From assembly GCA_963710755.1 (NCBI GenBank), contig CAVQBK010000001.1, positions 1 through 64,000 on the forward strand: a stretch of DNA of 64,000 bases. Reading direction: 5' to 3'. Below the pieces are notes generated by a model. That model saw only the letters and a program-made list of their open reading frames with translations, had not been told where the DNA came from and did no database searches. The position numbers and the translations under genes are program-made. Positions 1 to 64,000 of this stretch are shown piece by piece. How positions within the stretch are numbered: the first letter of the stretch is position 1; each line of letters begins with the position of its first letter. The DNA comes from an uncultured bacterium (GTDB lineage: Bacteria; Oederibacteriota; JAAXVQ01; JAUVAV01).

Positions 1-1
1 C

Positions 2-3000
2 ACGGATCAGAGGGGGTATACATGGCAGGACTTTGGGGAAGCAAGCCTGCTGTTTCAGCAACTTGATCAGCATCAGGCCTTGTTGAACGAACAGCAGGCC
101 GTGGTGCTGGACTATACCGGATATAAACAGGTTGCCCAGGATAACTGGGATGAGCTATGCAAGCAAATGGGCGCTGAGATTTTCAGTGATGCCGGCCATT
201 ACTTGCATATGACCGCCGACCAAGTCATTACGGACATCACCAGCAGGTTAAAGGGTCAGACCGAGCTAAGCGGGGAAAAAGAATATGATAAAGATCTGGC
301 CTTGGATCAGCTTAACCTTGCCTATGATACCCTGGTGAAAGCCAGGAATGGTTTGTCCGATGCCATCGATGATCTCATCGGTGCTGAAAATGACTGGCGC
401 CAGGCAGTCAAAAACTTTGATGGTTATCTGACTAGTATCCAGGGAGATTATGGGCAGGGAAGCAACTTTTTAAAGACCTATACGGAAACTCTAGACGGAT
501 TCCTGACCAGTGCCGGTTTGAGCGAGAATACGGACGGGGCGTTAAAAGACGCTATTGGAAATTTTGTCACCGCGATGACCACGGATTGGAATGTTCCCGG
601 TTGGCCGAAGGATTCATTGGAGCGCAACGGCCAAAGCGCGGAAGCGTTAAAAGACAGCATCATAGGGCAAACGACCACAACCGCCACGGCAACAGCCATC
701 AAAAACCAGGCCCAGGCCATTATCGATGCTTTAGGGCAAGTTGATGGGGATATAGCTAATTTAAATACCGCGATTAACGGCCGCTTGGGAACATTAACAA
801 CTCTCATCGGCAATGAAAATTCCGGTGCTATCAAAGCCGTGAGTGATGCTGAAAGCAATTTTAATAATGCCAAAGGGGATTTGGATGGCCCCTCGGTAAC
901 CATAGCCAAGGATTATGCCACCCAACTTCAAGATGCGCGGAATGCATTGGTGACCTATACTACGCTATGTTCCAATATTCAGACCGAAACAGATAAACTG
1001 GATAACATGGGCATGATATGGACTCAATATTCCCATTCGACAACTCTGCTGGGGAGCACAGTTAATTGGTATTATGCTTGGGGTCTAGGTTATACCCCGT
1101 CTGGCCAAGATACGGCTGATCTGAAACTGGGCACCTATACACTAGAAAAGGCGCAAGTCCCAGCCTCATGGGATTCTCCAGTTGACAACCGTACTCTCTG
1201 TGAAAATACGCTTGCAAGTTACAATGAGTACAAAAAACTCTATCCATCTTATTCGGAATCGGAATCAAAATATCAAACAGCCTTGGAAAATTATAACACC
1301 CAATTCAAAAAAGTTTACGGAACCACCAGAAATAATCTATATGACGGCGGCTTTCAACAAACCTGGCAGGAAGCGAAAGACAATCTTACCACTCTCCAGG
1401 ACCAGCAAACCGCCGCAGAAAAGGCCCAACAGCTTTTAAGCAGCAGTGATAAGCTGGACAGCTCCATTGACGAATTCAACGGTCTCGCCCAAGGGCTGGG
1501 CAGCGTGGTTACAAAAATCAATAACGGGCTCAACCAGTGCTTAAATGGCACCGACCTTGATGCCAGCACCAGCCTCAACCAAACCGCCCGAAATTTGACG
1601 GACTTGCAGGGAAATTACCCTGGTATTAAAGAACAATACACAACCGCCTATGACAATATCTACAATGCAGGCACAGGCAAACAAGTCCTATACGATCAGG
1701 CAGCATCTGAATGGACCGCGGCGGATGCCACCAGGGCCCAGTACCAAACCAGCCTCGAATCCCTGGTCCATGAGCAGGACAATCTGAATCTGGCCACCGC
1801 CAATCTGGATACTGAAACCACCCTCGCTGATCAAATCAATGCCGGGCTAAACGGGCCGGATGGCATATATCAGCAAACGTTGAACCGGCTGGCGGATCAG
1901 ACCTTTACTATAGATGGGACCACCTTCACCCTGAGCAATGATCAGGCGGTTCAACTGCTGGCGAAGGGCAGTGTAGTGCTGGCCAATCAACAGACCATCA
2001 CCCGCGATGAGATCAGTCAAAAAGCCCAGGTGAAAATAAACATCAATGAAACCAAAACCAGCGCCCGGATAGATCTTTCTTACGATACCATGGGCCGTCT
2101 GACCGGCTATAAGGAAATTACCTTCACCGGGCAGACCATCCAGTACAAAACCGATCCCACCCAACCGTGGCAGCAAAAGCAGTGGCTGCAGCTGGACGAG
2201 CAAATCCGGCGGGCCATTCTCAATGCCGATCAGACCGTGCAGGTTGGTTTGCCCGGCTCGGGCTCACTGCAAATTCAGCAAGCCCTGGAAACCAAGTACA
2301 ACAACCAGGGCCAGATCACATCACAAACCATTCAGACCAGCGAAACCACCTATAGTGATGATCCTGATGAAGATCCCTATACCCATGAATATACAGTCAC
2401 CACCAGCCAAATGACCTATGATGACAAGAACCAACTCAGCAGCTATTGCCGCGAAACCGACGATCCCCAGGAAAATCGTGTGCTGCTGGAAGAAGTGGTG
2501 GATGAACCCCTGGCTTATGATGATCAGGGGCGCATGACTTCATCGCGAATCAAATCCACGGAAACGATCAATGGCGTGGTCACCGAGCGTGTGGTCACCA
2601 CCCGCGACATGGCGTACAACAGCCTGGACCAATTGATCACCTACAACCGCCAGACCATTGAAGGCGGCAAAGTCACCTATGAAAAAATCCTGTCCCCCAT
2701 GCGTTACAATCAGCAAAACCAGATGGTATTTAATCATTCGGCGGTTATCGAAACCGAACAGAAGAACGGTGTCCCTGAAATTTCCTTTGATGCCATCAGA
2801 GATCTGCCCACCACCGAGGATGCTTTAAAATCCCTGGAAGACAAGGCCAAAGTCACGGAAACCATGATGCTCGATGCCGCTTATAATCCGCGCAACCAAA
2901 TGACCTCCATGCTGCGCCTGACCCGGGAATCTGGAAAGATTATCCTTGAAAACATGCATGATATGGCCTACGACACCTCAGGCCGTCTTACCAAAAGCAT

Positions 3001-6000
3001 CAGCGACATCACCGAAGCCGGGATCGTGGCCGCTGATGCAGGTCAAAAACTGGACTATAAAACCATGACCGTCACCACCGAGAATCTGGCCTGGGACAAC
3101 AAAAAACAAGTGACCGAACAAAAAAGAACCACCGTGGAAGGCGATAAAACCACGGAAGAGCATCTTACCAACATGACTTATTTCCCCGACACGGGCCTGT
3201 TGAAAAGCAGCTTCAACACCATTGCCGAACACTACCGAGTGTCCGCCACTGAAACTTACGACCACACCTACACAGTCCAAACCGATATTCAAAGCTATAA
3301 CAGCAGCAAGCAAATCAGCCGCCAGACCCAGATCACCACGGACGGGGAAAAAGTCACTACCGCGACTAATGCCGCCGATATTGTGCCGGCCTTGCCTGAA
3401 TATACTTATGAAAACGGCAATGTCACCTCGAAAACAGTGCTGATCACGGAAACGTCCCTGCCTTATGTAGATGATAACGGTAACCAGGTGCCTGCCGGCG
3501 CCTATACCAACAGCTGGACCATAGCCGATCATGACATGACTTATGATCCCTTCGGCAGACTGGAGAGCACGATACGCGATACCATCCGCCAGGATGATGA
3601 AAACATTTACTATACGCGCGAAAAGAACACCTATAGTTATGATGCCGAAGGCCGCGCGGCTGAAACCATCAGCAGTAAAAAAGAATACCAGGCCGGCATA
3701 AACGCCGGCCCCGGGGCGATCACTGATGCTGAAAAAGCCGCTGAATACAAGACCACGGTGACCTGGGTTCCGTCTTCCGGATACAATACGCGGGGGCAGA
3801 TGGAGCACTACACCACCATCAGCTACAATGGCGAAACCCTGACTTATGATCATCAGGAATACGCCTGGTCCGCGCTTATAGCGGATCAAAAACGGGCGAT
3901 CCTTAATGCCGAAGACCAGGAGAATAAGCTGGGTGAAGTGGTGTCCGTGACCAGCATGAGCGATATCACCTACGGAGGAGCCGTGACCCAGGACCTTGCC
4001 ACGGTTATCCAGAAAGCCTTCATCAATGTTACCCTCGACGATCTGGGTCACAATGATCAGGAGCCGGCTGTTAGAGCCGGGAAAATTGAATTGTTTGACA
4101 GCACCTTTGGAACAGGCCAACTGGTTTGCAACGGCACGGCCATTACAGGCCTTACGGACGACCAAAAGATCAAATTTATCAATCAAGCCGTGAGCCATCC
4201 CGCGTCGGATACGGTCATGTTGACGCAGGGCGCGCAGACCTACAGCTTGCAGGACCTCAGCTATTCCATCCACGCCGACAAGATGGATTCCTGGACCGCC
4301 ACCACCACCATTGAGGGGCCTGTTGCCCAGGATCTTTCCACAATTATCCAGAAAGCCTTCAGCAATGTTACCCTCGACGATCTGGGTCACAATGATCAGG
4401 AACCGGGTGTCAGAGCCGGGAAAACTGAATTGTTTGACAGCACCTTTGGAAAAGGCCAACTGCTGCATGACGGCACGGTCATTACCGGCCTTACGGACGA
4501 TCAAAAGATCAATTTTATCAATCAAGCCGTGAGTCATCCCGCGGCGGATACGGTCATGCTGACGCAGGGCGCGCAGGACTATTGCCTGAAGGATCTCAGC
4601 TTTTCCATCCGCCTCAATGACATCTCCACCACCATTCGCCTGAGCAGCGCCTACAATCAGATCCAGCAGGTTGAGGGCTATAAGGAAATAACCATGCAGG
4701 GCCGCGGCCTGATCCTGAACGGAACCTTTACCAAATGGAGTGATTTGACGGATCAACGCAAGCAGGACATCATTGCTGAATGGCAATCCCTGCAAACCAA
4801 GGGTGTCCTGTCAGTCTCGGCCAATAGAGCGGCCCTGGAAGATATCGGCCTTCTGCCCAACAACTTTGTCACCTATACCAACATGCAAAATATGACCTAC
4901 ACCTCCGATGGCCAGGCCAAAACCTGGCAGAGCACCACCCAGGAGTTGCAGGTCAAGTCCAGTGATATTTATAGTGCCCGGCAGCCCGCCGATCCGCCTG
5001 TGACCACCGTTGCCCTGGCCGTCAACCGCGTTACCAGCAGTGACCGCCTGGACACGGTTTACAACGGCAACAACAAGCCCGTGGCCGTCAGGGAAACCAC
5101 CACCTCCGCCGGGGGCATTACCACCGAAGGCTGGACTTTCTATGGTTATGACGACCAAAGCCGGGCCACGGATGTGATGCACCTGACGCGCACATTATCC
5201 AATGATCCCACCGTTGCCGGCAGCTCCTGGACCGTGGAGCAGACCCATGTGGTTGAGTTTGACACGGTGAGACCGGAAAAAAATCTCTATAAAAAAGTCA
5301 AGACCCTAACCCTGTATGATGTCACCCTGACGGATGCCATGCTGGCCAATGTGGAAGGCAACAAGGCCTTGACGGAAATAATAAACAAAGAAGATAGCAT
5401 CGCTGATTGCGAAAGCAAAGCCTACATCGAAGATTCAGAACACAGAAGCGAGATTGAAACCCAGGAATTCAACTATGATTACAATGACGCCGATGCACCC
5501 AAAACCACGGAGCTGATCAAGATCACCCAGGACAGCGACCATAATTATAATGTGGAGCGCACGGACTTTTTCTATTTGTCAGGCAACGGCGATCCCAAAC
5601 CCACCAACGCCCGCGTGACCAAAATCAACAATGCCACGAATATTAGCACGGCCAACAATTTCTTCAGCTATGATTTCCAAAATAGCAGCGATCAGCAGAT
5701 CACCATTGAGGATACGGCCTACAGCTATGATGCCCAGGGCATGCTCGCCGGCAGCCGGACCTTAAGGACCTCGCCCGGAGGCGCGGTCACGGCCGAGGCA
5801 AGCGCCTTTACCTATGAGGGCGGCCAATTGACCAGGGTGGAAAAAGACATTTATCAAAACCTGGCCAATGAAAATACTAGTAAGCCCTTTACCTTAGCCG
5901 GGGCCGGGCAGAACTTACCCAATGACTTCAAACTCCTGCAAGGCAATTGTCCCAAAAGCCATGAAATCACCACATACGACAGCTATGATGCTGAAAACAG

Positions 6001-9000
6001 AGTTCTGCAAAGCACGGCAACCAGAACCGCGGTAAGCGGCGAAACCAGCACGGATGTCACCAAGTACGACTACAACGGGGAGACGGGAAAAATCAGCCGC
6101 ATAGAATTGACCACCAGGGAAGGGGACTGGTGGACAACAAGCATCAAGGATAATATTGGCTACTATACCAGCGGCGTTAATGCCGGACAGATGAAAAGCT
6201 ATAGGGAGACCATTACCGATTCCACGGCCACGGCCAAAACCACGGTCAATACAGTCAGCGATTTGCGCTATGACGCTTATGGCCGCCTCATTCATCAGCA
6301 GACCGATGCCGTGGAGACCAATCCGGAAGGCACGCACGAATACTGCGTGGTGTTGGATGTGAATGGGGGCAATGGTTTTGACCAATTAAACCGCATGGTT
6401 AATTATACACGGACGACCACCGAAAAAACGGGCGGCAAAGTGGTGGTTGAGGACATCAGGCAGGCTTACGGTACCACGGATGAGCGCCTGAAAAGTCAGG
6501 ACAAGGACATCACCGAAACCTGCACCCTATCGGGAGAAGATCTCGATCACAGCTACAGCACCAGCAGTACGTACCATTATGCCCAAAATCCTCAAGTAAA
6601 CGAACAAAATCCCCATCCCTGGCAGATGACCGGGGAGACTGTCATCACCACAGATGGTCAGCGTAAGACAACAGAAGAGATCACTTATTCCTGGAATGCT
6701 CAAAAACAGATTGCCGCGAAAAGCAGCACTGTCACGCTGGAAAGCGGGAAGGCCACGCCCGGCGTCTGGAACGTCTCCAGCGATCATTACACCTATGCTC
6801 CAGCTTCAGGCTTGGCGACAGCCTATCGAACCACCACCACCAAAGCCGGAAAGATCACCACCCAGGATTTCACGGGCATCAAATACAATCAGCTTGGTCA
6901 GGTGAGCGAACAGGACATCAGCTATGAAGAAAGAATCGTGGGCAAAACCGCAGCCGAATATCTGCGGGAATGGCGCGAGGAAATCCGAGGCCAGGAATAT
7001 AATGCCGCCGGTCAGCTCATCAGCCAGTCTATTACCCGGGAAGAACGGGATTTAAGAACCATTGAAAACAGCAGTAACTATACCTACGATGCAAAAGGAG
7101 CGCTGACCGGTAAAAAAACAGCCGTGGAAGAAATGGACATTGCCGCGCCCGGCAGCGGTCAGGAGGATGGAGACAATCATCATCTCTGGTATGAGGACAC
7201 CATCAGCAACCAGACCTGCAATGGCTATGGCCAGGTCACTGGCTACACCAAAACCACCAGGCAGCAGGATGCTGCCCGCCATACCGTCAAGACCACGGTG
7301 GAAACCATAACCGATGTTGCCTATAACAACCTGGAGCAGATCACCAGCCAGAAGGACGCCTATCTTGAGACCGCTACTAATCTTCATCATTCGTGGACTC
7401 TGGAAACCGGCTTTACCTATGACGACAACCATCAGGTAAGCACCACTACGCACACCCGGATTGAAGGCGACAAACAAACCACGGAGACGACCTCGGACAT
7501 GCACTATGACTGCTATGGCCGGGTAATCCAATCCACCACGATTGTTAATGAAAAAGACAAAAATGACGCCCAACCTCTAAATTACACCTATACGGTCGCC
7601 CTCACCGGCCAGCAATATGACGGTCTCAACCGGGTTATTGGGTACACCCGCACGACTACCAAGGAATTTGAAGACAGCAAAGTCCAGACGGTCATCCAGA
7701 CATTGACCGGCTGCGGCTATGATAGCCAAGACAATATGTACTATAGCCATATGGTGATCAATGACGGCATCAGCGTTGTTGATACTGATACCTGGAATAC
7801 CTTCAATGCTCTCGGCCAGGTCGAAAGCTATCGCAAAGCGGAATGGAATGAAACCACAAAATTGCTGAAAGCCGAATCCGGCACAGGGCTGACCTATGAT
7901 AACCAAGGCCGGAACAACGCCTCCGTGATCTCCACGGTAGAAACTGATTTGACCCAATCCAGCGTTCCCACGATCAGAGTCGCTGATTTTTCCACGATCA
8001 ATGGCAACAACTTCGAAAAGCGATTTACCACAACTACGGTCAGCACCAGTTACAATACTTTGGGGCAGGTGAGCGGCTTTGACCGGACCACGGAAGAGAG
8101 CGGGAAAATAACCCGGGAACTGGCGGTCGCCAGCTACCATTATGACCGCTATGGCCGGCTGGCTGATTCAAGCATCACCATCACTGAAAAAGATAAAGGC
8201 CAGACCGTCAACGGCACCATTCTCAATCACACCACCACCGTGGCCATGTCGGCTATCACCTACAATGGCAATCAGCAAATGACCGCGTACACCCGCACCA
8301 CCACGGACGGGCAGAGTGTGTTAATCGAAAAAGCCGTTGAAGTGGCCTATGATGACAAAGGCTATGTAAGCGGGTTAACCATGAATGTCACGGAAACGGA
8401 CACCAAACCCGACAATGACCCAAACAAGCTGAAACACAACTACCGCTACACCTTGAGCAATACGCTTAACAGTTACGGGTGGGTGATCGGCTACACCAAG
8501 ACCACCAATGACCAGGGCCGGAAGACCATCGAGGCCGTGGATGGGATCAACGACCCGCAAACCTATGACAAATACGGCAGGTTGCAAACCTACACCAAGA
8601 CCACCACCGAGCGCGGCTTCGACCCGGATACCCTCCAGACCTTTGCCAAGGGCACGGTGGTTACGGAAACCGTGATCAATGGCCCCATCCACTATGACGG
8701 CCTGGGACGGATAACCAATATCCAAGTCAGCCGGGAAACCACGGATGAGGAAACCGGCGGGAACAAGCTTCACCTCTATGAAACAGTCACCACGGAAAAT
8801 AAAGCCGGCAAGGATAAAAATAATCACGACATCGCGGCCTACAATCTGCTGGGCCAGCTCGCCTACAGTGAGCGCACCACCAAATCCTATAGCTATAACG
8901 GCGCTGTCCTGGTGGAAGGCGAGACGAAAACCGAGAAAACCAGCTATACCTATGATGCCAATGGCCGGATCAAGAGCCAATACAGCAGGATTACCGAGAA

Positions 9001-12000
9001 CGGGACAACCACGGATAGGGGCAGTAAAGAGGTCGCTTACAAGGATAACGCCAACCAGGATGTAAGCTATGATGTGAATTACGGCAGCCTTGATGTCAGC
9101 TACACCGTGGAGACCAAGGACATTACCTATGGCCATGATGATAACCGCATGGCCACATTCACCCGCATTACGGATAAGGACGGCCGCCGGACCACGGAAG
9201 CGGTTAACCAAACCTGGTCAAGCGGCCAGGTTGCCGGTCAGACTACGGTGTATACCGACACCACCACCGGCAACGATACAAGTACCCTGAGTAAAACCTG
9301 GACGGTTTCGCGCTCCCGCATCAGCTACAACAATCTTGACCAAGTCCTGGGAGAAACCAGACTCACCACCATCGCGGAAGCCGACACTTCCAAAAACACA
9401 GAAACCCAGGAAACCGTCAGCAGCAACACCTATGACCAGGCCGGGCGGCTATTGACCAGCAGCTCCTATTTCGTGGAAAGAGGGGGCTATACGGAAGTCG
9501 GCAGCCTTTTCCACACCTGGAATCAGGCCATCACCAACAGCGACTACAACAACCTGGGCCAGGCCGGGAGCAAGATCATTGTCACCAGCGGGGACAATGG
9601 CGCGCCCGATAAAGTGAGCACCCTGGACCAGCATGACATTTTGTACAACACCAAAGGCCAGGTATTGGCCTACACCCAAATCAATAGGGAGAAAAACGCC
9701 GCGGGCACGGCTTTGGCGCTGGACACCACCAATGAAATCATCCGCGACTGGACGGTGTACAACAGCCTGGGGCAGGTCACGCAATATAAAGAGAGCCAGA
9801 GAAAAGTCACGCTGACCGATGAGGAACTGGGGATTTTGAAAAACCTGGGCCTGACCGAGGCTGATCTGGAAAGTTATGTTGACCAGGCAGGAAATGCCAT
9901 CGTCAATCTCAAGCTCTCCGATTTGTATGCCGACGGGAAACTGGAAAATATTGATCCTGGTCAGAATATTTACAATCTTTTGGAAAAGATTATAAAAAAT
10001 GCCATAACCACGGCGGTGCCGGACGCCCTGGGTGCCGGGAGCAAAGCCAAGGTCATTGACATGGCTGTGAAAAGTTTCATGTCCCGATTCGATACGAATG
10101 ATATCACCGTCAAATTTGATGCTGTGAAAGATGAGCAGAATAAGCCCATAGAGCTACCTCTTACCTCATTGACCGGCCGTGATCTGCTGTTTTATCTGAT
10201 AGGCGCAAGCTGGGATGCCTATACCCTGGGCCCCGATTCGGAAAACGGGGAGCAAACAGTTTCCAGCATGAGCCTGGACACTCTTTGCGGTGACGCGCGC
10301 ATTGACGCGAATGACGGTTTGGGAGACAAAACGTTAAGGACTGTCATCCAGGATATGCTCAAAGCCAGCTTTCTCGACCTGGGCGCCAATGAAAGTGATG
10401 CCGTGGCCCTGGCAGCTCAGGCCGTGGTGGCGATGGAATGGAAAACGGAAAATGGTGATTCCCTGATGGGCATGACCGTACAGGAGATCAATAACCTTCT
10501 GGACGATGAAACCGGCACGCCCCAGATTGAAGACCAAGACGGAAAATCCGTGGCAAACTATAACATCCTGTTGTTGATCAATAATAAGATTTTCAGCCAG
10601 GCAGACAAAGCCCTGCTGGACGATATCTACCACAATGCAGTCAAAAACATGAACGCCCTCAAGACCAGCAGCGGGCAACCGATGGGGGATCAATCTTTCG
10701 GCGCCCTCATCAGCCAACTGACCGGCGCTGGGAATGATCTGGTTTCACATATCAACAATGTCATCAATGCGGACTTTGTCAATTTCAAAGCCAACAGCAC
10801 CATCAACATCGTGGTGGAAAACCAGACCTATGACAATCAGGACCGTCTGGTGATGCAGCGGGAAAACGCCGTATGGCACAGTATTGGCGGCGGGAACATT
10901 CCCGGCCTGGACAGCGGATGGAAAAATGGTGATGCCGCGGTCACCACCACCTACGCCTATTACGGCAACAGCAACCAGCGTCAAGCCCAGCAGGTGCAGG
11001 TGACCGGCAGCGGGCTGAATGAGAACGCTGACATCAACACCGCTTATTACTACACCGAAGTGGCAGCAGACCGCCAAAATCCCAATGCCGCAAGTTGGAC
11101 CCTTATTCCCGAACACCTGGAAGCACCGAGAGAGCATTTGCCCGAAAATATTACCGACGGAAGCATAGTGTTTTCTAAGGATGAATACGTGGTTGTGAAT
11201 GGAAATGGCGACATTGAAATAAAACCCATCTATTTCATGGCCAAACAGCGCGGCATTGACAGCCTGTATATAGAAAACAACATCAGCTACAACAGCTTCA
11301 ACCAACAGGTACACTCCTGGAGTACCACCGAGCAGGTGGCGCAAAGAACGGAATATTTTTATAAAACAGCCGGAGAAAATAAAACGCCCGACACCATCGT
11401 AGTCACGGCCCGGGTGGGCACTATAACCGAGAACCGGACTACTGACTTCAATCGCCTCGGCCAGGCTCTTACCACGGTCAGTGATAGCTATTCCACGGAC
11501 ATCAACCGCACCAATGTGTACACGATCACCACCAATATGACTTATAGCGCCGACGGCAGCCGGACCGGAGCGCAGGTCACCACCAGCAATCTCTATCATC
11601 CCATTCAGGAAAATCTCAATGAAGAATATCATAATTTAAAAAACATCATGCTCCAGGCGGTCAGCAACGGCGGCAAACAAACCCTGCGCCTGGGTGATAA
11701 AGCACAATACAGCGCCAACCGCTCCATCAGCGGCAATTTCTCCCAGGTCTATAATAACCTGGCGGCGGAAAATGATGAGTTCAAGTACACCAACGGCAGC
11801 ACTATATGGAATAGCTACAAATACGACATCTTCGGCAACATTGACAACCTGGCTACCCAGAGAAGCAGTCACGGCACAAGCTGGCAGGGAGAATTTGAAG
11901 GCGCGGGGTTAAGCCCGATCGGGAAACTGCTCAATGACATCATCACTGTTGTCAGAATCGTGCTCAATGTGCTGAGCAACTATATACCGGTACTAAAACC

Positions 12001-15000
12001 CTTTGCCTTGGCGGCCAATCGCTTACTGGCCGTGGCCCAGGGATACATTAACGGCTTGGATTGGGGAGCGAATTTAAGGTACGCCATGATATCAAGCGTA
12101 GCCGAGGATCTGATGAACGGGATAGACGGTGGGCTGGCCACCACTGCTCTCTCGGATATTGCCAAAACCGCACTCCACATACTGGCCTCAGGCGCGGTGG
12201 CCTATTTATCGGCCCTGGCCAGGGGCATTACCGACGAGGGACAGTTAACCTCAGCCTTTTTGGGAGGCCTGGCTTCAGGGGTAATGGGCACCAAGGCGGA
12301 TGCAGGTAACATCACAGCCCAGATCATCAAAGTCATGGTGGTGGTGGGATTGAACACCGCGGCTGCCGCGGCCGAAGGCTTGAACGGCGATCAACTGCTG
12401 CTGGTGTCCGGCCTATCCCTGGCTGCCACGACCGCCGGTGCTCTCGGAGGGAATGGAAGTACGCAGAAAATGGCGGGTTTCAATGAAATTATTACAGCCA
12501 TCAGCGTGGCTTTTGGCAGCGCCATTCTGGGCCTGGCCGTGGCTGAAATCGTGGGAAAAGACAACGACAGCTTCCAGAGTCAAGCCATCACCGCCGCGGT
12601 GGTGCAGCTTGCAGTGTCAGCCGTGAGCAGCGTAATGAGCATGACCATTCCCGGTGCGGGTATTGTTAGCAATATTGCCTCCAGTACCTTTGGCCAGATG
12701 CTCAAGCAAGGCATGATGGAAACCATCCGTGATAACCACGAGATCAAGACCTACACCATCATCAGCGGACAAACTGCCAAGAGCAGCGATGAACAAATGA
12801 AAGATTTGAGTGAGAAGAACCGCATGGAAGTGGTTTTTGAGCAAACGATTATGAACGATGCCCTCGATCTTGGAGGGGCGCTGGGCAATATAGGCGGCAT
12901 CATGCTAAGTAACAGTCTAACAACTGGAAAGGAACTCTTTAATAATCTAACTGTTTACAATGATCAATTTAGTTATAAAGAAACGGATAGTCAAGCCTTA
13001 CGGCAAAGTGTAGAGAAAGCCGTAATGGAGGATGTGGGCGACCTAAGCCAGCAACTTACGATGAGCGATGAGAATCAGGACAGCAGTTATATGATGATCG
13101 GGGCCAAGGATGATAGCCTGGCCGCCATGGCGGGGATGAGCAAGGAAGCCATTGCCGAGAAGGTGGGCATCAAGCTGGAGATCGACCTGGGCAACCTGAA
13201 GGCCATGGCCGACCGCATGGGAGATTTTCTGAGCAAGCAGGGCATTGATTATGATGCGGTCATGAAAGGGGAAGTCAACGGCAAGGAGACGGCCCTGTTC
13301 TTCAAGGGCGACAAGCTGGTGGCCGCAGGCATGAAGAATGCCACGGGCCAGGAGGAACTGCGCACCTTCAACTTCAAACTCGGCGCTGACGGCAAGATCG
13401 CCGTAGCCAGCGGTAAGATCTTCCGCATGATCGGCAACCAATACAAGGAAGTGGGCGCCTTTGTGCTGGCCAAGCGGGGCAGCGAGGAATTCAAAGACGC
13501 CATGGCCGGAACCAAGGACCGCATCAACAATGCGGAAGTGGCGGCCAAACTGGACCAGGCCGACAGCGTCTACACGGAAACCGACAAGAGCGGCAACACC
13601 CGCCAGGTGTATATGGATGCCCAAGGCAAGGCCCTGGTGAGCGAATCCCTAATGTCCGACGGCAGCATGAAGATGCTGGTGTATGACTATGACAACCTGG
13701 CAAAAGGCGTGCTGGCCCAAGGCAGCATCTTTGTGGGTGAGAACGGCAAGTACAGCAGCCAAGCCAGCGGGACCTTTCAGATCAAACAGCAAACCGGCGT
13801 GGCAGGCCTTAACAATGCTGGTCAGGCCATTATCGAGGCTCTGGGTACTGGCCAAATGTCACGCACAGTCTACACGGAAACCATGAACAATGGCGCCACC
13901 CGCCAAATCAGCACCAATGCCAAAGGCCAGATCGAATACGTCTACAATAAAGCCGTAGACGGCAAGGAGCGTGTGGTGGTATTTGGAACAACGAATGCCA
14001 TTAACGTAGAGACAAGGGATTCCCTTGTCTCTACAAACATCGTCAATTTCAATGATCTATCTACCGACGACCAGAACCAGATCATGGCCGCTTTGCCGGT
14101 TATGAACAACCAGGACCCCTCGGCCGTGACCTCCAAGCTGGTCAACCTTCAGGACGCCATGAACATGGCCGCCCTGGCCAAACAAGCCCAAAGCATGGGC
14201 TTCCAGCTGGATGTGAAAGACGCCACCATCTTTGTCACCATCCCCGCCCTTACTTCCTCTCCCTCCAAGGGAGAGGATGGAGGTGAGGGATCCATCAATG
14301 TCCAAATATTAAACGTCTTTGAGGATAAAGACGGCGCCCTCATCATGCAAGGCCGCGTGGTGGAACAGGATGAAAATGGCATGCAAGCCGTGGGCGACGA
14401 AATCATCATTGCGCCTGCGAACAGCGCCTTTGCCAAGGATGCACTGGGCACGAATGGTGATCAAATCTCTGATAACGCTGCCACTATCCTCCTGCGTACC
14501 ACAACTTCCCCCTCTCCCTCCCAGGGAGAGGGCAGGGGTGAGGGTGAAATCACCACCGCCCAGGCCCTCGACGCCAACCGCCAGCCTCTGGGCGAACCGG
14601 TGACCATTAGCAAGGAAACCATGGATAAGGCCTTCGCCAATCTGAAAGACCAGGGTGATCATTCCGTAGGGGCGAATAATCATTCGCCCGTAATCAACGC
14701 CGTGAAATCAACAATCAAAAAATCCACCCAGGCAGCAGTTGGTGTGAAGGGAACGGCATTGAATTTGATCGACCAATCTATAAATAATCTGGCCATGTTC
14801 ATAGCCCAAAGTGAATCCGACGCAAATGACTGGAAGAATGCCGACTTAAGCGGTCTCGCGAAAGTGCTTAATGAAGCTGAAACCAAAGTAGGCGGTCTTG
14901 GGATGACGCCGCAGGCGGAATTATTAAAAGTCCTGGCCAACAAAATTGGTGTGGACCTTGGCGCCGGTGACTGGAGCCAGAAACTTCTCGCCAAACTCAG

Positions 15001-18000
15001 CAACAATCTGGGCAGTGAATACAAAAACCTGGAAGCCAAGGCCAGTATGACCAGCCAGGAGATTATCGGCATGGCCAAAGCGCTGTTGGGGCAATTAGTA
15101 TCGCTCCGGGAGCAAGTGAAACAAGGTGCAGTAAAAGGTATGGATCAAGTTAAAACGCTGCTGGGTGGCATTGAAAAACAAATTACTGACATCAAGAAAA
15201 CATGGGAAGTCAAGGCGTCTGTCCAGAAGTTGGACAGCCTGATGCCTTTAGTCGGAAACAGCGGCAAAGCCATCTTAGGAATGCTCAAAATAAGCCGTCT
15301 GCTGAACCAAACAGCTCATGATGGTGATGGCCTGGGATCAAAAATTCTGGCCCATATTAATCCCGGCAATATATTGGATATAAGTTTCAGTGTGTTGGAA
15401 AGCAGCAAGGTGGACTTTGGGACCAAGGTACTGGCAGCCACCGCCCTGGGTGCGGGCATAAGCTTGCAATTGATGGTGGTGAGCAGTGTGCCCCTTGCCG
15501 CTGTCTGGGCGTCGGAACCGGTAATTAAAAAAGGTGCTGATTTTGCGCTGGATAAAATGGGTGTAGAAGGTCCGGCTAAGGTTTTTTGGTCAAAGGTTAT
15601 CTGCAATGCCGCCTATTTCTTTGGCCTCGGTGGAGCCACCACCAGTTTGAAAAAAGGCTTCATTAATTGGATGAAGAATGGGTTGGCCAAAGGCGCTGTT
15701 ATGGGCGTCGTGGCCAAACTTGCCTTGGAACCTCTGGCTGAACTAGTCGGAATGCTTGGGAAAAATGATGCTCAAAAAGAGGCATTGAAATTAACCACCT
15801 TTGGGCTGTGTACCGCAGGGCTGGCCGGGGCCATGAAAGGCAAGTTAGGCGAAAAACTGGAAAAGCTTGGAGAGGAAAAAGAGCAGTTGTCTGAAACTGC
15901 GGGGGTAAAAAGCATCAAGACCAAGGCGGAAGTGAATCTGCTCCAAGCCAAGTCCAAAGCCATCATCCAGGAAGCAGAATATAAAAACGCTGCCAAAGAA
16001 ATAAAAACAGCGCGAAAAGCAATTGAACGTACGGCGTCCAGGGAAGAGATGAGCGCCAAAACCAAGCAAACTGTGGATGCTCTAAAAACCAAAGAAGCAT
16101 CCTTGGAAGGCAAGGCCAAAGACCTGAACCGCCAGGCCAAGGTGCTGGAACAGCGAGTGGCAGAGACAAAACAGCTTGAAAATAAAACGGAAATAAGGCA
16201 TGCTGAAAAACAAATCAACACCCTCAAAAAAGAAATCAATGCAGGAGAAAAAGTACTCAAGCAGGATTTGAAATCCGTCAAATCCCTGACCAAGGAGGCC
16301 AATCGTGTTCTGGCAAAAGAAAGTACCGCCATTAATCAACGACGAGGAAGTACCGGACAACTGGACCAAGGAACAAATACGGAGTTATTACTCAAAGAAG
16401 CTGAAGCAAATTTGGGAGCGGCAAAAGAGGTCAGTAGAGGAAATAATCTCGCTGCAGAACGAGTTGAAGGATTTAGAAACCAAATTGCAGAAGGTGGAGC
16501 GAGAATCGCAAGAGCAGTTGCAGAAGGTGGAGCGAGAATCGCAAGAGCAGTTGCAGAAGGTGGAGCGAGAATCGCAAGAGCAGTTGCAGAAATTGGAAAA
16601 GGAATCAAAAATACTGCAGGAAGATTATTCCAAACAACAGAAAGAGTCGGCAAAACTGGTAGCCAATTACGAGAGACTAGTGAGCGAGCTCAAGCGGCTA
16701 AAAAAGACCTAGGGCAAGCTCGGCTGGAACAACTTACCAATCAATTGGAAACTCAGATGATCAAAGGCGCTGAAAGTCTGGGTGATATAGATATTCCTAA
16801 ATTAGGGTATGAGAAGGAGAAGCAAAACTTTATTCTCAAAGGGCTGGGGACCTTGATCAAGGGTGACAATCCAACCGGTCAACTTCTCCGCTACGGTGCC
16901 ATCGGGGGAGCAGTCCTTCTGCTCACCCTCCCCGCCAACGCCGGAGCAGCCACGACCAATCCCGGCGGGGTAGTCAATGCCTCTTCCTTGACAACCGCGG
17001 GCTTGCAAGAGACTCAGGCAAAAATCAGCGGTAATACGGCAAATCAAAACTCAAATCCAATTCAAGCCGGAGTAAAGGCCGTGGTTGACAAACAACCAGC
17101 CCTTAATCTCCTGAAAGCGGTAGATAATAAGATCGAAACCCTCAAACCGCAGCTCCAAGCCGGATGGCAGACCTACACCACCAATTTATCGGAGATGAAA
17201 CATGCCTATGACCAAGCCAAAGGCTGGACTAAGGTAGAAATCACCACCGCCCAGGCCCTCGACGCCAACCGCCAACCCGTCGGTCAATCCGTCACCATCA
17301 CCAAAGCCGCGATGAACAAAGCCTTTGCGAATCTGAAGAACCAGTCCCGCGATACCGCAGGGAATGGTCGCGACCGTTCCCTACCAACCACCGTGAAATC
17401 CATGCTAACCCATGCTGTTGAAAAAACCAAGGCAGTGGCTAAGGATTCAATAGACAAAGCCACCAGTGTCCGTGGAACCACGGTAGCGGAAGCAAAAACC
17501 GCCTTGCTCGATAGTCTCGCTGAATTGCGGACCGCGGCCAGCGGCGTTTTGGATCAAGCCAATGCGATCAAAGCTGAGGGCGATAAAGAAGCAGGAGACC
17601 TGGCGGCGCAAGTGAGGACAGGCGTGGACAAAAGCGTGCAAGGCCTGCCGGGCGGCGCGCTGCTGGAAGCCACCGCCAAAGTTACACCGGTCAAACAATT
17701 ATTGGAGAAAGGATTGGAAAAATTAGGGAAGAAATTTGGTATAGATCTGAAAGCTGAATTGAAAAATGCCTCGCCAGAAGTGATTATTGCCAAGTTGGAA
17801 AGCATTATTGCCAAAGTAGACCAAATAACCGTCGCGATCAAAGCGCAAGTATCGCTGGGAGTGGCTGCAGTCCGTGCTTATGCCGTGCAAATCATCGGCT
17901 TGCGAAACGACCTGGTGGCAGCCGTGAGACAGTGGGATAAAGTGGACATGAAACTGGTCGTCCTGGGCAAAGCCGCAGGCCAGGTGGGCGAAGCCGGCAA

Positions 18001-20494
18001 AGGCGTGCTGGTGATGACCATGATGACGCATATGGTGGAAAAAGCGGCCAATGAAGGACACCTGGGCGCACAGATGCTGGCGGAAGTCAACCCCGCGGGC
18101 ATATTCAGCCTGATGGTGGATGTCATGCTGGAAAGCAAGATGAGCGCTGGTGGCAAAACCGGAGCGTTTTTTGCGGGCCTGATATTGTATGCCGCCTATA
18201 GTCTGACTGCCGCCAAAGTTCCGCTGGCGCTTGCGCTCATGCCTCTGATCCCCCTGGCGGAAAAAGGGCTGGTAGCATTGGGGGTGAGCCCGAAAGTCAG
18301 CAAATGGATCGCCAAAGGGCTATTCTACCTGGCATTCTCCGGAACCCTGTTAAAAGGCGGCGTGAGGAGTCTGTTCAGCGCCAAAACATTGCTGCCCGCG
18401 CTGGGCAGCATGGGGCGCAATACCATCCTCATGGGCGGATTGGGCGAAGGCCTGACCTTGGGCGGAAAACAACTAGGGGCGGCCTTGGGGCTCAAAGGCA
18501 AACAGCTGGACGCCTTTGCAGGCAGCTTTGGCTTATTGGGTACTACCCTGGGCATGGGGCTGCTTGCGGAAAGGCCAGTGGGAACCCGGGCCAAAGCGCT
18601 CGATTTTCAGCAAGCCAAAGTAAGGGCTGAAGCCGCGCCCAAAGAGCGCTTGCTGGAAATGCAAAATACGGAGCAAGCGACCAACACCACTAAAGCCGGC
18701 ATCAAAGCGCTTGACCATCTTGCGGAAAAAGGTATAAAGGATGCAAAGCAAACCCTGACCAAGCTGGAGAACGTAAAAAAGCAACTCGATCCCATGGCCG
18801 GCGAAAATCCGAAAGCCGCTAAACTGCAAGCTCAAGCGGAAAAAATCAGTGGCAGTATCAAGCAAAAACAGGGCGAGCTGGCCCGGCAGGAAGGCAAGCT
18901 CAATGATTTGCGGCAGCAATCCAAAGCGCTGCAGAGCGAGACCAACCAGCGCTGGCAGGAAGGTAAAATCAGTGAAGCAGAACTAATAAGCGTAAAGCAA
19001 AAACAAGCCGGACTGGAGAAAGCAAAGCTCCAAACCGAAAGGCAAGTGGAGCAAGCCCGGCAACAACTCAGCAAGATGGAGGCAAAAGCCGATGTTTTGG
19101 AACAAAAAACTGCCAAACTCAGTGAGCGACCCGGATCTGGACGAACTGGGAACCTTCAAGTTTCCCGAAAGCTGGACCAAGCAGGACGTTATAAACTACT
19201 ACTCGAAGAAGCTGCTCAAAATTTGGGAGAAGCAAAGGAAACTCGTAGAGAGGCAGGCGGAATTAGAAACAGAGTTACAAAACTTACAGAAGGACTCGGA
19301 AAGCAAGTTACAAAACTTACAGAAGGACTCGGAAAGCAAGTTACAAAACTTACAGAAGGACTCGGAAAGCAAGTTACAAATATTGCAGAACGATTGTTCA
19401 AATCTAGAACAAAAGTACTCGGTTCTAGTGAAGAAGTACGAGAGACTAGTCGCCGAGCTGAAATCACTAAACAAGAACTAGCGCCCATCAAAGCGCAAGA
19501 AGCTGCGATTAATAAGCAACTGGCCAAGTGGGAAACATTGGACGCGATTTCAAAAACTGAGATCGCGGACGTAAAATATGGGAAGGAAGGAGCCGAGGGA
19601 AAAGACGGGGGTAGAAACCCAATCGCCAATTTCCTGGCACCAATTGGCGAACATGTGCGCCAGTTATTACCACAAGCCGCGCCATATGGAGCCCTGGCCG
19701 GAGCAGTCCTGCTGCTTTCGCTGCCCGCCAAAGGCGGAGCCGCAACTATTTCCGCCGGTTCCACTAATCCCACGAATTTTAAAATATCTGTTCAACCGGC
19801 AATGGGAGTCGAGCAAAAACAATCGCTCGTAAATCCATCAGAAGAGCAGCATAATCTTGGTGATAAAATTAGCTCTGAAAAAGAAATAGCTGCCGAGAAG
19901 TCCTTGATCCAAAAAAAATATAACATCGCAATTATTGATGGGACAAACAAATGGACCGGGCATGAGGTGCAGCTGTTCAAAGAAACCATCAGCATTTTGC
20001 CCGAGGCCTATAGGAGCAAAGATACCCTGGGCTTTGCAAAGCGTGATTCGGTTTATATTGCTGAAGATAAATCTCAAATACCGCAAGTGTCGGGATACTA
20101 CTCGTTGAATGAAAAACAATTGCATATATTTGACTCTGCCTTAAGACCCTATGATTTTAAAACAGCGGACCAACAACTAAAAGGCACAATTGTGCATGAA
20201 CTGACCCACTCGATACAGTATCAGGACAGCAAGACCAAAGAGGTTTATGAAAATGCCTGGAATAATCCCCTGGTGCGGGATTACGCAAAAATTACCGGAT
20301 GGAATAGCGCAGCCAAATTCGACTATGGCGGAGATGTGAAAAAACTTCCCAGCGCCTATGCCGGTACCAGCGTAAAAGAAGACATAGCCGAAAGCGCGAT
20401 GTTTTATGTAATTGAACCTGCGCGGTTGAAAAAAGCAAGCCAGGAACGATATGACTTTTTAAAACGCCGGATCTTTAATGGGAAAGAATATTAA
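2..20494 (+). CDS. Giant YD/Rhs-like repeat protein with hydrophobic modules and a C-terminal Zn metallopeptidase (polymorphic-toxin-like); 5'-partial
   Basis: The frame of ORF 80..20494 has no stop back to base 2, so the true start is upstream of the window. Dozens of Y(N/D)xxG(Q/R) repeats; Gly/Ala/Leu-rich hydrophobic block at ~11900-12720; HELTH at 20195-20209 followed by YAGTSVKEDIAES. Confidence 0.85.
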   Translation, partial: TDQRGYTWQDFGEASLLFQQLDQHQALLNEQQAVVLDYTGYKQVAQDNWDELCKQMGAEIFSDAGHYLHMTADQVITDITSRLKGQTELSGEKEYDKDLALDQLNLAYDTLVKARNGLSDAIDDLIGAENDWRQAVKNFDGYLTSIQGDYGQGSNFLKTYTETLDGFLTSAGLSENTDGALKDAIGNFVTAMTTDWNVPGWPKDSLERNGQSAEALKDSIIGQTTTTATATAIKNQAQAIIDALGQVDGDIANLNTAINGRLGTLTTLIGNENSGAIKAVSDAESNFNNAKGDLDGPSVTIAKDYATQLQDARNALVTYTTLCSNIQTETDKLDNMGMIWTQYSHSTTLLGSTVNWYYAWGLGYTPSGQDTADLKLGTYTLEKAQVPASWDSPVDNRTLCENTLASYNEYKKLYPSYSESESKYQTALENYNTQFKKVYGTTRNNLYDGGFQQTWQEAKDNLTTLQDQQTAAEKAQQLLSSSDKLDSSIDEFNGLAQGLGSVVTKINNGLNQCLNGTDLDASTSLNQTARNLTDLQGNYPGIKEQYTTAYDNIYNAGTGKQVLYDQAASEWTAADATRAQYQTSLESLVHEQDNLNLATANLDTETTLADQINAGLNGPDGIYQQTLNRLADQTFTIDGTTFTLSNDQAVQLLAKGSVVLANQQTITRDEISQKAQVKININETKTSARIDLSYDTMGRLTGYKEITFTGQTIQYKTDPTQPWQQKQWLQLDEQIRRAILNADQTVQVGLPGSGSLQIQQALETKYNNQGQITSQTIQTSETTYSDDPDEDPYTHEYTVTTSQMTYDDKNQLSSYCRETDDPQENRVLLEEVVDEPLAYDDQGRMTSSRIKSTETINGVVTERVVTTRDMAYNSLDQLITYNRQTIEGGKVTYEKILSPMRYNQQNQMVFNHSAVIETEQKNGVPEISFDAIRDLPTTEDALKSLEDKAKVTETMMLDAAYNPRNQMTSMLRLTRESGKIILENMHDMAYDTSGRLTKSISDITEAGIVAADAGQKLDYKTMTVTTENLAWDNKKQVTEQKRTTVEGDKTTEEHLTNMTYFPDTGLLKSSFNTIAEHYRVSATETYDHTYTVQTDIQSYNSSKQISRQTQITTDGEKVTTATNAADIVPALPEYTYENGNVTSKTVLITETSLPYVDDNGNQVPAGAYTNSWTIADHDMTYDPFGRLESTIRDTIRQDDENIYYTREKNTYSYDAEGRAAETISSKKEYQAGINAGPGAITDAEKAAEYKTTVTWVPSSGYNTRGQMEHYTTISYNGETLTYDHQEYAWSALIADQKRAILNAEDQENKLGEVVSVTSMSDITYGGAVTQDLATVIQKAFINVTLDDLGHNDQEPAVRAGKIELFDSTFGTGQLVCNGTAITGLTDDQKIKFINQAVSHPASDTVMLTQGAQTYSLQDLSYSIHADKMDSWTATTTIEGPVAQDLSTIIQKAFSNVTLDDLGHNDQEPGVRAGKTELFDSTFGKGQLLHDGTVITGLTDDQKINFINQAVSHPAADTVMLTQGAQDYCLKDLSFSIRLNDISTTIRLSSAYNQIQQVEGYKEITMQGRGLILNGTFTKWSDLTDQRKQDIIAEWQSLQTKGVLSVSANRAALEDIGLLPNNFVTYTNMQNMTYTSDGQAKTWQSTTQELQVKSSDIYSARQPADPPVTTVALAVNRVTSSDRLDTVYNGNNKPVAVRETTTSAGGITTEGWTFYGYDDQSRATDVMHLTRTLSNDPTVAGSSWTVEQTHVVEFDTVRPEKNLYKKVKTLTLYDVTLTDAMLANVEGNKALTEIINKEDSIADCESKAYIEDSEHRSEIETQEFNYDYNDADAPKTTELIKITQDSDHNYNVERTDFFYLSGNGDPKPTNARVTKINNATNISTANNFFSYDFQNSSDQQITIEDTAYSYDAQGMLAGSRTLRTSPGGAVTAEASAFTYEGGQLTRVEKDIYQNLANENTSKPFTLAGAGQNLPNDFKLLQGNCPKSHEITTYDSYDAENRVLQSTATRTAVSGETSTDVTKYDYNGETGKISRIELTTREGDWWTTSIKDNIGYYTSGVNAGQMKSYRETITDSTATAKTTVNTVSDLRYDAYGRLIHQQTDAVETNPEGTHEYCVVLDVNGGNGFDQLNRMVNYTRTTTEKTGGKVVVEDIRQAYGTTDERLKSQDKDITETCTLSGEDLDHSYSTSSTYHYAQNPQVNEQNPHPWQMTGETVITTDGQRKTTEEITYSWNAQKQIAAKSSTVTLESGKATPGVWNVSSDHYTYAPASGLATAYRTTTTKAGKITTQDFTGIKYNQLGQVSEQDISYEERIVGKTAAEYLREWREEIRGQEYNAAGQLISQSITREERDLRTIENSSNYTYDAKGALTGKKTAVEEMDIAAPGSGQEDGDNHHLWYEDTISNQTCNGYGQVTGYTKTTRQQDAARHTVKTTVETITDVAYNNLEQITSQKDAYLETATNLHHSWTLETGFTYDDNHQVSTTTHTRIEGDKQTTETTSDMHYDCYGRVIQSTTIVNEKDKNDAQPLNYTYTVALTGQQYDGLNRVIGYTRTTTKEFEDSKVQTVIQTLTGCGYDSQDNMYYSHMVINDGISVVDTDTWNTFNALGQVESYRKAEWNETTKLLKAESGTGLTYDNQGRNNASVISTVETDLTQSSVPTIRVADFSTINGNNFEKRFTTTTVSTSYNTLGQVSGFDRTTEESGKITRELAVASYHYDRYGRLADSSITITEKDKGQTVNGTILNHTTTVAMSAITYNGNQQMTAYTRTTTDGQSVLIEKAVEVAYDDKGYVSGLTMNVTETDTKPDNDPNKLKHNYRYTLSNTLNSYGWVIGYTKTTNDQGRKTIEAVDGINDPQTYDKYGRLQTYTKTTTERGFDPDTLQTFAKGTVVTETVINGPIHYDGLGRITNIQVSRETTDEETGGNKLHLYETVTTENKAGKDKNNHDIAAYNLLGQLAYSERTTKSYSYNGAVLVEGETKTEKTSYTYDANGRIKSQYSRITENGTTTDRGSKEVAYKDNANQDVSYDVNYGSLDVSYTVETKDITYGHDDNRMATFTRITDKDGRRTTEAVNQTWSSGQVAGQTTVYTDTTTGNDTSTLSKTWTVSRSRISYNNLDQVLGETRLTTIAEADTSKNTETQETVSSNTYDQAGRLLTSSSYFVERGGYTEVGSLFHTWNQAITNSDYNNLGQAGSKIIVTSGDNGAPDKVSTLDQHDILYNTKGQVLAYTQINREKNAAGTALALDTTNEIIRDWTVYNSLGQVTQYKESQRKVTLTDEELGILKNLGLTEADLESYVDQAGNAIVNLKLSDLYADGKLENIDPGQNIYNLLEKIIKNAITTAVPDALGAGSKAKVIDMAVKSFMSRFDTNDITVKFDAVKDEQNKPIELPLTSLTGRDLLFYLIGASWDAYTLGPDSENGEQTVSSMSLDTLCGDARIDANDGLGDKTLRTVIQDMLKASFLDLGANESDAVALAAQAVVAMEWKTENGDSLMGMTVQEINNLLDDETGTPQIEDQDGKSVANYNILLLINNKIFSQADKALLDDIYHNAVKNMNALKTSSGQPMGDQSFGALISQLTGAGNDLVSHINNVINADFVNFKANSTINIVVENQTYDNQDRLVMQRENAVWHSIGGGNIPGLDSGWKNGDAAVTTTYAYYGNSNQRQAQQVQVTGSGLNENADINTAYYYTEVAADRQNPNAASWTLIPEHLEAPREHLPENITDGSIVFSKDEYVVVNGNGDIEIKPIYFMAKQRGIDSLYIENNISYNSFNQQVHSWSTTEQVAQRTEYFYKTAGENKTPDTIVVTARVGTITENRTTDFNRLGQALTTVSDSYSTDINRTNVYTITTNMTYSADGSRTGAQVTTSNLYHPIQENLNEEYHNLKNIMLQAVSNGGKQTLRLGDKAQYSANRSISGNFSQVYNNLAAENDEFKYTNGSTIWNSYKYDIFGNIDNLATQRSSHGTSWQGEFEGAGLSPIGKLLNDIITVVRIVLNVLSNYIPVLKPFALAANRLLAVAQGYINGLDWGANLRYAMISSVAEDLMNGIDGGLATTALSDIAKTALHILASGAVAYLSALARGITDEGQLTSAFLGGLASGVMGTKADAGNITAQIIKVMVVVGLNTAAAAAEGLNGDQLLLVSGLSLAATTAGALGGNGSTQKMAGFNEIITAISVAFGSAILGLAVAEIVGKDNDSFQSQAITAAVVQLAVSAVSSVMSMTIPGAGIVSNIASSTFGQMLKQGMMETIRDNHEIKTYTIISGQTAKSSDEQMKDLSEKNRMEVVFEQTIMNDALDLGGALGNIGGIMLSNSLTTGKELFNNLTVYNDQFSYKETDSQALRQSVEKAVMEDVGDLSQQLTMSDENQDSSYMMIGAKDDSLAAMAGMSKEAIAEKVGIKLEIDLGNLKAMADRMGDFLSKQGIDYDAVMKGEVNGKETALFFKGDKLVAAGMKNATGQEELRTFNFKLGADGKIAVASGKIFRMIGNQYKEVGAFVLAKRGSEEFKDAMAGTKDRINNAEVAAKLDQADSVYTETDKSGNTRQVYMDAQGKALVSESLMSDGSMKMLVYDYDNLAKGVLAQGSIFVGENGKYSSQASGTFQIKQQTGVAGLNNAGQAIIEALGTGQMSRTVYTETMNNGATRQISTNAKGQIEYVYNKAVDGKERVVVFGTTNAINVETRDSLVSTNIVNFNDLSTDDQNQIMAALPVMNNQDPSAVTSKLVNLQDAMNMAALAKQAQSMGFQLDVKDATIFVTIPALTSSPSKGEDGGEGSINVQILNVFEDKDGALIMQGRVVEQDENGMQAVGDEIIIAPANSAFAKDALGTNGDQISDNAATILLRTTTSPSPSQGEGRGEGEITTAQALDANRQPLGEPVTISKETMDKAFANLKDQGDHSVGANNHSPVINAVKSTIKKSTQAAVGVKGTALNLIDQSINNLAMFIAQSESDANDWKNADLSGLAKVLNEAETKVGGLGMTPQAELLKVLANKIGVDLGAGDWSQKLLAKLSNNLGSEYKNLEAKASMTSQEIIGMAKALLGQLVSLREQVKQGAVKGMDQVKTLLGGIEKQITDIKKTWEVKASVQKLDSLMPLVGNSGKAILGMLKISRLLNQTAHDGDGLGSKILAHINPGNILDISFSVLESSKVDFGTKVLAATALGAGISLQLMVVSSVPLAAVWASEPVIKKGADFALDKMGVEGPAKVFWSKVICNAAYFFGLGGATTSLKKGFINWMKNGLAKGAVMGVVAKLALEPLAELVGMLGKNDAQKEALKLTTFGLCTAGLAGAMKGKLGEKLEKLGEEKEQLSETAGVKSIKTKAEVNLLQAKSKAIIQEAEYKNAAKEIKTARKAIERTASREEMSAKTKQTVDALKTKEASLEGKAKDLNRQAKVLEQRVAETKQLENKTEIRHAEKQINTLKKEINAGEKVLKQDLKSVKSLTKEANRVLAKESTAINQRRGSTGQLDQGTNTELLLKEAEANLGAAKEVSRGNNLAAERVEGFRNQIAEGGARIARAVAEGGARIARAVAEGGARIARAVAEIGKGIKNTAGRLFQTTERVGKTGSQLRETSERAQAAKKDLGQARLEQLTNQLETQMIKGAESLGDIDIPKLGYEKEKQNFILKGLGTLIKGDNPTGQLLRYGAIGGAVLLLTLPANAGAATTNPGGVVNASSLTTAGLQETQAKISGNTANQNSNPIQAGVKAVVDKQPALNLLKAVDNKIETLKPQLQAGWQTYTTNLSEMKHAYDQAKGWTKVEITTAQALDANRQPVGQSVTITKAAMNKAFANLKNQSRDTAGNGRDRSLPTTVKSMLTHAVEKTKAVAKDSIDKATSVRGTTVAEAKTALLDSLAELRTAASGVLDQANAIKAEGDKEAGDLAAQVRTGVDKSVQGLPGGALLEATAKVTPVKQLLEKGLEKLGKKFGIDLKAELKNASPEVIIAKLESIIAKVDQITVAIKAQVSLGVAAVRAYAVQIIGLRNDLVAAVRQWDKVDMKLVVLGKAAGQVGEAGKGVLVMTMMTHMVEKAANEGHLGAQMLAEVNPAGIFSLMVDVMLESKMSAGGKTGAFFAGLILYAAYSLTAAKVPLALALMPLIPLAEKGLVALGVSPKVSKWIAKGLFYLAFSGTLLKGGVRSLFSAKTLLPALGSMGRNTILMGGLGEGLTLGGKQLGAALGLKGKQLDAFAGSFGLLGTTLGMGLLAERPVGTRAKALDFQQAKVRAEAAPKERLLEMQNTEQATNTTKAGIKALDHLAEKGIKDAKQTLTKLENVKKQLDPMAGENPKAAKLQAQAEKISGSIKQKQGELARQEGKLNDLRQQSKALQSETNQRWQEGKISEAELISVKQKQAGLEKAKLQTERQVEQARQQLSKMEAKADVLEQKTAKLSERPGSGRTGNLQVSRKLDQAGRYKLLLEEAAQNLGEAKETRREAGGIRNRVTKLTEGLGKQVTKLTEGLGKQVTKLTEGLGKQVTNIAERLFKSRTKVLGSSEEVRETSRRAEITKQELAPIKAQEAAINKQLAKWETLDAISKTEIADVKYGKEGAEGKDGGRNPIANFLAPIGEHVRQLLPQAAPYGALAGAVLLLSLPAKGGAATISAGSTNPTNFKISVQPAMGVEQKQSLVNPSEEQHNLGDKISSEKEIAAEKSLIQKKYNIAIIDGTNKWTGHEVQLFKETISILPEAYRSKDTLGFAKRDSVYIAEDKSQIPQVSGYYSLNEKQLHIFDSALRPYDFKTADQQLKGTIVHELTHSIQYQDSKTKEVYENAWNNPLVRDYAKITGWNSAAKFDYGGDVKKLPSAYAGTSVKEDIAESAMFYVIEPARLKKASQERYDFLKRRIFNGKEY
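3982..4610 (+). repeat. Tandem duplication of a ~97-aa insert domain (period 339 bp) in the YD-repeat region
   Basis: QDLxTxIQKAFxNVTLDDLGHNDQEP...LTQGAQxYxLxDLSxSI occurs twice with high DNA identity. Confidence 0.9.
14006..14034. repeat. REP-like palindrome (GTAGAGACAAGG type), in frame within the giant gene
   Basis: GTAGAGACAAGGGA-T-TCCCTTGTCTCTAC with perfect 14-bp arms; near-identical to the copies at 23396 and 24784. Confidence 0.85.
14255..14289. repeat. REP-like palindrome (CCTCTCCC/GGGAGAGG...GGTGAGGG type), in frame
   Basis: TCCTCTCCCT-CCA-AGGGAGAGGA-TGGAGGTGAGGG; encodes SSPSKGEDGGEG. Confidence 0.75.
14510..14544. repeat. REP-like palindrome (CCCTCTCCC/GGGAGAGGG...GGTGAGGG type), in frame
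   Basis: CCCTCTCCCT-CCC-AGGGAGAGGG-CAGGGGTGAGGG; encodes PSPSQGEGRGEG. Confidence 0.8.
14666..14692. repeat. REP-like palindrome (GTAGGGGCGAAT type), in frame
   Basis: GTAG-GGGCGAAT-AATC-ATTCGCCC-GTA; encodes VGANNHSPV. Confidence 0.8.
16305..16712 (+). CDS. Nested +1-frame coiled-coil protein (135 aa) inside the giant gene, copy A
   Basis: AAGGAGG at 16292-16298 sits 6 nt before GTG; paralog of 19092..19481 (MFWxKK...WTK...YYSKKL..IWE.Q...YERLV.ELK.L.K.*). Confidence 0.7.
   Translation: MFWQKKVPPLINDEEVPDNWTKEQIRSYYSKKLKQIWERQKRSVEEIISLQNELKDLETKLQKVERESQEQLQKVERESQEQLQKVERESQEQLQKLEKESKILQEDYSKQQKESAKLVANYERLVSELKRLKKT
16485..16591 (+). repeat. Perfect 33-bp tandem repeat x3.2
   Basis: Unit TTGCAGAAGGTGGAGCGAGAATCGCAAGAGCAG. 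Confidence 0.95.
17357..17384. repeat. REP-like palindrome (GTAGGGAACGGTCGCGACC type on the - strand), in frame
   Basis: GCAGGGAATGGTCGCGACCGTTCCCTAC, a near-perfect palindrome; encodes AGNGRDRSL. Confidence 0.8.
19092..19481 (+). CDS. Nested +1-frame coiled-coil protein (129 aa) inside the giant gene, copy B
   Basis: GGAGG at 19078-19082 sits 9 nt before ATG; paralog of 16305..16712 with an equivalent TAG stop. Confidence 0.7.
   Translation: MFWNKKLPNSVSDPDLDELGTFKFPESWTKQDVINYYSKKLLKIWEKQRKLVERQAELETELQNLQKDSESKLQNLQKDSESKLQNLQKDSESKLQILQNDCSNLEQKYSVLVKKYERLVAELKSLNKN
19273..19380 (+). repeat. Perfect 33-bp tandem repeat x3.3
   Basis: Unit AGTTACAAAACTTACAGAAGGACTCGGAAAGCA. Confidence 0.95.
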
Positions 20495-20509
20495 AAGGAG
20501 GATGTGGTA

Positions 20510-20911
20510 ATGTTAACCAAATCAAAATGGATGCTCTTGTTGCTGTTGTGTTCCTATCCTTTGCTTGGAGGTTGTGGTATGGATAACTCAACGAATAAAT
20601 CATCGTCGTCAAATCTGCCTGGCAAAACAGCGCCGATTGTAAACAAAAACATCGTGCCCGGGCAAATCGGCGTGGGGTTTGCCAAAGGAGTAACGGAAAA
20701 GCAAGCATGCGAAATATTAGATAAATACAAATTGACCTATGAGAAAAACAACAAAATAAATGCTGGGAAAAGGTTTTTTTATGAGACTGAATTGAAATAT
20801 ATCGTCAAAGTGCCAGTCGGCGAAGAAGGGAAATGGCTTGGCGTTTTTCAGAAGGATAAAGAGATTAAAATGGCCGTTTTCAACTTTAATGACAATATTG
20901 ATGTGGATTAA
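20510..20911 (+). CDS. Small lipoprotein, candidate immunity protein/protease inhibitor
   Basis: AAGGAGG at 20495-20501 directly follows the giant gene stop; lipobox LGG-C; VPGQIGVGF...EILDKY resembles subtilase propeptide starts. Confidence 0.75.
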   Translation: MLTKSKWMLLLLLCSYPLLGGCGMDNSTNKSSSSNLPGKTAPIVNKNIVPGQIGVGFAKGVTEKQACEILDKYKLTYEKNNKINAGKRFFYETELKYIVKVPVGEEGKWLGVFQKDKEIKMAVFNFNDNIDVD

Positions 20912-21239
20912 GTGAAATAAGAGGCGGATATTTGCGCCAGGAAAACTCTGGACGAAGAGAATGATGTAATTGGTCTGATCTGATACTCGGATATTGAATC
21001 ATTGATGCTGATAAACCCGGGACAACCCGCCCCGGCTTTATTAGTACTGCCTTGAGCGGACTTGATAATCTCAATCGTCCCTGGCAAACAGGTCTGGCCG
21101 GAGCCACCGGGGTGGGGCTGGTGCTGGGTATGGGCAACGGTGTTCAGGATATACTACACAAAAGGAACCAGAATCAATGAACCATATAAGGATATCTTTA
21201 TTTGTTTGTAAAAATTATTGAAAAGGGGATATTAGGGAA

Positions 21240-23015
21240 ATGAATATGAAAAAGAAGTTAGTTGTAATTTTAATCTCGGCTTTGGCACTGAGCTGCACCC
21301 TTGCTATTCAATCCGCCATGGCAGCGCCCGCCGATGATTTCGTAATCACCGTAAAAACCGATAATCCTGGCACATCATCCAGTGCGCAATTCACCATTCC
21401 AACTTATCCTGGTGAAACCTATAACTATGATGTGGATTGGGATAATGATGGGATCAATGATGTTACCGGCGTCACCGGCAATGTCACTTGCAATTATGCT
21501 TATGCCGGCACCTATACCATCAGGATCAAAGGCACCTTTCCTCGTATTTATTTTAATAACTCTGGAGATAAACAAAAAATACTCTCCATCGAACAATGGG
21601 GAACAGGTACATGGACATCCATGGCCTATGCTTTTTATGGTTGCTCTAATTTGGTTGGCAATGCCAGTGACGTTCCGGATTTATCCAATGTGACGAATAT
21701 GGGCCTTATGTTTGCGGGCGCCACGGCATTTGATCAGCCTATTGGAAGCTGGAACACCGGCAATGTGACGGATATGGGCTATATGTTTCAGGATGCCATC
21801 GCGTTTAACCAACCCATCGGCACTTGGAACACCAGCAATGTGACGGATATGAGATATATGTTTTATGGTGCCGCAACGTTTAATCAGGCAATCGGCAGCT
21901 GGACTACCTCGAATGTGACGGATATGAGCAATATGTTTCAGGATGCCATCGCGTTTAACCAACCCATCGGAACCTGGAACACCACTAATGTATTGAATAT
22001 GAACCGGATGTTTTATGAGGCCGTAGCATTTAATCAGCCTATCGGCACCTGGAACACCGCCAAGACAACGAATATGTCAATGATGTTTGCTTCGGCCATC
22101 GCCTTTAATCAGGATATCGGCAGATGGAACACAACCAATGTGACGAGTATGTACGGGATGTTTGTTAACGCTAGATCCTTTAATCAGCCTATAGGCAATT
22201 GGAATACCGCCAAGGTGACGAACATGAGCAGTATGTTTTGTGGTGCCTTCAACTTTAATCAGGATATCGGCAGCTGGAATGTGTCCAGTGTAGCGGATAT
22301 GAGCGGGATGTTTTCTGCTGCCCTTGACTTTAATCGGGATATCAGCAGTTGGAATACTTCCAATGTGACTGATATGAGCGATATGTTTCATAACGCTAGG
22401 CTTTCCTCTGAAAATTACGACGCACTTTTGATAGGATGGAATACCCGTACTCAGCACTCGGGCATCTCTTTTAACGCTGGAAACAGCAAATATCATAGTG
22501 CTGAAGCTCAGACCGCCAGAGCTAATCTTATCAATACCTATAATTGGACTATAACTGACGGTGGTTTATATACACCAGCTACGCCAACGTCAACAATAAC
22601 CCCCACCATGACAGTAACTCCAAGATCCATAACTACACCCACCTCCACTATAACACCCACAGTGACAGCTATTAGCACAGTCGCTCAAACGCCATATCAC
22701 ATTAACATCTTCAGTAGTGTGATTCTCGCCTATCCCAACCCCGCCCATGACAAAGTTAATTTTGCCCTGCAGGACCCGGATATAGATAAGGTGGTCATTG
22801 ACATCTACAACTTGGCAGGCGATCGGATAGCGCAAATCAAAGAAGCCAATCCAGGCAGATCAATCACCTGGCAGGCCACAAATATCTCTCCTGGAATTTA
22901 TTTGGTTCAGGTTGTGGTCACGAAAAATGGTGTTGAGAAACGGTTGGGGATGAAAGAAGGTGGCGATTGTGCATTGATGAAGGTTTCCGGCTCTGCCATA
23001 TCATTAGTGAGGTGA
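21240..23015 (+). CDS. BspA-family/DUF285 repeat surface protein with Thr-Pro linker and C-terminal T9SS-like Ig sorting domain
   Basis: Signal peptide; 25-aa [20 protein letters not shown] repeats; AYPNP...IYNLAG...PGIYLV tail; probable frameshift at ~22953. Confidence 0.9.
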
Positions 23016-23038
23016 TTCGAGGAAATCGGAGGAAAATT

Positions 23039-23725
23039 TTGACGAGGTGGGAAGGAAAATATCGCAATAAATACCGCATCGCATCCACCCGTTTGCAAGA
23101 TCGGGATTATGGGAGCAATGGCGCATATTTTGTGACGCTATGCACCAAAGACAGAATCCGATATTTCGGGGATATTTTCCATGACATTATGAGATTGACG
23201 GTGATTGGAGAGATCGCCGGAAAATATTGGCGTGAAATTCAGAATCATTTCCCGTTTGTGAAATTGGGTGAATTCGTCATCATGCCCAATCATTTACATG
23301 GGATAGTGGTGATTGATAAAGAAGGCCTACATGACAATACATCCCGTGTGGGTAATGAATCCTATACGGGTTCGAATATGGGTTCCTGCGCGGATGTAGA
23401 GACAAGGCAATGCCTTGTCTCTACAAAAATATTACCATTATCATCATCTACAATACCAACCACCGCATCAACAATGAAACCGGCAATGGGTAGATGCATT
23501 GGTCAAAATCGATTTCAAAATCAGGGTAAAAACACCTTGTCATCCGTCATCGGTTCTTATAAATCCATGGTGACAAAACATGCCCGCCATATTAATCCTG
23601 ATTTTGCCTGGCAAGGAAGATTTTATGACCATATCATTCGTGATGATGCCGGATATGTAAAAATATCGGAATATATAATCAACAACCCTGTGAATTGGGA
23701 ACAAGATAAAGAATATAACGGTTGA
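23039..23725 (+). mobile_element. REP-associated tyrosine transposase (RAYT/TnpA-REP, Y1 HUH family)
   Basis: YFVTLCTKDR, MPNHLHGI (HUH) and WQGRFYDHIIRD motifs; GGAGG 6 nt before an in-frame TTG at 23039. Confidence 0.9.
23396..23424. repeat. REP palindrome inside the RAYT coding sequence
   Basis: GTAGAGACAAGGCA-A-TGCCTTGTCTCTAC. Confidence 0.9.
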
Positions 23726-23787
23726 GACAAGACAAGACGTTGCGGGCCGAAAATGAAAATAATAATTCGAAAAGGGGAATAAGAGTT

Positions 23788-24722
23788 ATGAAAAAGGGAC
23801 TGATATTTAGCACTTCGGATTGATGCTTCTCACCGCCATGGCACAGGCAGGTACGACCAATTATGACATGGGTCAGTTGGCGGGCGTGGAGTTCCGGATG
23901 GCTGCCGGCGCCAGGCCGGCCGGGATGGCCGGGGCCTTTACAGCCTTGGCCGATGATTTCAATGCGCCTTCCTGGAATGCGGCCGGGCTGGCGGGTATTG
24001 ATAACCGTCAAATCGGGTTTATGCATAATATTTATTTGTCGGACATGTCCCAGGAATACCTGGCCTATGCCCAGCCCATCAACGGGCAGTCCGGCCTGGG
24101 CATTAACTTGGTGTTGGTTAATTACGGTTCCCTGGACAAAGTTGATGAAGTGAACGGCCTCCCTGAAATGACGGGTAAAATTAACCCCATGTCCTATATG
24201 GCCACCGTGGGCTATGGCTTGAAGATCGCTCCCGTGGTTTCCCTGGGTGCCAGCATCAAAGTATTATCCCAAAACATCGACACCTATTCTTCCGTGGCCA
24301 TGGCGGCTGATCTGGGAACCATTGTGCAACCAATGAACAGCTTGCGCTTGGGATTGGTGCTGAAGAACCTGGGGCCGGAAGTGGATGGCTTTGCCCTGCC
24401 CATGAGCGCCCATATAGGCGCAGCCTATGCCTTACCCTTGACCTTGGGTGAAAAAGACAAATGGCAATTGGCAGTGGATTCGGAAGTGTTGTTTGGCGCA
24501 TCCGAGTTTTCCTCTATAAGCGTGGGCAGTGAATATGATTATCAGGACACACTCAAAATCAGAGTGGGGTATAAGCTGGACGATAAAGCCGATCTGGGCG
24601 CCATCAAAGGCCTGACGGCCGGTGTGGGCGTGAAACTGAATATCTTCCAGGTTGATTATGCCTTTAGTTCCCTGGGAGAACTGGGAAGCAATCACCAGGT
24701 GGGATTGAGTGTGGTGTTTTGA
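23788..24722 (+). CDS. PorV/PorQ-family outer-membrane beta-barrel (signal peptide apparently frameshifted)
   Basis: GARPAGMAGAFTALADD..WNAAGL N-terminus; DYAFSSLGELGSNHQVGLSVVF end; main ORF 23820..24722; RBS and ATG at 23788 are 1 nt out of frame. Confidence 0.8.
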
Positions 24723-24783
24723 TCTGGCCCAGGACCCAATGTGATAATATGTTGTTATGAAAATAAAAAATGACGAAAGTTAT

Positions 24784-24812
24784 GTAGAGACAAGGCAATG
24801 CCTTGTCTCTAC
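24784..24812. repeat. Intergenic REP palindrome
   Basis: Identical to 23396-23424; arms extend to 24782-24814. Confidence 0.9.
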
Positions 24813-24858
24813 ATGAAAAAAGGGGACGGGCTTACTTAATTACTTAACGCCTCCAACC

Positions 24859-25005
24859 TGGCTGGGATGAGCAAGGAAGCCATTGCCGAGAAGGTGGGCA
24901 TCAAGCTGGAAATCGGTCCGGGCAAGTTGAAGGCCATGGCCGACCGGACGGGTGCTTTCCCGAGCAAGCAGGTCATTGAGTTTGACGCCATCATGAAAGG
25001 CGAAG
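24859..25005 (+). pseudogene. Orphan fragment homologous to giant gene 13128-13274
   Basis: MSKEAIAEKVGIKLEI..GxLKAMADR.G.F.SKQ.I..DA.MKGE is colinear over 147 bp. Confidence 0.9.
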
Positions 25006-25209
25006 AGCCTGTGAAAAACGGCGCCAGCCACTTTTTTACTCACCTCGCCTTGGCTGAAAACAGTGTCGGCCCGCGTATTCCGGGTGGGACGCAGGGCGGC
25101 ATTTGTTCTTGCAGATTACGCACAATTAAGGTATAGGGTTCTTTGACCAATTATTCAAAAGCAATCCATTACAGATAGCCATCGTACTTGGGATAAGCAG
25201 CATTTAAAG

Positions 25210-25539
25210 GTGAATGGCATGGCCCGCTTTAACCATCCACGCTTGCAAAGAGAAGCCAAGACTGTGGAACACATGATTGGGTTATACTGCTCGGCACATC
25301 ACGCGGAAGATCCTTATGTCCTGCCTGTGGGCAATTGTTGGACGGCACGGACGCTGCAATGCCCCTTTGGCCAGGACAAACCGGCCTGCAACCACTGCCG
25401 GATTCACTGCTATCCGCAAGGTTATAGAGAACGTATTCGTGTGGTCATGCGCTATGCCGGCCCGCAGCTGGTCTGGCATCATCCCATCCTGGCCATCCGT
25501 CATTGGTGGGATGCTTGGAATGAAAGAGATGATTCCTGA
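25210..25539 (+). pseudogene. Degenerate YgbA-like (nitrous oxide-stimulated promoter family) copy
   Basis: Paralog of 29051..29380; the LCPACGQLLD segment lies in another frame and the frame is restored by a downstream deletion. Confidence 0.75.
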
Positions 25540-25586
25540 TAAATGAACTAAAATTCCTGAATTTATGGATAACAAGGGAGAATGCG

Positions 25587-26348
25587 ATGAAGCCCATCCA
25601 GCCCCTGGGGGTAAAAACGGCATGGTTGCCGGTACTGGGAATGATTTTTATTATTACCACCGGCAACGTCCTTGCCAAGGTTGAAGACGAAGAGACCATA
25701 CTGCAGGCTGTTAAGGCGAGATCAACGGCACAGGTTGAACAGATTAAAACAATGCACTATCGGGCCGAGACAAAGACAACCATCAGTAACGCCCAAAATG
25801 AAGTGGAGCGTGTGATTGCAAGTAGCCGGCTGATTACTTATGCGCCGCCGAAGGAAATCCAAAACGACTTTTTAGGCATGACCATCAACGGTCGGGCATT
25901 GTCCCGCGCGGAAATGGAAGCAGAATTAAAAAAGTCGAGGGGAAAGGCGCGGCAATCGCCCTTTCACCCCGATCAAATGGCCAATTATCATTTTACCCTG
26001 GCAGGCGAGGAAACCTACGAAGGTCAGAAAGTCTGGAAGGTGCGGTTTGATCCTGTCGAATTGAGAGAAGGTCTAGCCAAGGGCTATGCCTATGTAGTGC
26101 AAAGCACGCTGGATGTAGTTTATCTAACCTTTGTGCCGGCCAAGCTTCCGGGAGTTATGAAAAAAATGGAAGCCCAAATAACTTATCAACCGGTCGAAGG
26201 TTTCTGGGTGCCGAAAACCTTTGCCATGGATATGCACGTCAAAGTGGCTTTTATACTTACCTTGGCGGATCAATTTATCCATATTCAGGAAAATTATTCG
26301 AATTATAGTTTCAATATGCCTGATACTGCGAGCCCCAATGATCGGTAG
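25587..26348 (+). CDS. Secreted hypothetical protein, possibly LolA-like fold
   Basis: Signal peptide; YHFTLAGEETYEGQKVWKVRFDP and YQPVEGFWVP beta-rich motifs. Confidence 0.6.
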   Translation: MKPIQPLGVKTAWLPVLGMIFIITTGNVLAKVEDEETILQAVKARSTAQVEQIKTMHYRAETKTTISNAQNEVERVIASSRLITYAPPKEIQNDFLGMTINGRALSRAEMEAELKKSRGKARQSPFHPDQMANYHFTLAGEETYEGQKVWKVRFDPVELREGLAKGYAYVVQSTLDVVYLTFVPAKLPGVMKKMEAQITYQPVEGFWVPKTFAMDMHVKVAFILTLADQFIHIQENYSNYSFNMPDTASPNDR

Positions 26349-26903
26349 AGTTAAACCGGCTATTGACACCATATCTACTTAAATGATAATGCCGCTTAAT
26401 TGACCCAAAAAAGTCTATTTTACCCCGGTAATTTATTTGGATGACCAAGCTTCAATACTTTGCGAAGTTCCGTTTTTGCACTTCTATAATCCTGTGGATA
26501 ATAGAGGAGAGGTTGATCTTCCCCCGCCTAATGGACACGGTATTATACGGCGCCACCCTGGCTGTGCGTATAGGCCGGCATTGGGATGATTATAAATTAA
26601 CTGTTATCACCGATCCGGCTACGCATACCACTAATGATCTGGCTCTTGCCATCCTTGTAAAAAATGCCGGGCCCCAATATTCCCCATCCTACCTGTCCTT
26701 GCCTTCCATCCTCGTGGAACTCATTCTGACCACCTTTTTAAGACTAAAAAAACAAAAATAAAGTGAAAGAAATTTTAGTCCCAACGGTCAAATAGGTAGT
26801 AATGGCTTTGGGGGATAATAAATTAGACCTCATGAGCTTAACTTTAAAACCTGACAATAAATCTGCCAATTGGAAAAGCATAAATATGGGGAATAGTGGT
26901 GAT

Positions 26904-27197
26904 ATGGATTTGATCAGCAATGTGCAGGTAATACCTGTGAAAAGTTCTGGTAAAGGCAATTGTCGGGCCTATGTGATGGTGGACATCGCCGGAAAGTATA
27001 GGATAAAAAACATCCGTATTATCCAAGGGGAAAGGGGGTTATTTGTCGTCATGCCGCAGATGAAAAAAGAAAAAGACGGTAAAAGTAATTTTGTTGATTT
27101 GATCAAACCTATTGATCAAGCTGCCCGAGAAGACCTGAAAGCTGCGGTTTTGAATGAATATAATCGTGTTATAGATAAAAAAATCACTACGGTTTAA
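26904..27197 (+). CDS. spoVG: SpoVG family nucleic-acid-binding regulator
   Basis: ISNVQV..RAYVMV..IKNIRIIQGERGLFVVMP..FVDLIKPI..REDLKAAVLNEY. Confidence 0.8.
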   Translation: MDLISNVQVIPVKSSGKGNCRAYVMVDIAGKYRIKNIRIIQGERGLFVVMPQMKKEKDGKSNFVDLIKPIDQAAREDLKAAVLNEYNRVIDKKITTV

Positions 27198-27326
27198 TCT
27201 TTAACACCCCTTGTACTGAGGTTGGCCTCAGGTCCTTATTTAACCGGGATGTTCTTGTCTTATGAAATAAATCAAATAATCACATGACCACCATTATTGG
27301 TGATTGGAGAAAAAGAGGAGACTAAT

Positions 27327-28076
27327 ATGAAAACTATATTGAAAATGCTGTCAGTTGGTATGGTGTTGATAAGTCTTACAGGATGCGGGCCGAGCCGAAT
27401 AGCTTTGAAGCCATCATTTTGGGATAACAAGGAACAAAAAATAGGCATTGCGTTTATCAAATATCCGGAAGCCGGAGCACATCGCCAAGGTAGTGAAGGC
27501 CTTCTGGATATGGCCATAAACGCTTCTTTGGCAAGTGAAATGAGCGCTTATCTTAAATCCATAGATGTGGAAGCCTATGAAGAGGTGGCGCAATCCTTTA
27601 AAGAAAAATTTGCCAGTAAAGGTATAGAAGTTCAAATATTCAAAGGGAAACTGGATCTTGAGACTCTCGAAGATACCCCTCGCTCATCCGGTAGATCGTT
27701 GTCCTCGACGACCTTTAAAAAGGATCTAAGTTTTATGAAGCAGAAGTTCAAAATCGACAAGGTTTTATTGTTGGGTGTGGATGCTTATGGCACTTTAAGA
27801 AATTACTATGGATTCATTCCTCTAGGAGCGCCAAAGGCTTTATTTAAAGTCAGCGGTCAATTAGTGGATCTTGAATCCAATAACAAGGAGTGGTTTGACT
27901 TTCAGGATCAAGAATATGCAACAGCTCCAGTTATGGGCGAATGGAATCAGCCGCCGACCTATCCCAATCTTACCAATGCCTTGATCGTCGCAATGAATAA
28001 TGCGAAAGAATACATCATAAGAGCATTCTTTGCAGATTATAGTGTGCCGGAAAAAGTTGCCCGGGAGAATAAATAA
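27327..28076 (+). CDS. Hypothetical lipoprotein
   Basis: GAGGAG RBS; lipobox LTG-C. Confidence 0.75.
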   Translation: MKTILKMLSVGMVLISLTGCGPSRIALKPSFWDNKEQKIGIAFIKYPEAGAHRQGSEGLLDMAINASLASEMSAYLKSIDVEAYEEVAQSFKEKFASKGIEVQIFKGKLDLETLEDTPRSSGRSLSSTTFKKDLSFMKQKFKIDKVLLLGVDAYGTLRNYYGFIPLGAPKALFKVSGQLVDLESNNKEWFDFQDQEYATAPVMGEWNQPPTYPNLTNALIVAMNNAKEYIIRAFFADYSVPEKVARENK

Positions 28077-28080
28077 TAAC

Positions 28081-28830
28081 ATGAATATACTAAAAAAAAT
28101 AATTGCCATGAGTCTCTGCTTGGTCAGCTTGTTTTCAGGTTCGAACCTACTGTTAGCACAAGATACTTGGATTAAGCCCCTGGCGGTGGGCAAAGCTGTA
28201 AAAGTAACCACTGACGAAGGGATGATCATTAAAGGGATATTGAAAGAGTGGACTAATCAAAGTGTCCTTATTGAATCAAGTGTGGGGATTATAGAAATAT
28301 CACCACCTCGAATAAAAAACGCCAAGTACTTATTGGTGTACAATGCCGAAAGACGCCCGAAAAAGAGTGATGATGAAGCAACGCCCTCCTTTGGTAGCCA
28401 AAATATCGGCGACGAACAAAATGATGCCGAGGGAGCGACTGGGGTCGATAGCAATATTAAAACGGGCAGGGAAGCATGGAAAACAAGGCTTGATAAGGCT
28501 AGAGGGTTATTAGCCGTTGAGTATATTTTTGGCATTGCCGCCGCAGCAGGAGGGCTGATTTTATATATTGATGGTGAGAATCAGCGACAAAATCCCGAGT
28601 GGACAATCAAAGGGAATTATCTTACTAATGAAGATGATGTGAATGAAGGTAATACTAAGGTTGTTGGAGGATTGGCGCTCGCGGCACTTGGTACAACGTT
28701 GATAGTGCTCGGGGTGAGCCAAGGTAACCATGTTAAAGATCTTGAATTTGAAGGCGAACATCGCGGATTTGTCATCAGACCGGAAATTAATGGGAATTAT
28801 AATGGTGTTAAGCTGACTTATAATTTTTGA
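28081..28830 (+). CDS. Hypothetical exported/membrane protein
   Basis: Signal peptide, two hydrophobic helices, ends GVKLTYNF. Confidence 0.7.
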   Translation: MNILKKIIAMSLCLVSLFSGSNLLLAQDTWIKPLAVGKAVKVTTDEGMIIKGILKEWTNQSVLIESSVGIIEISPPRIKNAKYLLVYNAERRPKKSDDEATPSFGSQNIGDEQNDAEGATGVDSNIKTGREAWKTRLDKARGLLAVEYIFGIAAAAGGLILYIDGENQRQNPEWTIKGNYLTNEDDVNEGNTKVVGGLALAALGTTLIVLGVSQGNHVKDLEFEGEHRGFVIRPEINGNYNGVKLTYNF

Positions 28831-29050
28831 TTGCCCGGAATGGTCATTTTCCCGACACCCTTCCTTGGCTGGAGACATTGTCAGGCTGCGTCTTTTGTGT
28901 AAGATGCAGGCTGACAATGTCCCTTGCAGACTACCCATGCTTAGGGCGTGGGGTACGACGGTCAATTATTTAAAAGCCATTTTTTTACAGATCATTTAAT
29001 CATGTTGGGGACAACCTACTGCGGATGAAAATAATTGAAGGTGATAGTAA

Positions 29051-29380
29051 ATGGCCCCGGTTAAGCACCATCGTTTGCAAAGAGAAGCAAAGACAGTCGA
29101 GAAGATGATCGCCCTCTTCTGTTGCGCCCACCATAAGGAGAGACAGTTGTGTGCCGCCTGCACACAACTGTTGGACACGGCATTAAACCGTTTGGCAAAG
29201 TGCCCCTTTGGCAGTGATAAGCCGGCTTGCAACCACTGCCGTGTTCATTGCTATCCGGATTGGGCCAGAGAAAAGATCCGGACGGTCATGCGCTACGCCG
29301 GCCCGCGGCTGATATGGCATCATCCCATCCTGACAATCCGTCATTTGTGGGATGCACGGCAAGGCCGCCATGGTTCCTGA
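29051..29380 (+). CDS. YgbA-like (nitrous oxide-stimulated promoter family) Cys-rich protein
   Basis: REAKTVEKMI..C..HH..LC..C..CPFG.DKPAC.HC..HCY..VMRYAGPRL..HP. Confidence 0.85.
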   Translation: MAPVKHHRLQREAKTVEKMIALFCCAHHKERQLCAACTQLLDTALNRLAKCPFGSDKPACNHCRVHCYPDWAREKIRTVMRYAGPRLIWHHPILTIRHLWDARQGRHGS

Positions 29381-29741
29381 TGATAAGAAACGCTGATTTA
29401 TGGCCGGTTGCATAAAAGTGGTCCCTGGAACGGCGGAAAACCTTTATGAATTAAAGAAAATAGCTGCCTTGCTAAAACGGATTAAGCGAGGCTAAATTGT
29501 TGGGAACCCCTGAAGATTATCCTCATCACCGAATTATCCCTTTTTAAATCACATTGACCTTTGATCATCGCTGCACCAAATCACCTAATCCCAGATTTTT
29601 TTGTCCTGAACGGGTTTTGCCCGGCCGTGACCAGTAAAGCGAAAAAACAAAAATAAAATGAAAGGATGTTTGAAGTGGCAGGTCAAAATAAGTAATGGGC
29701 TATGGAAACGGATAGCATTAAGTTTGATCAGGGGAGAAGAA

Positions 29742-30650
29742 ATGTCGAAAATTAAAGTGTTTTGCCTGTTGGTAGCTGTGAGCGCGCTGCCGTGGATCTC
29801 AACTGCAAGCTCGGATAGTTATGAACCCAATGATGCTTATTACCAGGCTAAAACAATTGTTGTTGGTGAAACCCTTTCTAATTTGACCATTGATCCGGTT
29901 GGCGATCAGGATTGGTTCCATTTTCAAGTTAACACTTATCCGCAACAGGTTATCATCGAAACCACCGGAGTCAATGCAGATACCAGAATGTGGCTTTACG
30001 ACAACACCGGGACAACCCAGTTGGCCTTTGATGATGATAGTGGACAAGGTTATTTTTCCAAGATCACCTACACATTTGATCAGATTGGCAATTATTATAT
30101 CAAGATCGATGACTATGGTAATAACAGTATCATTGATAATTACAACCTGACAGTACGGGACAATTCACCTGGAACTTTTACCGTAACGCCTACCCGCACC
30201 TCGACAGCCACAAAAACCGCTACCGCAACCATCACCCCAACACCGACCATAAGTGCCACCCCAACCATGTCACCTACCCCTACACTCACTGTGACCACGC
30301 CGCCCTATAAATACCTCAAAAACGGTGAGATGAAGATCTTCAATAATTGGATTAATACCAGCGAACTTGGGCGAGGCGTCCATGCCAATCATATTCCCCG
30401 AGACGGCAATTATTGCATTATATCCTGGAATCAGCCTGATGAAAGTCCGGTGACCTTAACCCTATATGATATGAATGGCCGAATGGTAAACGAGCTTATC
30501 AGCAATGAGGTTTACAGCGCCAATACCACTCATGAAATCGAATGGAAAGGGAAAAATCAAAAAGGTCAAGAGGTAGGCACGGGAATTTATATTGCGGTGC
30601 TGAGAAGCAGATCTTTTAAAACTTATTCGAAAATTGCGGTGACGCGGTGA
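29742..30650 (+). CDS. Secreted protein with PPC-like domain, Thr-Pro linker and FlgD-Ig/T9SS-like C-terminal domain
   Basis: DSYEPND, DQDWFHF, FDDDSGQGYFSKI; TATPT repeats; LYDMNGRMV..WKGKNQKGQEVGTGIY..KIAVTR. Confidence 0.8.
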   Translation: MSKIKVFCLLVAVSALPWISTASSDSYEPNDAYYQAKTIVVGETLSNLTIDPVGDQDWFHFQVNTYPQQVIIETTGVNADTRMWLYDNTGTTQLAFDDDSGQGYFSKITYTFDQIGNYYIKIDDYGNNSIIDNYNLTVRDNSPGTFTVTPTRTSTATKTATATITPTPTISATPTMSPTPTLTVTTPPYKYLKNGEMKIFNNWINTSELGRGVHANHIPRDGNYCIISWNQPDESPVTLTLYDMNGRMVNELISNEVYSANTTHEIEWKGKNQKGQEVGTGIYIAVLRSRSFKTYSKIAVTR

Positions 30651-32125
30651 TAAGAAGGCTGGTAACGAAACGTGTACGCATAGCCATGCTTGTTTGCCTA
30701 GTGGTTATTATGGGGTGCTCCAAGGCGTGGACAGCAACAGATGTTGTAGGTGCGCTCGGCTTGACTAAAAGAATTGATCCCCGCGCCGCCGGCATGAGCT
30801 ATGCCGTTATGGCCTTGGCGGACGATGTTTATGCCCTGCTGAGCAACCCGGCAGCACTCACTTATACGGAACATTCTCAATTGGCCGTAGGGTACGGCAG
30901 GGGATTGGTGGATGACAGCATCGCCCAATTATTATATGCCAATGCTGACGATGCCATGGATACATGGGCGCTGGGCGTTATGAATTATAATCGGGGCAAG
31001 TTTCAGTATCGGGATTTTTATGATCAGACCACAACCTTTCAAGCAGGCAGTGATTGGTTGCTTTATTATACCTTTGCCAACCGCTTATCCTACGGCTGGC
31101 GCTTGGGATGGAACCTGAAACTTTTTCATTCGCGTTTCATGGAATATTACAAAGCCACCACCTTGGCCGCTGATTTGGGGATGAGTTTTAATTTTGGCCC
31201 CAGGGTGCGATGGGACCTGGCGATAAGTAATTTTGGATTTAACCTGCCATATAATGATGACCCGAATGACCATTTGGGTTGGGCGTTAAATAATGATTAT
31301 GGAGAAAATTTGCCACTGGCTGCTGAAACCGGACTGGCCATTAAAATATTAAAAAGCAATAAACCCTTCGATGGACATGATCTGGCCATTGCCGGGAGGA
31401 TTAGAACAGAAATGCACCAAGAATGGATGATTAATGGGGGACTGGAATATTGGTATCACCACATGGTGGCCATAAGGGGCGGTTATTGTTTTGGTGATTC
31501 TATTGATGAACTGAGCCTGGGTGCCAGCATAAGATGGCCTGTGGCCAATAGCGGGCCTATGCAGATCGACTATGCCTTGCAACTTTCGCGGGATTTAAAT
31601 TACCAACACCAGATCGCCTTGAAAATGGATTTTCAGGATGGTTCCCAAAGAGACGGCGGTGCTCAAATTGTTGTGGTGCAAGACGCATACTACCGTTCAA
31701 GACATAAAATTGGATTTGGGGTGGGGAATATTTATGGAGGATCAGGAATTAATTATGAATACATGGCCAATGATGCCTTGGGAATATTTGGCGGTCTTGG
31801 GACGCCGACGTTTATATTGCAAACTCCATCTCAACCTGGTTTTGCGGTTGGAACCCGATATTATTTCCTCGGGCTTCCCAAGGGGGGCATTCGAGGCCGC
31901 CTATCTGCTTTTTTAAGCAATGGATGGCTTTTGAGTGGGTTGATAAGCACCGAATATTTAACCGCAGATATACAAATTGGATTCCAGTGGCGAGTATTAG
32001 AATGGATGAGTTTGGATTGGGATATTGGTTATGCCATTGCGCTTGAAGATAGGGACGTTATCATGGCCACGGACAATCAACTCCTCAACAATGCCGACAT
32101 CGGCGTGACCATTCATCTTCCCTAA
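30647..32125 (+). CDS. PorV/PorQ-family barrel with an extra C-terminal beta-barrel-like domain
   Basis: PRAAGMSYAVMALADD..NPAAL; IDYALQLSRDLNYQHQIAL; GTGA overlap with the upstream cargo gene. Confidence 0.8.
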   Translation: MIRRLVTKRVRIAMLVCLVVIMGCSKAWTATDVVGALGLTKRIDPRAAGMSYAVMALADDVYALLSNPAALTYTEHSQLAVGYGRGLVDDSIAQLLYANADDAMDTWALGVMNYNRGKFQYRDFYDQTTTFQAGSDWLLYYTFANRLSYGWRLGWNLKLFHSRFMEYYKATTLAADLGMSFNFGPRVRWDLAISNFGFNLPYNDDPNDHLGWALNNDYGENLPLAAETGLAIKILKSNKPFDGHDLAIAGRIRTEMHQEWMINGGLEYWYHHMVAIRGGYCFGDSIDELSLGASIRWPVANSGPMQIDYALQLSRDLNYQHQIALKMDFQDGSQRDGGAQIVVVQDAYYRSRHKIGFGVGNIYGGSGINYEYMANDALGIFGGLGTPTFILQTPSQPGFAVGTRYYFLGLPKGGIRGRLSAFLSNGWLLSGLISTEYLTADIQIGFQWRVLEWMSLDWDIGYAIALEDRDVIMATDNQLLNNADIGVTIHLP

Positions 32126-32765
32126 ATAGTAAGACGGAATAATCGGGAAACCGGAAATTATGATTTGACGGTCCCACCAATTCTTGGAAAAATAGCCCGG
32201 TATAATGCGCTATGAAAGATATCAAGAAAAAACAGGGTAATAACTTTTCTCGAAGTTGGGATCATGATATAATCGATATTTTAAGGACACATGCTCAATA
32301 ACGCTGATGAAATGAAAATAAATAACACCTAAGCTACTGTTTATATGCAGGTGCAATTATCTCTTTGGAGAGATTGATTAAAGGGCAAGCAGGTGCGGTT
32401 AGGATTGGAAGTTAAAGCAGGTCAGTCGGGCTTAAATGTTTTTAAGGCTATTTACTTCGAGATAAAATAAATCTGGAATCAACCGACTAGTAGAGGGATG
32501 ATGACAGGTAAAGTACGCTAGAGAAAGGTTGTGATCTATTCTCACACCGGTTGAGGGTGATTTTGCTGTGGCTTGGTCTGTCGTCCTGTTAAAAGTAATT
32601 GAGTAGAAAAGTTGTAGTCTTGACTTTAAATAGACGAGGGCGGGGCTTTTGTTTGTTGGAATAGTATGGTATAGTACAATTATACAGAAAAAAATATTCA
32701 AGATACAGCCATGGAGGGCGATGCTAATGATATAAACTATCACACGTTTTTCTCGGGGGGGAGAA

Positions 32766-33773
32766 ATGGCATCTGAGACACTTTTAACACCTGTGGTTAA
32801 ATCAACACCCAGACCTTCGGCAAGTCCTGCCTTACCATCTGATCTAAAACCAAGTGCGTTGTCCATTGACGTCACCAATGCCTGTAATCTGAAATGTAAA
32901 CATTGCTTTTGGGATTCTTATGAACATGCATCATGTATGAATCCCAACTTGCTTAACCATATAAAGGAAACACTGGACGCCTTTCCTTCAATCACCAATA
33001 TTACCTGGTATGGTGGTGAACCTCTGTTAAATGAGAAAACAGTATCTATTCTTTGGGAAGGAATGAAATTTCATCAAAAGAATAATTTGGTCATTACCAA
33101 TGGCACCAACTTTATCCCTGACTTTGGCGAAAACATTCACGTTGGACTCTCTCTGGATGGGATCAAATCGATAAACGATGATATCCGCGGCCAGGGAGTG
33201 TACGAGAAGGCTAAAGCCAATGCTTTAAACGCGATCAGACGCGGTACACCGATGGCCATTATTTATTGTGTGAATTCAATGAATATCGACTGTATCCCAG
33301 AATTTGTAGAGGAATGGTCCGAAACACCTATTAATGGAGTGATTTTCACTTATTATGCACCTATGAAAAATAAACACTCTGAATTGATAGTCAAAGATAA
33401 ACAAAAATATGTTTTGGTTTCTATGCTGAATGAATTGAAGATGAGATATAAAAAGTTTATTTACAATTCACCATTGATGATTGAAATGTTAAAGCCGAAG
33501 TATAATAAGGTCCTTGCCCAAAATTGCCCCATGAATATTCACAATAAAAATGGACGGTGCCATTCTATACACATGAATCATGACGGCTCGATAAGAAAAC
33601 CCTGTGCGCTGGGACCATATGCAGATTGTTTCCAGTGCAGATCCATAACCAAAATGGCAATATACACCGGCATCTATAAAAGAGACAAAGAATCTTTAGA
33701 TACACTCTTCGAACTCTATCACACTAAGAAACATAAAGCCAGGCATCAGACGCGGATGCAATTATTTAATTAA
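32766..33773 (+). CDS. Radical SAM protein with a C-terminal Cys cluster
   Basis: CNLKCKHC, YGGEP, ITNG, SLDG..DDIRG.GVY; C-terminal PCALG..ADCFQC. Confidence 0.9.
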   Translation: MASETLLTPVVKSTPRPSASPALPSDLKPSALSIDVTNACNLKCKHCFWDSYEHASCMNPNLLNHIKETLDAFPSITNITWYGGEPLLNEKTVSILWEGMKFHQKNNLVITNGTNFIPDFGENIHVGLSLDGIKSINDDIRGQGVYEKAKANALNAIRRGTPMAIIYCVNSMNIDCIPEFVEEWSETPINGVIFTYYAPMKNKHSELIVKDKQKYVLVSMLNELKMRYKKFIYNSPLMIEMLKPKYNKVLAQNCPMNIHNKNGRCHSIHMNHDGSIRKPCALGPYADCFQCRSITKMAIYTGIYKRDKESLDTLFELYHTKKHKARHQTRMQLFN

Positions 33774-33831
33774 TTGATAATCCTTTGGGCCGACACTAAA
33801 GATACTAATACTCCGGCCTGAAGGAAATGCA

Positions 33832-35988
33832 ATGGACCAATATGCAATTGCTCAATATACTAATGCTTTGTTTATGTTGGTGGTGGGGTTCTATGTACTG
33901 ATTAAAAACCCTGCAAGCTTGGTAAATCGTATTTTTTTTCTGCATAACATGGCTGTCATGGTATGGAGCTTTTCTTTTGCCAAAATGGCTACTGCCCAAA
34001 GCCCTGCTGCTGGATTAATCTGGTCCAAAATGCTGCATGTGGGGGCTATGTTCATCCCTTCACTTTTATTGCACTTGTTTCTCCTCGTTACCGACAGGGC
34101 CCGTACGGTCAAACCACTAATAATCTCCTGTTATATTATTAGCGCGGTCATGGTCGCCTTGCTGCCAACCAACTTACTTATTGATCATACTATCAATGTT
34201 GTTGGTTTCAAATTCTTTGTGGGACCGACCGGTATTTGGTATCATTTTTTTCCTTTGTTTTTCGCCAGCTGTGTTTCGTACGCTTTTGTTCAGCTAATTA
34301 GTGCTTATAAAAAAGCCGAAGGCCTTAAGAAAAAACAATTGAAATATTTAATTATAGGCGCAGCTTTCGGTTATCTTAGCGGGCCTGGCGGATTTTACCC
34401 CCTTTACAATATTCGCATACCACAATATTCTTTTTATGGCGTAAGTATATTTGTTGGTATAGTTGCCTATGCTGTAGTGAGATATCGCCTATTTGATTCT
34501 GAAAAGATAGTTAAAACTGCAGCACGACATTTAGTGATTTTATCCATCAACACATTGGTGGTGTTCATCACCAGTACCCTTTACTCCAAATTCACTCATG
34601 CTCAAACTGATATCTATTTGATGAGTATTGTCGTGGCGGTTACGACAAGTGTATTTGTACTTGCTTTTAACCGGATGTATTATATGGATCGATGGGCTGA
34701 TAAATTTTTCAATAAGGATCAAACCAAAATTTATCATGCCATCAATAACATCCAGCAGCATATTAAAAGCCTTCATGATCAGAACGCTATCTTCGACCAC
34801 GTATTGAAATCATTGGGGAGCGAATTGGAAAATGTTGACATTTATCTGAAGGAAAGAAAAGAGGGGAATTATCACTCGGTCGTGGCCAACAATTATGAGC
34901 AAGGGCTGGATAAACGGGATGCTCTTATTAGAATTCTTGAAAAAAATGTGACTATTGTAGAAACCGATGAGTTGATCTATTTTGATCAGCAAAGTCATAG
35001 TCAGGATAAATTAGAATTGGTTGCTGGACTTCAAAAACTGAATGTGGCCTTAGCTATTCCAATGGCCATAGACCATAAAATGATAGGAGTACTATTGTTG
35101 GGGCGCCCGAAGAATAGACTGGGTTTCGCCGAAAGGGAAATAATAGAATTGGACAACCTTGCCTTTCAGTTGGCGTTGAGTGTTGAAAATTATCGATTGT
35201 ATGAAAAAATGATCAATGATAACAAAATGGAACTAATCGGCACCATGGCCGCATCTTTTGCCCATGAGATCCGCAATCCCCTGACCGGTGCGGCCACTTA
35301 TTTGGAACTATTGCCGGAAAAACTGGATAAGCCAGAGTTCGTAAAAAAATTCTTAGATGTGGTGCCCCGGGAAATAAAACGGGTCATGCAATTGACCACT
35401 GATCTGCTGAATTTTTCCAAAAGCGGTACCCTTAAAACTGAGCCAGTCAAGCTCAAATCCCTGGTGGAACGGTGTCTTGAATTGTTGAAAGCCCAACTGG
35501 CGGTGAAGCAACTGCGTGTTGACCTGGTGGCCCCCACCGATGGGGATATCGAAGCAGATTCCAACCAACTTTACCAGGTCATTCTTAATGTCATGATCAA
35601 TGCCATACATGCTTCTCATGAAGGCCAAACCATTTCCATAGCCATCCATACCAAGGAGATGCAGGCCATAGTATCCATTGTAGATAAAGGGGAGGGCATC
35701 TCGGCCGACAACTTGCAGAAAATTTTTGAGCCCTTTTTCTCCACCAGAATCTATGGTACTGGACTGGGTTTGGCAACCTGCAAACGAATCGTGGAGGGAC
35801 ATGGCGGCAAAATCAAAGTTCAAAGCGAAAAAAAGAAGGGCAGTACCTTTGAAATTATTCTGCCGCGCCAAGTGTCGCCAGAATTGGAAATCGCGGCCAA
35901 AGCTCAATTTTCTGTGAATTCCTCCGAACCTACTTTTAGCACCGACTCCGAAAAGGCCGGTAATTCATACCATCTGGAGGCCCTATAA
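33832..35988 (+). CDS. Membrane sensor histidine kinase (7TM N-terminus, GAF, HisKA, HATPase)
   Basis: Multiple TM helices; AHEIRNPL; NAIHA, DKGEG, FEPFFST, GTGLGL. Confidence 0.92.
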   Translation: MDQYAIAQYTNALFMLVVGFYVLIKNPASLVNRIFFLHNMAVMVWSFSFAKMATAQSPAAGLIWSKMLHVGAMFIPSLLLHLFLLVTDRARTVKPLIISCYIISAVMVALLPTNLLIDHTINVVGFKFFVGPTGIWYHFFPLFFASCVSYAFVQLISAYKKAEGLKKKQLKYLIIGAAFGYLSGPGGFYPLYNIRIPQYSFYGVSIFVGIVAYAVVRYRLFDSEKIVKTAARHLVILSINTLVVFITSTLYSKFTHAQTDIYLMSIVVAVTTSVFVLAFNRMYYMDRWADKFFNKDQTKIYHAINNIQQHIKSLHDQNAIFDHVLKSLGSELENVDIYLKERKEGNYHSVVANNYEQGLDKRDALIRILEKNVTIVETDELIYFDQQSHSQDKLELVAGLQKLNVALAIPMAIDHKMIGVLLLGRPKNRLGFAEREIIELDNLAFQLALSVENYRLYEKMINDNKMELIGTMAASFAHEIRNPLTGAATYLELLPEKLDKPEFVKKFLDVVPREIKRVMQLTTDLLNFSKSGTLKTEPVKLKSLVERCLELLKAQLAVKQLRVDLVAPTDGDIEADSNQLYQVILNVMINAIHASHEGQTISIAIHTKEMQAIVSIVDKGEGISADNLQKIFEPFFSTRIYGTGLGLATCKRIVEGHGGKIKVQSEKKKGSTFEIILPRQVSPELEIAAKAQFSVNSSEPTFSTDSEKAGNSYHLEAL

Positions 35989-37511
35989 TGAAACGCTTTT
36001 GGCTGATGAGCACAATGCTCTTGATGGCGCTTAGCCTGACCGCTTGCCAGGGACAACCTGGTAAAAATATTATGCGCCAGCTACATACTGAGAAATTAGG
36101 CGTCATGAAGGCGGAAAATTTTGAAAGTCTGAATGCCGCGGCGGACAATAAAATTGCCGGGTTTCTGGTTAAAGACAGTAATAAGCAATATGCAGTTATT
36201 AATGGGGAAAAACAAAAAACGTACCAAGAAGTTGCCCTCTTGTTGTTTAGTCCCGCAGGGAAACGGTCCATGTATGGAGCCAGAGTAGGGAAGAAGTGGT
36301 GCATTGTTCTCGATGGCCGTCAAGGTCCGCTATACGATGCAGTGCTGGGGCCGGATTTTAGTCCTGATGGCAAGAAAGCAGTGTACATCGGCGAATCCAA
36401 CAAAAAACAACACCTGCTCGTTAACGGCGTTCCCGGCCCGGGGTACGATCACATTTGGCCGGTCCAGTTCAGCCAAAACAGCGCCACCATGATTTATTTG
36501 GCCAGGAAAGGTCACAAGAAAACCGTGGTCATCAATGGCCGACCTGGACCTTGGGTGGATGAAGTAGGCCCGCCGGTAATGAGCGCAGACGGCCAAACCG
36601 TAGCTTACCGGGCTGAGAAAAATAAAAAATACATGGTGGTCATCAATCATAATCCGGGAAAGGCCTATGCGCTCTTGGGGAACCCTGTGATCAGTGCCGA
36701 TGGCACCAAAGTGGCCTACGCGGTCATTATAGGCGAGCTGGCTGAAGAAGCCGTGGTGGCTAACAATGAGCTGGGGCCGAAATTCATGGGTGCTATTGAA
36801 AAAGACAGCCTGACCTTCAGTCCTGATGGGAAACGAATTGCCTATATTTTAGAGGAAAAACATAAGCAAAAGGTTGTGGTGGACGGCAAGCCCGGTAAGC
36901 CTTTTGACCGTATTGTCACAGGCTCGATTACTTTCAGCCCGGACAGCAAACAGGTGGCTTATGCCGGTGAAAATGATGTGAAAAAAATGAAAACCAAAAA
37001 GGATGTTATGGTGGTGTCAGGGGAAAAGGAAAGCGAACCCTTTGTGGAATCCCAAAAATTGTTTTTCAGCCCCGATAGTAAAAACTTTTATTTTTTGGTT
37101 AAAAATCTGGATGACAAAAACCTGTTATTTAAAAATTGGAAAAAGATTAAAACCAGCGACGCTATTGTTAGGCCCACGTTCAGTCCGGACGGCAAGAAGT
37201 TTGCCTATGTGTCCGGCAAGGCCGGTAAAGGCCTGGTAGTGGTCATTAATGGACGCAAGCATAAGGTTTATGACGACATCTGGCCCATTAATTTCAGCCC
37301 CACCGGGGCCTACCTATATTATGTGGGGACCCGGGATAACAAACGCAGGGTGATTATTAATGGTAATGAAGGCGAGCCTTATGATGATATTATCAATGGC
37401 AACATCAAATTCATTGGGGAAAACCGGATTAGCTACGCTGCATTAAAGAAAAACCAAGATGATCAATTTGACATTGTTTACGTGGAAGAAACCGTGAAAA
37501 TCAACAAATAA
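35988..37511 (+). CDS. Lipoprotein with TolB/WD40-like beta-propeller repeats
   Basis: Lipobox LTA-C; repeated FSPDGKxxAY. Confidence 0.85.
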   Translation: MKRFWLMSTMLLMALSLTACQGQPGKNIMRQLHTEKLGVMKAENFESLNAAADNKIAGFLVKDSNKQYAVINGEKQKTYQEVALLLFSPAGKRSMYGARVGKKWCIVLDGRQGPLYDAVLGPDFSPDGKKAVYIGESNKKQHLLVNGVPGPGYDHIWPVQFSQNSATMIYLARKGHKKTVVINGRPGPWVDEVGPPVMSADGQTVAYRAEKNKKYMVVINHNPGKAYALLGNPVISADGTKVAYAVIIGELAEEAVVANNELGPKFMGAIEKDSLTFSPDGKRIAYILEEKHKQKVVVDGKPGKPFDRIVTGSITFSPDSKQVAYAGENDVKKMKTKKDVMVVSGEKESEPFVESQKLFFSPDSKNFYFLVKNLDDKNLLFKNWKKIKTSDAIVRPTFSPDGKKFAYVSGKAGKGLVVVINGRKHKVYDDIWPINFSPTGAYLYYVGTRDNKRRVIINGNEGEPYDDIINGNIKFIGENRISYAALKKNQDDQFDIVYVEETVKINK

Positions 37512-37687
37512 GACGATCGCGTCCAATATAGTCGACCAAGGTTAGCAGCAATGAGCCTTGTCCCTTGGTTATCTGTAATAAATTGTTCTTGATCAGATGT
37601 AATGCCCTGGATTTTTGGCAAGACCGGTTCATTTTCTTGTGCTTTTCCCATGTTGGTTGCCTTCCCTGAGGAAATCGCTAAAAATGT

Positions 37688-37715
37688 TTGACAAACAAAG
37701 ATATTTACGTAAAAT
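37688..37715 (+). promoter_or_regulatory. Sigma70-type promoter of the tRNA cluster
   Basis: TTGACA-16 nt-TAAAAT, ~30 nt before tRNA-His. Confidence 0.7.
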
Positions 37716-37746
37716 GATGATCCGCCAAAGCAATAGGTCTTTTGAT

Positions 37747-37824
37747 GGTGGACGTAGCTCAGTTGGTTAGAGCGCAGGGTTGTGGTCCCTGAGGTCGCGG
37801 GTTCGAGTCCCGTCGTCCACCCCA
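37747..37824 (+). tRNA. tRNA-His(GTG)
   Basis: Cloverleaf; CAGGG-TT-GTG-GT-CCCTG arm; G-1; encoded CCA. Confidence 0.95.
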
Positions 37825-37961
37825 GGAGCCCTTGAGGCAAGCCTGTTTGCCAATGGGCTGAGGATGGATGGGTTGAAGTCGATTATGCGGATGCAGAAAG
37901 CCCAAAGCCTGTTTCGCCGAATCCATATGACCTTTCTTCCGACCTGCACGATTGATTTAAA

Positions 37962-38037
37962 GCGCCTGTAGCTCAGTGGATAGAGCAACGGCCTCCGGAG
38001 CCGTGTGTCGGACGTTCGATTCGTCTCAGGCGCACCA
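37962..38037 (+). tRNA. tRNA-Arg(CCG)
   Basis: ACGGC-CT-CCG-GA-GCCGT arm; GTTCGA; CCA. Confidence 0.95.
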
Positions 38038-38203
38038 AGCCTCCCGCCTCAGGCGCGAGGCCGAGAAGTTGAGAATCGAAAATTGAGAATCGGAAAAACC
38101 AACTTCGGCTGACGTCTTGTCCTGTTGTTGACGGAATCGATTTTTGTTTTTTTAAAACCCCGCCTCCGGCGGGATGGATTTTCCATTTGGGATTATCAAG
38201 CTT

Positions 38204-38279
<76 letters not shown>

Positions 38280-38372
38280 CTTTTCATCGATCCTAGCCAT
38301 GATCCTGTGGCAAGGTGACCCACAAACACCGAATAGTAATAATGAGATCACCAGTATAAAGGGAGGTATAGG

Positions 38373-38455
38373 GCGAGGGTGGTGAAATTGGCAGACACGC
38401 TAGACTTAGGATCTAGTGCTTCGGCATGTGGGTTCGAGTCCCACCCCTCGCACCA
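38373..38455 (+). tRNA. tRNA-Leu(TAG)
   Basis: CTAGA-CT-TAG-GA-TCTAG arm; variable arm; CCA. Confidence 0.95.
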
Positions 38456-38463
38456 AAAGAACC

Positions 38464-39747
38464 ATGATTAAAGTTGACGTCAATGAACAAAGTGAAACTA
38501 CCAAAGTATTAAGTATCGAAGTACCTCAGGATGAGGTTTCTTCTGTTTTCAACCAGGTGACCGCCAAAGTCCGTCAAAAAGCCAAATTGCCCGGCTTTCG
38601 TAAGGGTAAGATCCCTGTGGACATAATTGAAAAAAACTATGCCCGCGAAATCCATGAAGAAGTACTGGACAAGTTGTTTTCTTTGTCCTACCCCTATGCA
38701 CTGGATCAAACCAAGCTGATGCCCATTATTCGTCCCAAGGTTGATAAAGTGGAACTGGATAAGCATAAACCGCTTACCTATCAAGTAACGGTGGAAGTCC
38801 TCCCGAATGTCAAATTGGGCAACTATAAAGGGCTTAAGCTTAAAGCCAATAAGGTGGAGATTAAGGATAAGGAAATTGACGAGGTTCTGGAAAATCTGCG
38901 GCAACACCATGCCACGTTGGAGCAAGCGCCGGACCGGGTCAGTCAGAAAGGCGATGTGGTCACGGTGGATTTCAGCGGTGAAAAAGACGGTGAGCCCGTG
39001 CCCGGCACCAAGGCCCAGGATTACCGGATCGAATTGGGCGCCAACCAGACCATCCCCGATTTTGAGGAAAACCTGGTGGGCATGAAAAAAGAGGAAACCA
39101 AGACCTTTGATGCAGTCTTTCCTAAAGACTACCATGCTCCTGAAATGGCCGGTCAAACCATTGCTTTTACAGTGACCGTGAAGGAGATTCAAGAGAAGAA
39201 ATTGGCGGAACTTAATGATGAATTTGCCAAGGATATGGGGAAGTTTGAAAGCTTGCAGGCGCTGAAAGACCGAATCAGGGAAGATCTGAAAGTGGAAAAA
39301 GAACGGCAAAATCGAATTTTGCTTAGCGATCAGATCAGCAAAGAACTTTCCAAATCGACCACGGTCAAAGTACCGGATGTGCTGATAGAACGTTCCCTGG
39401 ACAAAATGTTGATGGATTATGAGACACGCCTGCAACGGCAAGGTAAAACCCTGGAGACCACGGGCACTACGGCCGAGGGCTTCAAACAACAAAACCGCCA
39501 GCAAGTGGAGTTGGAATTAAAAGCCCAATTGGCGCTGCGTGAAATTGGCCAAGTCGAGAATATTGAAGTCAGTGAAGAGGAATTGAATCAAGAAGTTGAA
39601 AAAATGGCCATGGCGGCACGGCGGCCATTACATGACTATAAAGCCTATCTGGATAAAAACGATGCGTGGGAAGACATCCGGGGCCAAATAAGAGATTCAA
39701 AAGTTATTGACCTTGTCATCGAACATGCTAAAATCAGCTACAATTAA
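38464..39747 (+). CDS. tig: Trigger factor
   Basis: PGFRKGK motif, FKBP domain, position upstream of clpPX; start moved past tRNA-Leu. Confidence 0.97.
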   Translation: MIKVDVNEQSETTKVLSIEVPQDEVSSVFNQVTAKVRQKAKLPGFRKGKIPVDIIEKNYAREIHEEVLDKLFSLSYPYALDQTKLMPIIRPKVDKVELDKHKPLTYQVTVEVLPNVKLGNYKGLKLKANKVEIKDKEIDEVLENLRQHHATLEQAPDRVSQKGDVVTVDFSGEKDGEPVPGTKAQDYRIELGANQTIPDFEENLVGMKKEETKTFDAVFPKDYHAPEMAGQTIAFTVTVKEIQEKKLAELNDEFAKDMGKFESLQALKDRIREDLKVEKERQNRILLSDQISKELSKSTTVKVPDVLIERSLDKMLMDYETRLQRQGKTLETTGTTAEGFKQQNRQQVELELKAQLALREIGQVENIEVSEEELNQEVEKMAMAARRPLHDYKAYLDKNDAWEDIRGQIRDSKVIDLVIEHAKISYN

Positions 39748-39789
39748 ATTTTAAGACCGTACGGTATAAGCTAGCGAGGAGGACGAGAA

Positions 39790-40371
39790 ATGTCTTTGAT
39801 TCCCATGGTCATCGAACAAACCCAGCGCGGGGAGAGGGCCTATGATATTTATTCCCGCTTATTAAAGGAGCGCATCATTTTTTTAGGCACGCCCATCAAT
39901 GATGATGTGGCCAATGTGGTGATCGCTCAACTCCTGTTTTTGGAATCGGAAGAACAGAAGGAAATATCCATGTACATCAACAGCCCCGGGGGAGTCGTCT
40001 CGGCCGGCTTGGGCATTTACGATACCATGCAGTATATCAAATCACCGGTCTCCACGCTTTGCGTGGGACAAGCCGCCTCCATGGGGGCGGTATTGTTGGC
40101 TGCCGGTGCGCCCGGTAAACGCTATGCTTTACCCAATGCCCGCATAATGCTTCACCAAGGGTCGGGAGGCTTTCAGGGCAGCATGCCTGATATTCACATC
40201 CAGGCCAAGGAAATTGAACGGATTCAGGAACAAATGAATAAAATTTTAGCTAAGCATTGCAACCAGCCGGAAGATAGAATTATCAAGGATACAGATAGAG
40301 ATTTCTTTATGTCCGCTTTGGAAGCGCAAACATATGGTGTCATTGATGATGTTATGCAGGTTGGGGTTTAA
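39790..40371 (+). CDS. clpP: ATP-dependent Clp protease proteolytic subunit
   Basis: [25 protein letters not shown]. Confidence 0.98.
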
Positions 40372-40385
40372 GCGAGGAGGACCAT

Positions 40386-41651
40386 GTGGCCAAAGCACCA
40401 TCTTCGAAAAGTATTTCATGCTCGTTTTGTGGCAAGACCTCGAGTGCGGCCCGCAAACTAATTAAGGGGCCTGGCGTCTATATCTGCGATGATTGCGTTG
40501 CTTTTTGCAATGACATCTTGGCTCACGAGACCTCAGCCAGTGTCCATCAAGAAATAACCCTGCCGAAACCCAAGGAAATTAAAGAAATATTAGATCGCTA
40601 CGTGATTGGTCAGGATTATGCCAAGCGGGTCCTGTCCGTGGCGGTGCATAATCATTATAAGCGCATTAATTTTCAACGCACGATGACCACTGATGAAGTG
40701 GAATTGACGAAAAGCAATATCCTTTTAATTGGCCCTACAGGAACAGGGAAAACCCTGTTGGCTCAGACGTTGGCTAAAATCTTAAAAGTACCTTTTGCTA
40801 TTGTGGATGCCACCACCTTGACCGAAGCTGGATATGTGGGGGAAGATGTCGAGAATATTGTTCTGAAATTACTTCAGAACAGCAATTACGAAGTGGATAA
40901 TGCTGTTCGCGGTATTATCTATATTGATGAGATTGATAAAATTGGGCGTAAAAGCGAGAACCCGTCCATCACCCGTGATGTGTCCGGCGAAGGGGTGCAA
41001 CAGGCCCTGTTGAAAATAATCGAAGGCACCATTGCCAGTGTTCCTCCCAAAGGCGGGCGCAAGCATCCACAGCAGGAATATGTCAAGGTGGATACGACCA
41101 ACATTCTTTTTATCTGCGGGGGAGCCTTTATTGGGCTGGAAAAAATCGTGGAAGGCCGGGTTGGTAAAAAGAGCATTGGTTTCGGTATGAAAGCGCAGGC
41201 GGAAAAACGCTTGTCACGTGATGATATTTTAAGCGGAGTTCACCCGGAAGATTTGATCAAATACGGTCTGATTCCGGAATTTGTGGGACGTCTGCCCATT
41301 GTGGCCAACCTGAACGAGTTGGATGAGGAAGCTCTGGTCAGGATTCTGGTGGAACCCAAGAATGCGTTGCTCAAACAATATCAAAAATTCTTTGAAATGG
41401 AAGATGTGAAGCTCACGATTACCAAAGAAGCCCAGAAAGAAGTGGCCAAAGAATGCTTGCGCCGTAAAACCGGGGCGCGGGGACTAAGGGCCATACTGGA
41501 AACGGTGATGCTCGATATTATGTATGAATTGCCGGGGCGGACGGATATCAGAGAATGTGTCGTGACTCCGGATGTGGTGCATCAAAAACAAGAACCGCTG
41601 TTGGTCTATCACGATTTGCCCCACAGCGATGAAGAGGCTAAATTAGCCTGA
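40386..41651 (+). CDS. clpX: Clp protease ATP-binding subunit ClpX
   Basis: CSFCG Zn finger, [22 protein letters not shown]. Confidence 0.98.
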
Positions 41652-41665
41652 AAGCAGGCCTGATA

Positions 41666-44116
41666 ATGAGTACTAGTTCTAAAACAAGCAACCATGGTGT
41701 TAGAAAAGAACTGCCGCTTATGCCTTTGCGTGATTTGGTGGTTTTTCCCCATATGATTGTGCCCCTTTTCGTGGGGCGCGGCAAATCGGTACAAGCGCTG
41801 GAAGCAGCCATGCTGGAAAACCGCATGATTGCTCTGGTAACCCAGATCCAGGCCCAAGTGGATGATCCCAACGAAGATGATATTTACAAGGTTGGGACCA
41901 AAGCCCAGATACTTCAGGTTTTAAAGATGCCCGACAGCACTATTAAAGTGTTGGTAGAAGGGCAGGAACGAATCCGTCTTAAACGGGTCATTTCCTATGA
42001 TAAATATCATGCCGCTGTTTTTGAGACCTTGGATAGCCGGATGGAGCAAACCTCCGTTTCCAAAGCGTTAATGCGCAATAATGTAGAATTATTTGAACAT
42101 TATTCGCGGCTAAATAAAAAAATTCCTTCCGACATCGTGGTATCCTTGAATCATATTGAGGACCCGGGCCGTTTTGCCGATATTGTAGCCGCCAACATCT
42201 TGTCCAAGGTGGAGGAAAAACAAAAACTCCTTGAAATAGTCGATCCCAATGAACGTTTGGAAGCCATCTCTAAATTGCTTTCCGTGGAGATTGAAATTCT
42301 TGAAATAGAGCGCCGCATTAAAGGCCGGGTACGCAAACAGATGGAAAGCACGCAAAAAGAATATTATCTCCATGAACAAATGAAGGCCATTCGCAAGGAG
42401 CTGGGGCAAAAAGACGAAGAGAGCGAAAATGAGGAATTACTCAAAAAAGTCACCAAAGCCAAGATGCCCAAGGAAGCTGAAGAAAAAGCCATCAAGGAAA
42501 TCGGGCGTTTGGAGCGCATGCAGCCAATGAGTCCGGAAGCTGCGGTAATCAGGACCTATATTGAATGGCTGGTGGCCCTGCCTTGGGCCGTAGCCACCAA
42601 GGAAAAGCTGGAGCTGAAAACCGTGGCCCGTAATATGGACAAGGATCATTATGGCCTGCGTAAAGTTAAAGACCGTATTCTTGAATATTTGGCAGTACGC
42701 AAATTGGCTCCGCAAATGAAAGGACCGATATTGTGTTTGGTGGGTCCTCCTGGCGTGGGCAAAACCAGCTTGGCCCGCAGTGTGGCTGATTCTTTGAACA
42801 GGAAATTTATTAGAATATCCTTGGGTGGGGTACGGGATGAAGCGGAAATACGAGGTCATCGTCGCACCTATATTGGCGCGTTGCCGGGCCGGATTATTCA
42901 AGCCCTGAAAAACGCCAAAACCAATAATCCGCTGATCTTGCTCGATGAGATCGACAAAATCGGATCAGATTTCAGAGGTGACCCTGCGGCAGCATTGCTG
43001 GAAGTCTTGGACCCGGAGCAGAATCATGCCTTTGACGATCATTATTTGGACGTACCTTTTGACCTGAGCGGTATTATGTTTGTGGCTACGGCCAACGTTA
43101 TTTACAATTTACATCCCACCCTCCGTGATCGCATGGAAATCCTTGATATTCCCGGCTATACGCTGGAAGAAAAAATCAAGATCGCCGAGCACCACTTGCT
43201 TGTCCGTTTGATTCAGGATCACGGCCTGACCAACAAGGATGTGGTAATGCCGAGAGCCATGATCGAAAAGGTGATCACCGAATATACGGCTGAAGCCGGG
43301 GTGCGTAACCTCAACCGGGAATTGGCTACGGTGATGCGTAAAGTGGCCCGCCTGAAAGTGGAAAAAAAGCTGGGGTCAGGGATGAAAAAAATCTCGGCGG
43401 CTGATATTGAGAAATACCTGGGCCCGCCCAAATTCTTAAAACGTAAAAGCGAGAAAAAACACGCCGTGGGTGTGGCCACGGGATTAGCCTGGACAGAATT
43501 CGGCGGGGAGATCCTGATGATCGAAGTAACCCTGATGCCGGGAAAAGGCCAATTGACCCTGACCGGTAAACTGGGTGATGTGATGAAGGAGTCCGCCCAG
43601 GCTGCGGTAAGTTATGCCCGGGCTCATGCCGAACAAATTGGCATTGACGAGCATTTTCACCAGCATACGGATATTCATATTCATGTACCGGAAGGTGCCA
43701 TTCCCAAAGATGGGCCTTCGGCGGGGATTGCCATTACCACGGCCATCATTTCCGCGCTAAGCGGCATTGCGGTTAATCGCAATGTGGCGATGACCGGGGA
43801 AATCACTTTGCGCGGTCGCGTGCTGGCCATTGGCGGGTTAAAGGAAAAATTACTGGCCGCTGTCCGTGCGGGTATTAAAAAGGTGGTTATTCCGAAAGAA
43901 AATGAAAAAGATCTTATTGATCTGCCGGTGGAGGTCAAAAAATCACTGGAAATTCATTCGATCGAAGATATGAGCGAAGTGCTGCCGCTGGCCTTGGTAA
44001 AACCGCTGGAGTGGAATATCGGAAAACGGAGCAATAAACCATTGCGTCTGCCCAAGACCACCGGCACTACCGCTGCCAATAACAGCGCCTATTTAAGCAA
44101 AATCCAAAAGCACTGA
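41666..44116 (+). CDS. lon: Endopeptidase La
   Basis: [17 protein letters not shown]. Confidence 0.98.
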
Positions 44117-44119
44117 TCT

Positions 44120-44740
44120 ATGAGTAGTCCTGAATTTAAATTATTGTGCACGGCGTTTACGCCGGAACAGTTCCCACCGGAAAAGGGCAGTGAAATCATC
44201 TTGATCGGCCGTTCCAATGTGGGTAAGTCGTCCCTTCTTAATCAAATCGCAGGCAAGGGTGCAAAAAGAACAGCCCAAGGGGCACGTGTTTCTCAAACCC
44301 CGGGCTGCACTCAGTCCATCAATTTTTATCACTATAAAGCGGACATAACCTTGGTGGATTTCCCGGGATTTGGTTATGCCCGCTGGCCTGCGCCCCTGCG
44401 ACGGAAGATTGAACAGTTAATCGAGCGTTATTTGTTCCATCGCAGCAATATGGCGTTGATCGTCCATATCATTGATGCCCGCTTGCCGTTGCAGAAAATC
44501 GACAGCACCATGTTGGCTTTGGGCAAGAAATTTAATAAGCCCTACTTGTTAACTTTGAATAAATGTGATAAATTGTCGCGGCAAAATATGCTGAAGAAAC
44601 GCAAGGAAATAGAAGACGTGACCAAGGCCTTTGGCTATGAGGTAAGTCTTTTAACGGCTTCCGCCCTTACCGGCGAAGGAATTGCGGCATTGAAGAGGAA
44701 ATTGCAGGAGGCCGCCGCGACTCGCCAGCAGCAAGCCTGA
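44120..44740 (+). CDS. engB: Ribosome biogenesis GTPase YihA/YsxC
   Basis: GRSNVGKSS, DFPGFG, NKCD; follows lon. Confidence 0.93.
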   Translation: MSSPEFKLLCTAFTPEQFPPEKGSEIILIGRSNVGKSSLLNQIAGKGAKRTAQGARVSQTPGCTQSINFYHYKADITLVDFPGFGYARWPAPLRRKIEQLIERYLFHRSNMALIVHIIDARLPLQKIDSTMLALGKKFNKPYLLTLNKCDKLSRQNMLKKRKEIEDVTKAFGYEVSLLTASALTGEGIAALKRKLQEAAATRQQQA

Positions 44741-44777
44741 TCCGCAGCGCCTTCTTCCAGAAAAGGAGCTTTCATCC

Positions 44778-45926
44778 ATGTTTTACAAAAATCGCTTAAT
44801 GACACCCGGTCCTACGGAAGTGCCGCCAACGGTTTTGGCTGAAGGCGGAAAGCCGATTATTCATCACCGTACGCCCCAATTTCGAAAAATATTAACCGAA
44901 GTGGTGGCTGGCCTTAAAAGGATATTTCGTACCACCAATGATGTGTTATTGTTTTCCGCCGCCGGCACGGGCGCCATGGAATCGGCTGTTATTAACCTAT
45001 GCAGCCCAGGGGACAAAATATTGGTGGCTTCCTGCGGTAACTTCGGAAACCGGTGGGCTGCCATTGCCAAAGCCTATGGGGTTCAATGTGACCACTATGA
45101 AGTGGCTTGGGGCGAGGCTGTAGATCCTAATGAAATCAAAAAGAGGCTGGCGCAGGACCCGTCCATCAAAGCGGTTTTTACCACCTTGTCTGAAACGTCA
45201 ACAGGTGTGGAATCGGATATCAAGGCTATTGGTGCTGAGGTAGAAAAAACCTCGGCGGTGCTGGTCGTGGACGCTGTTTCCGGCTTGGGCGCAACCGCCA
45301 TGGAAACCGATGAATGGCATGCCGATGTGGTGGCCGTGGGCTCACAAAAAGGCTTGATGATTCCGCCGGGCCTGGCCATGGTCAGCATTTCCGCCAAGGC
45401 CTGGGAATTAGCGGGCAAAGCAACCTTGCCTAAATTTTATTTCGATTGGAAAAAATCCCAGAAAGCCATGACTGACGAACCTCTGGCCAATACACCCTTC
45501 ACCCCCAGTGTTTCCCTGATCATGCAGCTCGCTGAATCAATTAAATTAATAGAGGCCGAAGGCTTGGAGGCTATCTGGGCTCGTCATGCCAAAATGGCGG
45601 AAGCTGCGAGAGCGGCCATGCAAGCCCTGGGATTGAAACTGTTCGCCACGGGCAAGCCTAGCAATGCAGTCACTTCGGTTTGGGTACCGGAAGGCGTGAA
45701 TGGCGGTCAGTTGTTTAAAACCATTCGTGATACCTACGGTATTACCTTGGCCGGCGGCCAAGGCCAAGTAAAAGGCAAAATCTTCCGGATAGGTCATTTG
45801 GGCTATGCCGATGATTGGGATGTCATTACGGCCGTAGCCGCAGTGGAACGGGCTTTAAAAGAGCAACATTATAAATTTGATTTGGGTAAAGGTGTGGCCG
45901 CGGCAGAAACGGTGCTTTTCAGCTGA
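44778..45926 (+). CDS. Class V PLP aminotransferase (alanine-glyoxylate/serine-pyruvate family; probable SerC function)
   Basis: MTPGPT, ETSTG, VDAVS, GSQKGLMIPPG, FRIGHLG; adjacent to serA. Confidence 0.9.
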   Translation: MFYKNRLMTPGPTEVPPTVLAEGGKPIIHHRTPQFRKILTEVVAGLKRIFRTTNDVLLFSAAGTGAMESAVINLCSPGDKILVASCGNFGNRWAAIAKAYGVQCDHYEVAWGEAVDPNEIKKRLAQDPSIKAVFTTLSETSTGVESDIKAIGAEVEKTSAVLVVDAVSGLGATAMETDEWHADVVAVGSQKGLMIPPGLAMVSISAKAWELAGKATLPKFYFDWKKSQKAMTDEPLANTPFTPSVSLIMQLAESIKLIEAEGLEAIWARHAKMAEAARAAMQALGLKLFATGKPSNAVTSVWVPEGVNGGQLFKTIRDTYGITLAGGQGQVKGKIFRIGHLGYADDWDVITAVAAVERALKEQHYKFDLGKGVAAAETVLFS

Positions 45927-46018
45927 ACGGCCACAGGGGCATGGCGGAATGATGAAAAAAGGGGTCTGCCTATCCAGCCTGATGATAACGGTGGTAGGAT
46001 TGATAAATGGAGGGAATA

Positions 46019-47605
46019 ATGTTTAAAGTGCTGATTAGCGATAATCTGTCCAAAGAAGGACAGGATGTGCTTAGAAATGATCCTCAAATTGAACTCGATG
46101 CCCGGGAAAAAGTCACCCCTGAGGAACTGCTGGAAATCATTCCCAATTATGATGCCCTGATCATCAGAAGTGCCTCCAAGGTTACCAAAGAAGTGCTGGA
46201 TGCGGCCTGCAATCTGAAAGTGATCGGCCGGGCCGGTGTAGGAATTGATAATATCAATATTCCCGAAGCTACGCGCCGCGGGATTATAGTTATGAACACG
46301 CCGGATGCCAATACCATTTCCACGGCGGAGCATACGTTTTCCATGATGATGGCCGTATCCAGAAACATTCCTCAGGCCGATGCCTCCATGAAAGCAGGCA
46401 AGTGGGAACGCAAGAAATTCATGGGTACCGAAGTCTATGGTAAAACGTTGGGCGTCATCGGGTTGGGCCGTATCGGCACGGAATTGTCCAAACGCGCTCA
46501 GGCCTTTGGTATGACCGTTATTGCCAATGATCCATTTCTCACTGAAGAAAAAGCGGAACAATTAAATGTCCAACTGGGGACGCTGGATGAAATTTATTCC
46601 CAAGCCGACTATATCTCGGTACATACTCCCAAAAACAAAGATACAGAAGGCATGATCAATAAAGCTGCTTTTGGAAAAATGAAAAAAAACTGCCGCGTGA
46701 TCAACTGCGCCCGTGGTGGTATTATCAACCAGAACGATTTAAAAGAAGCCCTGCGCCATGGTACAATCGCCGGGGCGGCCCTGGATGTTTATAATGAAGA
46801 ACCGCCACAGGATCAGGAATTGGCCACCCTGACCAATTTGATTATGACCCCCCATTTGGGGGCTTCCACGGAAGAGGCTCAGATCAATGTTGGTATCATC
46901 ATGGCGGAACAAGTGATCGATGCGTTAAAGGGCGGCCTGATAAGAAATGCCGTTAATATTCCTTCAGTTCCGCCCGAGGTGTTGAAAGAAATAGCGCCTT
47001 ATTTGGAATTGGCGGAAAAGTTGGGACGCATTCAGGGTCAACTGATGGATGGCCAGCTTAAAAAGATGACAGTGGAATTTGCCGGCGAAGTGTGTAATTA
47101 TCCCACGGATTTAATGAGTGTATCCGCAGTCAAGGGTCTGCTTTCCAACATACTCTCCGAATCGCTGAATTTTGTGAATGCCCGCTTTGTTGCCAAAGAA
47201 CGGGGCATAGAGATCACGGAAACCACCAAAAAAGAGGCCGTGGATTTTACCAGCACCATTACGGTCAAAGTGGAAACTTCCAAGGAAACTCAGGAAATCA
47301 CGGGAACCGTGATCGGCAATAAACGGGAACCCTATGTGGTGTCGGTTATGGGCTTTCACACGGATTTTATTCCCAAAGGAAATTTACTCTTTTATTTGCA
47401 CCGTGATGAGCCGGGTATCGTGGGTCGCATGGGTTCCATACTGGGCAATGAAAAGGTCAATATTGCTGCCTTGCACATGGGAAGAAACAAAATAGGTGGC
47501 CAAGCCGTAAGCATTCTCAATGTGGATTCGGAAGTACCCCAAGCCATAATTGAAAAATTGGCGGAAACCGGCCAAATCAGCAAAATTAAATTAATTAAAT
47601 TATAG
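46019..47605 (+). CDS. serA: D-3-phosphoglycerate dehydrogenase
   Basis: GRAGVGIDN, GLGRIG, PHLGASTEEAQ, C-terminal ACT domain. Confidence 0.97.
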   Translation: MFKVLISDNLSKEGQDVLRNDPQIELDAREKVTPEELLEIIPNYDALIIRSASKVTKEVLDAACNLKVIGRAGVGIDNINIPEATRRGIIVMNTPDANTISTAEHTFSMMMAVSRNIPQADASMKAGKWERKKFMGTEVYGKTLGVIGLGRIGTELSKRAQAFGMTVIANDPFLTEEKAEQLNVQLGTLDEIYSQADYISVHTPKNKDTEGMINKAAFGKMKKNCRVINCARGGIINQNDLKEALRHGTIAGAALDVYNEEPPQDQELATLTNLIMTPHLGASTEEAQINVGIIMAEQVIDALKGGLIRNAVNIPSVPPEVLKEIAPYLELAEKLGRIQGQLMDGQLKKMTVEFAGEVCNYPTDLMSVSAVKGLLSNILSESLNFVNARFVAKERGIEITETTKKEAVDFTSTITVKVETSKETQEITGTVIGNKREPYVVSVMGFHTDFIPKGNLLFYLHRDEPGIVGRMGSILGNEKVNIAALHMGRNKIGGQAVSILNVDSEVPQAIIEKLAETGQISKIKLIKL

Positions 47606-47614
47606 AAAAGGTAA

Positions 47615-48910
<1,296 letters not shown>

Positions 48911-48920
48911 ACTTTTTTGT

Positions 48921-48996
48921 GAGCCGGTAGCTCAGTTGGTAGAGCACCGCCCTTTTAAGGCGGCCGTCCTGAGTTCGACCCTCAGCCGGCTCACCA
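48921..48996 (+). tRNA. tRNA-Lys(TTT)
   Basis: CCGCC-CT-TTT-AA-GGCGG arm; CCA. Confidence 0.93.
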
Positions 48997-49089
48997 AAAA
49001 AAATATAATACCTCCCCTAATAATTCCTTTAAAACAAACTTAAAATACATATCCCGGCAAAATAAACCTACAAAATACCAAAAAAATAT

Positions 49090-49118
49090 TTGACAAAAAA
49101 CATATAGCGCTATAAATT
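49090..49118 (+). promoter_or_regulatory. Sigma70-type promoter upstream of the TPR gene
   Basis: TTGACA-17 nt-TAAATT with an A-rich upstream tract. Confidence 0.6.
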
Positions 49119-49181
49119 TAATAAGTAGGCATACGATCATCATTATTTATACATCTTTGAGGGATAGAAAGAAGGCCGATC

Positions 49182-51149
49182 ATGTTGTGCTTTTGTCGGC
49201 ACAAGGCAAATTCAGGGGCATTATTCATTCTGCTCATTGCTGTTTATTTTTTTTGGACACCCACCACCCATGCCCTTGACAAACAATTACAATCACTTAT
49301 AAATTTGACCCAGGCTCAACCCAACGATGCCAATGCGTATTTTAATCTGGGGGTTTATTATTTCCAAAACAGTCAATTTTCTGAAGCCCTGGCCCCCTTA
49401 TCCAAAACAGTAGAGCTGAATCCACAAGATGATGAAGCACATGTGGTACTGGGTGCCGTCTATTTACAGGTCGGTAAAAATGACCGTGCGGAAAAAGAAT
49501 TCAAACAAGCCCTGAAAATCAATCCCAAAAACATTGATGCACAAAATAATTTGAGTTTGGTTTACTTTACTCAGGAGCGCTACAACGATGCTGTCACCAA
49601 CTATCAGCTGTCTTTGAAAATTGATCCTAATAATATTCCAGCGCTCAACAACTTGGCCAATGTTTATGTAAAATTGAACAAGGCGGACGAAGCTGTTGAC
49701 TTATACAAACGGGTCATTAAATTACGGCCTGATGATGCCCAGCTCTATGACCGTCTGGCCCAGCTTTATTTTGACAACAACCGTTATGATGATGTGATCC
49801 GGATGTATGACCATAGCAAGGGTGAAATACCGGATAATGATAAAATGTTTACCAATTTGGGCTTTGCTTATTTGTACAAAAATGATTTGAAAGACGCCAA
49901 CCGTTATCTGCAAAAGGGCCTGGGGCTCAATCCCGGCAATCCGGAAAACTACTATGGGTTGGGACTGATTGCCTACCGGCAAGCCAACCTGGATTTGGCA
50001 GTGCATCAATTCAAGGAAGCTCTGAAAATTAAAAAGACCCATGAACCCTCCCTTTTTCAATTGGCCATTACTTATGAAGATAAAGGGGATTACAGCCATG
50101 CCCTTTATTACTATAAAAAACTCTACCGGATCAATCCCAAGAATTATCGGGTGTTGAAAAATTACAAGGCCGTGAAAGCCAAAGCTATTGATTACTTTCT
50201 GCGTAAAGGCAGCAAAGCCTATTTTAACAATGAATATCCGGAAGCTGTTAAAAACTGGAAAATCGTGCTTAAACTGGACGTCAAAAATAAAAATGCGCAA
50301 AAATTTATCCGCACCGCCAATCTCAAGTTATCCAACATGATCAAAGAACACAATGATCTTGCCGATTCTTATTACCGGCAGGGCCGGCATCAGGATGCCT
50401 ACCGCGAATGGCGCGGCGTGCTGGTGATGGATCCTAAAAATGCTCAGGCGCAACAGGGTATTAAAAAAGTTCGACTAAAACAAAACGAGAAGGATGAGAT
50501 TATCACCGCCGGCGCTATGGCCAAATTCAAGTCCGGTGATTTAAATACGGCTTTAAAAGAACTCAAAGAACAATTGAAAAATTCCCCCAAAAATGCCATG
50601 GCCGAAAACTATGTTTCCAGGATTCAGACCCAGAAAAAGAAGGGGACCGAAGAAAATTACCGCACCGGTGTTCAGTTGCTTTCCAAGGGTAAATACCGGG
50701 AGGCCATAAAATTTTTGGAGTCAGCTGCCGAAGCTGATGCCAAGGATCAGAGTATCAAGAATTTACTCTACAAGGCCCGCACCCAATTAAGGGAAAATAT
50801 CAAGGCTTTACTGGCCCGGGGTGATGAATTGGCCAACGCCGGACGGGTGGCGGAATCCAAAGGCAAGTACACTGAAGTGTTAAAATTAGATCCCAACAAT
50901 AATGAAGCCAGCGAAAAGATCGCCGCTTTGACCGGCAAAGTCGCTACGGTCACGGTGAGCAAGGAAGAAATTAAGAAATTATATTATGACGGCGTTTCCT
51001 TGTATCTGGATGGCCAGAATAAAAAAGCTATTGAAGTATGGCAAAAGATTCTTGTGCTTGATCCCAATAATCAGGAAGCGAAGAGTTCTATCACCAAAGC
51101 GGAAATGGAATTAAAAGAAATGGAAAAACGCGGTATCAAGGCCGACTAA
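49182..51149 (+). CDS. Exported tetratricopeptide repeat protein
   Basis: Signal peptide; many TPR motifs (AYFNLG...ALKINP). Confidence 0.9.
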   Translation: MLCFCRHKANSGALFILLIAVYFFWTPTTHALDKQLQSLINLTQAQPNDANAYFNLGVYYFQNSQFSEALAPLSKTVELNPQDDEAHVVLGAVYLQVGKNDRAEKEFKQALKINPKNIDAQNNLSLVYFTQERYNDAVTNYQLSLKIDPNNIPALNNLANVYVKLNKADEAVDLYKRVIKLRPDDAQLYDRLAQLYFDNNRYDDVIRMYDHSKGEIPDNDKMFTNLGFAYLYKNDLKDANRYLQKGLGLNPGNPENYYGLGLIAYRQANLDLAVHQFKEALKIKKTHEPSLFQLAITYEDKGDYSHALYYYKKLYRINPKNYRVLKNYKAVKAKAIDYFLRKGSKAYFNNEYPEAVKNWKIVLKLDVKNKNAQKFIRTANLKLSNMIKEHNDLADSYYRQGRHQDAYREWRGVLVMDPKNAQAQQGIKKVRLKQNEKDEIITAGAMAKFKSGDLNTALKELKEQLKNSPKNAMAENYVSRIQTQKKKGTEENYRTGVQLLSKGKYREAIKFLESAAEADAKDQSIKNLLYKARTQLRENIKALLARGDELANAGRVAESKGKYTEVLKLDPNNNEASEKIAALTGKVATVTVSKEEIKKLYYDGVSLYLDGQNKKAIEVWQKILVLDPNNQEAKSSITKAEMELKEMEKRGIKAD

Positions 51150-51269
51150 TAGCTTGCTGCAATAAGACACCAATGACGATAGCCTCACAAGGCAGCTTGA
51201 GGATTGTTGTTCACTCGATTCGGATAAAGACCACCAAGAAACGAGATAAATTCAAAAAGGACCATCACT

Positions 51270-52796
51270 ATGACCACATCGCCCAATCAGTCTGTCCCGG
51301 AACACCCCCCTAAAAAAACAGGCAGTCTGAGATTAAAATTCGGGCTTTCCATTACCCTGCTGCTTACTCTGACGATTATCTTCATTACCTTTTTTGCCTT
51401 GCAAGGTGAACAAAACGCGCTTCGCCAGGAGATGGAGCAACGCGGTATTACCATTGCTAAAAACATGGCCAACAATGCCGCCAAACCGTTGCTGCGAAGC
51501 GAGATTCTGCTCCTGGCCTCCCTGGTCAACGATGCCATGGGCAACAATGGTGTACTGTATGTCACCATTGTGGATGAAAACGCCATGACCGTGGCCCATA
51601 ATAAAATTTCTGAATCGGGCAAGCCCTATGTGCCGCCATCATCGGTGATCCAACCGCTTAGTAATCAGAAAATTCTTATTTCCAGTGTGTTCACTTATAA
51701 AAACACCAAGACCATTGATATTGCGGTCCCGGTTTTGCTGCAAGACCGGGCCAAACTGGGGGAAGTTCATGTCGGCCTGTCCCAGGCCGCCATTGACGAT
51801 GCCATTAGCAATGCGGTTATGCGTATTATCGTTCTGGCCATTATTCTGATTGTGGCAGGGATCCTGGTTACCATGATTCTGGTCAGTGTTATTGTACGGC
51901 CTATTAAAGCGTTGGAACAAGGGGCGGAAATCATCGGTCAGGGCAACTTGGATTTTACCATTGCGGTCAATAGTAATGATGAAATCGGCAATTTGGCCCG
52001 TTCTTTTAACCGTATGACCGGCGATCTGAAGTTGGCCCAAAAGGATTTGATTGAAAAGGAAAAAATGGAGCAGGAATTGGAGACAGCCAGAAAAATCCAG
52101 GCAGTGTTATTACCCAGCGGTGATCCCCAAATCGAGAATTTTGAAATTGTTTCCTATTACAATAGTGCCAAAGAAGTGGGCGGAGATTACTATGATTTTC
52201 ATGAAATAGATCAACGTTTGCTGGGATTAACCGTAGCCGATGTCTCCGGCAAAGGCATCCCCGGGGCCTTGGGCATGGTCATGACGCGAAGTATTTTACG
52301 GTCACAAATTCATTTGGCCAGCGCCGGTAAAACCATCTCCAAAACCAATTCCTTACTTTACCATGACATCAAGCGGGGCATGTTCGTGACCATGCTTCAC
52401 GCCATTCTGGACCTGGAAAAGAAAACACTCGATTGCGCCAATGCCGGGCATAACCCGTTGATGATTGCCCACAAGGACGGCAAGGTTGAAGCCTTGCAGC
52501 TTTCCGGCATGGCCCTTGGCCTGGATAAAGGCGGACGTTTCGACAAAAAGATGGGCACCCAATCGGTGAAATTAGCCTCTGGTGACGTGTTCATCATGTA
52601 TACCGACGGCTTGACGGAAGCCATGAATCCAAAGGAAGAGGAATTTGAAGAACAACGCTTGATGGACGTTTTGGGTCGAAATGCCCATTTAAGTGCCAGA
52701 GAAATTTCCGATAATATCATCAAAGCTTTAAAAGATTTTACGGCCGGCGCCGCTCAATTTGACGACATGACCATGCTGACCGTCAAGGTGCTTTGA
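51270..52796 (+). CDS. Membrane SpoIIE/RsbU-family phosphatase with HAMP domain
   Basis: 2 TM, HAMP, VGGDYYD, ADVSGKG, YTDGLTEA, DDMT. Confidence 0.93.
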   Translation: MTTSPNQSVPEHPPKKTGSLRLKFGLSITLLLTLTIIFITFFALQGEQNALRQEMEQRGITIAKNMANNAAKPLLRSEILLLASLVNDAMGNNGVLYVTIVDENAMTVAHNKISESGKPYVPPSSVIQPLSNQKILISSVFTYKNTKTIDIAVPVLLQDRAKLGEVHVGLSQAAIDDAISNAVMRIIVLAIILIVAGILVTMILVSVIVRPIKALEQGAEIIGQGNLDFTIAVNSNDEIGNLARSFNRMTGDLKLAQKDLIEKEKMEQELETARKIQAVLLPSGDPQIENFEIVSYYNSAKEVGGDYYDFHEIDQRLLGLTVADVSGKGIPGALGMVMTRSILRSQIHLASAGKTISKTNSLLYHDIKRGMFVTMLHAILDLEKKTLDCANAGHNPLMIAHKDGKVEALQLSGMALGLDKGGRFDKKMGTQSVKLASGDVFIMYTDGLTEAMNPKEEEFEEQRLMDVLGRNAHLSAREISDNIIKALKDFTAGAAQFDDMTMLTVKVL

Positions 52797-52979
52797 GCCG
52801 ATGCGGAGGACTTTTTTTTAGGTATCGGAAGATAAGGTTGTCAGCCAGTAATGTTGAGATCAGGTATCGCTAAAAAACCATAGGGGAAGGGCATGAACGT
52901 AGCTGCGAGTTCAAAAAATGCTTTCTTTACAAAGGTTTTTGTGGTAAACTGCCTCCCTAATTGTAGGCGGAGGTGAGGG

Positions 52980-53336
52980 ATGAAGAAGATCAATGTGAAT
53001 GTTAAAGCATCTGATTTCAACCCGGCATGTACGGTGGTGGACGTTGAAGGATTCCTGGACGCCTATACCGTAGCCGAGCTGGAGGAAGCTTTTAACAACC
53101 TCATAAAAGAAAAGAAATTCAAACTGATCGTGAATTTAGCCAAATTGGATTATATCAGCAGCGCCGGCTTGGGGACATTTATGGGCGTGATCGATGAAAT
53201 CCGGGACAACGACGGTGATATTGTCTTAACCAATCTGTCGCCCAAAATTTACAAAGTGTTTGATCTGCTCGGGTTCTCAGAGTTGTTCGAAATCGTGGAC
53301 AACGAAACGGAAGCTGTGGCTAAATTTGCCGAATGA
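52980..53336 (+). CDS. Anti-sigma factor antagonist (STAS, RsbV-like)
   Basis: LDYISSAGLG; GGAGGTGA RBS. Confidence 0.93.
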   Translation: MKKINVNVKASDFNPACTVVDVEGFLDAYTVAELEEAFNNLIKEKKFKLIVNLAKLDYISSAGLGTFMGVIDEIRDNDGDIVLTNLSPKIYKVFDLLGFSELFEIVDNETEAVAKFAE

Positions 53337-53397
53337 GAACGATTGCGGCCAGCCAACTTCTGTTAATCCGGGATCCTTACTGTCACGAGGACCACTA

Positions 53398-54633
53398 ATG
53401 AACAGACTTGGTGTTCGCTCGCATTATTTGGATGAACATAAAGAAATCATTGTCATTGAACCCGCGGGTGTACTGGATCACGAAACATTTCCTCAACTAG
53501 AAGCTGTCATTCAAACTTACCTGGAACAAGAACAACCGAAATTCATCCTAGACCTTAAATTTTTACAGGTTCTTACCCCTTACGCCTTGGGATTTTTAAA
53601 TGGGTTGCTAAAATTTATTCGACTTCACCAAAGTGATTTGGTTTTTCTCGGAAGCGGACCTCATATTAAAAAGGATGTGCTGGAAGCCTATAAGACGCAG
53701 CATATCAAAGTTTTTGCCAGTATGGAGGAGGCCCGGGAATATATTATCTACAACAAACCAACGGCAGGATATCATCATTTTAAGATTAGTCCGGCTACCA
53801 AATCGGTTGTTTCCGGCGTACCTTTTCAATGCCGCATTGAAGCCATCGATCCCTTGGGAGAGCGTGTGCCCAATTATGCAGGCGTTCTCCATGTGATTGT
53901 TGATGCCGGTATGGTTTATCCCAGCATGATCAATACCTTGAAAAATGGCGTTTGGGAAGGAAAAATGATTGTCACCAAACCCGGCAATGTCAGAATCCGA
54001 GTATGGGACGATGATGGCGCCGGCACCACCGAGGTGGCTGTTCGGATGGAAGGTCAGGAAGTCGAATTTCCCATTGCAGTGAATTGTCCTGGTTGTCATA
54101 TGGGCAATGTGGCTGGTAAAACCGATGTCTTTCGATGCATTCACTGCAATGCAATTTATTTTGTGGATAAGTATGGACACATCATTCCTTTGCGTCCGGG
54201 CCAAACCAGTGGCGAGGGAATCATCAAACGTCTTGAATTTGTTATGCCCAGCGATGTTAATTACCTAAATCATGTCCGGAATTTTATTGTGGGGATTTCA
54301 TCAGAAGAAAGAATTGATGATGAGAAAATATCCCAAATTGAAATGTCTTTAGATGAAGCTTTGGCCAATATTATCGAACACGCTTATTCCTATGACGCCT
54401 ACCAACAAATCAATATTATTGTGACTTTATATAAAAATCAACTGGAGATCGTGTTGCGTGATCAAGGCCGTTCATTTGACAGTAAAAATACACCTCTGCC
54501 GGACCTGAAAAAGCACATCGAAGAACGGCGGGTTGGCGGCCTGGGCCGGTATTTGATGAAGACCTTGATGGATGATGTCGATTATAAAAGCGACGGACGG
54601 TTTAATGAACTGCGCATGGTGAAAAAATTCTAG
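53398..54633 (+). CDS. STAS-like/Zn-ribbon/RsbW-like anti-sigma kinase fusion
   Basis: Degenerate N-terminal STAS; CPGC..CIHC; DEALANIIEHAY, DQG, GGLGRYLM..LMD. Confidence 0.85.
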   Translation: MNRLGVRSHYLDEHKEIIVIEPAGVLDHETFPQLEAVIQTYLEQEQPKFILDLKFLQVLTPYALGFLNGLLKFIRLHQSDLVFLGSGPHIKKDVLEAYKTQHIKVFASMEEAREYIIYNKPTAGYHHFKISPATKSVVSGVPFQCRIEAIDPLGERVPNYAGVLHVIVDAGMVYPSMINTLKNGVWEGKMIVTKPGNVRIRVWDDDGAGTTEVAVRMEGQEVEFPIAVNCPGCHMGNVAGKTDVFRCIHCNAIYFVDKYGHIIPLRPGQTSGEGIIKRLEFVMPSDVNYLNHVRNFIVGISSEERIDDEKISQIEMSLDEALANIIEHAYSYDAYQQINIIVTLYKNQLEIVLRDQGRSFDSKNTPLPDLKKHIEERRVGGLGRYLMKTLMDDVDYKSDGRFNELRMVKKF

Positions 54634-54852
54634 AAGGGTTATTGCTTGTTCTTTGGAACTGGGGGGCGGCAAGGAATTCCGGGCTATTAAAACCTTATTT
54701 AATAACCCGCCGGCGCTGGGCATGCTGCAATTTCCGGCAATAAAACCAAAAGGCATCACAGTTCCTTGGAAATGATTGACAGGGTGCCAGAACGTTAATC
54801 TATGCGAATTCCACCATTTACGCGTGCAGATCATGGAAGAGGAAAAATCATC

Positions 54853-56271
54853 GTGAAGATAATGAAAGGTTATTTGCTGCAGCGCAATAAATTTTCACTG
54901 ATCTTTTACCTGAGCTTGGCCATGATTCTGGGATTGGCAGGTATCAGTGCCGCCGGTTTTTTTTGGGTGACCAAACCTTTAGGCACGGTGATAGGAGTAA
55001 CGGCTCTGGCAGTAGCAGGCATCTTGATGGGGTGCGATGCCATCACCTTCTCCCAGATGGTAAAACCTATCCAGGATTTGATCCGGGAAACCGAGGAGAC
55101 CCTGCAAGGGATTCGTGAAGGCGGTATCTCACTTGTACGCGATGATGAAATCGGCGTACTGGCCAACAATTTCAACCAGATCATTCTGGATGCCCAAATG
55201 AAACGCATGGAATTGGAGAATTCTAATCTGGAACTTGCCTCTCGTGCGGAGGTCATCGAAAAGACTTATCGTGAGCTGGACAAGAAAGTTTATGATCTGT
55301 TCACCCTCTTTAATATTGGCAAAGAACTTAATTCCACCCTTTCCGTGGAGTCGATCCTTAAGATAACCTGTTTTACCTGTATGGGGCAATTAGGCGTTAC
55401 CGTTATGACCATCATGCTCCTTGATGAAAAGGACGGCGTAACTATCGTGCCCGTATATAAGAAAGGTCTGCGTAAGGATGCGGACCGCCTCAAAACCCTG
55501 CAGGTCAAGGAAGCCTTTTTGGAACTGCTTAAAATGAGTGAGCAACCGTTGTTGCTCAGCGATTTGAGAGCCAAAGCTCAGTTTGACAACGAAGTAGATT
55601 TTTTTGAGGCCTACAAATGCTTTCTCATAGCCCCTTTACTGGCTAAAGACCAAGTTATCGGAATGCTATTGTTGGGTAAAAAATTATCAGGCGAAACTTT
55701 TAACCAAGGGGAAAGGGATTTCATCACCACCTTGACTTCTCTGGCCGCTCTGGCGTTAAGGAATGCCCGTCATTATGAACAAGCCATTACCGATGCCATG
55801 ACCAAATTATATTTAAAACGTTATTTCCAACTGCGCTTTGACGACGAACTCAAACGCGCCAGTCGTTATGACGGCAAGTTGAGTCTGCTCATGGCTGATA
55901 TTGACCATTTTAAACGTATCAATGACACCTATGGCCATACCAAGGGCGATGAAGTATTAATAGCCGTGGCCAAAGCCATTAAGGAAAATTTTCGTGATGT
56001 GGATGTTCCCGCCCGCTATGGCGGTGAAGAATTTGCTGTGATCATGCCCGAAGTTGGCAAACAGGACGGAATGATCGCTGCAGAACGTTTACGCAAAAGT
56101 GTGGAAAAACTGACGTTTATGCTTAACGGGACAGAAGTGAAGGTCACCATTTCCCTGGGTCTGGCTGAATTCCCGGGCGATGGCAAAACCCCCCTGGCCC
56201 TCATTGAATCTGCTGATTCTGCATTATATCAATCCAAAGCCAATGGCCGCAATCAGGCCACCCTTGCCTAA
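54853..56271 (+). CDS. Diguanylate cyclase (TM-HAMP-GAF-GGDEF)
   Basis: DIDHFKRINDTYGH, RYGGEEF, RDVD I-site. Confidence 0.93.
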   Translation: MKIMKGYLLQRNKFSLIFYLSLAMILGLAGISAAGFFWVTKPLGTVIGVTALAVAGILMGCDAITFSQMVKPIQDLIRETEETLQGIREGGISLVRDDEIGVLANNFNQIILDAQMKRMELENSNLELASRAEVIEKTYRELDKKVYDLFTLFNIGKELNSTLSVESILKITCFTCMGQLGVTVMTIMLLDEKDGVTIVPVYKKGLRKDADRLKTLQVKEAFLELLKMSEQPLLLSDLRAKAQFDNEVDFFEAYKCFLIAPLLAKDQVIGMLLLGKKLSGETFNQGERDFITTLTSLAALALRNARHYEQAITDAMTKLYLKRYFQLRFDDELKRASRYDGKLSLLMADIDHFKRINDTYGHTKGDEVLIAVAKAIKENFRDVDVPARYGGEEFAVIMPEVGKQDGMIAAERLRKSVEKLTFMLNGTEVKVTISLGLAEFPGDGKTPLALIESADSALYQSKANGRNQATLA

Positions 56272-56279
56272 TTTCGATC

Positions 56280-56981
56280 ATGGCGCGTAAACCCAGGACA
56301 AAAAAAGTAAGCCGGCCAATACCATGGGGGAAGTGGTTATGGGGTTTCCTGCTGTTGGTACCTTGTTTCGTCTTTTCCATGGTTCTGGCCCATACCCTGA
56401 CATCAGTGGATTTAACCATTCCAAGGCAGCTGGCCTTCATCACCGGCGCCGGGGTTTATCTGGTAATGCATCTTTTGTTGTGGAAGCCCATCTTTATCCA
56501 TGTTATGGGCCATGAACTGACCCATGCTTTTTGGGCGGTGGTGTTGGGCGGCAAAATAAAATCCCTGCTCGTCTCCCAGGAAGGTGGGCAAGTGACCATT
56601 TCCAAAACCAATTTTTTTATCGCCTTGGCCCCCTATTTTTTTCCCATATACACCTTTATACTTCTGCCTATTTACCTAATCGCAGCCAAACCCTTCCATA
56701 CCATTCTGGCCTTTCTTCTGGGGTTTACCCTGGCTTTTCATGTGGCGTTGACGCTGCATTCCCTGAAAGACGAACAAAGTGATATTCGCCAGGTGGGCAT
56801 GGTGTTTTCATTTCCCTTTATTTATGTGATGAATATTCTGGTATTAGTGATTGTGTTATCGGTGGTGGCCCCGGAGATGCTTTCCTTTCTTGGCTTTTTA
56901 AAATCCAGTTGGCAACTGCTGCTGGCTTTGATCGTCAAACTGGGCCATGGACTCTTATTCATTAAAACCAAGGTGCTGTGA
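56280..56981 (+). CDS. Membrane metallopeptidase, M50-like
   Basis: HELTH in TM context; IALAPYFFP; QSDI. Confidence 0.75.
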   Translation: MARKPRTKKVSRPIPWGKWLWGFLLLVPCFVFSMVLAHTLTSVDLTIPRQLAFITGAGVYLVMHLLLWKPIFIHVMGHELTHAFWAVVLGGKIKSLLVSQEGGQVTISKTNFFIALAPYFFPIYTFILLPIYLIAAKPFHTILAFLLGFTLAFHVALTLHSLKDEQSDIRQVGMVFSFPFIYVMNILVLVIVLSVVAPEMLSFLGFLKSSWQLLLALIVKLGHGLLFIKTKVL

Positions 56982-56985
56982 GGTT

Positions 56986-58602
56986 ATGGACATGAACAAA
57001 TACCGAGACTTGCTACTGGCCGTGGGTGGCGGCTTTATAGCAGCCATGGCTTTTCCCAACCCGATATATTCCGGCATGGATTGGAAAGGCGGATTTCTGG
57101 GGTGGATTTGCCTTATCCCGCTGCTGCTGATTGCCCCACAATCGACTAAACGTCTTTGGCGTCTTGGATTTATATACGGGTTTGTGTATTTTGGCTTGGC
57201 CGTTATTTGGATTGCGCCAATGCAATCCATGGCGCCCTTGGGGCCACTGGCGTGGTTTCTCCTGACCGCTTACCTGGCGCTTTATCCCGGATTATTTTTA
57301 ATTAGTTATCATTATCTTCGCGCTCGCGGTGTGCCTTGGTGGCTGACTGCGGCCGGTGGCTGGACGATATTGGAATTTGCACGCAATTATATCATTTCCG
57401 GATTTCCCTGGGATAGTTTGGGTTATAGCCAATATGGTATTCCGGCCTTGATGGCCGTACTGCCCTTTAGCGGTATTTGGGGGTTGAGTTTTACAGTCGC
57501 TATGGGTAATTGTCTGATTTATCTGTTGCTGATCTGGTTGGGGAGTTTGTTTTTCCACCGTCAAGCCTGGCTAGTCAGGGAAAGGGAGGTGTTACTCCAT
57601 TCTCGGGGAAATCTGATTCTGGCCGGCGGCTTGATTCTTCTCATCCTGACGGGCACCATCATGGAACAATCCAGGCTCCACCATCAAGCTAAGGCACCGG
57701 TTATGCGCGTGGCCAGTATGCAGGGTAACATCAATCAAAATACCACCTGGGATTTTGATTTTCAGCAAAAAACCTTGAATACGTACAAGACGCTTTTAGA
57801 TAAAGCTGCCAGCAGCCATGCGACATTGGCGGTTTGGCCGGAGACTGCCTTTCCCGGTATTTTTAACTATGATCAGCAGTTAGCCAACACGGTGCGGTTG
57901 TGGTCAAGAATCTTGGGGATTTATCAATTGGTGGGCGCCGATGAAATCAAGCGGACCCAGAAAGAGTATTTGTATTATAATGCCATGGTTCTGATCGACA
58001 ACACAGGCAAAGTAAGAGGATCGACGGCCAAGAGGCATCTGGTGCCTTTTGGGGAATATGTGCCCTATAAAGACTCTATTCTCTTTTTTGTCCATAAACT
58101 GGTCCGCCGTTACGGAGGAGCAGGGTTTACCCCTGGCACCACCCGTAATCTTCTGCCTATGGACCAACCTCAACCTCATACTATGGTGGGAGGCATTATT
58201 TGTTTTGAAAGTCTGTTTCCCCAATACACCCGTGACCTGACCAAACGAGGGGCCCGATTGTTGGCGGTTATAACCTATGACACTTGGTTCGGCCATTCTT
58301 CCGCGCCGGCGCAACATGCTATATTCAGTGCTTTTCGGGCGGCTGAAACCAACCGGGCGCTGGTGCGCGCGGCGGCGACTGGCATTTCCTGCATCTTTGA
58401 TCCAGCGGGTAGGTTGATGGCCAAAATTGATTTGGACAAGGAAGGTGTGCTTGTCAAAGATGTTCCTCTGCCTAAAACCGTAACCTTTTACGTTAGGTTT
58501 GGCGATTGGATCGTGGCACTTCTGGGGCTTCTCATGTTAGGGTTTTGGTCCTGGGGGAAATGGAGATTAAAGAACAAGCAGGCCGGAGGTGAAGACCTTT
58601 AA
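56986..58602 (+). CDS. lnt: Apolipoprotein N-acyltransferase
   Basis: GFPW..LGYSQ, QGN, WPE, KRHLVPFGEY, ICFE. Confidence 0.95.
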   Translation: MDMNKYRDLLLAVGGGFIAAMAFPNPIYSGMDWKGGFLGWICLIPLLLIAPQSTKRLWRLGFIYGFVYFGLAVIWIAPMQSMAPLGPLAWFLLTAYLALYPGLFLISYHYLRARGVPWWLTAAGGWTILEFARNYIISGFPWDSLGYSQYGIPALMAVLPFSGIWGLSFTVAMGNCLIYLLLIWLGSLFFHRQAWLVREREVLLHSRGNLILAGGLILLILTGTIMEQSRLHHQAKAPVMRVASMQGNINQNTTWDFDFQQKTLNTYKTLLDKAASSHATLAVWPETAFPGIFNYDQQLANTVRLWSRILGIYQLVGADEIKRTQKEYLYYNAMVLIDNTGKVRGSTAKRHLVPFGEYVPYKDSILFFVHKLVRRYGGAGFTPGTTRNLLPMDQPQPHTMVGGIICFESLFPQYTRDLTKRGARLLAVITYDTWFGHSSAPAQHAIFSAFRAAETNRALVRAAATGISCIFDPAGRLMAKIDLDKEGVLVKDVPLPKTVTFYVRFGDWIVALLGLLMLGFWSWGKWRLKNKQAGGEDL

Positions 58603-58814
58603 CTGGTTTTTATTGCCGAAAGACCATTTTTGATGAATGACGTACTTGGGGTTATATTCTCCCCCAAGGTGGCATCAAAAAAAGGTTGTAGGGTACAGGC
58701 AAATCCCGACCCTGCGTCTATGGATGGGATCCAACCAGCAATCCGTAACAGAAACTAACTTGGCTAAAAATGTAAAATTTGTTAAACCAGAATCAAAAGG
58801 AAAAGGAGACGAAA

Positions 58815-59750
58815 ATGGATTTGTTAATCGTTGGATCAGTGGCTACAGACGATGTCCGTACCCCTCATGGCCAAATTGAAAAAGGTCTTGGCGGCTCGGC
58901 TGTGTACAGTTCCGTGGCCGCTTCTTATTTTTGTTCACCGGCCATTGTGGGTGTGGTGGGCGAGGATTTTGAACCAACTCATGTGAGCCTGCTGAAAAAT
59001 AAAGGTGTCGACGTGAGTGGTTTGGAACGAAAACCAGGTCTGACCTTCCATTGGAAAGGCTATTATGAAGGGGATATGAACAGCGCCCATACGTTGGATA
59101 CCCAACTCAATGTTTTTGCCTCCTTTGACCCCCATCTGGATCCGGAAGCCAAACAAGCAGACTTTGTTTTTTTGGCCAATATTGACCCCAGCCTGCAATT
59201 GCACGTGTTGCAGGAACTGGAGAAGCCCGCTTTTGTGTTGCTCGATACCATGAATTTCTGGATCACCCATAAAAAGGAAGCCTTACTGGACGTGATCGCG
59301 AAGGTGGATATGGTGGTGGTTAATGACGGCGAGGCCAGACAATTGACGGGCTGTACCAATTTACTCCAGGCCGCGCAATGGATACAAACCCGGGGACCCA
59401 AAGGCGTAATCATCAAAAAAGGTGAGCATGGTGCTTTGGTATTTTGGCAGGCGGACAAAGTCATTGTGCCCGCCTTTCCTCTGGAGACCGTGGTGGATCC
59501 TACGGGAGCGGGGGATACTTTTGCCGGAGCTTTCATTGGCTATCTGGCCCAAACCGGTAAACTCAATATGTCGACACTGCATCAGGCAGCGGCCGTAGGT
59601 ACGATTTTAGCTTCTTTCGTGGTGGAAGATTTTTCGGTCAAAAAGTCGGCCCATTTGACAACACAGGAAATCAGCCGGCGTTTTGCTGCTTTAAAACAAA
59701 TGACAACCCTTGAACCACTGGAGATGACCCCGGTGGCTGGTAAGGTGTGA
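58815..59750 (+). CDS. PfkB family carbohydrate/nucleoside kinase
   Basis: GGSA, DPTGAGDTFAG; AAGGAG RBS. Confidence 0.92.
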   Translation: MDLLIVGSVATDDVRTPHGQIEKGLGGSAVYSSVAASYFCSPAIVGVVGEDFEPTHVSLLKNKGVDVSGLERKPGLTFHWKGYYEGDMNSAHTLDTQLNVFASFDPHLDPEAKQADFVFLANIDPSLQLHVLQELEKPAFVLLDTMNFWITHKKEALLDVIAKVDMVVVNDGEARQLTGCTNLLQAAQWIQTRGPKGVIIKKGEHGALVFWQADKVIVPAFPLETVVDPTGAGDTFAGAFIGYLAQTGKLNMSTLHQAAAVGTILASFVVEDFSVKKSAHLTTQEISRRFAALKQMTTLEPLEMTPVAGKV

Positions 59751-60120
59751 AAAACCAAAAAAATGGACGGACGGCGGTTTGCGTGTAGGGCGCAGGCATC
59801 CAGTACGCGCCGGACAAGTAACCGGTATCTTACAGTCAGTTGTTACAATCCCACGAATACTCACCTTTTGAGACTGAGTAGTGATTGTTTCCTATATTGT
59901 CATCCTATTATGCTCCGAAATGGAATCGGGAAAGCCTTTAAAATCAAGCCCCTGGATACCAGCTTTCACCGGTATAATGGAAAAGCCCGTTGCGCTCCGG
60001 AAGCATAATTTTGGGATATTTTATATTAAAAAGCGCTGCTGTTCAAAGGCATTGACCAAACGAAAAAAAAACGCTATTTTATTCACCAATCATTTTATCC
60101 TTGATGAAAGAAGGAAGCTT

Positions 60121-61296
60121 ATGATTTCCAACAAGTTAGACCGCATACCGCCTTATGTTTTGGCCAAAGTCACGGCGGAAACCAAAATGGCTAGAAGCCG
60201 TGGTGAAGATATAATTGATTTTGGTATGGGAAATCCCGATATGGGCACGCCTCAGCATATTGTGGATAAATTGGTGGAAGCTTCCGCCAAAACTCAAAAT
60301 CATCGTTACAGTGTATCCAAAGGTGTATATAAATTGAGAGAAGCCATATGCCTGTGGTATAAACGGCGCTTCAATGTAGACCTTGATCCCGATACCGAGG
60401 CCATTGCCACCATTGGTGCCAAAGAGGGGATCTCACATTTCATGCTGGCCTTGCTCAATCCAGGAGATACGGTCATTGTGCCTTCGCCTTGTTATCCGAT
60501 CCATGCCTATTCCACGGTCTTGGCAGAAGGGAATGTGATCAGCATCCCTTTTGAGCCCAATGAAAACCTTTTGCCCAAAATCATTAATGTCTGTAAAAAT
60601 TCCTGGCCCAAACCTAAAGCTCTGTTGCTTTCCTTTCCCCAGAATCCTACCGGGACCACGGTGGATTATGAATTTTTTGAACAGGTAGTGGCTTTAGCCA
60701 GAGCGGAGAACTTGTTGATTCTTCATGACCATGCTTATGCGGAACTATGTTTTGACGGCTATAAATCGCCCAGTCTGTTGCAAGTGCCGGGCGCCAAAGA
60801 CCTGGGTGTGGAGTTCTACTCGCTATCCAAAACCTACAATATGCCCGGTTGGCGGGTGGGGTTTATGGTGGGTAACAAAGAGGCCGTGGCTATGTTAACC
60901 AGAATTAAAAGCTATCTTGACTATGGCATCTTTACACCCATTCAGATTGCCGCCATTTCCGCTTTAAATGGACCGCAGGAATGCGTACAGCAAATTGTTG
61001 AAACTTACCACAGCCGCCGGGATGTGTTGGTGGATGGATTAAATAAGTTGGGGTGGCCGGTGACCAAACCGCGGGCGACTATGTTCCTGTGGGCCAAAAT
61101 ACCGGAGCAATTCCGGAAGTTGTCATCCGTAGAATTTTCCATGAAATTGCTGCATGAGGCCAAAGTGGCCGTATCACCTGGCGCGGGTTTTGGGGAAGGC
61201 GGCGATGGTTATGTACGCTTCGCCTTAATTGAAAATGAAGCCCGGACCAAACAGGCCTTGCGGGGAATAAAACGGATGTTTCAAATATCGGCATAG
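60121..61296 (+). CDS. alaC: Class I/II PLP aminotransferase (AlaC-like)
   Basis: DFGMGNPD, SLSKTYNMPGWRVG, IKSYLDYG, GYVRFALIEN. Confidence 0.85.
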   Translation: MISNKLDRIPPYVLAKVTAETKMARSRGEDIIDFGMGNPDMGTPQHIVDKLVEASAKTQNHRYSVSKGVYKLREAICLWYKRRFNVDLDPDTEAIATIGAKEGISHFMLALLNPGDTVIVPSPCYPIHAYSTVLAEGNVISIPFEPNENLLPKIINVCKNSWPKPKALLLSFPQNPTGTTVDYEFFEQVVALARAENLLILHDHAYAELCFDGYKSPSLLQVPGAKDLGVEFYSLSKTYNMPGWRVGFMVGNKEAVAMLTRIKSYLDYGIFTPIQIAAISALNGPQECVQQIVETYHSRRDVLVDGLNKLGWPVTKPRATMFLWAKIPEQFRKLSSVEFSMKLLHEAKVAVSPGAGFGEGGDGYVRFALIENEARTKQALRGIKRMFQISA

Positions 61297-61464
61297 GGGT
61301 CAGGCATTGGGCGTGTGCTGGATTGCCAACTTTTTTATCCGATGATTGCGGACGCCGCTATGACGATAAAAAACGGTTATGCCGATGACTTGAAAGGGGG
61401 AGTGAAGAGTGAGAAGGCACGTATCGTGGTTCAACCCTTTTGTGGTCAGGTGTTTTATTATTGA

Positions 61465-63873
61465 TTAAACAGTTACTTGGTTGACCACCGGTAGTTCGAA
61501 GGAAAACGTGCTACCCCGGTTTTCCTCACTGGCTACATGGATTTTACTTTGATGGGCATCAAGTATTTCTTTGACAATAGAAAGACCAAGACCTGTTCCT
61601 ACATATTTCCTGGTGGAGGAGCTATCAATCTGATAAAATCGATGAAATATCTTGGGCAATGATTTTTTAGGAATGCCAATGCCGGTATCCGCCACTTCCA
61701 GCTTAACCATGGGTACAGTCGACGAGGGCGTGGACTCTGGTGTGCTCAGGGTAAGGCGGATGGTGATACTGCCTTGTTCCGTAAACTTGATGGCATTAGA
61801 AACCAGATTCTGCATAACCTGTACGATTTTGGAGCGGTTGATACGCACCATGATGGATTGAGTGGTGCCTGCTCTTTGTAGGGTCAGCCCTTTAGCCTTG
61901 GCCATTTCTTCGGTGGCGGCGATCACTTCGTCCACCAATTCCTGCAAATTAGCCACTTCCATATTTTTAAGATGTTTTTTCTGATCCTGAAGCTTGGATA
62001 ACACCAACAAATCTTCGATCAACGTTAAAAGATGAGTGATGTTGCGCTTGATAATAGCCAGCTTGTCCTTCTGCATGCTGTCCAGCGGTCCGATTTTGTC
62101 ACATAAAAATAATTCCACATAGGATTTGATCGAGGTCAGCGGCGTTCTTAATTCATGAGACACATTGGAAAGGATTCGTGTTTTAAACTGATCCAATTCC
62201 TGCAAGTCTTTATTAACTGCTTCCAGCTCGTTGAGACGCAGCTGTAATTCCGAATAGAGTTGGGCATTTTCGATGACAATACCCAACTCATCTCCGATTT
62301 TACCCGCCCAGGCGCGATCGCGCATTTTAAATTTGGATTGACGCCGACTACCTATGCCTATAAGGCCAACCACTTTTTTTTGCGAACGCAATGGAATTAG
62401 CATCACCTCGGTGGAGGCGGGGAAGGGCATGCTTGGGAAAAGAGAGGCCAACGATTGCTGATCATGGAAAACCTGAACTTGACCGCTGCCGATAACTTTG
62501 GCCAGCGGGTGATGTTCCGTGGCGGTCATGCTGATTTCCGGCAAAGGCTCGGCCAACAGGCCGTCATGGGCCATGCAGCGCAGATAGGCACCCTGACGGT
62601 CAAGGATATACACCCAGCCCGAATACGCCTGCAATTGGGCAATGGTTTTTTTCATGACTAAGGAGAGAATGTCGCTCAAATTTGAAGTCTGGTTAATGGT
62701 TCTGGTGATGTCGTTTAGAAAAGCCAATTTGTTATTTTGGCTCTTGATCTCTTCTTCCCTTACATTAAGGGTTTGCATCATTTCATTAAAGCTCATGGTA
62801 AGGCGGGCGATTTCATCTTTGGAAGTGACAGGCAAAGGTTCCACCAGCAATCCGTTTTCCATTAATTTGATGCCTGCGTCCAGGGCTTCAATGGGTCCGA
62901 CGATTTTACCGACAATCCAAAAACTACCTAAAAGACTGATGAGAAGGGTGCCGGCAATGAAAATAATGAAAATGATGCGTAGCCGTCTGACCAGATCAGA
63001 GGCAATGGTGGTTTGTCGTTCAACGAAAATACCCCATTTTAAAAAAGTGCTGCGTGTATACGAGAGATAAAAGGCATGACCGTCTTTGTGGGTGACCAGT
63101 TCGATGTAGGATGAACGGCCGGATTGATGCAACCGCAGTTTCTCAATGGCCAGCGGGCGGTCAGGAGGAAAAGTAGGCGGGAGAATAATGGTGCCGCCAA
63201 TGGTGGCCATGGTGACCGTGGTGTCATCTCCGAAATGCCACTTAAGCAACGCGTTTTCAAAATAGCCGATGTCCACCAAAATAGTGACCAGGTAATGCGG
63301 AAGCCCATGGCCGTTGACTTCGAAACGCACCGGCAGGACAGTGGTTTTAAACTGATTGTCAAAATGAGGCGGCGCAATCTCAAAGGACTTTTTATCGTAA
63401 ATGATTTGGCGCCAATTAACCTGGTCGCGCCACTCCATTTTTAATTTACTTTTGTTCAAAGCCAATAATTGCCGGTGACTATGATTCTCGATACTGAAGG
63501 CCAGAAGCTCGGGATTGGTCGAAACACTCCATAACAGCGGACTGTTTTTATGGTTGAAAATGGTGGCAGAAGGATGTTCCACCAGGAAATCCTGAAACAG
63601 CTCCTGCGTGTTGATGAAAAGGGCAATGAAATAATGGTCCACGAAGTGTTGCAGTCGAACGGACAGGTATTGACTTTCCTGTTTGGCCTCGAGAAAAAGA
63701 TAATTGGATGTTTTGTGGATGGCCAGGTATGAGAAAAACATAAACGGGATACTAAGCATGACAAAGAGCATAAGGAACAGCTTATGCCGGAGCTTACTCT
63801 CCAAACCTGCCCATGATTTGAGTCTTTTCCAATGCTTTTTAATATTAAACCGCAGTCTTTTTCTCATTCGCAT
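61465..63873 (-). CDS. Sensor histidine kinase (2TM, HAMP, GAF, HisKA, HATPase)
   Basis: SHELRTPL, NAIKFT, DTGIG, GTGLGL. Confidence 0.93.
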   Translation of the reverse strand: MRMRKRLRFNIKKHWKRLKSWAGLESKLRHKLFLMLFVMLSIPFMFFSYLAIHKTSNYLFLEAKQESQYLSVRLQHFVDHYFIALFINTQELFQDFLVEHPSATIFNHKNSPLLWSVSTNPELLAFSIENHSHRQLLALNKSKLKMEWRDQVNWRQIIYDKKSFEIAPPHFDNQFKTTVLPVRFEVNGHGLPHYLVTILVDIGYFENALLKWHFGDDTTVTMATIGGTIILPPTFPPDRPLAIEKLRLHQSGRSSYIELVTHKDGHAFYLSYTRSTFLKWGIFVERQTTIASDLVRRLRIIFIIFIAGTLLISLLGSFWIVGKIVGPIEALDAGIKLMENGLLVEPLPVTSKDEIARLTMSFNEMMQTLNVREEEIKSQNNKLAFLNDITRTINQTSNLSDILSLVMKKTIAQLQAYSGWVYILDRQGAYLRCMAHDGLLAEPLPEISMTATEHHPLAKVIGSGQVQVFHDQQSLASLFPSMPFPASTEVMLIPLRSQKKVVGLIGIGSRRQSKFKMRDRAWAGKIGDELGIVIENAQLYSELQLRLNELEAVNKDLQELDQFKTRILSNVSHELRTPLTSIKSYVELFLCDKIGPLDSMQKDKLAIIKRNITHLLTLIEDLLVLSKLQDQKKHLKNMEVANLQELVDEVIAATEEMAKAKGLTLQRAGTTQSIMVRINRSKIVQVMQNLVSNAIKFTEQGSITIRLTLSTPESTPSSTVPMVKLEVADTGIGIPKKSLPKIFHRFYQIDSSSTRKYVGTGLGLSIVKEILDAHQSKIHVASEENRGSTFSFELPVVNQVTV

Positions 63874-64000
63874 ATTTTAGAAAGAAAAAGTAAAAAAAGC
63901 AATAATTCAGATGCCCAATCCCTCTATTTGACATTTTACCCGCTTATGACTAAAATGAATTCTTTATGGCAGCGCTCGTGACTCCATTTCCTGGCCTTGC

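Follow-up and report, generated by a model that had tools for sequence, protein, structure and literature searches.

Near the left end of the window (the whole stretch of 64,000 nt that we analyzed) is a giant ORF that contains a tandem duplication and a series of in-frame palindromes (Table 1). The protein, searched as three pieces, matched zero Pfam families at E<=0.01. We found orthologs in two relatives, one of the same genus (G001) and one of another genus (G005). A related-locus search of genome contigs returned only the three loci already in hand, and the same kind of search of metagenome contigs returned none. A protein search allowing longer lengths gave one fragment of 735 aa that stops short of the palindrome site. 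A scan of metagenome contigs with DNA patterns gave four loci, every one an unrelated chance match. Our sample of this gene is three genomes and a few short public contigs.

Table 1. Features of the giant gene and its duplicated modules (positions in the window)
Feature	Position	Strand	Remarks
Giant ORF	2..20494	+	6830 aa; 5' end open at contig edge; encloses both modules and all palindromes below
Third in-frame GTAG palindrome, GTAGAGACAAGGGATTCCCTTGTCTCTAC	14006..14034	+	perfect 14-nt arms; reads VETRDSLVST; z = -8.86
REP-C no. 1, hairpin repeat CCCTCTCCC...GGGAGAGGG	14243..14289	+	in frame; +14 codons relative to G001 and G005 orthologs
REP-C no. 2, SPSPSQGEGRGEG	14508..14545	+	adjoins 5' side of module A; +~12-13 codons relative to orthologs
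Module A of tandem duplication	14546..17236	+	unit of 2691 nt
Identical 38-nt tract	14546..14583	+	same as 17237-17274; first 38 nt of both modules
REP A, GTAGGGGCGAATAATCATTCGCCC	14666..14689	+	8 codons, VGANNHSP; palindrome extends to 14692 according to the earlier note
CCGTGAAATC, restart of A/B homology	14700..14709	+	counterpart at 17391-17400
Module B	17237..20030	+	end approximate, from repeat pairs spaced 2769-2811
REP B, GCAGGGAATGGTCGCGACCGTTCCCTAC	17357..17384	+	2/28 positions off family consensus GTAGGGAACGGTCGCGACCGTTCCCTAC; reads AGNGRDRSL

The homology of the two modules is genuine. Positions 14531-14653 and 17222-17344 match at 76% (repeat family D5), and modules A and B compared as proteins are 31% identical across 295 aa. 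The identity of the first 38 nt is probably a recent conversion tract. Public contigs join across this tract, with a joint from 14546 to 17238 in run X1. This joint may represent a strain that lacks module A, or the contig may have been routed through the exact repeat of 38 nt.

Each module carries a palindrome (A or B) that begins at offset +120 from the module start, and both the coordinates and the letters agree with those given in an earlier note on this DNA. That note had also claimed that length and frame are preserved and that the inner stems are unrelated, and we found the same. Both palindromes begin on a codon boundary of the giant ORF (peptides VGANNHSPV and AGNGRDRSL), 36 nt are replaced in A as in B, and the inner stems agree at just 2 positions out of 16 (hand count). 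The note had homology resume at offset +156 in both modules; GTGAAATC is indeed present there, at 14702 and 17393, but the resumption is weak, consisting of just CCGTGAAATC (a V-K-S motif) and scattered matches.

Palindrome A forms an 8-bp stem with a 4-nt loop, and B is a 28-nt palindrome with two imperfect pairs. In DNA folding, the z-score was -4.69 for A (0 of 200 shuffles folded equally well) and -2.46 for B (5 of 200). The 5' end of A is GTAG; that of the window copy of B is GCAG, and the B family consensus has GTAG. Copies of A are without the 3' CTAC, so that A, at 24 nt against the 28 nt of B, is not an equivalent cassette. Contigs from public runs match both stretches without differences (X3 spans 14543-14693 and X1 spans 17296-17600), and the source sample is possibly among these runs. 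The contigs speak only for the parts of the window that they cover. A short public contig, X4, has a B-type copy in the context of the first module. We did not find a REPIN arrangement: A and B are singletons, and the nearest palindromes are at least 120 nt away and of other families. Rfam covariance models gave no matches at the gathering score between 13000 and 21000.

Genome-wide counts confirmed that A and B are GTAG-tagged REP elements, more than chance hairpins, and members of repeated GTAG-headed families, as the earlier note had supposed. For the B family (GTAGGGAACGGTCGCGACCGTTCCCTAC, a 28-mer, with at most two mismatches) we counted 10 sites in this genome, compared to none for the reversed pattern as a control. 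In relatives it has 21 sites (G001), 58 (G005), 44 (G003) and 2 (G008), and all controls were zero. The window copy matches GTAGGGAACGGTCGCGACCGTTCCCTAC at 26 of 28 positions. A is an exact 24-mer with three copies in this genome (3(+1) sites; control 0), and it is also found at three sites in G003, which belongs to another genus. The other exact copies of A, at C13:529526 and C13:530243, are inside another giant ORF. The superfamily that contains both families, GTAGGG-N16-CCCTAC, has 18 sites in this genome and up to 137 in relatives (G005), with controls of 0-2. Of 41 related genomes, 15 have at least five copies of it, and its copies are mostly in intergenic DNA. The usual copy number of REPs is more than 100 (PMC2817692); the 3 sites of the A family and 10 of the B family in this genome are real repetition below that number. 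The A and B counts, with their zero controls, disfavor chance hairpins and are weightier than the folding z-scores.

We compared the placement of the 39 full-length superfamily copies in this genome. Thirty-one are outside frames of at least 300 aa (~30% of the genome), two are in frames of 300-1999 aa (~60%), and six are in frames of at least 2000 aa (10.2%). That is, the giant ORFs of this genome are nearly as REP-dense as its intergenic DNA. GTA comes first in the reading frame in 10 of 12 in-ORF copies. Of 16 intragenic copies read by hand, 10 have a C just before GTAG, which may reflect third-codon-position composition alone, and no conserved flanking motif is visible among REP copies.

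The site at offset +120 is reused among homologous modules, with different REP subfamilies in A, B and G005, in addition to the B-type copy in X4. The G005 ortholog has a third GTAG subfamily at the identical codon junction; its occupant has five exact copies and ~29 compensatory variants within G005. The junctions read D-Q-G-D-H-S|VGA in A, D-Q-G-D-K-T|VGA in G005 and N-Q-S-R-D-T|AGN in B, in an alignment that is uncertain within this variable linker. The occupant in G001 is not a GTAG palindrome. Among the three genomes and the few short contigs we saw neither an empty-site allele nor a hybrid REP. For a linker of ~8 codons and codon-boundary junctions only, the chance of three independent hits on one junction is ~1-2%, a low value but not one to neglect for a case chosen post hoc.

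Other linkers of this gene are also occupied. The same 900-nt region has five in-frame palindromes in this genome and six in G005, distributed over at least six linkers. At the linker that holds the third GTAG palindrome, the G001 ortholog is without a palindrome. REP-C no. 2 is multi-copy, and many public contigs break there. The other REPs of this gene are net insertions of +14, +12-13 and +7 codons. Occupancy at another linker is length-neutral: G005 has VGARHALP in place of LGEPVTIS (this genome) and LGKAVTIT (G001).

An unrelated giant-protein family has a similar site. At the junction F-I-x-x| in its N-terminal domain there are three different GTAG palindromes in this genome, the G001 ortholog and G005 locus L041. 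Within ~9 nt, the same linker has three more junctions with REPs, of which one is in a different frame, indicating that independent insertions into one linker do happen. The occupants in this genome and G001 are 17/24 identical (hand count), and drift would therefore fit this pair alone. Thirty paralogs of this N-terminal domain in this genome have just three GTAG REPs, in two paralogs; these are all in different columns (three), so there is no recurrence of a column within the genome. Separately, the G001 ortholog lacks the copy of A at C13 site 1, indicating that A was inserted there de novo.

The earlier note had proposed a connection to RAYT genes, and this was not borne out. This genome has seven intact Y1_Tnp genes, which are multi-copy and IS-like and are flanked by long terminal inverted repeats (TIRs). 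None of the seven is flanked by GTAG palindromes, and we found no REP-flanked RAYT. Over 41 genomes, neither of two Y1 types tracks REP counts. We did not find the ~215-aa type in this genome or in G008 (101 REPs), and G006 and G011 have it with 0 REPs; its loci in relatives have at most one REP nearby, 614 nt away. For the ~330-aa type, our search found none in three REP-bearing genomes, and five genomes without REPs have it. In a cross-tabulation of these genomes, which are kin rather than independent samples, all 15 genomes with five or more REPs have one or both Y1 types, compared to 7 of the 26 others.

In the reading that we prefer, GTAG REPs, normally extragenic, came to lie in frame within a variable linker of the giant protein. 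REPs would persist in the linker because the frame of GTAG that avoids TAG gives a harmless peptide of 8-9 residues (V-G-x5-P-L) and because giant ORFs tolerate REPs almost as intergenic DNA does. Occupation most likely preceded both the A/B duplication and the divergence of the G005 genus. We give about an even chance to the whole of this history, that is, early occupation followed by replacement of the occupant by other subfamilies, with the left junction, length and frame kept. The family membership, the in-frame position, the identical junction and the differing occupants are observed, and the replacement step is an inference. That step would be an exchange targeted to a site inside a coding gene, and the site may be one of in-place swaps or a hotspot for insertion. 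The non-GTAG occupant in G001, the unequal lengths of A and B and the clean net insertions at other linkers of this gene count against replacement.

Replacement could have occurred by copy-choice, which we favor, that is, template switching between REP hairpins that share GTAGGG and CCCTAC ends. Alternatively, a Y1 enzyme of the HUH class might make the exchange. In general terms, REPs with these shared feet would be exchangeable cassettes, and a resident hairpin would be overwritten at a fixed junction, with length and frame unchanged, by either route; we regard this generalization as rather doubtful. Length-preserving rewriting is known from template-switch correction at quasi-palindromes, in which another hairpin arm or template is copied during replication; the known cases are intramolecular. 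In contrast, copy-choice at this site would be a switch between distant REP copies.

It is possible, although we think it distinctly less probable than early occupation and replacement, that the REPs arrived separately by independent insertions at a hotspot. The same junction would recur if only this linker and in-frame, GTA-first junctions are tolerated, if the machinery has a local target preference, or both. The second-family linker, which took REPs at four junctions within ~9 nt and in two frames, fits with this, as do the 900-nt region with its five and six in-frame palindromes over at least six linkers, the several REPs that are clean insertions relative to orthologs, and the C13 site-1 copy of A that is absent in G001. 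In addition, the C before GTAG (10/16) recalls the 3'-C requirement of strand transfer by TnpA-REP (PMC8266576). Separate insertions are harder to reconcile with the threefold recurrence of an identical junction in both of the unrelated proteins and with the replacement of exactly 36 nt in both A and B. Furthermore, the 28-nt unit alone cannot enter in frame, and the flanks of the copies have no visible conserved motif.

We consider it unlikely that a Y1 HUH transposase, RAYT-like or TIR-flanked, cuts the GTAG foot of a donor and a resident REP and swaps the hairpins, as the earlier note had modeled. Single-stranded REPs are cleaved and rejoined in vitro by TnpA-REP (PMC8266576), the kept left junction is directly 5' of GTAG, and potential enzymes are at hand in the seven intact Y1_Tnp genes; the distribution of Y1 genes (15/15 genomes with at least five REPs compared to 7/26 others) also fits. 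However, the Y1 genes of this genome are IS-like and TIR-flanked, without these palindromes, and for each Y1 type there are REP-bearing genomes in which it was not found and REP-free ones in which it is present.

Gradual compensatory drift from one ancestral hairpin, without exchange, is very improbable and was already disfavored. Subfamilies in G005 are one compensatory pair apart (GCAACC/GGTTGC, GCGACC/GGTCGC, GCACCC/GGGTGC), and the 17/24 identity of the second-family occupants is as drift would have it. But at the main site the inner stems agree at 2/16 between flanks that are 76% identical, and each occupant corresponds to a multi-copy consensus that recurs elsewhere, including in other genera. 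A and B are not drifted forms of one hairpin. We give almost no weight to chance hairpins or an assembly artefact: B folds only modestly above shuffles (5/200 as good) and public contigs break at repeats, one of them joining 14546 to 17238, but the family counts stand against zero controls, independent contigs are identical over both sites, and run X1 holds module-interior contigs of both A and B.

Rickettsia palindromic elements (RPE) are in-frame palindromic repeats in coding genes that are tolerated as extra peptide; RPE-1 is ~100-150 bp. In-frame MITEs of the RPE kind are ~100 bp or more; the units described here are 24-29 nt (38-47 nt for REP-C) and are like in-frame MITEs in behavior only. 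RPE-4 and RPE-6 are of the CGTC type (PMC3733652). GTAG REPs inside genes have already been published, as have REPs that differ between orthologous genes at roughly one site (Di Nocera, De Gregorio, Rocco 2013, PMC3733652), and the present case is a new example. As in that work, the REPs here are short, belong to many families and are mostly intergenic, and some are inside ORFs as extra residues, which those authors suggest to be located in flexible linkers. In contrast to that work, the host is an uncultured candidate-division lineage and the REPs are carried by giant ORFs, at a density close to that of intergenic DNA. In addition, three subfamilies have one codon junction in common, between paralogous modules as well as between genera, and this holds for two protein families, although the supplementary table of PMC3733652 may hold similar cases. 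Among the papers listed on the candidate division FCPU426 and on in-frame or intragenic REPs, none is evidently about REPs in this lineage.

In the REP 'orthoswitch' (Nunvar et al. 2013, PMC3686654), different REP classes are at orthologous positions in related strains, by a mechanism stated there to be unknown. Those REPs flank orthologous RAYT genes in Pseudomonas and Stenotrophomonas, whereas the REPs described here are inside a coding frame with no adjacent RAYT. For TnpA-REP (Corneloup et al. 2021, PMC8266576), the hairpin plus GTAG is the recognition unit, group 3 has perfect palindromic REPs, and the E. coli enzyme cleaves at C|T near the REP. The single-strand cleavage and transfer of this HUH chemistry (TnpA-REP, IS200-IS605) could in principle exchange hairpins, but we found no cognate enzyme here, and the parts of PMC8266576 used here report no REP transposition in vivo.

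The spread of REPs and their changes of class have yet to be explained. Giant ORFs such as these provide a natural record of REP turnover because in-frame junctions, length changes and frame shifts are all visible and under selection. If the replacements at one junction are real exchanges, then the mechanism is constrained: the left cut is directly 5' of GTAG and length is conserved. If REPs are indeed exchangeable cassettes, the orthoswitch would gain a readable natural substrate, with giant-protein linkers recording the process codon by codon, and REP turnover would generate diversity of linker peptides within this lineage's giant-protein family of 31 members. If the replacements are something other than exchanges, the site is still a clear case of REPs within genes in a phylum of which little is known, and it shows a tolerance of giant genes for mobile hairpins close to that of intergenic DNA.

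At two sites outside of genes the occupants differ as well. Seven intergenic REP regions of this genome were taken and three were compared with five relatives, the third being at a contig end. At both readable sites, which are too few for a rate, G001 has a different, longer inverted-repeat element instead of the B REP.

We found that two unrelated palindromes occupy the same position in tandem modules of a giant ORF. The palindromes of modules A and B (here A and B) both begin on a codon boundary at module offset +120, their inner stems have the same base at 2 of 16 positions, and the homology motif CCGTGAAATC lies 3' of the palindrome at the same offset in each module. The coordinates and offsets are those that an earlier note had given. 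Read in frame, A encodes VGANNHSPV and B encodes AGNGRDRSL. The initial 38 nt of the modules are identical and 14531-14653 matches 17222-17344 at 76% (DNA); whole-length protein identity is 31%. Hairpin folding of the DNA relative to shuffles gave z = -4.69 for A and z = -2.46 for B. Contigs from public runs, which may include the source sample, reproduced both sites without difference.

Positions of the features (window positions unless a contig of the source genome, G000, is named)
Feature	Position	Strand	Remarks
Giant ORF	2-20494	+	6830 aa, open at contig 5' end
Perfect GTAG...CTAC palindrome	14006-14034	+	in frame
REP-C copies, CCCTCTCCC...GGGAGAGGG element	14243-14289, 14508-14545	+	in frame
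Module A	start 14546	+	tandem with module B
Palindrome A	from 14666	+	GTAGGGGCGAATAATCATTCGCCC(GTA)
Module B	start 17237	+	tandem with module A
Palindrome B	17357-17384	+	GCAGGGAATGGTCGCGACCGTTCCCTAC
~450-aa N-terminal domain	C13:529211-530560 (locus L038/L039) and 30 other genome places		conserved
IS-like element encoding ~330-aa Y1 (PF01797)	C2:1091-2068, C13:518981-519958 and five more (loci L001-L007)

Both palindromes were multi-copy, which bears out the assignment to REP families in the earlier note. B agrees with GTAGGGAACGGTCGCGACCGTTCCCTAC at all but 2 of 28 positions, and this 28-mer has 10 sites at up to two mismatches in the source genome and 21, 58, 44 and 2 in four relatives (reversed-pattern control, 0); the majority of the source-genome copies of this family lie outside long open frames. 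A is identical to a 24-mer found three times in the source genome, with one further copy at 2 mismatches, and at three sites in a genome of a different genus (G003). All three exact source-genome copies are within giant ORFs and read VGANNHSP. Both A and B fit a superfamily, GTAGGG-N16-CCCTAC, with 18 members in the source genome and 5-137 in each of 14 other genomes (41 searched; control 0-2). By sequence, their features match those of the GTAG-tagged REPs described in PMC3733652. The same subfamilies recur between genera and between families, and those of G005, from another genus, differ by single compensatory base pairs. Three GTAGGGGC(A/G)(A/C)CCCTTGCGG... variants in G005 are one compensatory pair apart each, and copies of these subfamilies lie within about 100 nt of the contig end in 10 or more contigs, indicating that these repeats break assembly.

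We compared the occupants of the site in relatives. The junction is D-Q-G-D-H-S/V-G-A in module A (A subfamily), N-Q-S-R-D-T/A-G-N in module B (B subfamily) and D-Q-G-D-K-T/V-G-A in the G005 ortholog, where the occupant, GTAGGGGCAACCCTTGCGGTTGCCC, belongs to a third subfamily; G005 has 5 exact copies of this sequence. The ortholog in G001, of the same genus as the source, lacks a GTAG palindrome at the site and has merely a weak 7-bp hairpin, judged by eye. Among public runs, X1 had one contig with G001-type sequence at the site, X2 had one carrying A with two substitutions, and in a short X4 contig (264 nt, possibly chimeric) the upstream region runs into a B-like module start, with a B-type copy bearing three substitutions. 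Based on these contigs and the orthologs, we infer that occupants are stable among close strains and different at the genus level. The X2 substitutions, 14672 (G>A) and 14687 (C>A), are at stem-paired positions and are not compensatory. Contigs from X1 and X4 skip 2691 nt to connect the upstream region straight to a B-like module start (joints 14546 -> 17238 and 14588 -> 17280), reflecting a strain that lacks module A or, alternatively, assembly across the exact 38-nt repeat; this segment is likewise B-like in the G001 ortholog. At two G001 loci (L058, contig C26; L063, contig C83) orthologous to intergenic B REPs of the source genome (C1:225946 and C13:391062), the place of the B REP is taken by a different element, about 200-300 nt long, which has inverted repeats of its own and lacks a GTAG palindrome.

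The other giant ORF holding A copies (contig C13, 3413 aa) belongs to a second family. Its N-terminal 450 aa form a domain that stands at the head of 31 giant ORFs in the source genome and has 6-43 matches per genome in 10 family relatives. We compared 12 sequences, that is, the source sequence and the best match from each of the 10 relatives (two for G005). In the linker after F-I, three different GTAG palindromes are at one junction in the source genome, the G001 ortholog and one G005 locus (L041). A common fourth palindrome lies three codons upstream of that junction in a second G005 locus (L050) and in G004, and a related palindrome in G002 is one nucleotide past F-I in a different reading frame. 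The remaining 6 of 12 had no such linker insert at the level of protein alignment. The site-1 A copy of the C13 ORF is missing from the G001 ortholog, so A inserted de novo at least once.

Three further in-frame hairpin repeats besides A lie within 14006-14692. The only orthologs found were one in G001 and two paralogs in G005. Aligned with these codon by codon, the two copies of REP-C, a hairpin repeat upstream of module A, were clean in-frame additions, one of 14 codons and the other of about 12-13. The same region of G005 has six GTAG palindromes within about 800 nt, at other linkers; one, read VGARHALP, fills exactly the stretch read as LGEPVTIS in G000 and as LGKAVTIT in G001. At 14508-14545, public metagenome contigs pile up, many end or diverge, and summed depth is raised, indicating that REP-C is a widespread multi-copy repeat, possibly carried by several organisms.

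Giant ORFs tolerate REPs. Of 39 full-length copies counted in the source genome, 31 were outside open frames of at least 300 aa (about 30% of the genome), 2 were in frames of 300-1999 aa (about 60%) and 6 were in frames of at least 2000 aa (10.2%). With the 14006 element and the three A copies counted as well, giant ORFs hold ten. GTA is read first in 10 of 12 in-ORF copies, and one of the other two directly follows a stop codon; the bias arises partly because a frame one base later makes the TAG of GTAG an in-frame stop. Another giant ORF (2936 aa) has three in-frame GTAGAGACAAGGCATGCCTTGTCTCTAC copies (VETRHALSL; C5:2189, 2423 and 7064).

Intragenic GTAG REPs, flexible linkers as their suggested location, and different REPs at about the same site of recB in two Xanthomonas species are described in PMC3733652; PMC3686654 describes the orthoswitch, a change of REP class at orthologous positions by an unknown mechanism. 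Our case resembles both in having different REPs at corresponding positions. New here are the lineage, the scale, with giant ORFs as REP sinks, and same-junction occupancy by three subfamilies at codon resolution, although the supplementary table of intragenic REPs in PMC3733652 may hold comparable cases.

The earlier note had proposed a swap in place or an insertion hotspot. We give about an even chance to turnover in place at a site that has long been occupied, based on the recurrence of one and the same junction within each of two protein families, the equal 36-nt length of the replaced stretch in modules A and B, and the length-neutral VGARHALP case. Template switching is known at quasi-palindromes, and the favored route for turnover would be copy-choice between hairpins with common GTAGGG and CCCTAC ends. 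Repeated independent insertion into permissive linkers seems less likely; it is supported by the scattered junctions in the F-I linker, the clean net insertions of REP-C and the sheer REP density of 14006-14692.

It is also possible that a Y1 enzyme exchanges REPs: in vitro, TnpA-REP cuts single-stranded REPs and joins them again (PMC8266576), and the one feature of the present data pointing this way is the kept 5' junction. The link to RAYT genes in the earlier note was not supported. No REPtron (a RAYT gene flanked by REPs) was seen. A PF01797 (Y1_Tnp) search of the source genome found seven intact genes (about 326-341 aa) and one fragment; the intact ones are multi-copy, and long terminal inverted repeats, not GTAG palindromes, border them. 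Y1 genes with such repeats in place of REPs are known (PMC3733652). A ~215-aa type, not found in the source genome, is present in G001, G003, G005 and the sister family. Among 15 genomes with at least 5 REPs, 12 had the ~330-aa type, 6 the ~215-aa type and 15 either; among the 26 others, the numbers were 5, 3 and 7; as the genomes are kin, the tabulation does not amount to a statistical test. Two relatives (G006 and G011) have Y1 genes but zero REPs, and G008 has 101 REPs without the 215-aa type. For the main site, drift from one ancestral hairpin can be ruled out, because the inner stems share so few positions and each occupant corresponds to the consensus of a multi-copy family.

The terminal inverted repeats of the IS-like Y1 element start GGGGACGGTC..., resembling the B stem GGGAACGGTC. 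A Pfam search with the 6830-aa protein gave zero matches; an H-E-x-x-H motif (IVHELTHS) is at its C-terminal end (about 20200-20494), which may be a metallopeptidase-like domain. In-frame 33-nt tandem repeats (3-4 copies) are at equivalent places in modules A (16452-16606) and B (19254-19385), with 11-aa units (e.g., AEGGARIARAV and TKLTEGLGKQV) that are unrelated in sequence between the modules.

What the first reader, a model, noticed from the sequence alone, without database searches (positions are those of the whole stretch)
16292..19481. Two paralogous genes nested in the +1 frame inside the giant gene, each with its own RBS
Seen: modules A and B each contain a same-strand +1-frame ORF at the equivalent place (16305-16712; 19092-19481). 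Both start MFW(Q/N)KK after a good Shine-Dalgarno (AAGGAGG-6nt-GTG; GGAGG-9nt-ATG) and end at an equivalent TAG. Several changes between copies are synonymous in the nested frame (TCA/TCG, GTG/GTC, CTC/CTG, AAG/AAA) but change the giant protein (K>E, E>R, Q>E, A>I). The nested peptides align conservatively (WTKEQIRSYYSKKLKQIWERQ vs WTKQDVINYYSKKLLKIWEKQ; YERLVSELK vs YERLVAELK). Base composition turns purine-rich over roughly these spans. Inference: selection acts mainly on the hidden gene while the giant frame is kept open. Each effector-like module may carry its own built-in partner (immunity protein, chaperone or coiled-coil ruler), so that module and partner move as one unit. This is the best candidate for an undescribed system here.
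Basis: partly seen in the sequence, partly recalled or inferred. Interest (0 to 1): 0.92.

Follow-up and report, generated by a model that had tools for sequence, protein, structure and literature searches.

The report
Hidden genes inside a giant gene
Two copies of a gene for a roughly 130-residue coiled-coil protein are written in a shifted reading frame inside a giant bacterial gene, and comparison with relatives shows that evolution protects the hidden protein more than the giant one at that spot; expression has not yet been shown.

Summary
ORFs 16305-16712 and 19092-19481 lie in the +1 frame of a >6830-aa ORF (2-20494) of a candidate division FCPU426 genome. A third copy sits in the +1 frame of a homologous module in another genus (G005/L038). 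A truncated fourth sits in a metagenome contig (L045).

Four tests say the nested frame is the one under amino-acid selection, while the host frame is mainly kept open:
- Codon resampling: nested scores 262/158/125 against null maxima 121/89/76.
- Host wobble-site identity rises from about 0.35 to 0.68 exactly between nested start and stop.
- OLGenie-like ratios are 0.5-0.7 for the nested frame and 1.1-1.4 for the host frame.
- Nested codon usage is gene-like in this genome.

All four DNA copies have a Shine-Dalgarno core 6-11 nt before an aligned start codon. Three called proteins from other metagenomes share the motif M-F-W...W-T-K-E-Q-x-x-x-Y-Y-S-K-K followed by a coiled coil.

I read these as real same-strand nested genes, far longer than comS or GndA. 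Expression and function are untested. The partner or chaperone idea is inference, and "effector-like" has no support. Only three full copies from two genomes exist.

The parts
2..20494 (+). Host giant ORF. It is more than 6830 aa and is 5'-open because the window starts at the contig end. The N-terminal two thirds are Thr/Tyr/Asp-rich and look like YD repeats. Then come hydrophobic and coiled-coil modules and a C-terminal HExxH segment.
   Evidence: No Pfam or NCBIfam family at E<=0.01, apart from one weak sub-threshold hit.
14501..17200 (+). Module A of the host protein (host frame).
   Evidence: Self-match of module A to module B: 30% identity over residues 8-828 of 900, E 9.4e-32. Alignment A2.
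17213..19900 (+). Module B of the host protein (host frame).
16292..16298 (+). Shine-Dalgarno-like AAGGAGG, 6 nt before the GTG of nested gene A.
   Evidence: Only 1.3% of positions in the giant gene have such a core 4-12 nt upstream.
16305..16712 (+). Nested gene A: +1 frame, 135 aa, GTG start, TAG stop.
16362..16403 (+). Conserved motif WTKEQIRSYYSKKL of nested protein A.
   Evidence: Alignments A1 and A3.
16485..16591 (+). Perfect 33-bp tandem array, 3.2 copies. It is 11 codons long in both frames: LQKVERESQEQ in the nested frame and AEGGARIARAV in the host frame.
19078..19082 (+). Shine-Dalgarno-like GGAGG, 9 nt before the ATG of nested gene B.
19092..19481 (+). Nested gene B: +1 frame, 129 aa, ATG start, TAG stop.
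19173..19214 (+). Conserved motif WTKQDVINYYSKKL of nested protein B.
19273..19380 (+). Perfect 33-bp tandem array, 3.3 copies: LQNLQKDSESK in the nested frame and VTKLTEGLGKQ in the host frame.

Best explanation
**What it is.** Window 16305-16712 and 19092-19481 are real protein-coding genes fully embedded, same strand and +1 frame, in a giant gene of a candidate division FCPU426 bacterium. They belong to a small family that also includes one copy in another genus of the same family (G005), a truncated copy in a metagenome contig, and three called proteins from other metagenomes.

**What is shown by sequence comparison.**
- In the roughly 400-nt overlap, purifying selection acts on the amino-acid sequence of the nested frame.
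- The host frame is kept free of stops but is otherwise barely constrained. It reads as a Gly/Ala/Arg-rich linker between the module's coiled coil and a hydrophobic segment.

**What is inferred from sequence signals.** Ribosomes start internally on the giant mRNA, at a Shine-Dalgarno core 6-11 nt before an aligned GTG, ATG or TTG. This gives a soluble protein of 127-135 aa. It has a short head with the motif M-F-W ... P-x-x-W-T-K-E-Q-[ILV]-x-x-[YH]-Y-S-K-K-L. The head is followed by a coiled coil of about 90 residues, whose middle is a perfect tandem array of 11 or 7 codons.

**What is inferred with low confidence (about 0.3).** The product works with the module that carries it, as an assembly factor, chaperone or other partner. 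Being embedded ties its synthesis to that of the module and lets the pair duplicate together.
For: 1. **Position and length.** The two ORFs are the longest of 315 +1-frame intervals in the giant gene. The G005 copy is the longest of 117 in its host, at 129 codons against 81 for the next.
2. **A third copy in another genus.** It is in the same +1 frame, at the same place in a homologous module, with a TTG start, a GAGGT core 8 nt upstream, a TAG stop and the motif WTKEQLTEHYSKKL.
3. **BLASTP A vs B on the same DNA.** The nested frame gives 90.5 bits with 54/143 identical and 93/143 positive. The host frame gives 52.0 bits with 46/144 identical. The third frame of A has 10 stops.
4. **Codon resampling (2000 replicates).**
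   - Nested local scores are AB 262, AG 158 and BG 125.
   - The null means are 55, 44 and 40, and the null maxima 121, 89 and 76.
   - Conversely, with the nested proteins kept, the host frame is stop-free in 0 of 2000 replicates for each copy. So the host frame is held open.
5. **Codon-position identity.**
   - In a frame-blind DNA alignment, nested position 2 > 1 > 3 in all three pairs, also after correcting for composition.
   - In an alignment built on the HOST protein, host positions 1/2/3 are 0.49/0.57/0.36 upstream (549 codons) and 0.45/0.57/0.35 downstream (130 codons).
   - In the overlap (120 codons) they are 0.53/0.63/0.68.
   - The rise of wobble identity to 0.55-0.80 begins at the nested start. 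It falls to 0.2-0.3 right after the nested TAG.
6. **OLGenie-like p-distance ratios.**
   - For the nested frame, pNN/pNS is 0.53, 0.53 and 0.66, with all bootstrap intervals below 1.
   - For the host frame, pNN/pSN is 1.26, 1.14 and 1.42.
   - The result is the same after dropping extra repeat units.
7. **Codon-usage log-likelihood, trained on 991 long ORFs of this genome.**
   - The nested frame scores 0.44 (A) and 0.21 (B) per codon; ordinary genes score 0.435 +/- 0.13.
   - The host frame scores -0.05 and 0.04 in the overlap. The giant gene's lowest two host-frame windows and its highest two +1-frame windows are exactly the two overlaps.
8. **Start signals.**
   - All 4 DNA copies have a 5-nt SD core 6-11 nt upstream, against a background of 1.3-2.0% of positions.
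   - Only 4 of 470 +1-frame start codons in the giant gene have one. Two of these are the nested starts; the other two open ORFs of 5 and 28 aa.
9. **Other family members.** A profile search of 1.84 billion representative proteins gave 4 hits at E<=0.001. Three of them (147, 127 and 99 aa) begin at the same aligned Met and carry the motif plus a coiled coil.
10. **Helical periodicity.** All 6 members show a hydrophobic periodicity of 3.5-3.67 residues, z 5-9, with 0-3% Gly+Pro after the motif.
Against: - **No expression test.** No transcript, ribosome or peptide evidence was available to me, so translation is inferred from sequence only.
- **Small sample.** There are three full-length DNA copies from two genomes, giving two independent contrasts, plus one truncated contig.
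- **Saturation.** Divergence is high, so the distance ratios are rough.
- **Ambiguous codon usage in G005.** Its nested frame scores -0.02 and its host frame 0.12, with a small training set taken from the locus itself. Codon usage therefore does not favour the nested frame there.
- **The host frame is not free.** The A-B host score of 154 exceeds the null maximum of 133.
- **No promoter-like site.** None precedes either start beyond chance: 3 sites found in 15800-19600 against 2.0 +/- 1.7 expected, and none is placed upstream of a nested start.
- **Rarity.** The family was found in 2 of 99 genomes of the phylum.
- **Unknown context.** The genomic context of P0005-P0007 could not be read. They may be free-standing genes.
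- **Function unsupported.** Nothing supports any specific function.
Confidence: 0.8

Rival explanations
1. These are chance open frames. The host's Lys/Glu/Gln-rich, purine-rich coiled-coil coding leaves few stops in the +1 frame, and the likeness of A and B is only the echo of a DNA duplication.
For: Purine richness extends beyond the ORFs. Chance ORFs of similar length do exist in the other off-frame: 142 codons at 18202-18630 and at L038 3390-3818. Their translations are Arg/Gly/Cys-rich and unrelated to each other by eye.
Against: - With the host protein fixed, the +1 frame stays open in at most 1.1% of 2000 resamplings per copy. Nested similarity is 10-13 sd above the null.
- Modules A and B are only 30% identical in the host frame, and host wobble sites in the flanks are near saturation at 0.35-0.36.
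- The cross-genus copy keeps the frame, start, SD and motif.
- Nested position 2 is the best conserved codon position.
Confidence: 0.03
2. This is programmed +1 ribosomal frameshifting. Ribosomes translating the giant gene slip into the +1 frame near the SD-like element and stop at the TAG. That would give a truncated giant protein with an alternative coiled-coil tail rather than a separate small protein.
For: An SD-like element inside a coding region can stimulate frameshifting (recalled from prfB and dnaX, not tested here). In copy B the +1 frame is open for 32 codons upstream of the ATG. There are no expression data to exclude it.
Against: - The +1 frame is closed by a stop 5 codons before the GTG in A (interval starts at 16290). 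In G005 the stop is 2 codons before the TTG (interval starts at 3944).
- All four DNA copies have a legitimate start codon (GTG, ATG, TTG, ATG) at the aligned first position.
- The host frame has no stop or obvious pause at the site.
- Three independently called proteins start at the same Met.
Confidence: 0.05
3. The conserved thing is a nucleic-acid element inside the giant gene, such as an RNA structure, a regulatory site or a recombination site. It is not a second protein.
For: Raised conservation of host synonymous sites is what any overlapping functional element would give. The perfect tandem arrays show that DNA-level processes act here.
Against: - Conservation has a three-base period in the nested phase (position 2 > 1 > 3).
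- Changes are conservative at the nested amino-acid level: 65% positives.
- Sites that are silent in the nested frame are saturated, with p 0.73-0.94.
- The frame is stop-free in three diverged copies, and its codon usage is gene-like in A and B.
- I did not fold the RNA.
Confidence: 0.04
4. This is a relic. A once free-standing small gene was swallowed when the giant frame extended across it, and it is no longer expressed. Its conservation is only what is left of a recent past.
For: Nested codon usage in A is as gene-like as in ordinary genes while the host frame looks off-frame-like. That fits an older nested gene. Called homologs P0005-P0007 may be free-standing.
Against: - A, B and the G005 copy have diverged to 28-44% nested identity, with saturated nested-silent sites. 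All still keep the frame, start, SD, stop and motif.
- This means selection kept acting after the copies separated, in the embedded state.
Confidence: 0.06

Closest known systems
comS inside srfAB (Bacillus subtilis)
   Same: A small protein gene sits in a distinct, overlapping reading frame inside a very large gene of a 27-kb operon, so its expression is tied to that of the host (PMC12915044: abstract and introduction passages read).
   Different: - ComS is small; 46 aa is recalled and does not come from a call. It is a regulator unrelated to its host enzyme.
- Here the nested product is 127-135 aa and is present once per duplicated module.
- It is conserved across genera, and it is better conserved than the host frame over the overlap.
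- There is no sequence similarity.
GndA inside gnd (Escherichia coli)
   Same: A same-strand, frameshifted ORF with a non-ATG start is nested in a coding sequence, and the two products make independent contributions (PMC11230408: abstract, introduction and discussion passages read).
   Different: - GndA is 36 aa, lies in the +2 frame and sits in a housekeeping enzyme gene.
- That paper notes that only a handful of such ORFs have been characterised.
- The present ORFs are about four times longer. They are supported by comparative evidence rather than by experiment.
Rz1 inside Rz (phage lambda spanin genes)
   Same: One gene is wholly embedded in the +1 frame of another, and the two products act together as partners (recalled, not checked in a call).
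   Different: - That is a phage lysis cassette whose products are a lipoprotein and a membrane protein.
- Here there is no signal peptide or membrane segment in the nested product, and the host is a giant chromosomal gene.
- A partnership between the two products is only a hypothesis here.
Long antisense overlapping genes olg1/olg2 of Pseudomonas aeruginosa
   Same: These are long ORFs embedded in annotated genes and argued to be under purifying selection (PMC8850804: search listing and start of abstract only).
   Different: - Those are antisense and evolutionarily young.
- These are same-strand, shared by two genera and by paralogs, and the nested frame is the dominant one.

Membership tests
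Same-strand, out-of-frame, fully nested protein-coding gene (comS/srfAB, gndA/gnd kind) | The ORF lies wholly inside a longer ORF on the same strand, in another frame. | tested here: met
   (window). (G005/L038). (L045, truncated).
Same-strand, out-of-frame, fully nested protein-coding gene (comS/srfAB, gndA/gnd kind) | It has its own translation start signals. | tested here: met
   There is an SD core 6-11 nt before an aligned GTG/ATG/TTG/ATG in 4 of 4 DNA copies, against a background of 1.3-2.0% of positions. Only 4 of 470 +1-frame starts in the giant gene have an SD.
Same-strand, out-of-frame, fully nested protein-coding gene (comS/srfAB, gndA/gnd kind) | There is purifying selection on the nested frame's amino-acid sequence. 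| tested here: met
Same-strand, out-of-frame, fully nested protein-coding gene (comS/srfAB, gndA/gnd kind) | The host frame is also coding across the overlap. | tested here: met
   The host frame is stop-free in 0 of 2000 resamplings that keep the nested protein. The flanks show the normal coding pattern, and conserved host segments follow downstream.
Same-strand, out-of-frame, fully nested protein-coding gene (comS/srfAB, gndA/gnd kind) | The nested product is actually made. | not testable with these tools
   No RNA or proteome data were available for this uncultured organism.
Programmed +1 ribosomal frameshift site (prfB kind) | There is a shift site with a host-frame stop or slow codon shortly after an SD-like element, and the +1 frame is open across the site. 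| tested here: not met
   There is no host-frame stop. The +1 frame is closed 5 codons (A) and 2 codons (G005) before the aligned start. The prfB definition is recalled.
Toxin/immunity pair of a polymorphic toxin | There is a recognisable toxin domain with the immunity gene directly after it. | tested here: not met
   No toxin or any other family was found in the modules by Pfam, NCBIfam, PHROGs or PDB sequence search. PADLOC was not searched. A fold-level comparison was not possible because structure prediction was off.
Coiled-coil protein (structural class, not a homology family) | There is a heptad or hendecad hydrophobic periodicity over a long helix-compatible stretch. | tested here: met
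   Periodicity z is 5-9 in 6 of 6 members, with 0-3% Gly+Pro. Only sub-threshold hits to coiled-coil Pfam families were found. No structure model was available.

The most novel reading that the evidence does not exclude
**The small gene is the senior tenant.** A family of coiled-coil protein genes of about 100-150 aa lives as stowaways inside giant genes of uncultured bacteria. The giant reading frame was threaded across the small gene and is merely kept open there. The unit "module plus embedded partner" duplicates and spreads as one cassette.

**Consequences if true.**
- Gene callers would systematically miss such genes.
- Giant genes would be operon-like containers, with partner proteins made from internal starts.
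- The perfectly homogenised 11- and 7-codon arrays would tune the length of the coiled coil in both products at once.
Probability: 0.3. Interest if true: 0.9.

Novelty: new variant of a known kind. Interest (0 to 1): 0.8.

Why it matters
- **Few known examples.** Same-strand nested genes in bacteria are known from very few characterised cases, all tiny. The GndA paper counts comS and rpmH as the only two characterised before 2019.
- **Purely comparative evidence, in the unusual direction.** Here nested ORFs of 127-135 aa are supported by sequence comparison alone, and the hidden frame is more constrained than the annotated one. The evidence comes from paralogs within one gene and from a second genus.
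- **A blind spot in annotation.** Standard annotation of metagenome-assembled genomes can miss conserved proteins inside giant genes.
- **A handle on a giant protein of unknown function.** The giant protein itself has no recognisable family. The nested product is a small, tractable protein that is probably tied to each module.
- **A natural case for dual-coding design.** Two helical, repeat-bearing proteins are encoded on one stretch of DNA.

Tried and rejected
**Searches and predictions that gave nothing**
- Homologs by word index: the nested profile A1 at near lengths, and the module profile A2 at near and longer lengths. None scored E<=0.001.
- Metagenome scan with A1-derived patterns: 591 stretches, none confirmed. 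Viral contigs with my motif pattern: 0.
- Pfam, NCBIfam, PHROGs, PDB sequence search and ESM Atlas, for the nested proteins, the modules and the C-terminal HExxH segment. There were only sub-threshold coiled-coil matches, or nothing at all.
- Complex prediction of nested A with module A residues 250-900: no verdict, score 0.00. It is reported here only.
- Expression: no RNA holder was listed for 15800-19600.

**Laid contigs**
- Contigs of four DNA runs were laid. They were only short, low-depth pieces.
- Parts of nested B (19052-19335, 19351-19600) are covered by near-identical contigs, with no listed difference inside 19092-19481.
- 20 differences were not shown and nested A is essentially uncovered. 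I draw no conclusion on polymorphism or on repeat copy number.

**Weak hits I set aside**
- The A1 profile gave 6 weak hits in the phylum (E 2e-5 to 6e-4). They fall in ORFs of 185-998 aa; four cover only profile positions 66-137 and two reach further forward (14-82 and 34-135). I did not inspect them further and treat them as noise.
- The A3 hit in G060 lies in a 309-aa coiled-coil protein next to an FtsX-like gene. I read it as EnvC-like from recall and reject it.
- P0008 (1075 aa, 8 stretches) was not inspected.

**Other negative or inconclusive results**
- The host frame of L045 shows no detectable likeness to the modules (hhalign E 0.7). So I cannot say that its host gene is homologous.
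- The idea that a recent gene conversion explains the A-B likeness is rejected. Nested-silent sites are saturated and the differences are phased.
Full report
**What is there.** The window is the first 64 kb of contig C1 of a 3.44-Mb, 13-contig genome. One open frame runs from base 2 to 20494 on the + strand. It is 6830 codons long and is cut by the contig end.

Its product has no match in Pfam or NCBIfam at E<=0.01, apart from one far sub-threshold hit. By eye it has three parts:
- a long Thr/Tyr/Asp-rich part with YD-like repeats;
- hydrophobic and coiled-coil parts;
- two paralogous modules of about 900 residues, A (14501-17200) and B (17213-19900), followed by a C-terminal segment with HExxH.

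Modules A and B are 30% identical in the host frame. The organism belongs to candidate division FCPU426. That name comes from the title of a public record identical to the relative's locus.

**The observation.** ORFs 16305-16712 (GTG, 135 aa) and 19092-19481 (ATG, 129 aa) lie in the +1 frame of the giant ORF.
- They are the two longest of 315 stop-to-stop intervals in that frame.
- The purine-rich composition is broader than the ORFs and starts in the host's coiled-coil part.
- Each ORF holds a perfect 33-bp tandem array of 3.2-3.3 copies.

**Relatives.**
- Six-frame searches found a third copy in another genus of the same family (G005:C82, equal to L006 and L038). It is a 127-aa ORF with a TTG start and a TAG stop, again in the +1 frame and at the equivalent place in a homologous module. 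It is the longest of 117 +1-frame intervals in that host and carries a perfect 21-bp array of 4.5 copies.
- Within the phylum, strong matches occur in 2 of 99 genomes and in 2 of 15 genomes of the order.
- The same-genus genome G001 (500 contigs) holds only the start of a module at a contig end, so its silence says little.
- A profile search of 1.84 billion representative proteins gave 4 hits at E<=0.001. Three of them (147, 127 and 99 aa) start at the same aligned Met, carry W-[TN]-[KR]-E-Q-[IVL]-x-x-[YH]-Y-[SA]-[KE]-K, and continue as coiled coil.
- A hand-made motif pattern found one metagenome contig, L045. There, an ORF 72% identical to P0006 over 54 residues starts at ATG 319, after AAGGAG. 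It lies in the +1 frame of a 5'-open ORF (3-689). It breaks off near base 480, where an opposite-strand transporter-like gene (434-1408) begins.
- The L045 host frame is not detectably like the modules.

**Which frame is selected?** Five tests bear on this.

*1. BLASTP on the same DNA.* The nested frame gives 90.5 bits, with 38% identity and 65% positives. The host frame gives 52.0 bits with 32% identity.

*2. Codon resampling (2000 replicates).*
- With each host-frame protein fixed and codons redrawn from the giant gene's own usage, the +1 frame is stop-free in 0.85%, 0% and 1.1% of replicates.
- Nested-frame scores under this null average 55, 44 and 40, with maxima of 121, 89 and 76. The observed scores are 262, 158 and 125.
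- In the reverse test, with the nested proteins fixed, the host frame is never stop-free (0 of 2000 each).
- Observed host scores are 154, 77 and 46, against null means of 66, 52 and 41 and maxima of 133, 105 and 77.
- So only the A-B pair shows host-frame likeness beyond what the nested frame induces.

*3. Codon positions.*
- In a frame-blind DNA alignment, nested position 2 is the best conserved and nested position 3 the worst, in all three pairs. This holds after correcting for composition.
- In an alignment built on the host protein, the flanks show the usual host pattern: 0.49/0.57/0.36 and 0.45/0.57/0.35 for positions 1/2/3.
- The overlap shows 0.53/0.63/0.68.
- Host wobble identity rises at the nested start and drops to 0.2-0.3 right after the nested TAG.

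*4. Overlap-aware site classes, after the logic of OLGenie (PMC7531306, listing and start of abstract seen).*
- Changes that alter both proteins are about half as frequent per site as changes that alter only the host protein: 0.53, 0.53 and 0.66, with bootstrap intervals below 1.
- They are no rarer than changes that alter only the nested protein: 1.26, 1.14 and 1.42.
- Divergence is near saturation, so these are rough.

*5. Codon usage (single-genome test).*
- A codon-usage score was trained on 991 long ORFs of this genome. It gives 0.44 and 0.21 per codon for nested A and B; ordinary genes score 0.435 +/- 0.13.
- The host frame in the overlaps scores -0.05 and 0.04.
- Along the giant gene, the two lowest host-frame windows and the two highest +1-frame windows are the two overlaps.
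- For the G005 copy, a small model trained on the locus itself is ambiguous: nested -0.02, host 0.12.

*Controls.* The 142-codon ORFs in the other off-frame translate to unrelated Arg/Gly/Cys-rich strings.

**Start signals.**
- All four DNA copies have a 5-nt core of AGGAGGT placed 6-11 nt before the aligned start. Such a core precedes 1.3% of positions in the giant gene and 2.0% in the G005 host.
- Of 470 +1-frame start codons in the giant gene, 4 have one. Two are the nested starts; the other two open ORFs of 5 and 28 aa.
- In A and in G005 the +1 frame is closed 5 and 2 codons before the start. This argues against entry by frameshifting.
- No promoter-like site stands upstream beyond chance. 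Transcription with the giant mRNA is therefore the simplest reading (inference).

**The products.**
- The nested proteins have a basic, aromatic N-terminus and the W-T-K-E-Q...Y-Y-S-K-K-L motif. About 90 residues then follow with a strong 3.5-3.67-residue hydrophobic period and almost no Gly or Pro. I saw no signal peptide or membrane segment by eye.
- The host-frame reading of the same DNA is a Gly/Ala/Arg/Lys-rich repeat with 10-14% Gly+Pro. It lies between the module's coiled coil and a hydrophobic segment.
- The tandem units are 11, 11 and 7 codons long, which preserves both frames. They are perfect within each array but differ between copies.
- This points to ongoing expansion or homogenisation at the same spot. 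I cannot explain it further.

**Mechanism and limits.** I conclude, at about 0.8, that these are real nested genes translated from their own starts. The nested protein is the main object of selection, and the giant frame is threaded across it.

That the product serves its module, as an assembly factor, chaperone or other partner, is only inference from position and co-duplication (about 0.3).

Whether the small gene is older than the host frame is open. Codon usage in A and B suggests it, but G005 does not.

**Comparison with known cases.**
- The kind is known: comS in srfAB (PMC12915044, passages), GndA in gnd (PMC11230408, passages) and lambda Rz1 in Rz (recalled).
- The differences here are several. 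The ORFs are 127-135 aa rather than 36-46. The gene occurs once per duplicated module of a giant gene and is conserved across genera.
- The nested frame also dominates the host frame.
- My searches turned up no paper that describes nested genes in giant genes or in FCPU426. Those are four word searches, not proof of absence, and supplements were closed.

Noticed in passing
window 16485-16591 and 19273-19380; L038 4132-4225: All three nested genes carry a perfectly homogeneous tandem array at the same place in the coiled coil. The arrays are 33 bp x3.2, 33 bp x3.3 and 21 bp x4.5. The units are 11, 11 and 7 codons long and differ in sequence between copies. Repeated expansion or homogenisation at one spot changes the length of both encoded proteins at once.
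   Followed up: partly
window 14522-14656 and 17213-17347; G001:C264:3956-4165 (L048); G005:C8:2105-2284 (L051): The best conserved host-frame piece of the modules is their first ~45 codons (EITTAQALDANRQP...KAFANLK), 67% identical between A and B. It recurs at a contig end in the same-genus genome and inside a different open frame of 8540 codons in G005. It may mark a junction or processing site between modules of giant proteins.
   Followed up: no
window 20504-20911: A 135-aa ORF starts 10 nt after the giant gene's stop. It has a lipoprotein-like N-terminus (hydrophobic stretch, then GGC) and matches no family. It may be a partner of the C-terminal HExxH segment.
   Followed up: partly
window 18202-18630; L038 3390-3818: There are stop-free intervals of 142 codons in the other off-frame of module B and of the G005 module. 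Their translations are Arg/Gly/Cys-rich and unrelated. I used them as examples of chance ORFs.
   Followed up: yes
window 19250 (run X3): One contig from a salt-marsh run follows module B up to 19250, which is a nested codon boundary. It then departs into different sequence that stays open in both frames for the 30 letters shown. It may be a strain with a different central coiled coil.
   Followed up: no
L045 430-500: The P0006-like nested ORF and its host frame lose likeness to the family near base 480. There the 3' end of an opposite-strand transporter-like gene of 324 aa begins. This is either a truncated remnant or a chimeric contig.
   Followed up: partly
window 3987-4610: There is a 339-bp tandem duplication (1.8 copies, 89% matches) inside the giant gene. 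It gives two copies of a host-frame segment of about 113 residues (GPVAQDL...LGHNDQEP...).
   Followed up: no
window 25210-25539 and 29051-29380: Two paralogous Cys/His-rich ORFs of 109 aa lie 3.8 kb apart (HPRLQREAKTVE...CPFG.DKPACNHCR.HCY). They look like a small metal-binding protein family. They were not searched.
   Followed up: no
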